This document shows, one piece after another, positions 1 to 32,000 of a stretch of DNA of 32,000 nucleotides (within the stretch, counting starts at the first letter, position 1; the number at the start of each line of letters is the position of its first letter). The position numbers and the translations under genes were made by a program. The notes beneath the pieces were generated by a model, which saw nothing but the letters and a program-made list of their open reading frames with translations, ran no database searches and was not told where the DNA came from. Origin of the DNA: Candidatus Anammoxibacter sp. (GTDB lineage Bacteria; Planctomycetota; Brocadiia; Brocadiales; Anammoxibacteraceae); the NCBI GenBank assembly GCA_021777055.1, contig JAIQZO010000012.1, positions 39,013 to 71,012 of the forward strand, read 5' to 3'.

Positions 1-1
1 A

Positions 2-1348
2 GAACCACTGGAAAAAGATAAAGAAAAAGCATTGCACGGAGATGCCTTGCTTGCTAGCGGGGACAGCTTACAAAGAGCTGTAATGGGAGATGATGGCAGA
101 AAAGTTAAGAAAAAAGTCCTACCTAACGGGTTAACATTAATTGTTAACGAAAATAATGATTCAAGGGTATTTGCCGCCCATGTACTTTTTAAAGACCGTT
201 GTTTTCAGGAACCAGATAAAAAATCAGGAATAGCAGACTTTTTGCATAGAATAATAATAAGGGGCACCACTAACAAAAACGAACAAGAAATAGATAAAAT
301 AATAAATACCACCGGGTCACGGTTTACGTTATACGATGATCCATACATACCATATGATGACTATCGTTCATCACCACAATATTCATTTATCCGACTGGAA
401 ACAATAGATGACTTTTATGAAGAAAGTCTGGACCTACTTGCTGACATAGTACAAAATCCTACATTTGAGCAGGGAAAAATAGAGCTGGTGAGAAAGACAA
501 TGTTAGGCATTATTAATGATGAGGATAACCGTGTCTCAAAGACAGCAAGGAACCTGTTTTACAAAAACCTGTTTCCAGGTTTAAGCCTATCAAAAAGGTA
601 TACAGGTTCTATAGAAACGGTGTCCTCAATCACGAGAGATGACTTGGTTAATTTTCACAAAAGATATTTCTCTCCTAACAATATGGTTATTAACATTGTC
701 AGCAGTGTACCCAACGATGTTATTATTAAAAAGATTGAACAGCTATTTAGTGGGCTCGTCATGAATAGTGAGCTTAAAAAGCCAGGTCAAATGAAACCGC
801 AACAGATTTCAGGGATAGAAGAAATTAATGTTAAGAAAAACAAGGAGCAGTCTTATGTTTACTTGGGCTACCCCATTGCAGATATTGAAGAAAAAGACGA
901 AGCCCCTCTGGTTATATTAAATTCAATCTTATCAAATGCTATTGCATTTAAGCTTCGCGAAGAACAAGGATTGGCCTATTCTATAGGTTGTTCAATCCCA
1001 ATTGTAGATAACATGGGATGGTTTGTCTGCAATATGGGAACAAGAAAGATAAACATTGAAACCGCGAGAAAAGGAATTGTTGAAATGATAACCGAATACA
1101 AAAGCCGGGAATACGCAGAAAAAGAGGTGGAAAAGGCTATTAATAAACAGCGGGGCAGGATGATGATGCGCAGGCTTCCAAGGATAAACCAGGCGTACTA
1201 TGCGGCTATTTACGAATTTTATAAAGACGATTACAGTTATGATCATAAATTCATTGACGCACTGGTAAATGTTACCCCCGAAGATGTTAAAAGGGTCGCA
1301 GAGAAATATTTACAGACTAAAGATCATTTATATGTTGTTGTTGAGTAA
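2..1348 (+). CDS. M16 (pitrilysin/insulinase) family peptidase-like protein, 5'-truncated by the window edge; non-catalytic-type unit
   Basis: The frame is open from base 2, and the listed ORF 32..1348 merely begins at an internal TTG. LPNGLTLIV... marks the start of an M16 N-domain and is followed by an M16_C-like region. The HxxEH zinc motif position reads DFLHR (GIADFLHRIIIRGT), so the zinc ligands are absent. Confidence 0.85.
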   Translation, partial: EPLEKDKEKALHGDALLASGDSLQRAVMGDDGRKVKKKVLPNGLTLIVNENNDSRVFAAHVLFKDRCFQEPDKKSGIADFLHRIIIRGTTNKNEQEIDKIINTTGSRFTLYDDPYIPYDDYRSSPQYSFIRLETIDDFYEESLDLLADIVQNPTFEQGKIELVRKTMLGIINDEDNRVSKTARNLFYKNLFPGLSLSKRYTGSIETVSSITRDDLVNFHKRYFSPNNMVINIVSSVPNDVIIKKIEQLFSGLVMNSELKKPGQMKPQQISGIEEINVKKNKEQSYVYLGYPIADIEEKDEAPLVILNSILSNAIAFKLREEQGLAYSIGCSIPIVDNMGWFVCNMGTRKINIETARKGIVEMITEYKSREYAEKEVEKAINKQRGRMMMRRLPRINQAYYAAIYEFYKDDYSYDHKFIDALVNVTPEDVKRVAEKYLQTKDHLYVVVE

Positions 1349-1373
1349 TTACCGATCAATATTCTGGATATGA

Positions 1374-1493
1374 CATAATGCGGCGAAGCCGCAAGCCGCA
1401 ACCAGAATACAGGAGCCAGGAGACAGAATCCAGAATAAAGCATAGATTTGTGTTTGTTTTACAACAAAAGATTTTATAAAGTAATACTATAAA
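1374..1493. repeat. Modular intergenic repeat, copy A (short form)
   Basis: CATAATGCGGCGAAGCCGC with hairpin GCGGC-GAA-GCCGC (1380-1392), a CAGAAT-rich tract, CATAGATTTGT, then AAAAGATTTTATAAAGTAATACTATAAAT. Alignable by eye to the copies at 20858, 23568 and 30618. Confidence 0.6.
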
Positions 1494-1495
1494 TT

Positions 1496-1519
1496 GTATC
1501 TCCATAATTATGGAGATAC
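1496..1519 (+). other. Perfect palindromic hairpin (possible terminator of the M16 gene or an operator)
   Basis: GTATCTCCAT-AATT-ATGGAGATAC has 10-bp perfect arms and a 4-nt loop, followed by GATTTATT. It lies about 130 nt upstream of cysK. Confidence 0.5.
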
Positions 1520-1562
1520 GATTTATTAACGTTGCTTACTTCGTATTATGTAAATGCACAAT

Positions 1563-1592
1563 ACAGAATTACAGAATTACAGAATTACAGAG
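1563..1592. repeat. Tandem octamer repeat (ACAGAATT x3 plus partial ACAGAG)
   Basis: Read directly: ACAGAATT at 1563-1570, 1571-1578 and 1579-1586, then ACAGAG. The unit resembles the CAGAAT tract of the repeat family. Confidence 0.85.
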
Positions 1593-1648
1593 TAATCATT
1601 TATCATTTCTAATTCTTTATCTTTCTTCTATTTAATCATGGAGGCATA

Positions 1649-2581
1649 ATGGCAATTTACAACAACATTCTTGAAACCATCGGAAACACTCCGATTGTGC
1701 GTATTAACAAACTCGGCAGCAACGAAGGAGCGGATATCTATGCAAAGCTTGAGATGTTTAATCCCGCTGGCAGCGTTAAGGATCGTATAGGATTGGCAAT
1801 GATAGAAGCGGCTGAACGTGAGGGCAAACTGAAACCTGGTGATACAATAGTAGAGCCTACATCAGGAAACACAGGTATCGCACTGGCAATGGTTGCTACG
1901 GTAAAAGGGTATAAGGCGGTTTTTACAATGCCAGAAACCATGAGCGTTGAGAGAAGGGCGCTTTTAAGGTATTTTGGTGCTGAAATAGTACTCACAGAGG
2001 GACCGAAGGGAATGAAAGGCGCCGTGGAAAAAGCTGAAGAGCTTGCAAATACAAAAGGCTATTTCCAGCCACAGCAGTTTAATAATGAAGCAAATCTACA
2101 GGTTCACCGTGAAACAACCGGCCCTGAAATAGTAAAGGATTTTGCAGATAAAGATCTCAACTATTTTATCGTGGGAGTGGGAACTGGCGGAACAGTTAGC
2201 GGAGCGGGGGAAGTGCTAAAGAAGCACTTTAAAGATATAAAAAATATAGCGGTAGAGCCAGTAGAGTCTCCTGTCTTGTCCGGAGGAAATCCTGGCCCCC
2301 ACAAAATCCAGGGTATTGGCGCAGGTTTCGTCCCTGGTATATATAATAAAGGCGTTGTTGATAACGTCCGACAGGTATCAGGTGCAGAGGCATTTGAGAC
2401 CGCAAGGAGATTGGCAAAGGAAGAGGGGATATTCTGTGGAATTTCGTCAGGAGCGAATATGCATGTAGCTCTTCAGGTAGCAAAAGAAGCGGGGCAAGGA
2501 AAAACCGTACTGGTTGTCTTGCCAGATACAGGTGAAAGATATATATCTACAGACTTGTTTAAGATTGCAGAGAAAGATTAA
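1649..2581 (+). CDS. cysK: Cysteine synthase A (O-acetylserine sulfhydrylase), PLP-dependent
   Basis: 310 aa. Contains [12 protein letters not shown], the PLP-lysine motif [19 protein letters not shown] and GVGTGGT. A GGAGG Shine-Dalgarno lies 6 nt upstream of the ATG. Confidence 0.95.
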
Positions 2582-2606
2582 AATCAATTAAAAGGTATAG
2601 TGTATT

Positions 2607-2662
2607 ATTACCATCCAGTTGCGGTAGAAAATATACAACTGGATGGTAATAGTTTTTTTATT
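2607..2662 (+). terminator. Rho-independent terminator after cysK
   Basis: Perfect 15-bp stem ATTACCATCCAGTTG / CAACTGGATGGTAAT (2607-2621 / 2636-2650), a 14-nt loop, then AGTTTTTTTATT. Confidence 0.7.
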
Positions 2663-2698
2663 ATTCTCATAAACCATTTGTTTAAGATATTCTAAAAA

Positions 2699-3664
2699 GT
2701 GAATAACAACAACAAAGATAAATCGGATTTATCACGATTAAATAAAGTCACCACTGCCATAGGAGATTCGTATGCCAGCCTTGGCGGAATTAACCACCTG
2801 GAAGGACCGAATCTTCCTTCCAAAAAAGAGGTGGCATTATTAGTAAAGTCGTTGTCTTCACTTCTGTTTCCGGGATTTTATGAAGAAGGGGACAGTAACC
2901 GTAGTCACCTTAATGCCTATATCCTGGCACACTGCACCCATGTACTTGAATCGGTGACAAACCTTGCGCATAAAAGTCTGAAACATGATTGTAAGGAAGG
3001 ATTTAAATGTGTACGTTCCGAAGGAGATTGCTGGAGTGACGCATCTGAGATTGCTTACAAATTACTTGAAGAGATACCTGTTATTCGAGAAGTGCTTTGC
3101 AAAGATATTGAGGCCGCCTATAACGGTGATCCGGCCGCATCAAATTTCTTTGAAATAGTACTTAGCTATCCTACGGTTCAGGCAATAATGGTTTACCGAC
3201 TTGCCCATGTATTATCAGAACACAAAGTCCCGTTTATACCACGTATGATGAGTGAGTATATCCATGAAAAGACCGGAGTAGACATCCATCCCGGGGCATC
3301 AATAGGTCCTAGTTTCTTTATTGACCATGGGACAGGGGTTGTAATTGGGAGTACGGCAGTAATAGGAAGCAATGTAAAGCTCTATCAACATGTTACCTTG
3401 GGAGCACTCAGTCTTTCTAACGTAAACCGTATCAGAAAAGATGGAAAGAAAAGGCATCCTACGGTTGAAGACAACGTGACCATATACTCAGGCGCAACAA
3501 TCCTTGGAGGAGACACGGTTATTGGACAAGGGGCAACAATAGGTGGAAACGTATGGTTGACACGTTCAGTTCCTCCAAATACAGCAGTGACATTTGATTC
3601 CCCTTATCTAATCTTTAGGAGTAAGGAAAAAGTGGAAAAACATGTCATAGATTACCAAATTTAG
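2699..3664 (+). CDS. cysE: Serine O-acetyltransferase (long form), left-handed beta-helix hexapeptide protein
   Basis: 321 aa with a GTG start. Has the SAT N-domain pattern DPAASNFFEIVLSYPTVQAIMVYRLAH, then hexapeptide repeats FFIDHGTGVVIGSTAVIGSNVKLYQHVTLGA. Adjacent to cysK. Confidence 0.9.
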   Translation: MNNNNKDKSDLSRLNKVTTAIGDSYASLGGINHLEGPNLPSKKEVALLVKSLSSLLFPGFYEEGDSNRSHLNAYILAHCTHVLESVTNLAHKSLKHDCKEGFKCVRSEGDCWSDASEIAYKLLEEIPVIREVLCKDIEAAYNGDPAASNFFEIVLSYPTVQAIMVYRLAHVLSEHKVPFIPRMMSEYIHEKTGVDIHPGASIGPSFFIDHGTGVVIGSTAVIGSNVKLYQHVTLGALSLSNVNRIRKDGKKRHPTVEDNVTIYSGATILGGDTVIGQGATIGGNVWLTRSVPPNTAVTFDSPYLIFRSKEKVEKHVIDYQI

Positions 3665-3681
3665 GCCCACATTTTTTACGT

Positions 3682-4791
3682 ATGAACACGCATTCTTTTA
3701 AGTTAGACAACACTATGGCAAAAAGAAATATCCTAGTAACCGGAGGTTCAGGTTTTATTGGTACAAATTTTATAAGACACGCCTTAAAAATCAGACCTGA
3801 TTGGGAGATCCTAAACTTAGATGCGTTGACTTACGCTGGAAATCCTTTAAATTTTGATGACTTAAACGAGGATAATAGAAGAAACTATAAATTTGCAAAA
3901 GGAAATATTAAAGATTCCCAGAAGTTAAATGAAATCTTCTCACAGACCAACTTCCACGGTGTTATAAATTTTGCAGCAGAATCCCATGTAGACAGATCCA
4001 TTGCTAAACCAGATGAATTTATAGAAACTAATGTCACTGGTACATTCAGGTTACTGGAAGCCAGCCGCAAGTTCTGCAAATCAACTCGGGACTTCCGGTT
4101 TATTCATATCTCTACAGATGAAGTGTTTGGCAGTCTTGGAAGTGAAGGGTACTTTACAGAAACAACTCCGTATAACCCATCAAGTCCATATTCCGCATCA
4201 AAAGCCTCTTCCGATCATTTAGCAAAGGCATATTTTTGCACATATGACTTCCCGGCAATTATCACAAACTGCTCAAATAATTATGGCCCATACCAGTTTC
4301 CGGAGAAGTTGATTCCGCTAATGATCATGAATATTATTGAGGATAAACCTCTTCCAGTTTACGGCAATGGCAAGAATATCCGTGATTGGTTATACGTAAT
4401 TGATCATTGTGAAGCTATAATTAAGGTATTTGAGGAAGGAACACCTGGCGAGACATACAATGTTGGCGGCAATGCGGAGAAGCAAAACATAGACATTGTT
4501 CATCTTCTGTGCAAACTGCTTGATGAACGTTTACAACGTACAGGAAAGGAAACTAGCTGCAATCTTATAGAATTTGTTACCGACAGGCCTGGCCATGACA
4601 AACGATACGCTATTGATTCGAAAAAGATCCGGGAAAAATTGGGATGGAAACCCAGGTTTGACTTTATGGAAGGTATGAAGTTAACCATAGACTGGTACCT
4701 GGATAACATGAAATGGGTGGAATCCGTCAGATCAGGTACCTACCGTGAATGGATTGACACAAACTACAAAGATCGAGGCAAAAGTTTATAA
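3682..4791 (+). CDS. rfbB: dTDP-glucose 4,6-dehydratase (SDR family)
   Basis: Contains ILVTGGSGFIGTNF (NAD Rossmann), TDEVFG, the catalytic PYSASKASSDHL (YxxxK) and NCSNNYGPYQFPEKLIP. The true start is probably the ATG at 3715 (MAKRNILVTGG). No rmlA/C/D is nearby. Confidence 0.92.
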   Translation: MNTHSFKLDNTMAKRNILVTGGSGFIGTNFIRHALKIRPDWEILNLDALTYAGNPLNFDDLNEDNRRNYKFAKGNIKDSQKLNEIFSQTNFHGVINFAAESHVDRSIAKPDEFIETNVTGTFRLLEASRKFCKSTRDFRFIHISTDEVFGSLGSEGYFTETTPYNPSSPYSASKASSDHLAKAYFCTYDFPAIITNCSNNYGPYQFPEKLIPLMIMNIIEDKPLPVYGNGKNIRDWLYVIDHCEAIIKVFEEGTPGETYNVGGNAEKQNIDIVHLLCKLLDERLQRTGKETSCNLIEFVTDRPGHDKRYAIDSKKIREKLGWKPRFDFMEGMKLTIDWYLDNMKWVESVRSGTYREWIDTNYKDRGKSL

Positions 4792-7700
4792 TTGTTTACA
4801 GCTAAACACCTCTTCTGTCGCAGTAATAGAGTCGGCCGCTGGCAATGCAGAATCACGAATATTTTTCAAGGCTTTACTATAGTCCAACGGTATAACCTTT
4901 ACAAATTTCCCAACCATCTCTTCCCATGAGTTAAGTATATACTGTGCATGTTTGCTCTTTGTCCACTTATAATGACGTAGAATTAGTTTATAAAGTGTCT
5001 CCTGATCTTCATCTCTCCAGACCGTTTCAAGTTCAACAAGATCAAGGTTACAGCGTGTATCAAACAGCTGCATAGAGTCCAACACATATGCAACACCTCC
5101 GGTCATACCCGCAGCAAAATTGTAACCTGCATGTCCGATAACGACGACAACACCACCTGACATATATTCACATCCGTGATCCCCTATGCCTTCAACAACA
5201 GCAGTTGCACCACAATTTCGTACTGCAAACCTTTCACCGCAGACTCCGTTAATAAATACCTCTCCGCTGGTAGCTCCATAGAGCAAGGTGTTTCCCGCAA
5301 TAATATTTTCATGGGCTAGAAATGGAGCTTCTTCAGGGATTTGAACAATAATGCGCCCCCCGGATAGACCTTTTCCAAGGAAATCGTTCGCTTCCCCCAG
5401 AAGGTGGAGCGTTATTCCAGGAGCAAGGAATGCACCAAAACTTTGCCCTGCAGAACCTTTAAAAGTAACTTCCACTGATTCATCTGCAAGCCCTTTAGGA
5501 CCATATTTCTTGACAATATGGCTACTGAGAATTGTCCCTATTGCACGATCAGTATTACGAATGGGAAGCTCAAAGGATGCCTTCTCATTTCTCTCTATTA
5601 AAGGCATTATATTTTTCAGAATATGCCAATCTAAATGATCGTTAATCTTATCCGGCTGAAAACATGTCTGTTTTAACTGAGCCTTATCTTCAACAAAAGG
5701 TTGATAAAATATGGGGGAGAGATCCAGGTTCCTTGCCTTTGGGTGTTCAATATCTTCACGCTTCCTTAAATAGTCAACCCTACCAACCATTTCATCAAAA
5801 GTTCTAAACCCCAGTTCAGCCATTATCTGGCGGACTTCATTTGCCACAAAAAGCATAAACCTCTCTATATATTCAGGTCTTCCGTCAAACTTCTTCCTAA
5901 GCTCAGGATCCTGTGTACCTATTCCAAATGTACATGCCCCTTCATGACATTTACGTAACAATGCACATCCTAGTGCTACAAGAGCGGCAGTACCAAAACC
6001 AAAGCGTTCAGCTCCTAACAGCGCAGCAATAACAACATCACGTCCGGTCATAATACCACCGTCAACCTGAAGCCTTACCCTATTACGAAGTCCGTTCATG
6101 AGCAGTACCTGTTGAGCCTCTGCCAGGCCAAGCTCCCATGGGCTACCAGCATGTTTGAGTGACGAGAGTGGGCTTGCTCCGGTACCACCGCTATGCCCGC
6201 TAATGAGTATCTCATCGGCATTAGCTTTGGCAACCCCTGCGGCAATTGTCCCTATACCAAAGTCAGAGACCAACTTTACGGAGACTTTTGCTTCCCGGTT
6301 GACACACTTTAAATCATAAATAAGTTGCGACAAATCCTCTATGGAGTATATGTCGTGATGAGGTGCCGGGGAGATAAGCGTTACACCCGGAATAGAGTAT
6401 CTGAGTTTTGCAATCTCTTCTGTCGCTTTATGCCCGGGCAGCTGGCCACCTTCACCCGGCTTTGCACCCTGGGCCATCTTTATCTGTAACTCTCTGGCAT
6501 GTATCAAATAATCAATAGTAACGCCAAATCTTCCGCTTGCAACCTGTTTAATCGCACTGTTTTTCATCTTCCCGTTTTCATCGCTAGAAGAATACCTTGC
6601 AGGATCTTCCCCTCCTTCACCAGAATTACTCATACCACCTAAACGATTCATTGCAATTGCAATAGATTCATGAGTCTCTTTACTAATGGATCCATAGCTC
6701 ATTGCCCCCGTGCAAAATCTTTTTACAACCTCCTCTTCTGCTTCTACCTCGTTTATATCTATAGAGTTGTTTTTAGAGAATTCAAATAAACCTCGCAGGG
6801 TATATAACCTTTTTGTCTGATCGTTAACTGCGTTTGCATAATCGGCGTATATCGTTTTATCGTTACCGGTCACAGCCTCTCTTAAAAGAGAAATTGTTGT
6901 GGGGTTCCAAAGGTGTAGTTCGCCTTTATTTTTAAAACGGTATTCACCTCCTATATCCAGTTCAACACTCTCTTTATCCTTACAAGCAAATGCCAAATTG
7001 TGTCTTTCTACTGTCTCTTTTGCAATGTCATCTAGGCCAATACCATTAATGCGCGAGCCTGCAACAGGAAAGTACCGTTCAACAAAGTGCCGTTTCAGCC
7101 CGATGGCTTCAAATAGTTTAGCACTTTTATAACTCCTTAACGTTGATATTCCCATTTTACTCATAGTTTTAAGCATACCTTTTTTTATAGCAGTAATGTA
7201 ATTATCTCCTACCTGCATAAGTTCCATATCTTCAGGCAGATGATTTTGCTGTTTTAGCATGAAAAGTGTCTCAAACGCTAGGTATGGATGGACAGCATTG
7301 GCACCGTACCCACACAAAAGACAAAAGTGCATAACCTCTCTAGGCTCCCCACTTTCAACAACAATACCCACTTCTCCCCGAAGTAACTTATTAACCAGAC
7401 CTCTATCAACTGCTGCGGTTGCAAGCAATGAGGGGATGGCTATTTTATTTTCAGAAATCTTACGATCACTTAAAATAATGAGAGAGGCTCCATCTTTTAT
7501 CGCCTCTTCTGCATTATTAACAAGGGTATTAAGAGCGTTCTGCATATCAAATCCGGGGTCATCTTTTCTCGTAACTTCAAATAAAGTAGAGATTGTTGCT
7601 ACTTTAAAATCCTTCCGGTTTACTGTACGGAGCCTTTCTACATCATCATGGGTAAGTATGGGATGCGGAAGTTTAAGCTGTTTGATGTGTTCAGCAGATT

Positions 7701-9357
7701 CAGTCAATAGGTTACGTTTTTTACCGGCAAACATGGTAAGGCTCATCACAACACCTTCGCGAATCGGATCAATTGGGGGATTCGTAACCTGGGCAAAGCG
7801 CTGTCTAAAATAGTTAAATAGAAGTTTAGACCTTTTGGAAAGTACGGCAATGGGGGTATCGTCACCCATGGAACCTATGGGCTCTTGTCCATTAACGGCC
7901 ATAGGAGTAAGGATTGTTTTTACATCCTCTTGGGTATATCCAAATGCCTTCATCTTCTGTCTAGCCTGGCGGTGATCTTCCTGATGAATAGTAGGGGAAT
8001 CAAATAACCCCATAAGTTCTATCTTTCCACTTTCAAGCCATCTTCTGTATGGACTCTGGCGTGCAATCTTACTCTTTATCTCATTGTCGTTAATGATCCT
8101 CTTTTCAACCGTATTGATCAGGATAATATTTCCAGGTCCAAGACTGCCTTTTTTTCTTACCTTATCTGCAGGTATGTCAACTACTCCGGCTTCACTTGCA
8201 ATAACCACGATATTGTCCGTTGTAACTGTATACCGACATGGACGCAAGCCGTTACGGTCAAGAATTGCCCCCAGAAGCCTGCCGTCTGTAAATGCAACTG
8301 CCGCGGGTCCGTCCCATGGTTCCATAATGGCAGAATGATATTCGTAAAATGCCCTTTTGTCTCTACTCATATGATATTTTGATCCGAATGCTTCAGGCAT
8401 CATCATCATCGCTGCATGTGGCATGCTTCGTCCGGACCGCACAAGTAACTCCATTACACTGTCAAAACAACCTGAATCGCTCATGTCAGAATAGAGAACC
8501 GGAATTACATCATCAATATGCTTCCCAAACCGCTCACTGTGCATAGTTGTCTCTCGTGCCTGCATATAGCTCTTATTGCCACTAATTGTATTCATCCCTC
8601 CATTATGTGCAATATTTCTAAAAGGCTGGGCAAGCTGCCAGTTTGGAAATGTATTCGTGCTATAACGCTGATGGACAATTGCAAGGGCGGATTTAACTCG
8701 TTTATCTTCAAGATCTGGGTAATAAGCAAATAGCTGATATGCTAGAAACATGCCTTTATAACAAATGGTTCTACACGAAAGAGAGGTAACATAAAATTCA
8801 TCACCGGCATTACCAAACCTTATTTTCACCTCCCTTTCCGCACGTTTACGGGCCAGGTATAAATTGAGTTCAAAATCATCTTCACAAAGGCCATTAGATG
8901 AAACAAAGACTTGTCGAATTGACGGTTCTGCGGTCAAGGCAACCTTTCCAAGGCAATTGGCATTTACAGGTACTTCACGCCAGCCAAGTACTTCCATTTT
9001 ATAATAACGCAGGGCCTCTTCCAGAATATAATCACAACCAACCCTGATATTGTCATCCTTTGAGCCAAACACCATTCCAACGCCATATTTGTATAGCTCA
9101 GGCAAATGGAAGTTTAGTTTTTCTGTTTCATCTATAAAGAACTGATGGGGAATCTGAAAAAGAATTCCGGCACCGTCACCGGTATCTTCATCAGCACCCG
9201 CGGCACCACGGTGCTCAAGATTAAGGATAATGTTTTTCGCGTACTCGATAATAGAATGATCACGATCCCCGTTAATATTTACAACAGCCCCGAGACCACA
9301 TCCATCATGCTCTGTTGCAGGGTCATACAGCCCACGGCTTTCTGATTTATATGACAT
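4786..9357 (-). CDS. gltB: Glutamate synthase large subunit (GOGAT alpha / Fd-GOGAT-like)
   Basis: 1523 aa. N-terminal Ntn amidotransferase Cys (HDGCGLGAVV), central and FMN/Fe-S domains, and a C-terminal GXGXG beta-helix domain. A GAAAGGA Shine-Dalgarno lies 6 nt before the ATG. Confidence 0.95.
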   Translation of the reverse strand: MSYKSESRGLYDPATEHDGCGLGAVVNINGDRDHSIIEYAKNIILNLEHRGAAGADEDTGDGAGILFQIPHQFFIDETEKLNFHLPELYKYGVGMVFGSKDDNIRVGCDYILEEALRYYKMEVLGWREVPVNANCLGKVALTAEPSIRQVFVSSNGLCEDDFELNLYLARKRAEREVKIRFGNAGDEFYVTSLSCRTICYKGMFLAYQLFAYYPDLEDKRVKSALAIVHQRYSTNTFPNWQLAQPFRNIAHNGGMNTISGNKSYMQARETTMHSERFGKHIDDVIPVLYSDMSDSGCFDSVMELLVRSGRSMPHAAMMMMPEAFGSKYHMSRDKRAFYEYHSAIMEPWDGPAAVAFTDGRLLGAILDRNGLRPCRYTVTTDNIVVIASEAGVVDIPADKVRKKGSLGPGNIILINTVEKRIINDNEIKSKIARQSPYRRWLESGKIELMGLFDSPTIHQEDHRQARQKMKAFGYTQEDVKTILTPMAVNGQEPIGSMGDDTPIAVLSKRSKLLFNYFRQRFAQVTNPPIDPIREGVVMSLTMFAGKKRNLLTESAEHIKQLKLPHPILTHDDVERLRTVNRKDFKVATISTLFEVTRKDDPGFDMQNALNTLVNNAEEAIKDGASLIILSDRKISENKIAIPSLLATAAVDRGLVNKLLRGEVGIVVESGEPREVMHFCLLCGYGANAVHPYLAFETLFMLKQQNHLPEDMELMQVGDNYITAIKKGMLKTMSKMGISTLRSYKSAKLFEAIGLKRHFVERYFPVAGSRINGIGLDDIAKETVERHNLAFACKDKESVELDIGGEYRFKNKGELHLWNPTTISLLREAVTGNDKTIYADYANAVNDQTKRLYTLRGLFEFSKNNSIDINEVEAEEEVVKRFCTGAMSYGSISKETHESIAIAMNRLGGMSNSGEGGEDPARYSSSDENGKMKNSAIKQVASGRFGVTIDYLIHARELQIKMAQGAKPGEGGQLPGHKATEEIAKLRYSIPGVTLISPAPHHDIYSIEDLSQLIYDLKCVNREAKVSVKLVSDFGIGTIAAGVAKANADEILISGHSGGTGASPLSSLKHAGSPWELGLAEAQQVLLMNGLRNRVRLQVDGGIMTGRDVVIAALLGAERFGFGTAALVALGCALLRKCHEGACTFGIGTQDPELRKKFDGRPEYIERFMLFVANEVRQIMAELGFRTFDEMVGRVDYLRKREDIEHPKARNLDLSPIFYQPFVEDKAQLKQTCFQPDKINDHLDWHILKNIMPLIERNEKASFELPIRNTDRAIGTILSSHIVKKYGPKGLADESVEVTFKGSAGQSFGAFLAPGITLHLLGEANDFLGKGLSGGRIIVQIPEEAPFLAHENIIAGNTLLYGATSGEVFINGVCGERFAVRNCGATAVVEGIGDHGCEYMSGGVVVVIGHAGYNFAAGMTGGVAYVLDSMQLFDTRCNLDLVELETVWRDEDQETLYKLILRHYKWTKSKHAQYILNSWEEMVGKFVKVIPLDYSKALKNIRDSALPAADSITATEEVFSCKQL

Positions 9358-9429
9358 AAATATCCTTTCGTGTAACTTTCAAACTAATCGATTTTAATCA
9401 AACATATTGAGCACTACCATTACTATTCT

Positions 9430-10758
9430 CTATATTCTAAGATAGTGATCCCGCTCCCAATCTGTAACTGCAATTCTATAACTTTCCCATTCCGCTTCTT
9501 TAATAAACAGGTACTTTTCGTAGATGTGATTTCCAAGTGTCTCCCTGGATATAGGGTTTTTCTTATACTCTTCCAATGCTTGTCCCAATGAAGCTGGCAT
9601 ATTAGTTATACCAACTGTTCTTTTTTCATCACCTGACATATCGTATATGTTAAGATCCACAGAAGGAGGTGGAGTAAGTTCATTTCTTATTCCGTCAAGT
9701 CCTGCATTTAACATCATTGCAAACGCCAGATATGGGTTGCACGATGGATCAGGGCAGCGAACTTCTACTCTAGTACCAACACCCCTTGAAGATGGTATTC
9801 GAACAAGGGCACTGCGGTTGGAAGCTGACCATGAGATATAAACCGGTGCCTCATATCCCGGAACTAACCTCTTATATGAATTAACCAATGGGTTTGTTAC
9901 AGCAGAGAAACCTTTTGCGTTTTTTAATATTCCAGCAATGTAATTGTATGCTATCTTGCTAAGTTGCTCCTTATCGTCTTTATCATAAAAGGCATTACTT
10001 CCGTCCAGATTAAAAAGTGACTGGTTTGTGTGCATACCTGATCCGTTAGTCCCGAATACAGGTTTTGGCATAAAGGTCGCGTGCAATCCGCGTCGCAACG
10101 CCACGGTTTTCACAACCCATTTAAAAGTGATAGTATTGTCTGCACATCTAACCGCATCTGCGTATTTAAAGGATATTTCATGTTGTCCCTGTGCAACTTC
10201 ATGGTGAGACGTCTCCACTTCAAACCCCATTATTTCGAGTGTTTCTATTATCTCCCTGCGGCAGTCAATACCGTAGGAATCTTCATTATCAACACTAAAA
10301 TAACCGGATGCATCATCTGTATCAGTTGTAGGTAATCCATCTTTGTCCAATTTAAACAAGAAAAATTCCGCTTCAGTACCTACATTCATTGTGTATCCCA
10401 TATCATGTGCCGAAGTGAGCACCCTTTTCAGATTTACACGGGGACAGCCGGGGAATGGAGTTTCTTCTGACGAATAGACATCACAGATAATCCTTGCAGT
10501 TGAAATACCTTCTTTGTTTCGCCATGGCAATATAGAGAATGTATCAAAATCCGGTTTCAAATACATGTCAGACTCTTCGATACGTGCAAATCCGTCTATG
10601 GATGAACCGTCAAACATCATTTGTCCGTCCAAGGCCTTTTCAATTTGACTCTTAGGAATGCCAATATTTTTCATCATTCCATTAACATCGCAAAACTGCA
10701 AACGAAAGAAATGAACTCTTTCCTCTTTCAATATCCCCAATATCTCTTCCTTTGTCAT
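9430..10758 (-). CDS. glnA: Glutamine synthetase, type I
   Basis: 442 aa. Contains LRLQFCDVNG.., the ATP-site motif KPVFGTNGSGMHTNQSLF, and NPLVNSYKRLVPGYEAP. Shine-Dalgarno is AAAGGGGTG. Confidence 0.95.
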   Translation of the reverse strand: MTKEEILGILKEERVHFFRLQFCDVNGMMKNIGIPKSQIEKALDGQMMFDGSSIDGFARIEESDMYLKPDFDTFSILPWRNKEGISTARIICDVYSSEETPFPGCPRVNLKRVLTSAHDMGYTMNVGTEAEFFLFKLDKDGLPTTDTDDASGYFSVDNEDSYGIDCRREIIETLEIMGFEVETSHHEVAQGQHEISFKYADAVRCADNTITFKWVVKTVALRRGLHATFMPKPVFGTNGSGMHTNQSLFNLDGSNAFYDKDDKEQLSKIAYNYIAGILKNAKGFSAVTNPLVNSYKRLVPGYEAPVYISWSASNRSALVRIPSSRGVGTRVEVRCPDPSCNPYLAFAMMLNAGLDGIRNELTPPPSVDLNIYDMSGDEKRTVGITNMPASLGQALEEYKKNPISRETLGNHIYEKYLFIKEAEWESYRIAVTDWERDHYLRI

Positions 10759-11100
10759 ACTTTCACCCCTTTCTTTACCGCATAATCGTTAAGAATGGCG
10801 GAGAATCTCTTTGTAGATTATGAGATTTCTACTTTAACCAGTTAATAATCTATTTGTGAAAAAAAATAAAAGGTTAGGAAAACAGAACAGCAAGGTACCA
10901 ACCAATGTTCTTGGAAAAAAAGATTGAAACAAGCAGGCTTAAACCAGCTCATATTTTAGAGGAAACTCTTCAGGTCGGAGAAAAATCATCTGCAAAGATC
11001 AAATTCATCATTACAGAAATGTATAGAGAAATTCTATGATACAAAAGTATTTGCTAGCAATCACAGAGCATAGAACCTTTTATAGTCTCTATTAGTTAAG

Positions 11101-11132
11101 GGAAGGGAAAGTACAGAGATACTTTCCCTTCC
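11101..11132 (-). terminator. Strong hairpin 36 nt downstream of the last cluster gene (probable operon terminator)
   Basis: Perfect 13-bp stem GGAAGGGAAAGTA / TACTTTCCCTTCC with a 6-nt loop. The trailing sequence on the minus strand is only moderately U-rich. Confidence 0.5.
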
Positions 11133-11168
11133 ATAACATTATCATTAATTTTAGTTTTGAACTCTTAA

Positions 11169-12650
11169 TTAATAAACAGTTGCAACACCTGCTAAATCTT
11201 TATTTACCGTAACGGAGTTACTCTTATACCAGTCCTGATAATAGTCACCAGAATCGTAAAGCTCTTTAAGGTGATCTAATACCTGTTCAAACACTTGTTT
11301 CCAGTCACACCCAACCTTGTATGCAAACATAGCGTTTCGCGGATTATGGTTCCTCTTTATCGTATTTCTGAACCTTGTACGAAGCATATCGCCATCATAA
11401 ACCATCTTATAGACCAACTGCATACCTTCAATGAACTCCTCCAAAGTCATATCAACAAATCTATGACAAACATTTGCAGTATCATAATATTTCCAGTCCA
11501 TAGGGAAATTTTTCCTAAATATTCTCCCTTCCGAATCAACGCGTTTAAAGAGTGGTGTGGTTGGAAACGGAGTGTTAATACCATAAGTCAGGATGTCTAT
11601 ATTGTTATCCAGAACAAAATTTGCCATTCGTTCAAATGAATCTTTAGTATCACCGTCCGCACCAAAAACCATTGAACCCCAAACAACTAGTCCGGCCTGA
11701 TGAATCTTATCCACTGACTCATAATAGCTGTCAACGCCCATCTTAAGGTTAACCCTTTTGTTCATCTTTTTAAGAACGTCTTCATTTGTGGATTCTATAC
11801 CTATCAGCATACCAAAATTTCCACTCTTAGCCATATAATCCAAGGTGTCTGCATCCTGGGAGATATTTAATGCTGTAAACCCGAGCCAATCCTTGTTCAG
11901 CTTTCTTTCAACCATTCCCTTAAACAGGCGGTTAGCTCTCTCATTTGATCTTTTTCCGTGTCCATAGAAATTGTCTTCTGCAAGCATCAGTCCCTTGTAA
12001 TCTGTAGCTTCCATCTCATCAAGCACATCTTCTACCGGTCTTTCCCTGAACTTCCCCCCCTGAAAAGTAGGAACGCTGCAGAAATCACATTTATTGGGAC
12101 ATCCCTTAGTTGTGATGATAGATGAAAATTTATAATCATACTTTTTTCGCAATAAGTCCCTGTCCGGATACACGTTTTTTAACAAACTCAAGTCAGGTAA
12201 GCCACCTTCATATAATTTCTTCAGATTGCCCTCTTCAAAGTCCTTAATAACTGTAGGCCAAATAGCTTCAGCTTCACCTGTAACAACACAATCAACATAT
12301 TCCATAGCCTCTTCTGTTACAACCGATGCATGTAAACCTCCCATTATAGTCGTCATACCCTTCTTTTTACAGGCAGCGGCTATTTTGTATGCACGTGCGG
12401 ACTGAAATGTCAGTGCAGTTAAACAGACGAGATCAAAGCCATCGAAGATAACATCGGTCTCCTCTTCATTCATTGCAAGCTCAATGTTTTCATCAATAAT
12501 ATCAAATTCCCATTCCCCTGGTGTAAGGGACGCAAGGTAAGCTAACCCCAATGGCATTTGCACAATTACAGTAATACTCTCTTCCCCATGTCTCCCTGGC
12601 GGATGGGGGCTGATCAGCATCATTTTTTTCTTCATATAATGTACCTCCAT
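11169..12650 (-). CDS. B12-binding-domain radical SAM enzyme (class B)
   Basis: N-terminal cobalamin-domain-like region (DLVCLTALTFQSARAYKIA..TIMGGLHASV..VVTGEAEAIW), then ITTKGCPNKCDFCSVP (CxxxCxxC). The likely true start is the ATG at 12635 (MKKKMMLIS), because GGAGG sits 8 nt upstream of it. Confidence 0.85.
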   Translation of the reverse strand: MEVHYMKKKMMLISPHPPGRHGEESITVIVQMPLGLAYLASLTPGEWEFDIIDENIELAMNEEETDVIFDGFDLVCLTALTFQSARAYKIAAACKKKGMTTIMGGLHASVVTEEAMEYVDCVVTGEAEAIWPTVIKDFEEGNLKKLYEGGLPDLSLLKNVYPDRDLLRKKYDYKFSSIITTKGCPNKCDFCSVPTFQGGKFRERPVEDVLDEMEATDYKGLMLAEDNFYGHGKRSNERANRLFKGMVERKLNKDWLGFTALNISQDADTLDYMAKSGNFGMLIGIESTNEDVLKKMNKRVNLKMGVDSYYESVDKIHQAGLVVWGSMVFGADGDTKDSFERMANFVLDNNIDILTYGINTPFPTTPLFKRVDSEGRIFRKNFPMDWKYYDTANVCHRFVDMTLEEFIEGMQLVYKMVYDGDMLRTRFRNTIKRNHNPRNAMFAYKVGCDWKQVFEQVLDHLKELYDSGDYYQDWYKSNSVTVNKDLAGVATVY

Positions 12651-12822
12651 AAAAAACAGTTAACTGTTATTAATTAGAATTTTTAACAATTTATTACAAT
12701 GGGATTTGTTATATATAATAAATGTCCCCAATACGTCTAAAGATAAGAGTTACAACCATAGTAAAACACAGCAAACCATTTCCCCAAGAATAGGACTTTT
12801 CTAGTATATGGATTCCACTGGT

Positions 12823-14277
12823 CTAATTAGTAATGTTATCTTTTAAAATTATATTTGCCGCTTTCCAGCCAGAAGATACTACGGAACTTATCCCAGGACC
12901 AGGAGTTGTCCAATGTCCTGCAAGATAAAGCCCTTTTAGCGGAGTAATATGTGACAGCCTGTTGCTAGCTATTTGATCATTTGTAACCGCCCAACCGTAA
13001 GCAGCACCTTTAGAATTCAATGTGTATCGTTTCAATGTTTTCGGTGTTGCAGCTTCTATAACTTCAATTTGATTCCTCAATCCAGGCACAAATCGAGTAA
13101 GATAATCTATAGTAGACTCAGTATAATCATCCTTCAGCTCTTCCCAATTCACTGTTTCATCATAAGCTTTTTTTAATGAAACAAGTGTAAAGATTATCTG
13201 TTTGTTTTCAGGGGCAAGTGATTTATCTACTGCTGTTGGTACTGAAATGTATTTCCAATTATCATGAGTATAAGGTCCATCAGTCTGGTAATAAAAACCC
13301 CTCTTTAAACCACTAAGATTTAAGTCCGCACTTACACCTAGATATAAAAGGTAAAATGATATACTCTCCTTCATTTTGCCAATTTTTTCAATGAAACTAT
13401 TATCAATACCGGAGCTAATTAACGTTGTAAAAGTCTGTTTTGCGTCAACATTAGAGACTATAACATCTGCTTTTATCTCTTTTTCTCCAGCCAAAGCGAC
13501 CCCTATTACCTTACTATCATCCGTTAAAATCTTTTCAACCTTTGCAGATAAGACTAGATGACCTCCCAGCTCAGTATACCGCTCCACGATAGCATTCGTA
13601 AATTCCTGTGTACCTCCGACCGGAAAATAAGCCCCGTCTTTTAGATAATTAATCAGCATCTGGCACATGCCAATAGTTGATACTTCACCCGGTAGCGAAC
13701 CTATATAACCCCATTGCCCGGCAAGGATAGTCTTTAATTTTGGATTTGAGAAAAAGCAGTCAAGCGTTTCAAGATATGTGAGGTCCTTATATTTATTTAT
13801 TAACGGGCTATCCGCCTTATTATTAATTATGGACCGATAGAGTTTAGTAAGTTCCTTGAAAAAGCCATCAAGGCACTCTTTCTCATCAGGGAACATTAAC
13901 TGCAAATTTTCTTTATATTTGTCAATATCTGCCGGAATCTCCACACTAAAAGAAGGAAAGATTAAATTATCCATCGGATCTAAATGGTGGAAATCTATTT
14001 CAAGCCCAAGCTCATTAACACATCTACCAACAATACTCCATTTCCCACATCCACCAATATGGTGGACAGCAGAATCAAAAATAAAGCCTTTGCGTTTAAA
14101 AGAAGTACAATAACCTCCAGGAATATAATGCTGTTCCGCAATCAAAACCTTTTTACCTGATTTTGCAAGAAAGGTTCCACATATCAGCCCTGCAATACCA
14201 GCACCAACTATAATCACATCATATTTACCATTTAATTGTGATCTGCCAGAAAAGTTTTTTGCATCAAATTTAGCCAT
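12823..14277 (-). CDS. Phytoene desaturase (CrtI/CrtD)-family FAD-dependent oxidoreductase
   Basis: 484 aa. N-terminal dinucleotide fold YDVIIVGAGIAGLICGTFLAKSGKKVLIAEQ..PGG and a C-terminal family signature GLYLAGHWTTPGPGISSVVSSG. Confidence 0.8.
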   Translation of the reverse strand: MAKFDAKNFSGRSQLNGKYDVIIVGAGIAGLICGTFLAKSGKKVLIAEQHYIPGGYCTSFKRKGFIFDSAVHHIGGCGKWSIVGRCVNELGLEIDFHHLDPMDNLIFPSFSVEIPADIDKYKENLQLMFPDEKECLDGFFKELTKLYRSIINNKADSPLINKYKDLTYLETLDCFFSNPKLKTILAGQWGYIGSLPGEVSTIGMCQMLINYLKDGAYFPVGGTQEFTNAIVERYTELGGHLVLSAKVEKILTDDSKVIGVALAGEKEIKADVIVSNVDAKQTFTTLISSGIDNSFIEKIGKMKESISFYLLYLGVSADLNLSGLKRGFYYQTDGPYTHDNWKYISVPTAVDKSLAPENKQIIFTLVSLKKAYDETVNWEELKDDYTESTIDYLTRFVPGLRNQIEVIEAATPKTLKRYTLNSKGAAYGWAVTNDQIASNRLSHITPLKGLYLAGHWTTPGPGISSVVSSGWKAANIILKDNITN

Positions 14278-14310
14278 CTTACTGTTTACAAAATTGGGGT
14301 GTCAATTTGA

Positions 14311-15540
14311 TCATTTAGACAAGATCAACGATGAAACATTACCAGTATCTGAGAAAGAGTTAATCAAAACATTTTTTACATCAATCTTCCTACTGTTATT
14401 AGACACGTAATCAAGGTCACATCCATTATCTTGTTCTTCGTAATTAATAGTTGGAGGGATAATGTTATTATTCAAAGCCATAACACCTGAAACAATTTGC
14501 ATTGCGCCTGAAGCATCAAGGCACTCTCCAACCATGGATTTGATTGAACTTATAGGTACGTCTTTTGCAATATCACCAAAGACCTCTTTAATGACCATTG
14601 TCTCCCTTTCATCACCAGTTATACTTGAGTTTGCACATGCAGAAATATAAGATATGTCTTTTGCTGTCAATGATGCGGTCTTTAAAGCCAGCTCCACGGA
14701 CCTTTTACTGTTTTGCGCACATTCAACACTATTTTTACACTTATCAGGGTTAAACGCGGTCCCGTAACCTTTGATCTCCGCAAGGATATTTGCCCCTCTG
14801 CTTTTTGCAGACTCCATATCTTCCAATACCATAACTGCTGCACATTCTCCAAGAATAAAACCGTTACGCCTTTTATCAAAAGGTGCTGATATCTCTAAAC
14901 TTCCGTCTTTACTCCCAGAAAGCAAACCAGAAGCAGAAGCACCAAGATAGATACCATAAGTCAACCCAAAAACGCCACCGGCTAATACCGCCTTTATCCT
15001 TTCCATTTTCAGAAAGTCAGCCGCGTATACAACAGCATCTATACCACTGGTAACACCGGTGGAAACTGTTGTGTTCAATCCGGTTGCATTACAAAATATA
15101 GATGCCCGGCTAGCGGGAGCATTTAAAACCGTATTGGGAAATGCCATTGGGTTAACATAACTCGGTCCTTCTTTAAGCGCATCCAGATCAAATTCACTTA
15201 TACTGTCTATACTTCCATATGTTGACCCGATTACAATTCCTAAATCATCACCACTATACGTATCTTCTTTAATATTAGAGTCCACCATTGCAAGCTTGGT
15301 AGCAGATGATGTCAAAAGAGAGGTTCTGTCTATGTGACGTATACCTTTTTTACCAAGGTACTCTTTTGCATCAAAATCTGAAATCTCGCCAGCTAACTTA
15401 CTCTTAAACAAAGATACATCAAAAAGTGTCACGGGTTTTATACCGGAAACACCATTTATTAAGTTATTCCAAAATGATTCTTTATCCGAACCAATAGATG
15501 AAATTATACCAATACCAGTTATAACTATCTGTTTTTCCAT
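14311..15540 (-). CDS. Ketosynthase-like protein lacking the catalytic triad (CLF/KS-beta-like partner)
   Basis: 409 aa with a thiolase-fold KS pattern. The three catalytic positions read Val (VSTGVTSGID), Cys (YISACANSS) and Glu (SMVGECLDASG). The start lies 1 nt after the stop of the upstream KS. Confidence 0.85.
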   Translation of the reverse strand: MEKQIVITGIGIISSIGSDKESFWNNLINGVSGIKPVTLFDVSLFKSKLAGEISDFDAKEYLGKKGIRHIDRTSLLTSSATKLAMVDSNIKEDTYSGDDLGIVIGSTYGSIDSISEFDLDALKEGPSYVNPMAFPNTVLNAPASRASIFCNATGLNTTVSTGVTSGIDAVVYAADFLKMERIKAVLAGGVFGLTYGIYLGASASGLLSGSKDGSLEISAPFDKRRNGFILGECAAVMVLEDMESAKSRGANILAEIKGYGTAFNPDKCKNSVECAQNSKRSVELALKTASLTAKDISYISACANSSITGDERETMVIKEVFGDIAKDVPISSIKSMVGECLDASGAMQIVSGVMALNNNIIPPTINYEEQDNGCDLDYVSNNSRKIDVKNVLINSFSDTGNVSSLILSK

Positions 15541-15541
15541 T

Positions 15542-16771
15542 TTACCCTACAAATTTTTTCAACACTAAACAACTATTATTACCACCAAACGCATACGCAT
15601 TGTTCATGGCAATGTTTACTTTAGTTTCTCTCTTTTCATTCGGAACAACATCCAAATCACACTCAGGGTCTTTTTCAAAGAAATTAATTGTGGGAGGCAC
15701 AATATCATTCTTGACTACCAATGCACACGTTATAGTCTCTATAGCGCTGGCAGCTCCCATTGTATGCCCGATCATTGATTTAATAGAACTAATCATTATG
15801 TTTTTAGAATGATCTCCAAAAACTTTCTTTACCGAGACAGTTTCCGCTTTATCATTGGCTACGGTTCCTGTCCCATGTGCGCTAACATACTGAACATCAG
15901 AAGGTTTAATCTTTGAATTTTCCAGTGCTTTATTCATTGCAGAAATGACGCCTACACCATCAGGATGAGGTATGGTAATATGATATCCATCACAGCTCAA
16001 ACCATATCCTATAATCTCTGCATATATGGTGGCGTTCCTCTTTAATGCACTTTCAAGGGATTCCAAAACAACCACACCTGCCCCCTCACCAATCAGCATA
16101 CCTTTACGATTTTTTTCAAACGGCTGACAGATTTCCGGCGCAATAGCATTAAGCCTGCCAAATCCCACATAAGCTACCCTGGAAAACGGATCTGCCCCGC
16201 CAGCAAACATATAGTCCGCTCTCCCCAAAGATATTAAATCACAAGCATACCCGATAGCATAATTACCGGCCGCGCATGCAGTAGGTACCATTGTATTTGG
16301 ACCTTTAAATCCAAATTCAATTGCAATGTTTGAAGGCATACTATTACATGGATGTTTTAAGAAAAGATCAGGACTAACCGATCCGTCACCGTTATTAAAT
16401 CTGATATCATCTATTGCCTCCAAAACCTGTATTTCTCCTGCCGTAGTGCCTATTGAAACACCAACCTTCTCTAGATCAATTGAGCTTAAATCAAGGCCTG
16501 AATCATCAAGCGCCAGTTTGGCTGCCGCAACTGCAAATTCGGAACCTTTACCCATATCCCGACAAGTACCATTTGCGAAATAATCTTTTATCTGGAAATT
16601 ATTTACTTCACAACCCCTATGGACCTTAAACTGTGAAGTATCAAAGCCCTTTACAGTATCAACTCCAGATTTCCCCGAAGTTACAGCATCCCAAAAGACA
16701 TCTGTTCCGCAACCAATTGGAGATATCACCCCCATGCCGGTGATTACTACTCTCTTAGCCTTATATGCCAT
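15542..16771 (-). CDS. fabF: Beta-ketoacyl-ACP synthase II-type condensing enzyme (catalytically intact)
   Basis: 409 aa. Has the active-site Cys in [13 protein letters not shown], His in [16 protein letters not shown] and His in [14 protein letters not shown]. Confidence 0.9.
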
Positions 16772-16788
16772 AAAACTTACATCGCCTT

Positions 16789-16817
16789 AATAAATAAACA
16801 AACCCCGATTAACGGGG
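16789..16817 (-). terminator. Short GC hairpin plus U-tract between fabZ and KS (attenuator/partial terminator candidate)
   Basis: The minus strand reads CCCCG-TTAAT-CGGGG followed by TTTGTTTATTTATT. Only 17 nt remain before the KS start codon. Confidence 0.4.
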
Positions 16818-16854
16818 CAAATTAACATCGTTTAAATTTTTAAATTTCAATAAG

Positions 16855-17301
16855 TTAACCTAAATCACTTTTTTCCGCAACACCAAAAGTCAAAGATGCT
16901 TTTGCCACTACTTTCCCGTCAACCTTAGCCACACCCTGGACAATCGCCCCCTTTGATACAATTTTATCAACATTAATCTCCAAAAACAGCTGATCACCTG
17001 GCACAACTGGCTTTGAAAAGCGTGCATTGGATACAGAGACCAGTAAGAACACCTTCCCATCACTATCCGTATCAGAAGAACCTTTTTTAAATAATACAAT
17101 AGATGCCTGAGCCAGTGCCTCAAGAATTAAAACCCCTGGCATTATGGCAAAATCAGGAAAATGACCAACAAAGTACGGCTCATTTGCTGAAACATTCTTT
17201 ATACAAACGACCCTTTTCTTTTCCTCGAATTCTACAATTTTATCTATTAAGATAAAAGGGTTTCTCTGAGGAAGCAGCTCTTTAAGCTCTTCAAAACTCA
17301 C
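16855..17301 (-). CDS. fabZ: 3-hydroxyacyl-ACP dehydratase
   Basis: 148 aa with a GTG start preceded by AGAGGTG. Hot-dog fold signature EPYFVGHFPDFAIMPGVLILEALAQ, with the catalytic His and Glu present. Confidence 0.9.
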   Translation of the reverse strand: MSFEELKELLPQRNPFILIDKIVEFEEKKRVVCIKNVSANEPYFVGHFPDFAIMPGVLILEALAQASIVLFKKGSSDTDSDGKVFLLVSVSNARFSKPVVPGDQLFLEINVDKIVSKGAIVQGVAKVDGKVVAKASLTFGVAEKSDLG

Positions 17302-17491
17302 AATGCACCTCTTTGTAAATCTTTATACACAACAAAACTGTTATGATATTTTCATTTTGATCGCAAATGACACTGATTATATTTTGATTACGCAGATTTT
17401 ATTCAATGCGTCCAGTATCTATTCATATAAATCTGAGTAATCAAGTATAAAAGAAACTCCCTATACATAAATATAATCTGCTCAGAGGACA

Positions 17492-17755
17492 TTAAGAACC
17501 CTGAGCTAATACCTCTTTCGTCATCTTTATGGTCTGCGCAAGAGAAGTTATATCTACCAATTTCTCTTCAGGAATTTGAATTTTGAATTTTTTTTCTATT
17601 AACGCTAAAATCTCCAAAGCAAGTAAAGAGTCTATTTCTAAATCTTTAAAGAAATCAGCTTCCTTTTTCTCCCAAATTTCGCTCTCTTCCATCTCGGTTA
17701 CCTCTGCAACAATTGCGGTAACATCTCTCTCTGTATCATCTGAATACAACTGCAA
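17492..17755 (-). CDS. Stand-alone acyl carrier protein
   Basis: 85-87 aa, acidic. Phosphopantetheine attachment motif DLEIDSLLALEIL. The listed TTG start abuts a G6 run, so the in-frame TTG at 17749 (7 nt after GGAAGGGGGG) is the more plausible start. Confidence 0.85.
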   Translation of the reverse strand: MQLYSDDTERDVTAIVAEVTEMEESEIWEKKEADFFKDLEIDSLLALEILALIEKKFKIQIPEEKLVDITSLAQTIKMTKEVLAQGS

Positions 17756-18149
17756 ACCCCCCTTCCAAGTATATATGTGTAAAACAAGAACTAAACATAT
17801 AAATTATTTAATATATACATTTATACTATAAAAAAACATACTATAAATTCTAAATCTATTACCTTAACTCTTTTTTGCCTATACTGAAATTATCTAAAAA
17901 ACAACAAAACGGACTAGCAATACTTTGACAGTTCGTATTAATTCCTTACAGTGAAACAAAAAAACGGCTTGACTACATAATCGCAAACATTTACAACTAT
18001 CAACCGTTTATTTCCACAGCAATAAATTCAATCGGATAATGATATCAGGGCATAAATCGATTGTCAATAATAATATCACTGGCATTATTGTATAGAAGCT
18101 GCAACATCTTAAAAAATGAATACCAAGAATATAAATTTGCAAACATTTC

Positions 18150-19154
18150 TCATTTATACTTGGTACCTATTATCATACCAGAGCCAGAAGAGAGATTGAT
18201 TCGCTGCAAATTCTCAAAGCCAACCTGCTGCAGCCATTTTGTTATTTCACTAGCACTATAATTTCTACCACCATGAGTTGCCGTTAGCATGTTCAAGCTA
18301 AACAAAACCGCAAACTCAGGCGCCGTCATGGAATTATCCAACAAAAAATCATGAACGACTACCCTTCCATTGTCCTTCAATGCCGCTAAACATTTTTTTG
18401 CAATCTTGATATTGATTTTTTCATCGTACATGTGCATAAGGTTTGACACAAATACCACATCATACAACCCCTTTCCATAACTGCCACCCAAACATTCACC
18501 GTTTATAGTACTGATACGCTTTTCCAGTTTAGCCTCATTTATATACTCCATGGTAATTTCAGTTACACCTTCAAGATCAAAAACCACAGCATTAAGTCCG
18601 GGATTTAATTTCACAAATTCAATTGCAAAGGAACCAGGTCCACCTCCGAGATCTAATAGCAGTTTACATCCTGACAGATCAAGACTCTTTGCAACCTCTT
18701 TGCTTTTCAGGACAGCAAAGTCTCTCATTGCTGATATAAAAACCCGTCGTCTCGCAGGGTCAACCTCCTCGCCCACATTATCAAATGATACTGGGCCTCC
18801 CGTTTTCACGGCTCGGTTAAGTTTCCCCCAATTATCCCACAAATTACCGAAAAGGAGGATTCTGTTACCCTGGTACATAGGCCTACCCTTTACAAGAAAC
18901 CTATCTGCAATCTGCCTATTTTTAAACATATCCCCTTTTTTTGACAGAAAGCCCAACCCGGCCAAAGCATTTAACAACATCTCCGTAGCTCTCTTCTCAG
19001 CCTTAATTTGACTGGCAAGTGATACTATTGATTTTTCTGATCTATATAGCTTGGTGAAGATCTCAAACTCAACCGCGACAATCAATACCTGGGATTTCCA
19101 ATATCCGGCAGAGAGGTCTGAAATATAATCAAATTGAGATTTAATTGTTTTCAT
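18150..19154 (-). CDS. Class I SAM-dependent methyltransferase (O-methyltransferase family 2-like, with N-terminal dimerisation domain)
   Basis: 334 aa. SAM motif I LLDLGGGPGSFAIEF, an acidic post-I residue (VVFDLE) and motif VFVSNLMHMY. The N-terminal ~100 aa are helical and dimerisation-like. Confidence 0.85.
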   Translation of the reverse strand: MKTIKSQFDYISDLSAGYWKSQVLIVAVEFEIFTKLYRSEKSIVSLASQIKAEKRATEMLLNALAGLGFLSKKGDMFKNRQIADRFLVKGRPMYQGNRILLFGNLWDNWGKLNRAVKTGGPVSFDNVGEEVDPARRRVFISAMRDFAVLKSKEVAKSLDLSGCKLLLDLGGGPGSFAIEFVKLNPGLNAVVFDLEGVTEITMEYINEAKLEKRISTINGECLGGSYGKGLYDVVFVSNLMHMYDEKINIKIAKKCLAALKDNGRVVVHDFLLDNSMTAPEFAVLFSLNMLTATHGGRNYSASEITKWLQQVGFENLQRINLSSGSGMIIGTKYK

Positions 19155-19222
19155 TGAAATTTATTTTGTAGAAAAGCAACCAAAACAAAAATTAAGATGG
19201 GCCAAACAACATCAACACAAAG

Positions 19223-20800
19223 TTAACACACTGCAAGCTCTTTTAGTTTAGCCGTATGTTCTTTTTTCAGATCCACAATTGCCTGTTTGTTCATATTAAG
19301 TGCGCCTTTTTCAAAAGAGAGAAGCGTTTGGTCAAACATATTAATAATCGTTGTATTTAAGACAGAAAGGAAACTATTTTCATGCATATCAGTATCTTTA
19401 CAAAAACAATCTTCACTGTACATACCCTCTGATCTACTATAATTTGCAACTATTGAAAATACGTTATTACAAAGACTGGAAGTAATATCCACAAGCGATG
19501 ACATCCTTTTGTCCGTGTAATCAAATTGCTTCTCATATCCGTCAGGATCACAAGGTTTAAAATGCCCATTATCTCCACTATAATCCGGAGTTCCCAGAAA
19601 GATTGATTGTTTATGGCACAAAAGATGCGCGGTTGTATAAGGATCTTTCATTAACCCCATCTCTTTTAAGAATGTAAAGTTTTTCCTTATACCGTTTATT
19701 TCCGTATCCTTACCAAACATTATAAAACCCACATTCGGTTCTATTCCACAATCTCTAACGATACTAATCGCGTTCTTATTAATCTCTACCGTTGTCTTCT
19801 TTTTAAATCCGTCAAGGGTGGTTTGATCACCACTTTCGACCCCCAAAAAGAGATTTCTCAGACCAGCTTTAATCAACAAAGAGATAACATCCTTTTCAAT
19901 ATCGTTAGCACGGCTTTCAAGACCAATACTGATGTTTAATCCATCATCTATAATTAGATTGGCAAGATCCCTCGCCCTTGCCTTACCAGAAACAGCATTG
20001 CCAAAAAAACTTGCATCCGCAAAATAGAAATTATCACAACCATGATCATTGTAAAGTTGTTTGATCTCATCAAAAACGTTTTTCGCACTTCGGCCACGCC
20101 ACGTTGCGTTGTCTCCATAGAATGGATTTAAATAACAAAACCCACAGTTATTGTAGCACCCCCTACTGGCAAGGATATATGTTACAATACCTTTTTGATT
20201 TGCAATCACCATGTCCCTACGATCTGGAAACGGCAATGCATCCAAGTCAGATATTTGGTCTCGCGGCACCAACGAATTTGGTATATCTCGGCTTACAAGG
20301 CCGTCAATTCCAGAGAGTTCCACGTTACCGTCAGTACCCACTATTCGTGATGACAACTCAAGGAATGTATATTCAGGTTCACCAACAACGACAGAATCTA
20401 TGAATGGAAAACGTTTCAAAATACTTTTATATGCAAAGGTGGAATAGTGTCCATACAAGCTTATATGCGCAGTTATACCTGCATTGCAAAGCCTTTCCAG
20501 CAAAGCAAATATCTCTTCCGTCTTTTCCCACAAATACACAAGGCGTATTCCAATTACCTTGTAAGATGCACCCATTAACATTTCAAATGTATCATTAATA
20601 GACAACCTCTTTAGATTTGCATCTATTATATCTGTTTTTAAGTCGTTTTTTTCCAGTAAAGCAGCCATATAACCTGTCATTAAACATGCGGACAATGGCG
20701 CATTTACAACATCTTCCGCTCGCTTGGGATTGTCCGGTCTAGGATGTTCAATGAGCGCAATTTGCGCTTTGCTTTGTCTGTAAATACCATTTTCTTTCAT
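19223..20800 (-). CDS. B12-binding-domain radical SAM enzyme (class B)
   Basis: 525 aa. N-terminal cobalamin-domain-like region (..VIGIRLVYLWEK..HISLYGHYSTF..VVVGEPEYTF), then ILASRGCYNNCGFCYLN (CxxxCxxC). Confidence 0.85.
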   Translation of the reverse strand: MKENGIYRQSKAQIALIEHPRPDNPKRAEDVVNAPLSACLMTGYMAALLEKNDLKTDIIDANLKRLSINDTFEMLMGASYKVIGIRLVYLWEKTEEIFALLERLCNAGITAHISLYGHYSTFAYKSILKRFPFIDSVVVGEPEYTFLELSSRIVGTDGNVELSGIDGLVSRDIPNSLVPRDQISDLDALPFPDRRDMVIANQKGIVTYILASRGCYNNCGFCYLNPFYGDNATWRGRSAKNVFDEIKQLYNDHGCDNFYFADASFFGNAVSGKARARDLANLIIDDGLNISIGLESRANDIEKDVISLLIKAGLRNLFLGVESGDQTTLDGFKKKTTVEINKNAISIVRDCGIEPNVGFIMFGKDTEINGIRKNFTFLKEMGLMKDPYTTAHLLCHKQSIFLGTPDYSGDNGHFKPCDPDGYEKQFDYTDKRMSSLVDITSSLCNNVFSIVANYSRSEGMYSEDCFCKDTDMHENSFLSVLNTTIINMFDQTLLSFEKGALNMNKQAIVDLKKEHTAKLKELAVC

Positions 20801-20857
20801 TGCCGTTATACATGCATTTCTATATTAGGTGAATAGACGGAAGGCTGAAGGTAAAAA

Positions 20858-21033
20858 CATAGCGCGGCGAAGCCGCAATCAAAATACGAGATGCCAGATA
20901 CTGGATACTGGCAAATAGTTCAATTTCTATCTTTCTTGTCAAGATGCAACATAACTAGAATAGCTTACCAGGAATACATGCAAAACTCTTTCTAGAAAAA
21001 ACAAGCTTTTACAGTGTAATACTATACTATAAA
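20858..21033. repeat. Modular intergenic repeat, copy B
   Basis: CATAGCGCGGCGAAGCCGCAATCAAAATACGAGATGCCAGATACTGGATACTGGCAAATAGTT..GTCAAGATGCAACAT..CTTTCTAGAAAAAACAAGCTTTTACAGTGTAATACTATACTATAAAG. Near-identical blocks are shared with copy C. Confidence 0.7.
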
Positions 21034-21087
21034 GTCATTTAAGTGGACAGGCAGAAGCTTTTACCTCCAGCCTATCCACTTAACCTG

Positions 21088-22422
21088 TTATTCTGCAGTC
21101 GCCGCAGCGTAATCCCTCTTCTTGCTGTTTGCAAGATCCTCTTCGTAGTATTTGCTAACAGTTTTCAACGAACAGAACTTTCCACACATTGTGCAAGTAT
21201 CGGTCTCCATCGGCGGCCGGTCACCCCTAATCTCCTTTGCTCTTTCCGCAGTTATAGCAGTTTCGTACTGAGTCTTCCAGTCTAAATCCCTTCTTGCTAT
21301 ACCCATCTTCAGGTCCATATCCCTGGCCTTATCCTTTAGTTTTACCATGTCGCCAACATGCGCAGCAACCTTTGCAGCCATAACACCCTCTCTTACATCA
21401 TCCGGTTTCGGCAGTGCCAGGTGTTCCGGCGGTGTAACATAACAAATAAAATCAGCTCCATGGCTTGAAGATATCGCCGCCCCTATAGCAGATGAAATAT
21501 GATCATACCCAGGCGCAACATCAGTGGTAATAGGTCCAAGCATATAAAAAGGAGCATTATTGCTTAACCGTTTCTGGATTATAACGTTTGCTTCAATCTC
21601 ATCAATAGGTATGTGTCCTGGCCCTTCAACGATAATCTGCACTCCCTTTTTCTGTGCATACTCTGCTATTTCAGAATTCATTATCAGTTCTTGAATTTGA
21701 GCCCTGTCAGTGCTGTCATGTATTGCTCCAGCTCGCAAACCATTACCAAGGCTAAGAATAACATCGTGCTTCTTCATAATATCAATAAGTCTGTCTATTT
21801 GATCATAAAGAGGATTCTCTTTTTTATTATGATTCATCCAAGCTGTAAGAAAAGAACCTCCGCGACTAACAAGGCCTCCATACCGGTATCCCTGCCTCTT
21901 TAACCGCTCCAGAGTTGTAAGATTAATCCCGCAATGAATAGCCATAAAACCTATACCTTCTTCAGCCTGCTGTTCTATTACATCAAACAAGAAGTCGGCA
22001 TCCATGTGAACAACAGAACCTTTCTGATTTATTGTCTCAATTGCAGCTTGATAAAGTGGTACAGTTCCCACTGTCAGATTAATAGCATCAAGAACACGCG
22101 TCCTAATAGCTTTAAGATCTCCCCCGGTTGACAACTCCATAAGTGTATCAGCTCCGCTTTTTTCAGCAACCTTTGCTTTCTCTACTTCCATATCATGATC
22201 AATTATGTCAGGTGATGTACCTATACTGGCATTAACCTTTGTCTTTAATCCCTTTCCGATTCCAATTACAGTGGCTTTACGATTGGGATTTCCGTAAATT
22301 ACAATTGTCCCTTTTGCAATGCCGTCTCTTATGAATTCAGGGCATACGTCATCATAAACCGCAGCCTCTTTCATCGGTTCTGTTATTACTCCGTCTCGGG
22401 CCAATTCTAATTGCGTTTTCAT
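21088..22422 (-). CDS. thiC: Phosphomethylpyrimidine synthase (thiamine pyrimidine synthase)
   Basis: 444 aa. The ThiC core runs throughout (GTVPLYQA, HCGI, SRGGS, LGDGLRPG-like LGNGLRAG), and the C-terminal Fe-S motif is CTMCGKFCSLK. An AAGGAG Shine-Dalgarno lies 8 nt upstream. Confidence 0.95.
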   Translation of the reverse strand: MKTQLELARDGVITEPMKEAAVYDDVCPEFIRDGIAKGTIVIYGNPNRKATVIGIGKGLKTKVNASIGTSPDIIDHDMEVEKAKVAEKSGADTLMELSTGGDLKAIRTRVLDAINLTVGTVPLYQAAIETINQKGSVVHMDADFLFDVIEQQAEEGIGFMAIHCGINLTTLERLKRQGYRYGGLVSRGGSFLTAWMNHNKKENPLYDQIDRLIDIMKKHDVILSLGNGLRAGAIHDSTDRAQIQELIMNSEIAEYAQKKGVQIIVEGPGHIPIDEIEANVIIQKRLSNNAPFYMLGPITTDVAPGYDHISSAIGAAISSSHGADFICYVTPPEHLALPKPDDVREGVMAAKVAAHVGDMVKLKDKARDMDLKMGIARRDLDWKTQYETAITAERAKEIRGDRPPMETDTCTMCGKFCSLKTVSKYYEEDLANSKKRDYAAATAE

Positions 22423-22650
22423 GCCTTCTATCTCCTTTTTCAGTTATATTAAACTTGGTTGATTTTTTATTTTATACAAGAATTTTGTTTTCTATAATAC
22501 TCTCTACGAGGAAACAAATTAAAGATTTAGGAATTCAGATCTTAGTTATATTTAGGTGTTATGATTTTCCCGATACCGCAAGCTTAGCGCATGGGAAACA
22601 GCAGAACTTAATAACATTCAAATATAACCAGAAGATGGGCCACAAAATCT

Positions 22651-23493
22651 TTAATCTATGCCTTCGTTGAATATATACTTTGAACAGTTAATCGTAACAG
22701 TATCCCCCTTCTCAACATTTAGAAGCTCTTTGGCATTCGCTTTATTTACTGCGATCTCCAAATACCCTGCACTCCCAAACAACGCAACCAGCCCTCCTTC
22801 TTCTACCTCCGAATACGACTGGTTGATCTTTTTTATCCTGTGGTTTGCAACCGTAATTGATAAAGCACCGTACATTCCATCTATTTGAAAGCTTTTCAAT
22901 AAACCTCTATTTATGTTTGTAATAAGATTTCCAAACCGGTCTATGTATATTATTTGTGCAGTCGCTATCCCGTTTGTGGACAATACTGGAGCAGGCGTCT
23001 CTATTTTCTCTATTTCAAAGATTTCCGCACCTAGCTCATTAATATCTACACCATTCATCAAATGCCCCGCAACTGGAGCAAAAACATCTCTACCATGGAA
23101 AGTATTGCTCACCTCCGGCAAAAAATATTTATTATTTGTAACATTTATAATTGATAAAGATTTTTCGCCATCCGCAATCAAGCTCAAAACCCCGTTATCA
23201 GGGGCGAGAAAGGTGTATTTGTCAGTTTTTAAGCATACAATTCTGCGGGTGCTCCCCACACCTGGGTCCACCACAACAACATGCATGGTACCAGAAGGGA
23301 AAAAACTGTACGCAGAAAATAAAATGTATGCCGCACCAAAGATATCCTGAGGATTTATATTATGACAAAGGTCAACAATCCTTGCATTCTGGCACGTATT
23401 TAAAATCACCCCTTTCATAACTGCAACATATTCATCCTGCAAGCCAAAGTCCGTTGTCAATGTAACTAACGAGTTCTGTTTTGACATATCCAA
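22651..23493 (-). CDS. SAM hydroxide adenosyltransferase family protein (DUF62; fluorinase/chlorinase-related)
   Basis: 280 aa. Contains LVTLTTDFGLQDEYVAVMKGVI, VVVVDPGVGS, NTFHGRDVFAPVAGHL and DRFGNLITNI, which are characteristic of the DUF62 family. Confidence 0.8.
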   Translation of the reverse strand: MDMSKQNSLVTLTTDFGLQDEYVAVMKGVILNTCQNARIVDLCHNINPQDIFGAAYILFSAYSFFPSGTMHVVVVDPGVGSTRRIVCLKTDKYTFLAPDNGVLSLIADGEKSLSIINVTNNKYFLPEVSNTFHGRDVFAPVAGHLMNGVDINELGAEIFEIEKIETPAPVLSTNGIATAQIIYIDRFGNLITNINRGLLKSFQIDGMYGALSITVANHRIKKINQSYSEVEEGGLVALFGSAGYLEIAVNKANAKELLNVEKGDTVTINCSKYIFNEGID

Positions 23494-23567
23494 TCCTATA
23501 AGGACTAACCGTAAATCGGCATCATTTCTTTCCTCTTAATGGTAAGAGACAAAATCAGTTAAACTTT

Positions 23568-23790
23568 CATATGCATCAAAGCCGCTACCAAATCAGAAAT
23601 TAGAGAATGCAGAAGACAAAATTCAGAATAACTCATAGATTTGTAGTTATTTCACCATGTTATTAAGCACGGAATTGTGAGTATGTTACAACGCATACTT
23701 CCTTTATCATGACTCCTGTCTCCTGAATTCTCTGTTCCATAAAAACTACAAAATCTAAAAAGCAAGTTTTTATAAAATAATACTAAGAGG
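23568..23790. repeat. Modular intergenic repeat, copy D (long form)
   Basis: A degenerate left hairpin (CATATGCATCAAAGCCGCTACC), a CAGAAT-type tract, CATAGATTTGT as in copy A, then ACCATGTTATTAA..ACTCCTGTCTCCTGAATTCT..CCATAAAAAC-N20-GTTTTTATAAAATAATACTAAG as in copy E. Confidence 0.6.
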
Positions 23791-24050
23791 GAACAAATTG
23801 AATTTTTTACCCATTCATATTCAATTATTTGCGAATTACCATGCAATGGAATGAAAAGAGGTGTTAAAAGGGAGGTTATGCTTCGAACGATAACAAATTG
23901 AACTTCTAATGGTAAAGACCTCTGTTATAACTATTTATCATTAATGAAGTCTAACTTGTAACCGCGCGAAGCATAATATTAAGCTGAGAGCAAAAGCTGT
24001 ATTTCCTTTTTGCATAAGGCCCGGGCAAAACCGTTGACCGAGCCATTACA

Positions 24051-24443
24051 CTAATTGTCCTCATACGAAACGATCTCTTCTCCTTTATATGAATATTCTG
24101 CATTTGAACAAGCGCTTCCACAGAAATCACATCCGACACACTTCCTAGGATCGATTGTTCTAACATGTCCTGCTTCACGTGAAATTGCGCCGGTAGGACA
24201 CCAATCCCAACACGAAATCCCACAATTTGTGCAGTTATGGGTCAAAATTGTCATCTTCGGCCCTTCAATAACAAAAGCATCATAAGGACAATCACGAATA
24301 CACTCCAGGCAGTAAACGCATTTCTGTTTATTTATCTTAACTACGCTACCAGCTTCCCTTATTGCATCAAACTTGCATAACTTAGTAACACACAACATAC
24401 AACCAACACAGTTTTTATTAACTTTTATAGTTAAACCATCCAT
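24051..24443 (-). CDS. Poly-ferredoxin-like protein with four [4Fe-4S]-type Cys motifs
   Basis: 130 aa. Motifs are CVGCMLCVTKLC, CVYCLECIRDCP, CTNCGISCWDWCP and CVGCDFCGSAC. Confidence 0.8.
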   Translation of the reverse strand: MDGLTIKVNKNCVGCMLCVTKLCKFDAIREAGSVVKINKQKCVYCLECIRDCPYDAFVIEGPKMTILTHNCTNCGISCWDWCPTGAISREAGHVRTIDPRKCVGCDFCGSACSNAEYSYKGEEIVSYEDN

Positions 24444-24581
24444 AACTTTCCGTCCTCCATCGTCTCTTGAAAAAGTTATAATTAACCATTGACAAACTTA
24501 ATGCTTTATATTAATTTAACTCGGCAGACATTTCAAGTAATTTTTAAATAGATATTATCTTATTTATAAGGAGACAAATTA

Positions 24582-25196
24582 ATGCAGAAGGCTCTAAAGG
24601 TTTCATTATGTGCATGCATAGTAGCACTTTACGCTATTAGTTTCAACAGTTTACAAGCAGGAGAAAGCAGTATGAATAAAGGGCTTTATGCCATATTAAA
24701 AACTAATCAAGGAGACATACTTTGTGAATTATACGCAAATGAATCCCCAATTACAGTAGAAAATTTCGTAGGTCTGGCATCCGGAGAAAAAGAGTATCTT
24801 GATCCAAAAACCGGAAATCGGCATAAAGGTAATTTTTATGACGGGCTTATATTTCACAGGGTTATTCCAAAATTTATGATTCAAGGTGGATGTCCCACTG
24901 GAACAGGTATGGGAGGTCCAGGCTACAAGTTTGAAGATGAATTCTCTCCAAACCTTAAATTCGACAAACCAGGTCTTCTTGCAATGGCAAACAGCGGCCC
25001 TGATACTAATGGAAGCCAGTTTTTCATCACAACCACCCCCACTCCATGGCTAAACGGCAGGCACACTATCTTTGGCGCCGTTATAGAGGGTATGGATGTT
25101 GTGAAAAAGATTGAGAATGTTAAGAGAAATTCTCAGGACAAACCCATTGAAGCCGTCGTTATTGAAACCATAGAGATAAAGAAAGCGGGGGAATAG
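24582..25196 (+). CDS. Cyclophilin-type peptidyl-prolyl cis-trans isomerase with N-terminal signal peptide
   Basis: 204 aa. Hydrophobic leader [26 protein letters not shown]. Also [25 protein letters not shown] and [16 protein letters not shown]. Confidence 0.93.
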
Positions 25197-25244
25197 AAAC
25201 AAGAAAAAGAAAAGCCAGGAATAACTTAATTTATGTACCATGTT

Positions 25245-25388
25245 GTCGAAACCATAAATATATGCGGCAAATAGATGAACAGCTATTTGCCGCAAATTAT
25301 TTTTTTGTGACATTTTGTCAAAACCATAAATATGTGTGGCAAATAGATGAACAGCTCTTTCCCACAGGTTATTTTTGTTTTGCATAAA
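25245..25388. repeat. Tandem 72-bp duplication of a terminator module
   Basis: Unit 1 (25245-25316) and unit 2 (25317-25388) align over about 60 nt with few mismatches (GTCRAAACCATAAATATRTGYGGCAAATAGATGAACAGCT...). Confidence 0.85.
25264..25306 (+). terminator. Rho-independent terminator of the cyclophilin gene
   Basis: Perfect 11-bp stem GCGGCAAATAG / CTATTTGCCGC, an 8-nt loop, then AAATTATTTTTTT. Confidence 0.8.
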
Positions 25389-25393
25389 GACAT

Positions 25394-26452
25394 ATGGAAA
25401 AGAAAATTAAAGTCCTGGTTGTTGATGATTCTGCCGTATTTCGCAACATAATATCAACTGTGCTGACCACAGATGATGGTGTAGAAGTTGTAGGTAAGGC
25501 TAATAACGGCGCAATGGCATTAAAGAAGATACCATTAGTCCACCCTGATGTGATCACTATGGATGTTGAAATGCCTGAAATGGACGGAATAACCGCATTG
25601 CGGGAGATCAAAAAACTATACCCGAAAATTGCAGTTATCATGTTTAGTGTGCACACCGAACGAGGCGCGGAGATGACAGTTGAGGCCTTGACAGCCGGAG
25701 CCGCAGATTTTATTGCAAAGCCTACTGACGGAAAATCATTTCGCGAGAACACTGAAAGCATAAAAAGAGATCTTTTGGTAAGGATCAAGGCCTGCAAGGG
25801 ATTACGTCTTACACAAAGGCCCGCAACACAAAAAACAATTTTACCACTGACGACGTCTAAGATGCCCGTCGCCCTTTCTCGCCGTGATGTTATTGCAATT
25901 GGAAGTTCCACCGGTGGTCCTGATGCGTTGAAAGAAGTTATTACCAGAATACCAAAGGATATAAAATCTGCAATTCTTATTGTTCAACATATGCCACCAG
26001 TTTTTACAGATAAACTGGCACAACATTTAAATAAATTGGCAGAAATTGAGGTACGGGAAGCCAAAGACGGTGACACTATAAAAAACGGTTTGGCCCTAAT
26101 CGCTCCCGGTGGATATCACATGGCTGTCAAGAAATCCGTATCAAACAATTATACCATATCGCTAAATCAAGATCCCCCGGAAAACCACTGCAAACCTTCG
26201 GCCGATGTCTTATTTCGTTCTGTGGCTCAACATTTTAAAAACAAGACTGTAGGTGTGATTCTTACCGGAATGGGAAGCGACGGATGCGAGGGTTTAAAGG
26301 TTATGAAGAAGCATGGAACTCCTATAATTGCGCAGGACAGGGATTCTTGTGTCGTATGGGGAATGCCACGATGTGCAGTTGAAGCAGGCCTAGTTGATGC
26401 CGAAGTTGATATTAAAGGTATTGCCGATAAAATTAAGCAGTACATATTATAA
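25394..26452 (+). CDS. cheB: Chemotaxis response regulator protein-glutamate methylesterase
   Basis: 352 aa. REC domain (KVLVVDDSAVFRN, phospho-Asp in ITMDVEMPEMDG) followed by a CheB methylesterase domain (AIGSSTGGPDAL, VQHMPP, GMGSDG). Confidence 0.93.
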   Translation: MEKKIKVLVVDDSAVFRNIISTVLTTDDGVEVVGKANNGAMALKKIPLVHPDVITMDVEMPEMDGITALREIKKLYPKIAVIMFSVHTERGAEMTVEALTAGAADFIAKPTDGKSFRENTESIKRDLLVRIKACKGLRLTQRPATQKTILPLTTSKMPVALSRRDVIAIGSSTGGPDALKEVITRIPKDIKSAILIVQHMPPVFTDKLAQHLNKLAEIEVREAKDGDTIKNGLALIAPGGYHMAVKKSVSNNYTISLNQDPPENHCKPSADVLFRSVAQHFKNKTVGVILTGMGSDGCEGLKVMKKHGTPIIAQDRDSCVVWGMPRCAVEAGLVDAEVDIKGIADKIKQYIL

Positions 26453-26458
26453 TACAAC

Positions 26459-26495
26459 AAAGCGGCAACCAAACCAGAGAATATAGAGCTGTAGT
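26459..26495. repeat. Possible degenerate left module of the repeat family (copy F)
   Basis: CAAAGCGGCAACCAAACCAGAGAATATAGAGCTGTAG resembles GAAGCCGCAACCAGAATACAGGAGCCAGG of copy A. It lies 7 nt after the cheB stop. Confidence 0.35.
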
Positions 26496-26601
26496 CCTTT
26501 TATGATGTTCTTAATCGTAAATTAGTATGTACTTACTAAATATTATTCTCTCTTGTTTCCATTTTTTTTACTTTGCGTATATAACGTTATAAAACCAGAA
26601 A

Positions 26602-27309
26602 TTACCAGAATTGCCAGTTTTCTGTAGACACAACGTATACACCTAAGAGTAGGTTTGTCACCCCATGAGCAAGAATCACAGTTAACAAACTCCTGGTATA
26701 GTAAAACAACAGGGTATATGCTACACCAGCCATAATTCCCGCCAACCAGAGGTTATGCTCCAAACCAAAAAGGATGGATGTAACGATAAATGACATCCAT
26801 GTGAACTTACCTAATGGAACATTCTCAAATTTGGGATTAACAATATATCTTAGCACAAAAGAACGCCAGAATAGTTCTTCGAATACCGGGACGATGAGAG
26901 ATGCTCCAATAAGCCGAAAAGAGACGAGAACAACTGAAATCAAAGACATTCCAAGTACGTTGGGATTAAACTCTTTGGTCTTACCAATGGTAGCAAATTT
27001 CCAATCCATATTGATCCACAATACAAACACAGTAAATCCGGTTAACAACCCTATAAATAGATTTTCCCACAAGAACTTATTTTTCGTCCCAAGCTCTGTG
27101 TACCTTTTCCAAAAGAGAACCAAAAAGAAACCGACCAATACAGTTTTTATGGGGTAAAAAATATAACTGTCATATTCTGCAAACTTTTCAAACTGCGGTA
27201 CGTACTTGGCAACCATATCTATTAAAGATTCAATCGCTATAAAAAATACGAATATGAGAAACGGAAACACCCTTGGAAACCATTCATTTTTAAATATTTT
27301 TGAGATCAT
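26602..27309 (-). CDS. CPBP family intramembrane glutamic endopeptidase (CAAX protease/Abi family)
   Basis: 235 aa, polytopic. Motif 1 EELFWRSF, motif 2 FGLEHN, motif 3 ILAHGVTN. Confidence 0.8.
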   Translation of the reverse strand: MISKIFKNEWFPRVFPFLIFVFFIAIESLIDMVAKYVPQFEKFAEYDSYIFYPIKTVLVGFFLVLFWKRYTELGTKNKFLWENLFIGLLTGFTVFVLWINMDWKFATIGKTKEFNPNVLGMSLISVVLVSFRLIGASLIVPVFEELFWRSFVLRYIVNPKFENVPLGKFTWMSFIVTSILFGLEHNLWLAGIMAGVAYTLLFYYTRSLLTVILAHGVTNLLLGVYVVSTENWQFW

Positions 27310-27370
27310 TTGTTTACCTTACAAAAGATTTATGATTGAAAATTGCAGATCTGGTTGTAGATTTGTAGAG

Positions 27371-30300
27371 CTATTCTACAGTTATAAATCTTTTCCCAAT
27401 TTTTGCTATGTCATCAATCAAAGAATAAAACGTTGGCAGGATTATCAATGTCAATAAAGTAGAAGCAGTTAACCCACTAACAATCACAAGGCCCAGGGGA
27501 GCCCACAGCCGTTCCCGGCCTTCAAGTTTACCAAAGAATTGCGGAAGCAGTAATGGCAGCACCATTGGCATAAGCCCGAGTATAGTGGTTATAGACGTCA
27601 TAAGGATTGGTCTAACCCTATCCTTTAACCCTTTCAATATTGCATCATCCCTTTCCATCCCGTTGCTTCTCTGTTTATTGATGTAATCTATCAGCACAAT
27701 GGCATTATTAACAACAATCCCCACCAAGAGGATCATGCCAATCTGAGCAAAATCGTTTAGAGGAATATCCATGAAATGGAACATAAACGTAACACCTGTA
27801 AACGCAAACGGTATGGACAGCATAATGGTAAATGGATATACAAATGACTCAAACAAAGATGCCATTATCAGATATATAATTATGATCGCCAGTATTAATC
27901 CAAAGTTTAACTCCTTCTCCTCTTTTCCGTAATGTCTGTACTGGCCTCCCATCTCCCATTTATAGTCAGGTGGGAAATTTAGCTGGCTCATAACTGACTG
28001 TATATTACCTTTCAGAGCCATATACCCTATACCTTTATAGTTAATACTTAACGTAACTGTCGGTTTACGATCCAGCCTTTCTATGGATTTTGGCCCTTTT
28101 GTTTGATTAAACATCGCAACCCTATTCACTGTAACAAGGCTATCATCCACACCTTTAAGAGTTAAATTCTTTATTTTCTCCAGAGTATCTCTATCCTCCT
28201 CCTTTGCCTGAAGAGTTATATCTACATCATAATCATCAGTTTTCAATGTAGTTACAGCTCGTGAGCTAAGAGCTCCACTAAGCCCCATTGCAACTCTGCG
28301 GGGAGACAATCCGTACATTTGTGCTTTGTTTCGTTCTATATTTACATGAAGTTCATATGTTCCGCTTTGGAGGTTAGTCTCCACTTCTTTGATATAAGGC
28401 TTCCTCTCCAGCATTGTTTTTGCCCTTTCTGCTAGTCGGGAAAGGACATCGATATTCTTCCCATAAAAATCTACAGTAACATTATTCGCCGATGGGCCGA
28501 ACCCGTATCTCCTCGCACCTACGTACTTGACACCAGGAAGAACTGGGAAAAGTTTTTTTAACCTCTCCCGGACCTCACCTATGGAAAGAGTCGCGGCCTC
28601 CTTTGTCTTAAGATATGCCTCAATCACCCCGCCATCTTTCTCAAAATTGGTTGAAAACGCTATGATATCAAGTTCTGACTTGTTACGATCGATCAAACCC
28701 TCTAATTTTGCAAAAAGTGCAGTAGTTTCATCAATGTCGTAATCTACCGGAGTATCAACCCAAATCTTCGTCTCCCTATAAGGAGTACTCCATACTATCT
28801 CTTTATCAAGATTTAGGAATAAATGTACTGACCCTCCAACAATTCCTATTGCTACTCCAGTTGTAATCCATTTATGTTTTATGGTTATACGGGCAAGGCA
28901 TAGATATGATCTTATAAGCCGGTTTTCTCTAGTTTTCCCCTGAACCTGTTTACCCAAACGCCCCAAATCTTTCTTTCGATTTTTTTTTAGCAAGAGGGAC
29001 GATGCATACGGAACCATTGATAAAGAGACAAGTAATGAAGTTGTAACAATTAAACATAAAGTTACACCAAAATCGTGAAGGAATATTCCCATTCTGTTCT
29101 TTGAAAGAAAAACAAGCGGTATAAAGACTGCAACCGTTGTTGCAGTTGCCGCTGTAATTGCAAGTCCAACCTCACTGGTTGCGGCAACAGCCGCATCCTT
29201 AACCTCCAGGCCTTTCTGGGTTTTGTGTCTAAAAATATTCTCAAGTACCACTATCGCCGGATCAACTAAAATACCTATTGCAAGCATAATCCCAGAAAGC
29301 GAAACAACGTTAATTGTTATATCCGCATTAAACAGACGTCTTAACATAAACATCATGCAAAAGGTAAAGAGTATTGACACGGGGATCGCGCACACCACAA
29401 TAACTGTGCTTTTGATATTCCTCAAAAAAATAAACAACACAATAATAACCAATAAACCACCAACTAGGCCCGTATCTTTTAACTTGGATAAACTTTTGAT
29501 AACTGGTTCAGCTCTGTCTCTATATATATTAATTTCCAATCCTCTCAACCTGGGGTCTGATTGGAGTTCGGTTAATGCCTTTTTAACATCTTTTACTACA
29601 GCAATAGTATTTGCATTGGAAGATTTTACAACGCTAAGAGTTACCGCCTCCTTACCATGAAGCCTTCTTACATTTGTCTTTTCAGGAAAAGAGTAATGAA
29701 TGTCTGCTAAATCCTTAAATCGTAATAGCTGTGGTGGTTGGTTTTCTGTTTCTACAGAAAGCTGTTCACTATCTCCCATATCAAACTTTGAGATTGCAAC
29801 AGGTAATTCATCTATATCTTTAACTGTCTTAAAGTTTCCAATTGTTCGAATTGCATATTTAATATCACCATCAATTATGTTTCCGGCAGAAGTACTGGTA
29901 TTACTGGTAACCAGTAAATCCCTTAAGAAACGCGCATCAACACCATGAGAAGTCAACCTTTCCTTATCAAGATTAATAAAAAGCTGTTTTTCTTCAATAC
30001 CTTTAGTATCAACAGAAGCTACCCCGTTAATCCTTTGCAGCCGTCTTTTTATTACCTTTTCAATAACATAATACAGCTTCTCAGATTGGATATTACCTCC
30101 CACCTGTAGCTCGATCACTGGGATGTCTCCAGATCTAAACCTCCCAATTCTTATCCTTTCAACATCATCTGGCAACGATGCCCTGATTTCATTTATTCGA
30201 TTCATCACCTGCATTGCACCAATATGCATATTCGCACCAACCTTAAATCTAAGGCTAACGCTTGCATTGTTAGCGCTAGAGGTCGAGCTAACAGAATCAA

Positions 30301-30529
30301 CATTCTCTATAACACTCAATGCATCTTCCAACGGCACGGTTATCAACCTCTCTATCTCATCTGGCGAAGATGAAATAAATGAGACATCAACCCATAAAGA
30401 ACTCCCCGAAAATTCAGGGAGATATAAGAGGGGAATTTTTTTTCCGGAAATTATTCCTAGGACTATAACCGCAATTATAATCATAAACATTGTTACCGGT
30501 TTATTTACAGAAAATCTGGCGATACTCAT
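27371..30529 (-). CDS. RND superfamily efflux transporter permease (AcrB-like architecture)
   Basis: 1052 aa. N-terminal FSVNKPVTMFMIIIAVIVLG. Two 6-TM bundles with large periplasmic loops. TM4-type LAIGILVDPAIVVLENI and TM10-type LLVGIVVNNAIVLIDYI. Confidence 0.93.
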   Translation of the reverse strand: MSIARFSVNKPVTMFMIIIAVIVLGIISGKKIPLLYLPEFSGSSLWVDVSFISSSPDEIERLITVPLEDALSVIENVDSVSSTSSANNASVSLRFKVGANMHIGAMQVMNRINEIRASLPDDVERIRIGRFRSGDIPVIELQVGGNIQSEKLYYVIEKVIKRRLQRINGVASVDTKGIEEKQLFINLDKERLTSHGVDARFLRDLLVTSNTSTSAGNIIDGDIKYAIRTIGNFKTVKDIDELPVAISKFDMGDSEQLSVETENQPPQLLRFKDLADIHYSFPEKTNVRRLHGKEAVTLSVVKSSNANTIAVVKDVKKALTELQSDPRLRGLEINIYRDRAEPVIKSLSKLKDTGLVGGLLVIIVLFIFLRNIKSTVIVVCAIPVSILFTFCMMFMLRRLFNADITINVVSLSGIMLAIGILVDPAIVVLENIFRHKTQKGLEVKDAAVAATSEVGLAITAATATTVAVFIPLVFLSKNRMGIFLHDFGVTLCLIVTTSLLVSLSMVPYASSLLLKKNRKKDLGRLGKQVQGKTRENRLIRSYLCLARITIKHKWITTGVAIGIVGGSVHLFLNLDKEIVWSTPYRETKIWVDTPVDYDIDETTALFAKLEGLIDRNKSELDIIAFSTNFEKDGGVIEAYLKTKEAATLSIGEVRERLKKLFPVLPGVKYVGARRYGFGPSANNVTVDFYGKNIDVLSRLAERAKTMLERKPYIKEVETNLQSGTYELHVNIERNKAQMYGLSPRRVAMGLSGALSSRAVTTLKTDDYDVDITLQAKEEDRDTLEKIKNLTLKGVDDSLVTVNRVAMFNQTKGPKSIERLDRKPTVTLSINYKGIGYMALKGNIQSVMSQLNFPPDYKWEMGGQYRHYGKEEKELNFGLILAIIIIYLIMASLFESFVYPFTIMLSIPFAFTGVTFMFHFMDIPLNDFAQIGMILLVGIVVNNAIVLIDYINKQRSNGMERDDAILKGLKDRVRPILMTSITTILGLMPMVLPLLLPQFFGKLEGRERLWAPLGLVIVSGLTASTLLTLIILPTFYSLIDDIAKIGKRFITVE

Positions 30530-30617
30530 AAAATAGGGGATAATATATTCTGTTTAGACTTCTTTGGCAAATCAGATAAAACGATAAGCCCACAACTAAA
30601 TAGGAGAATAGGAAGTT

Positions 30618-30870
30618 CATAGTGCGACGAAGCCGCAACCAAAATACTAGATGCTGGATACTGGATTCTAGATACTGGTAAATAGTTACATTTCTAGTTT
30701 CCTAGTCAAGATGTAACATGAAAAAAAGACGATTTAGATTTAAAATATAACATTTTAAGCTGGCAGAATAAATTATCAATCAACCAGTAACTATGCTGTT
30801 ACAACTAACTTACCATACACAGTAAAAATTTCTTTCTAAAAAAACAGGTTTTTACAGGGTAATACTATAA
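30618..30870. repeat. Modular intergenic repeat, copy C (copy B plus an internal insertion of about 75 bp)
   Basis: CATAGTGCGACGAAGCCGCAACCAAAATACTAGATGCTGGATACTGGATTCTAGATACTGGTAAATAGTT..GTCAAGATGTAACAT..TTTCTTTCTAAAAAAACAGGTTTTTACAGGGTAATACTATAAG. Confidence 0.7.
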
Positions 30871-30892
30871 GAAAGCATATATCCGTGGATAT

Positions 30893-31040
30893 TTTACCAT
30901 GTTATTAATTGTAAAAGCCCATTTACTTTCCAACTCCCGCTTTCTGTTGCCCTCACTCCTGTCTCCTAAATTCTGCATACCATAAAAACAGCCAAATCAA
31001 GAAAAAGAAGTTTTTACAAATTCATGCTAGCAATAGTATA
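30893..31040. repeat. Modular intergenic repeat, copy E (homologous to the right half of copy D)
   Basis: TTACCATGTTATTAA..CACTCCTGTCTCCTAAATTCTGCATACCATAAAAAC-N20-GTTTTTACAAA. It follows copy C after about 20 bp. Confidence 0.6.
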
Positions 31041-31171
31041 TGTGATTTTATTAGCTGATCAAAATATAAAGGCGTTACTTTTGCAAATTACTTGATTTAT
31101 AATAAAATAGAGGATATATTTGTAAGTACTTTAAATGATTAAAACCAACCACTTTGTATTTCATTTATAAT

Positions 31172-32000
31172 ATGAAAACACCAAAAAACAGATTTAATCA
31201 TACCACTCTTGCGGAAGATGATTTTACCATTATCAGGGATGAGAACATTGGCAGTATATTGATCGGATGCCCTCATTCCGCAATAAAATATTTCAATAGA
31301 GAAAAAGAACCGATTCCGACAAATATTATTATTCCTCAACGCACATTCCGAAACGGCAAAAACTTCTTTGATATTGAATTTCTTGCCTACACTGTCATCT
31401 TCTTCCAAAAGATAAAGACTCCCATAAATATTATCTGTACGAAATCTCAAGAAGAGAGGACCAGAATTATACTACATGAGGCATTGATTGGTCCAGATTT
31501 GACAGATATGTTCCAGACGTTACTTGCCAGTAATTTAAGAAAATGCGAACTGGAAGATGAGTTGAAAATAGCGATTCAGATGACAGCACCTCAGATAGGA
31601 AAAAGAAAAAAGCTTTTCTCCCTGGTCAAGGAAATGATAGCGAAAGAAAACTCACAAAAAGATATGGAGGCATGTATATTAGATAGTATCATTGGGAAAA
31701 TAGAAAGAAAGAGCTGGAGTCCTTCACTGGATCTAAGAAAAATCTACCAATATACCGCAAATGCTTATGTTAAAGCCGCAATGTTAAAGAATGAGATAAA
31801 TGTTTTTGCTGTCTGTGATGAAAACGGATTCGATGGCTTTATCAATACGTACGTAAAATTCTATCATTTCAGACCAAATGGTCCAGTAAATGTACCAGGA
31901 AACAACGGAATAGATTTTGAGACATGTCAAAGCAAGACTGGCTCTTTAAGTATAAGCAAAAAGGGCGACACAACATCGGACTTTTCCATACGTTTTGCAG
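31172..32000 (+). CDS. Hypothetical protein, 3'-truncated by the window edge (absent from the ORF track)
   Basis: I translated it manually. The ATG at 31172 follows an in-frame TGA at 31136, and 276 codons then run without a stop to base 32000 in AT-rich DNA (MKTPKNRFNHTTLAEDDFTIIRDENIGSILIGCPHSAIKYF...). I do not recognise the family. Confidence 0.7.
   Translation, partial: MKTPKNRFNHTTLAEDDFTIIRDENIGSILIGCPHSAIKYFNREKEPIPTNIIIPQRTFRNGKNFFDIEFLAYTVIFFQKIKTPINIICTKSQEERTRIILHEALIGPDLTDMFQTLLASNLRKCELEDELKIAIQMTAPQIGKRKKLFSLVKEMIAKENSQKDMEACILDSIIGKIERKSWSPSLDLRKIYQYTANAYVKAAMLKNEINVFAVCDENGFDGFINTYVKFYHFRPNGPVNVPGNNGIDFETCQSKTGSLSISKKGDTTSDFSIRFA

Follow-up and report, generated by a model that had tools for sequence, protein, structure and literature searches.

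[quoted passage not shown] Its core of six genes matches Kuenenia stuttgartiensis kuste3603-3608 in gene content, order and orientation, which upholds the proposal of the initial annotation that this is a dedicated lipid cluster of the ladderane type. Orthologs of Cluster I have been published, with crystal structures solved for orthologs of four of the encoded proteins: amxACP, amxFabZ, and amxFabF2 with amxFabFmut as a KS/CLF-like heterodimer. The core is therefore already known and actively studied, and the locus is a further copy of a cluster that is important in itself though not new. Eight co-oriented open reading frames were found at exactly the coordinates first given for them, and Pfam backs the domain assignments of all eight, with the B12-binding domain of the first enzyme (rSAM_A) scoring below threshold and added from an AlphaFold model. 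Relative to Cluster I, the window adds two genes directly upstream, a second B12-radical SAM gene (rSAM_A) and an O-methyltransferase-family gene (MT), in a layout confined to the window's clade. Both lie outside published Cluster I, and MT is not the published AmxMT1.

Cluster I has been treated by Rattray 2009, Javidpour 2016, Dietl 2023 and the Granatino 2026 preprint. The initial annotation credited the present gene set to Rattray 2009, an attribution that needs amending, as that study emphasized the larger kuste3335-3352 cluster and it was later work that singled out kuste3603-3608. The orthologous triad-less ketosynthase amxFabFmut (KS') is the chain-length-factor-like subunit of a heterodimer, which refutes the idea in Rattray 2009 of KS' catalyzing alone. 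No experiment connects a ladderane product with a protein of Cluster I. In an August 2026 review and a May 2026 preprint, both of which call the ring-forming chemistry of ladderanes unknown, it still holds that cyclobutane formation has been demonstrated for no enzyme.

The orthology assignment is carried by the individual core proteins, which run from position 17755 down to 11169 in the order ACP, FabZ, KS, triad-less KS, CrtI-like flavoenzyme and B12-radical SAM enzyme. The dedicated acyl carrier protein amxACP (17492-17755, kuste3603 ortholog), with a PP-binding domain and a DSL serine, scores 115-119 bits against the solved amxACPs (7qv0_D, 7auf, 9s5i_E) and at most 36 bits against canonical ACPs. 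The 3-hydroxyacyl-ACP dehydratase variant amxFabZ (16855-17301, kuste3604 ortholog), a FabA/FabZ hotdog protein, scores 214 bits against 8ayd and 200 bits against 7qv0, both amxFabZ structures, versus 127 bits against canonical FabZ. Taking the amxFabZ hallmarks as Ile replacing the tunnel Gly (position 69), Ser or Thr at 96 and Val or Ile at 115, the window protein has the tunnel Ile at position 69 (AQAS-I-VLF), Ser96 in ARFSKP and Val at the 115 equivalent; it differs from Cluster I in having Val, not Ile, after the tunnel Ile. The active ketosynthase subunit amxFabF2 (15542-16771, kuste3605 ortholog) retains an intact Cys166/His299/His336 triad and matches 9s5h_B at 661 bits, compared with 343 bits for the next match. 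Its partner amxFabFmut (14311-15540, kuste3606 ortholog), which starts 1 nt beyond the KS stop, matches 9s5h_C at 575 bits, compared with 260 bits for the next match, and has Val/Cys/Glu at the triad positions, in agreement with the original description of one intact and one triad-less ketosynthase. These replacements are within the published range for FabFmut proteins (Cys to Val or Thr; His residues to Asn, Glu or Cys), and the window thus agrees with the kuste3603-3608 type both in the amxFabZ hallmark residues and in the way its KS partner has lost the triad.

The remaining two core genes encode putative redox and radical chemistry. The CrtI or phytoene-desaturase-like FAD enzyme (PDH; 12823-14277, kuste3607 ortholog) matches Pfam Amino_oxidase and NAD_binding_8, carries a GxGxxG motif and scores 170 bits against crtI_fam, under the 238 cut-off; its syntenic orthologs share 57-72% identity. 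The cobalamin-dependent radical SAM enzyme rSAM_B (11169-12635, kuste3608 ortholog) matches Pfam B12-binding (36 bits, cut-off 32) and Radical_SAM, carries CxxxCxxC, and shares 70-88% identity with its syntenic orthologs. Its open reading frame extends to 12650, and its start is probably the ATG at 12635, which has GGAGG just before it and would yield a protein of 488 aa; the five full-length orthologs seen (L017-L021) are 486-488 aa long. This order of the six genes is shared, at 57-90% identity, by Brocadia, Scalindua, Brocadiaceae B188 and three further relatives, loci L017, L018, L021 and L022 being among those that have it. The lineage of the window lies at about the same distance from Scalindua, Brocadia and Kuenenia. 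Protein phylogeny suggests an anammox bacterium as the host. The named matches among the listed close homologs of amxFabFmut and rSAM_A, as well as the named MT matches above ~41% identity, all belong to Brocadiales or Planctomycetota, and in the KS tree the window's sequence is nested within the anammox clade. No hzs or hdh genes lie within the 32-kb window.

It is very improbable that the locus is instead a generic aryl-polyene (APE) or type II PKS cluster or a housekeeping fab operon, a reading already disfavored by the far better matches to amx-specific structures than to canonical ones and by the named matches among the best 120 amxFabFmut homologs, all of which are anammox. Precomputed ApeI-like/ApeP-like Pfam matches on FabZ, the KS/CLF architecture and the frequency of antiSMASH-type "ladderane" calls in non-anammox phyla would fit such a cluster, but the window lacks the KR, thioesterase, adenylation/ammonia-lyase, LolA-like and export genes typical of APE clusters as well as any cyclase or aromatase gene. 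We rejected an APE cluster, defined by a KS/CLF, paired ApeI/ApeP dehydratases, a KR, two ACPs, an acyltransferase, a LolA-like protein and exporter genes, as the locus has one hotdog dehydratase and one ACP only and the accessory genes are absent from the cluster. An AcrB-type transporter at 27371-30529 lies more than 6 kb from the cluster, with unrelated genes between. A canonical type II FAS operon (fabH/fabD/fabG/acpP/fabF, with a homodimeric FabF) was likewise rejected, as the KS has a triad-less partner and no fabH, fabD, fabG, fabI or acc gene occurs anywhere in the 32-kb window. Together with the cluster's own ACP, this absence bears out the earlier judgment that the locus is not a housekeeping fab operon.

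The arrangement of an active KS directly followed by a triad-less paralog is likewise found in type II PKS systems such as actinorhodin ActA/ActB and ishigamide Iga11/Iga12. The malonyl-ACP-decarboxylating heterodimer of those systems has been demonstrated for orthologs of the window's pair (9s5h/9s5i), which by analogy would behave in the same way. The window KS scores 343 bits against chain 6kxd_A (PDB name "Ketosynthase"), which we take to be Iga11 of the ishigamide pathway. In the CLFs of aromatic PKSs Gln is typical at the catalytic Cys position, whereas the window's KS partner has Val there, and in contrast to type II PKS clusters its partner enzymes are FAS-like (FabZ), with no cyclase, aromatase or KR in the window.

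For the locus as a Cluster I ortholog, we propose a pathway in which amxFabF2 and amxFabFmut would form a KS/CLF-like heterodimer, with priming by malonyl-amxACP decarboxylation and a C6-C8 preference, as their orthologs decarboxylate malonyl-amxACP and favor short (C6-C8) chains. By the same reasoning amxFabZ would dehydrate 3-hydroxyacyl chains up to C8 on the dedicated amxACP only, the behavior of its orthologs. Enzymes encoded outside the cluster would supply ketoreduction and any enoyl reduction, the CrtI-like flavoenzyme may add or shift unsaturation, and rSAM_B could abstract a hydrogen atom from an ACP-bound intermediate, starting C-C ring closure or coupling. The substrate of both radical SAM enzymes is presumably an acyl-ACP.

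The six-gene unit including rSAM_B has been reported to occur in all ladderane producers and in no other organisms, and to be highly expressed, which makes it quite unlikely that the product of Cluster I is some other anammox-specific or short-chain compound and not ladderane rings. Candidates for such a product would be a short polyene or unsaturated acyl chain, a methyl-branched fatty acid or a C6-C8 linear stub. They would suit the preference of the KS/CLF pair and amxFabZ for chains of at most C8, the lack of an ER or KR gene in the cluster, and the near-equal similarity of the KS to the polyene ketosynthase 6kxd_A and to FabF (343 versus 340 bits). Expression of kuste3603-3608 in E. coli, which gave no ladderanes and no new fatty acids, would suit them as well. 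Nitrospirota, which are not known ladderane makers, share the KS/CLF pair, tunnel-Ile FabZ, ACP and PDH, yet their version of the cluster is without a B12-radical SAM enzyme, which fits the radical SAM enzyme as the ladderane-specific step.

These Nitrospirota metagenome-assembled genomes carry a sister cluster of KS, triad-less KS, FabZ and ACP, sampled here in two Nitrospirota/Thermodesulfovibrionales loci, L004 (CAVTRN010000002.1) and L003 (JBAZZX010000042.1). Their intact KS is 52-54% and their triad-less KS 47-50% identical to the window type. The latter shares the two histidine replacements of the window protein (His to Cys, His to Glu), and in each half of the KS tree the Nitrospirota proteins branch as sister to their anammox counterparts. 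The tunnel-Ile FabZ shares 48% identity, an ACP is present, and PDH (36%) is found in L004 only. The sister cluster has another gene order and also encodes a FabG-like SDR and methyltransferases of class I (one of them CMAS-like), and it has no B12-radical SAM gene within 10 kb and no promoter motif of the type found upstream of amxACP.

That motif, a sigma-70-like promoter element at 18039-18071 of the minus strand, reads ATTATTGACA-N17-TG-n-TATCAT and agrees with the consensus at 11 of 12 positions, its -10 box being of the extended (TG) type. It occurs once per locus, 102-316 nt 5' of amxACP, in nine of the ten amxACP loci annotated in the scan, with no further occurrence elsewhere in the 751 kb searched. 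Since the motif is found upstream of amxACP with or without fusion to rSAM_A/MT, it suggests that the core is its own transcription unit, and we infer that the six genes are an autonomous unit whose promoter motif is common to Brocadiaceae and the window's clade. In the window the element lies within a 394-nt gap between MT and amxACP, and this gap and the conserved element make a single operon of all eight genes improbable; the three fused loci whose gene calls are intact (the window, L017 and L018) show gaps of 226-394 nt with a promoter-like element. The eight-gene cluster of the initial annotation accordingly stands as the layout of this locus, whereas the conserved unit is the six genes, to which rSAM_A and MT are a clade-specific and probably separately promoted neighbor.

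Three hairpins accompany the minus-strand genes. The perfect 13-bp stem-loop previously noted at 11101-11132 is present, 37 nt past the rSAM_B stop, with a 6-nt loop, a folding energy of -24.3 kcal/mol and z = -6.9 versus shuffles. No T-tract follows it and it was therefore not called by the terminator scan; it is probably a 3' end or stabilizer element without a U-tract. A terminator-like hairpin with a T-run between FabZ and KS (16802-16818), identified by consensus match only, may act as an attenuator, and a second, identified in the same way between thiC and rSAM_A (20863-20877), would mark the upstream boundary of the rSAM_A-MT unit.

The first gene of that unit, rSAM_A (19223-20800, 525 aa), matches Pfam Radical_SAM at 1.3e-15, carries CxxxCxxC and reaches 18 bits for B12-binding against a cut-off of 32. 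Its AlphaFold model (AF2, pLDDT 84) matches cobalamin-dependent radical SAM enzymes over its full length, among them OxsB, CysS, TsrM and TokK, with OxsB the best at TM 0.74; rSAM_A is thus a predicted cobalamin-dependent radical SAM enzyme, its cofactor binding likewise predicted. OxsB, BchE, HpnJ and TsrM/TokK/CysS combine a Rossmann B12 domain at the N terminus with a TIM-barrel core carrying CxxxCxxC, as do both window enzymes. In structure the model of rSAM_A is closest to OxsB; in sequence its best NCBIfam match is BchE (120 bits, cut-off 481), and that of rSAM_B is HpnJ (92 bits, cut-off 578). Against TIGR04072 (rSAM_ladder_B12, lipid biosynthesis B12-binding/radical SAM protein; cut-off 360) rSAM_B reaches 82 bits and rSAM_A 61. 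As neither enzyme meets any curated family cut-off, the chemistry of both is not readable from homology. OxsB and BchE form or contract rings and do not methylate, but with identities to characterized cobalamin radical SAM enzymes of only 14-21% and every curated family model far under its cut-off, functional transfer from OxsB, BchE, HpnJ or TsrM/TokK/CysS is not justified. The second gene, MT (18150-19154, 334 aa), does encode a SAM methyltransferase, first annotated as class I and more precisely of O-methyltransferase family 2 (PF00891) with an N-terminal dimerization domain (PF08100). Its best PDB matches are a DsyB-like MTHB methyltransferase and RedM (~100 bits), and 8HD2 (AmxMT1) is absent from the list of its PDB matches.

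It is possible, if rather unlikely, that the rSAM_A-MT unit feeds the same pathway as the core. Both families are present across anammox lineages: rSAM_A orthologs occur in Brocadia, Scalindua, Anammoxibacter, Wunengus and Tripitaka at 43-58% identity, and those of MT are anammox-wide at 41-87%. Non-anammox relatives of rSAM_A reach ~38-41% and the named one of MT (Desulfopila) ~38%. Fusion to the core is seen in four loci of the window's clade only (the window, L015, L017 and L018), across which rSAM_A identity falls to 51% and of which L017 and L018 have different outer flanks. The recurrence of the eight-gene order over such divergence would favor a single functional pathway of all eight genes, with rSAM_A and MT as integral parts that were absent from the failed kuste3603-3608 expression, in which the six genes alone gave no product. 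In line with this, rSAM_A is not among the four radical SAM enzymes of the 34-gene ladderane candidate set, is only 21% identical to rSAM_B/kuste3608, falls far short of the TIGR04072 cut-off and is unlike the rSAM_B paralog that adjoins a KS pair. We nevertheless regard the single pathway as rather doubtful. When synteny is compared across anammox genomes, as the initial annotation had suggested, the six-gene order is shared, whereas in most lineages sampled the pair is unlinked from the core, as in Brocadia, Scalindua, Brocadiaceae B188, Anammoxibacter, a 5.1-Mb genome and L022; among relatives with a complete genome, the one closest to the window has pair and core 3.7 Mb apart. The promoter-bearing gap between MT and amxACP and the ~40% identity of rSAM_A to non-anammox relatives also speak against it. 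The syntenic neighbors of rSAM_A in Brocadia, Anammoxibacter and L014 are thiC or a SAM hydrolase, not lipid genes, and since one or the other adjoins it in five lineages the neighborhood may be historical, not functional.

Clade fusion, anammox-wide distribution and a Nitrospirota sister cluster without a B12-radical SAM enzyme would be compatible with rSAM_A and MT being the missing part of the ladderane pathway, which we consider unlikely. Were it so, the lack of any product from kuste3603-3608 alone in E. coli would be accounted for, and the B12-radical SAM enzymes would be the ones that form the cyclobutane.

A second anammox module was observed in L021, where an rSAM_B paralog (50% identity) adjoins an intact KS and a triad-less KS with Phe/Asn/Glu. 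This module has no ACP, FabZ or PDH, lies divergently beside Cluster I there and is absent from the window; it appears to be the equivalent of kuste2803-2805.

The core of the minus-strand cluster in the window is a further copy of Cluster I, the consensus ladderane candidate of Kuenenia stuttgartiensis (kuste3603-3608), whose members are amxACP, amxFabZ, amxFabF2, amxFabFmut, a phytoene-dehydrogenase-like enzyme and a B12-radical SAM enzyme. Judged by sequence comparison, genes three to eight of the window cluster (17755 to 11169) are orthologues of these six, and the scores against the solved amx structures are decisive for the core proteins. The FabZ (16855-17301) reaches 214 and 200 bits to the amxFabZ structures 8ayd and 7qv0 against 127 to the best canonical protein, the ACP (17492-17755) 115-119 bits to amxACPs against 36 or less, the intact ketosynthase (KS, 15542-16771) 661 bits to amxFabF2 (9s5h_B) against 343, and its triad-less partner (KSmut, 14311-15540) 575 bits to amxFabFmut (9s5h_C) against 260. 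The window FabZ carries the published amxFabZ hallmarks, namely Ile for the tunnel Gly, Ser96 and Val115. As first proposed, the KS retains its triad (Cys166/His299/His336) and KSmut has lost it, with Val/Cys/Glu at the equivalent positions falling inside the published range of substitutions (Val or Thr, and Asn, Glu or Cys). The six-gene order is shared by Brocadia, Scalindua, Brocadiaceae B188 and four further relatives at 57-90% protein identity; no window protein is identical to its counterpart in Kuenenia, S. brodae or B. fulgida, and the closest named KSmut homologues are from Scalindua (69%) and Brocadiaceae (67%), which places the source in a lineage of Brocadiales. Identical copies of the window proteins were found only in one NCBI contig and in Logan run SRR15505515. 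Gene content led to the rejection of both a housekeeping fab operon and an aryl-polyene cluster, and fabD/G/H/I and acc genes are indeed missing from the whole 32 kb. The initial annotation had described an eight-gene ladderane-type cluster; this stands for six genes, and the first two, the radical SAM gene rSAM_A (19223-20800) and the methyltransferase gene MT (18150-19154), lie outside the published Cluster I. Cluster I itself was known before and is the subject of active structural work, and the window copy is a further instance with a clade-specific eight-gene layout.

All eight minus-strand open reading frames were recovered at the coordinates originally assigned, with one correction: the second radical SAM gene, rSAM_B (11169-12635), most likely starts at ATG 12635 rather than at 12650, where it is preceded by GGAGG and encodes 488 aa, compared with 486-488 aa in five full-length orthologues (L017-L021). 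Pfam agrees with the domain assignments of all eight proteins (E-values 1e-13 to 1e-45), and both radical SAM proteins contain CxxxCxxC. The sole weak domain call, the B12-binding match in rSAM_A (18 bits, cut-off 32), was resolved by structure prediction. An AlphaFold model computed from 25 orthologues (pLDDT 84) has its best PDB counterparts exclusively among class-B radical SAM-type enzymes, the majority with bound cobalamin (OxsB first at TM 0.74, followed by CysS, AprD4, TsrM, TokK and MgmA). The hairpin at 11101-11132 was confirmed, with 13 bp of perfect pairing around a 6-nt loop (-24.3 kcal/mol, z = -6.9); it has no U-tract after the stem and was left uncalled by the terminator scan, and a role as canonical intrinsic terminator was rejected. 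From this hairpin a 340-nt untranslated stretch (10759-11100), matching no RNA family, extends to the start of glnA (10758), with glnA and gltB then on the same strand. The upstream flank holds thiC, an (R)-SAM hydrolase-like protein, ferredoxin, PPIase, CheB, an Rce1-like protease and an AcrB-type pump. An Rfam scan of the whole window matched no RNA family and a tRNA scan of the window found no tRNA genes; GC content is 33-44% and GC skew uniformly negative around the cluster, with no compositional break.

The fusion of rSAM_A and MT to the core is real and recurrent, yet clade-specific and dispensable, because the arrangement differs across the loci and lineages compared. The eight-gene order is complete in the window/L010. 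Within the window's own clade, L015 is collinear with the window at 81-86% nucleotide identity until it is broken inside the KS by integrase/transposase genes, and L017 and L018 keep the eight-gene order with an rSAM_A only 51% identical and with different outer flanks. Elsewhere, Brocadia has a SAM-hydrolase gene followed by rSAM_A alone, and Anammoxibacter has thiC followed by rSAM_A. A complete 5.1-Mb genome (loci L014 and L021) has PPIase, Fer4, SAM-hydrolase, thiC, rSAM_A and MT as in the window, with Cluster I 3.7 Mb away, and Scalindua, B188 and L022 have the core without the upstream pair. Also observed was a conserved SAM-related neighbourhood of rSAM_A itself, consisting of thiC and/or an (R)-SAM hydrolase-like SAM_HAT protein together with ferredoxin and PPIase (window 21088-25196; L014 3560-11647; L012 8894-11542; L016 4408-7465), which is kept in lineages without fusion to Cluster I as well. 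In L015 (ENA ERZ26222911 ctg922466) the break in the KS is followed by phage-integrase and Tn5-type transposase fragments (14794-17547); the contig comes from a 2x-coverage long-read assembly with frameshifts, and the break could be a true disruption or an assembly artefact. L015 and L022 derive from the same sample and were considered as two copies in one genome; they have no nucleotide-level match and are therefore treated as different organisms.

A conserved promoter-like motif, one of the leads that the window provides, points to separate transcription of the six-gene core. The region's best promoter match, TTGACA-17-TATCAT with an upstream TG, agrees with the consensus at 11 of 12 positions and lies in the 394 nt that separate MT from the ACP gene. 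An extended form of this motif, ATTATTGACA-N17-(C)TG(A/C)TAnnAT, occurs once each in nine of the ten amxACP loci annotated in the scan (among them window 18039-18071, minus strand; L001 7807, L002 7796, L015 12680, L017 12723, L018 12758, L020 5808, L021 5814), the exception being Scalindua L019. All nine copies are on the coding strand and precede amxACP by 102-316 nt, independently of the presence of rSAM_A or MT upstream, and no further occurrence was found in the 751 kb of sequence searched. The most economical reading is one of two units, rSAM_A-MT and an autonomous, strongly promoted six-gene core, which is consistent with the reported high expression of Cluster I. Two terminator-like hairpins on the minus strand are consensus matches only, one after thiC (20877-20863) and one, GC-rich and with a T-run, between FabZ and KS within the core (16818-16802). 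The latter may be an attenuator, which would raise the ratio of ACP and FabZ over the downstream enzymes.

The two upstream genes constitute a second lead as candidates: neither belongs to the set of 34 genes tested to date, and in one clade both are physically joined to the cluster. That set includes four radical SAM enzymes (kuste2803, 3342, 3343 and 3608), and we infer that rSAM_A is none of them. It shares only 21% identity with rSAM_B and scores 61 bits to TIGR04072 'rSAM_ladder_B12' (cut-off 360). No curated family cut-off, TIGR04072 included, was reached by rSAM_A, rSAM_B, MT or the CrtI-like, phytoene-dehydrogenase-like enzyme (PDH, 12823-14277), and function is therefore not transferable to these proteins by family membership. 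MT belongs to O-methyltransferase family 2 and has a dimerisation domain; its identification as the crystallised AmxMT1 (8HD2) was rejected, as 8HD2 is absent from its PDB matches. Orthologues of rSAM_A at 43-58% identity are found in Brocadia, Scalindua, Anammoxibacter, Wunengus and Tripitaka, and those of MT at 41-66% in Brocadia, Brocadiaceae, Wunengus and Anammoxibacter. A sharp confinement of the rSAM_A family to anammox bacteria was rejected, as scores fall off gradually to relatives of ~38-41% identity in Desulfotomaculum copahuensis and a Thermoleophilia MAG; the named non-anammox relative of MT is from Desulfopila (38%). On these identities neither family is closed to other bacteria. 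A second module lies divergently beside Cluster I in the 5.1-Mb genome, which among complete genomes is from the nearest relative of the window (L021 1700-5651, ENA ERZ25071401 contig_1). It contains an intact KS, a triad-less KS (Phe/Asn/Glu) and a radical SAM paralogue that is 50% identical to rSAM_B and does not resemble rSAM_A, and is presumably of the kuste2803-2805 type.

A related cluster in Nitrospirota provides a third lead, since its product could reveal what the KS/chain-length-factor pair, FabZ, ACP and PDH make alone. One copy (L004, 9227-14566 of CAVTRN010000002.1, a 3.08-Mb contig of a Nitrospirota MAG) encodes an SDR, triad-less KS, FabZ, KS, ACP and PDH, and the other (L003, 3675-9041 of JBAZZX010000042.1, a Thermodesulfovibrionales MAG) has methyltransferases where L004 has the SDR and the PDH. 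In both, the intact KS is 52-54% identical to that of the window, the triad-less KS is 47-50% identical and reads Phe/Cys/Glu, with His-to-Cys and His-to-Glu as in the window, the FabZ (48%) carries the amx-type tunnel Ile, and an ACP is present; the PDH (36%) is found in L004 only. In contrast to Cluster I, the Nitrospirota cluster has another gene order, with a FabG-like SDR and class I methyltransferases alongside, and no B12-radical SAM gene was found within 10 kb of either locus; a hybrid histidine kinase gene follows the cluster. In a neighbour-joining tree without bootstrap, the two Nitrospirota KS proteins branch as sisters of the Cluster I pair from anammox bacteria, nearer to it than the second pair of the anammox bacteria themselves. 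Cluster I has been described as exclusive to anammox bacteria, which remains true of the full set of six genes including rSAM_B and fails for the portion made up of KS/chain-length-factor, FabZ, ACP and PDH. That antiSMASH makes loose 'ladderane' calls outside anammox phyla was known before.

Published work on the orthologous proteins frames the likely chemistry. The amxFabF2 and amxFabFmut orthologues form a KS/chain-length-factor-like heterodimer that decarboxylates malonyl-amxACP, with a preference for amxACP and for substrates of C6-C8, a result that refutes independent catalysis by the triad-less subunit, and the amxFabZ orthologue dehydrates chains of C8 or shorter, bound to amxACP only. 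Ketoreductase and enoylreductase activities would be supplied from elsewhere, the CrtI-like enzyme would desaturate or isomerise the chain, and rSAM_B would use radical C-H activation for ring closure or coupling. The nearest relative of rSAM_A is BchE by sequence family and OxsB by fold; that of rSAM_B is HpnJ. Ring formation or ring contraction, rather than methylation, is the chemistry of these relatives, which is suggestive as a lead only, at 14-21% identity. Expression of kuste3603-3608 in E. coli gave no new product, and a 2026 review and a 2026 preprint both state that the ring-forming mechanism is unknown. The initial interpretation as a ladderane-type candidate with ring chemistry still undescribed is supported. 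No experiment so far ties any of these proteins to a cyclobutane. Ladderane biosynthesis is among the best-known unsolved problems in lipid biochemistry, and the window offers leads rather than a solution to a field in which the core cluster is already the prime suspect. To our knowledge, an enzyme that assembles concatenated cyclobutanes has yet to be described, and genetic manipulation of anammox bacteria is not possible. In a reading that we consider unlikely, rSAM_A and MT would be missing components of the pathway and the Nitrospirota cluster a natural comparator without a B12-radical SAM enzyme. Sub-threshold NCBIfam matches were also seen to the type-II-PKS-like ring-forming machinery of cispentacin, with FabZ at 100 bits to AmcE (cut-off 140) and KS and KSmut at 227 and 152 bits to AmcF (cut-off 325); the cispentacin system is a known example of a carbocycle built by KS/chain-length-factor-like and hotdog enzymes.

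Follow-up and report, generated by a model that had tools for sequence, protein, structure and literature searches.

Based on comparison with recently described orthologs, the two adjacent ketosynthase (KS) genes analyzed here very probably encode the amxFabF2/amxFabFmut pair of Cluster I, the putative ladderane-lipid cluster of anammox bacteria, in which the dead subunit would serve as a partner resembling the chain-length factor (CLF) of type II polyketide synthases (PKSs). Ladderane biosynthesis is a long-standing open problem, the pair sits in the presumed cluster, and the window (the whole 32,000-nt stretch of DNA that was analyzed) contributes a further ortholog from a poorly sampled anammox lineage. 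Perhaps more useful are the comparative results: a tight gene junction that is not conserved, and a family, including fusion proteins, in which the active-site Lys is kept and the second His has become Glu. An earlier sequence-only reading of this DNA had proposed a dead FabF-like protein and an active KS acting as a CLF-like heterodimer in a FAS-like context. The preprint orthologs introduced below support this interpretation, which was, however, already known.

The pair and its junction have the following coordinates:

15542..16771, minus strand: active ketosynthase (amxFabF2 ortholog); 409 aa, ATG start; PF00109 and PF02801
14311..15540, minus strand: dead ketosynthase (amxFabFmut ortholog), predicted to be catalytically dead; 409 aa, ATG start; PF00109 and PF02801
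15538..15544, minus strand: TAA-a-ATG junction from KS to dead KS; direct sequence reading

The open reading frames and the junction, which reads ...gtagggTAAaATGgaa... on the minus strand, bear out the earlier description of two 409-aa paralogs joined as TAA-a-ATG (15544-15538). The KS stop codon occupies 15544-15542, the spacer base 15541, and the dead-KS start codon 15540-15538, with AGGG 4 nt upstream of this ATG. The two proteins are identical at 144 of 415 positions (35%, E = 4e-69, BLASTP of the pair). The junction had also been taken to imply stoichiometric co-translation. As a reading of this locus that is reasonable, and the 1-nt junction probably helps equal production of both subunits in this genome, but the claim was overstated for the system as a whole: because the spacer between the two genes spans −1 to ~160 nt across 77 loci, and 398 nt in one of them, the tight junction is no trait of the family. 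Dead-KS orthologs behind long spacers have their own AGAGG ribosome-binding site.

Active-site columns were located by HMMER against B. subtilis FabF (4LS6), by MAFFT alignment of the pair, and by MAFFT alignment with 120 homologs, and all three were concordant. In the alignment with the 120 homologs, the KS triad is intact (Cys166, His299, and His336) and is accompanied by Lys331 and the gate residue Phe395. The dead KS carries Val163, Cys302, and Glu339 at the triad columns and Asp398 at the gate column, while Lys334 is retained. Every motif quoted in the sequence-only reading was found, those of the dead KS being VSTGVTSGIDA, YISACANSS, and KSMVGECLDASG. The replacement of Cys-His-His by Val-Cys-Glu in the downstream protein that it had reported by eye thus held in three independent alignments, none of which (HMMER or either MAFFT run) restored Cys/His/His.

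Among the 120 closest homologs of the dead KS, the exact Val/Cys/Glu state occurs in 41. The Cys position is occupied by Thr, Val, Ile, or Glu and never by Gln, and the first-His position by Cys, Asn, or Ser. Glu at the second His is found in all 120 and in 58 of 70 representatives of the wider dead-triad family. As a separate observation, the dead KS is a member of a large family with the Lys kept and the second His changed to Glu, in which fused KS-dead-KS proteins are included.

The genes and signals surrounding the pair are as follows:

17492..17755, minus strand: acyl carrier protein (ACP; amxACP ortholog); PF00550; open reading frame of 87 aa from TTG
16855..17301, minus strand: FabZ dehydratase (amxFabZ ortholog); PF07977 and NCBIfam FabZ
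16802..16818, minus strand: GC-rich hairpin, then a T-run, in the 83-nt FabZ-KS spacer; consensus scan and direct reading
12823..14277, minus strand: phytoene-desaturase-like flavoprotein (KustE3607-type "PDH"); PF01593; CrtI-family model below cut-off
11169..12650, minus strand: B12-binding radical-SAM enzyme (KustE3608-type); PF02310 and PF04055
18039..18067, minus strand: sigma-70-like promoter candidate (TTGACA, 17 nt, TG-TATCAT); consensus scan, 11 of 12 positions

Judged by its gene content and order, this locus corresponds to Cluster I of anammox bacteria (KustE3603-3608), the putative ladderane cluster. The order ACP-FabZ-KS-dead KS-PDH-radical SAM is that of KustE3603-3608 and of ~70 Brocadiales loci, and is identical in loci L001, L002, and L041. 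The PDH is 59-68% identical, and the radical-SAM enzyme 71-81% identical, to the same-position genes of these three loci. Comparison of the ACP with the amxACP structures 7qv0_D, 7auf, and 9s5i_E gives E ~1e-33, versus ~1e-7 for ordinary ACPs; the gene-caller start of the ACP gene at 17749 gives 85 aa (listed for L081). The hits of FabZ to amxFabZ structures are 8ayd (E = 5e-63) and 7qv0 (E = 2e-58). The assignment of Cluster I to ladderanes is itself putative, as the literature holds no experimental link (10.64898/2026.05.19.726425).

Some features of the locus are more local. The FabZ-KS hairpin resembles a terminator or attenuator and recurs only in the Ca. Anammoxibacter locus L002; elsewhere in anammox loci, the FabZ-KS spacer is mostly 0-36 nt, with a few of 148-313 nt. 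The best sigma-70-like match, located ahead of the ACP gene, may serve as the operon promoter. An extra pair of genes, for a B12 radical-SAM enzyme and a methyltransferase, lies upstream. We considered and rejected the identification of this methyltransferase with the crystallized anammox methyltransferase; it has no close match in the PDB, the best being 102 bits to a DsyB-like enzyme.

The amxFabF2/amxFabFmut heterodimer is described in a preprint covering Kuenenia, Brocadia, and Scalindua orthologs (bioRxiv 10.64898/2026.05.19.726425, May 2026). Against the crystallized B. fulgida heterodimer, the window KS matches 9s5h_B at E = 6e-198 and the dead KS matches 9s5h_C at E = 8e-172, versus only ~1e-69 for each against the opposite chain; the next best structures for the KS after 9s5h_B are Iga11 (6kxd) and FabFs, at ~1e-100. 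According to the preprint (10.64898/2026.05.19.726425), amxFabF2 and amxFabFmut co-elute on Ni-NTA and are each inactive alone, and the pair decarboxylates malonyl-ACP and forms acetoacetyl-ACP, past which no in vitro elongation was observed. Kuenenia amxFabFmut on its own gave no decarboxylation, condensation, or crosslinking. The tunnel residues come from the dead subunit, and the ACP touches both subunits. The heterodimer crosslinked more rapidly to C8 and C6 probes than to a C16 probe, and F135G/V139G in the dead subunit shifted probe preference, chain-length data that rest on a non-physiological reaction. The same work found that S. brodae amxFabFmut is able to crystallize as a homodimer, and that the crystal contains a second tunnel to the dead site, with PEG bound (10.64898/2026.05.19.726425).

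Charge asymmetry of the helix-loop-helix is said to enforce heterodimerization (10.64898/2026.05.19.726425). In the window proteins, the net charge of this element is −4 in both KS and dead KS, a count from sequence only for a property that is one of surface potential. An AF2 monomer of the dead KS, built on a 15-sequence alignment, has a mean pLDDT of 61.5, with residues 108-163 (the interface) below 50.

An ordinary type II PKS KS-alpha/CLF pair, making an aromatic or polyene polyketide instead of a fatty-acid-type lipid, could account for some of these matches. Outside anammox, the structure that best matches the KS is that of the polyene ketosynthase Iga11 (6kxd, E = 3e-101); Iga11 falls at the base of the KS clade in our tree with weak support (bootstrap 54), and matches to AmcF- and AmcE-type type II PKS models lie below threshold. 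This explanation is nonetheless highly improbable given the remaining evidence. The Cys position holds Val163 and is never Gln in the 120 homologs; Pfam searches of the ten cluster-side open reading frames (11169-23493) found no cyclase, aromatase, or ketoreductase; and both ACP and FabZ belong to the anammox type. Outside anammox, the top matches of the dead KS, by sequence and by fold, are FabFs. In the PDB, they score 260 bits versus 184 bits for the act KS-alpha, and no CLF-annotated chain is among the top 60 sequence matches. A Foldseek search with the low-confidence AF2 monomer, against a PDB copy older than 9S5H, likewise returned FabFs at an rmsd of ~10 Å, B. subtilis first, with no CLF in the top 50.

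In a tree built by neighbor joining only, with our own distance code and a sequence set without CLF references, every dead subunit falls in a single clade (bootstrap 100) and every Cys-His-His partner in a second (93); therefore, the KS/dead-KS pairing appears to derive from a single old duplication. The anammox dead-KS clade has a bootstrap of 97, and within the anammox clade the window dead KS and KS are placed beside Ca. Anammoxibacter (95 and 100). The nearest GTDB species representative is also Ca. Anammoxibacter (KS 80%, dead KS 68%), and the dead KS is at most 73% identical to any GTDB species representative. The GC content of the locus, 0.39, is the same as that of anammox loci; no hydrazine-synthase marker was found within the window. 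Thirty-six representative proteins of ~750-870 aa consist of an N-terminal Cys-His-His KS fused to a C-terminal dead KS, a domain order that matches the gene order at the window locus; such fusions indirectly favor a physical pairing of the two proteins.

The loss of the entire catalytic triad and of the gate Phe, together with the faster evolution of the dead subunit, is what a functionless, decaying duplicate next to a normal KS homodimer would be expected to show. We give this account almost no credence. Full-length, intact dead-KS orthologs are present in ~70 Brocadiales genomes and also in other phyla, ~140 columns are invariant over 15 diverse orthologs, the fused proteins exist, and the KS ortholog alone is inactive (10.64898/2026.05.19.726425). 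The dead-KS dN, 0.23-0.30 versus 0.12-0.21 for the KS, is far below a saturated dS; since five of the six comparisons had a saturated dS, we give only dN and a single ratio (0.08). Mean tree distances are 0.41 for the dead KS versus 0.30 for the KS. These values indicate that the dead subunit is under purifying selection while evolving faster than its partner, and the conservation data argue that its reading frame is neither a chance one nor decayed. They contradict a pseudogene, which we rejected alongside two independent homodimers and a classical aromatic type II PKS.

In the mechanism we propose, the upstream KS would be the sole catalytic subunit: Cys166 would be loaded from acyl-amxACP, and His299 and His336 would decarboxylate malonyl-amxACP and carry out the condensation. 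The downstream protein, its Cys/His/His lost, would catalyze nothing; with its FabF monomer fold, it would fill the second dimer position, where its helix-loop-helix (Phe134, Thr137, and Val138) may contribute to the wall of the acyl tunnel in the KS. It would thereby render the KS functional and bias the accepted chain toward short lengths, ~C6-C8, which is the role of a chain-length factor in type II PKS. The three residues correspond to F135/T138/V139 in the B. fulgida tunnel and are invariant in alignment A1. What the window sequences themselves indicate is orthology, a conserved gene context, the state of each triad, conserved tunnel residues, and selection of the purifying kind. Heterodimer formation and activity of the pair only, both demonstrated with Kuenenia and Brocadia proteins, and the chain-length effect are drawn from the published ortholog work, and we infer that the window proteins behave likewise and contribute to a ladderane lipid.

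Several observations count against the model: for the orthologs, products longer than acetoacetyl-ACP were not seen in vitro, the chain-length data come from crosslinking, and S. brodae amxFabFmut can form homodimer crystals. In addition, K334-S344, around the dead site, is among the most conserved stretches of the protein, and a pure spacer role has no obvious need for it. The downstream protein could instead be a real enzyme with non-canonical chemistry, acting through Cys302, Glu339, and Lys334 or as Rattray et al. suggested in 2009, who proposed a different substrate and function, with the protein attaching a ladderane unit synthesized elsewhere to a linear acyl chain of short length (PMC2649909). 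The surroundings of the dead site are indeed strongly conserved (S300, A301, A303, S305, K334, S335, M336, G338, E339, C340, D342, A343, and S344 are invariant in A1), and both the near-universal Glu at the second His and the PEG-bound second tunnel would suit an enzyme. We consider it improbable all the same: the Kuenenia protein alone lacked all three activities assayed, and the Cys position varies among homologs. The residue at the first-His position is variable too, and therefore Cys302 is no conserved nucleophile. The CLF-like partner remains our preferred reading of the downstream protein.

We also observed the six-gene cassette, often with three radical-SAM copies, in non-anammox metagenome genomes of 36-70% GC. 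These are labeled Actinomycetota, "delta proteobacterium," Acidobacteriota, Oscillospiraceae, Thermodesulfobacteriota, and Bryobacteraceae; three of the contigs are 0.24, 0.38, and 1.8 Mb long, and most of the genomes carry three copies of the radical-SAM gene and an additional KS/dead-KS pair. In published work, the cluster is held to be restricted to ladderane producers (PMC10139942). It is possible, if on balance doubtful, that the KS/dead-KS pair is the core of an older, horizontally spread ACP-FabZ-KS-dead KS-PDH-B12 radical-SAM cassette and not an anammox invention. A Cluster-I-type cassette outside anammox bears on the origin of the pathway and on ways to study it. If these cassettes make ladderane-like or other radical-SAM-cyclized chains, ladderane-type chemistry would extend beyond anammox bacteria, and the pathway could be studied in organisms more amenable to cultivation or expression.

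Among known systems, the type II PKS KS-alpha/CLF pair (actinorhodin ActI-ORF1/ORF2, PDB 1TQY) likewise combines an active KS with an adjacent inactive paralog that shapes the acyl tunnel. The classical CLF, however, has Gln for Cys and primes by decarboxylation, whereas the window dead KS has Val and has lost both His residues as well, and the window cluster has a FAS-like context without cyclases or aromatases. Iga11/Iga12 and ApeO/ApeC are likewise KS/CLF heterodimers that work with FabZ-like dehydratases on reduced chains, but their products are polyenes and not saturated or cyclized lipids. The Iga and Ape clusters are not known to include a phytoene-desaturase-like or a B12 radical-SAM enzyme.

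Canonical FabF (KAS II; B. subtilis 4LS5, E. coli 1KAS) shares fold and length with the window proteins, and the active subunit is expected to perform FabF chemistry. The FabF homodimer is symmetric and has two active sites, whereas here one subunit is predicted to be permanently inactive and, in the studied orthologs, the active one does not work alone. The dead KS, without a triad, falls below the canonical FabF cut-offs (351 vs. 494 bits for TIGR03150 and 336 vs. 387 for PRK07314); the KS is below the former (458 vs. 494) and above the PRK07314 subfamily cut-off (438 vs. 387).

The closest counterparts are the anammox Cluster I pairs KustE3605/3606, Broful02171/02170, and Scabro02229/02228 (PDB 9S5H and 9S5I), to which the window proteins are orthologous. 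The sequence-only reading had seen a distinct CLF-like lineage; its separateness from the Gln-type CLFs is probable, but since the locus is the known Cluster I, which that reading did not recognize, the lineage had already been described. Common to the window and Cluster I are the six-gene order, one intact and one lost triad, the amx-type ACP and FabZ, the F/T/V tunnel residues on the dead subunit, and the gate Phe on the active one. They differ in the triad state of the dead KS, which is Val/Cys/Glu in the window and Val/Asn/Glu in Kuenenia, as already tabulated for Kuste3606 by Rattray et al. in 2009 (PMC2649909), with Thr at the Cys position in S. brodae. The spacer between KS and dead KS is 1 nt in the window, ~50 nt in Brocadia, and ~100 nt in Kuenenia. 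The window locus, from a little-characterized lineage, is further set apart from Cluster I by the FabZ-KS hairpin and the additional upstream B12 radical-SAM/methyltransferase pair.

The two ketosynthase genes lie side by side on the minus strand and encode an upstream active ketosynthase (KS, the amxFabF2 orthologue) and a downstream inactive paralogue (dead KS, the amxFabFmut orthologue):

15542-16771, minus strand: KS ORF, 409 codons, ATG start
14311-15540, minus strand: dead KS ORF, 409 codons, ATG start

Both proteins carry the ketoacyl-synthase domains PF00109 and PF02801, and they are identical at 144 of 415 positions (35%, E 4e-69). The sequence-only reading had described the Cys-His-His triad of the first as replaced by Val-Cys-Glu in the second, and this observation is confirmed in every detail. 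Every motif that it quoted was found in the two proteins, and three independent alignments (HMMER against B. subtilis FabF, MAFFT of the pair, and MAFFT with 120 homologues) agree in placing Cys166, His299 and His336 of KS opposite Val163, Cys302 and Glu339 of dead KS. Dead KS retains the active-site Lys (Lys334) and has Asp398 where KS has its gate residue, Phe395.

The altered site is itself conserved. Among the 120 closest dead-KS homologues, the second His is Glu and the Lys is kept in all 120; the residue at the Cys position is Thr in 57, Val in 51, Ile in 6 and Glu in 6, that at the first His is Cys in 98, Asn in 21 and Ser in 1, and 41 share the Val/Cys/Glu state of the window. In the orthologue alignment, F134, T137 and V138 are invariant, as is K334-S335-M336-x-G338-E339-C340-x-D342-A343-S344. 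The dN of dead KS is 1.3-1.9 times that of KS and well under dS, which is saturated; dead KS is thus constrained, although faster-evolving than its partner, and is not a pseudogene. That dead KS is a functionless duplicate is contradicted by this conservation and by the gene context, and we give the idea almost no credence.

The pair sits within a cluster whose other members are:

17492-17755, minus strand: ACP
16855-17301, minus strand: FabZ
12823-14277, minus strand: phytoene-desaturase-like flavoprotein (PDH)
11169-12650, minus strand: B12-binding radical-SAM enzyme

The order ACP, FabZ, KS, dead KS, PDH, B12 radical-SAM is that of KustE3603-3608 (Cluster I), the leading candidate for anammox ladderane-lipid biosynthesis. 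Against PDB 9S5H/9S5I, KS matches chain B (E 6e-198) and dead KS matches chain C (E 8e-172); since the cross-matches reach only about 1e-69, KS is the orthologue of chain B and dead KS that of chain C. The window FabZ and ACP likewise match solved amxFabZ (8ayd, 7qv0) and amxACP (7qv0_D, 7auf, 9s5i_E) far better than their canonical counterparts. When one genome was scanned for each species, about 70 Brocadiales genomes contained the pair, with 60-73% identity and the gene order of the window. A classical type II PKS is very improbable, as both this context and the conservation contradict it. One 8-kb contig labelled Thermodesulfobacteriota (L013, CAXMPV010000082.1) carries an anammox-type cluster with 61-78% identity to the window proteins and is probably an anammox contig binned wrongly.

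The orthologues have been described before. Kuste3606 was tabulated with Val163/Asn298/Lys328/Glu333/Arg392 and concluded to differ in function (Rattray et al. 2009, PMC2649909), and was given as a 'non-canonical FabF' by Javidpour et al. 2016. A recent preprint (Granatino et al., May 2026, 10.64898/2026.05.19.726425) reports that amxFabF2 and amxFabFmut co-purify, that each alone is inactive, and that together they decarboxylate malonyl-amxACP and produce acetoacetyl-ACP. Its crystal structure has one catalytic tunnel, walled partly by amxFabFmut Phe135, Thr138 and Val139, and amxACP contacts both subunits. The heterodimer crosslinked C8 and C6 probes faster than C16, and mutated amxFabFmut tunnel residues altered chain preference. 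According to the authors, Cys gives way to Val, or to Thr in S. brodae, and the His residues to Asn, Glu or Cys, states within which the Val/Cys/Glu of the window falls; they claim amxFabFmut as the first chain-length factor (CLF) from a fatty-acid pathway. The proposal of a CLF-like heterodimer with an inactive partner was thus correct and is already published for orthologues. It is highly probable that the window encodes a predicted amxFabF2/amxFabFmut heterodimer, in which KS would do all of the chemistry and dead KS would complete the dimer, line the acyl tunnel and bias chain length. The main rival, that the conserved dead site has a hidden catalytic or ligand-binding role, we consider unlikely. 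In the preprint, amxFabFmut is placed 'just upstream' of amxFabF2. The window and every locus examined show the active KS gene first, as the numbering KustE3605/3606 likewise suggests.

Read directly, the minus-strand junction is ...gtagggTAAaATGgaa..., with the KS stop at 15544-15542, one spacer base, and the dead-KS start at 15540-15538. The TAA-a-ATG junction noted earlier is therefore real here, but it does not generalize: over 77 loci the spacer lies between -1 and about 160 nt, apart from one locus at 398 nt (Brocadia about 50 nt, Kuenenia about 100 nt, Scalindua 6-160 nt). Where the spacer is long, dead KS has its own AGAGG ribosome-binding site 7-8 nt ahead of its start. The tight translational coupling that such a junction predicts is a trait of the window's lineage and a few others; what is conserved over loci is adjacency on the same strand.

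In this lineage it is instead the FabZ-KS spacer that is long (83 nt, 16772-16854); elsewhere in anammox it is mostly 0-36 nt, with a few of 148-313 nt. This spacer and the region upstream of the ACP gene contain:

16802-16818, minus strand: hairpin GCCCCG-ttaat-CGGGG, then a T-run, TTTGTTTATTTATT, in the FabZ-KS spacer
18150-19154, minus strand: O-methyltransferase-like gene (PF00891), upstream of the ACP gene
19223-20800, minus strand: second B12 radical-SAM gene, BchE/HpnJ-like, upstream of the ACP gene
21088-22422, minus strand: ThiC
22651-23493, minus strand: SAM hydroxide adenosyltransferase (PF01887 and PF20257)

By its sequence the hairpin is a candidate intrinsic terminator or attenuator, and it is common only to the window and the Anammoxibacter locus L002. 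The methyltransferase and second radical-SAM genes directly precede the ACP gene, an arrangement that, among 12 loci tabulated, recurs in L002 alone (58% and 51% identity); no close relative of the methyltransferase has a solved structure. The adenosyltransferase and ThiC sit just upstream of two radical-SAM-containing gene sets.

The dead-KS profile was also searched against 1.84 billion representatives. Its best 150 matches included 70 single-domain dead-triad proteins, with Lys kept in 66 and the second His replaced by Glu in 58, and 36 fusions of about 750-870 aa (P0177, P0178, P0186, P0189, P0193 and about 30 others) in which a Cys-His-His KS at the N-terminus is joined to a dead KS at the C-terminus, the gene order of the window. 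Individual fusions may be mis-called genes, the library giving sequences without genomic context; taken together, the fusions provide independent, if indirect, evidence for such pairs working one to one.

In a tree built by neighbour-joining from 54 sequences, none an annotated CLF (100 bootstraps), one clade united all dead subunits (support 100) and a second one all Cys-His-His partners (93), with the polyene ketosynthase Iga11 weakly placed at the base of the latter (54). The window dead KS and KS grouped with the proteins of a Ca. Anammoxibacter genome (95 and 100, respectively), and the dead-KS group nested in a monophyletic anammox clade (97). The best non-anammox matches of dead KS are FabFs, and no chain annotated as CLF appears in its top 60 sequence or top 50 fold matches. 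Tree and rankings fit, indirectly, the suggestion of a CLF-like lineage separate from the Gln-type CLFs.

The six-gene cassette also occurs in non-anammox metagenome-assembled genomes, most clearly in four:

L073, 8018-17124, and L074, 8021-17111: both labelled 'delta proteobacterium', on a 381-kb and a 1.8-Mb contig, respectively
L083, 8030-17186: 239-kb JGI contig
L082, 6497-15836: Logan contig

It was also noted in L071, L075, L076, L078 and L080, and genomes with partial or rearranged versions bear the labels Actinomycetota, Acidobacteriota, Oscillospiraceae, Thermodesulfobacteriota and Bryobacteraceae. Overall, the cassette proteins are 41-59% identical to those of the window; across L073, L082 and L083 the identity is 46-49% for ACP, 49% for FabZ, 52-58% for KS, 47-56% for dead KS, 45-50% for PDH and up to 59% for the radical-SAM enzyme. 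GC content is 0.36-0.70, against 0.37-0.40 in anammox loci. The partner is dead in all of the non-anammox loci (Ala, Glu, Phe, Ile, Val, Leu or Lys at the Cys position, Glu at the second His), and outside its own clade the L073-type dead subunit is closest to anammox proteins, at about 50%. Several of these clusters have three tandem radical-SAM paralogues, a second KS/dead-KS pair and genes for enoyl-CoA hydratase, ketoreductase and AMP-ligase. The pair itself is already known, and it is the non-anammox cassette that deserves further work. Structural papers hold Cluster I to be exclusive to ladderane producers, and genome-mining papers describe loosely defined 'ladderane' clusters in other bacteria.
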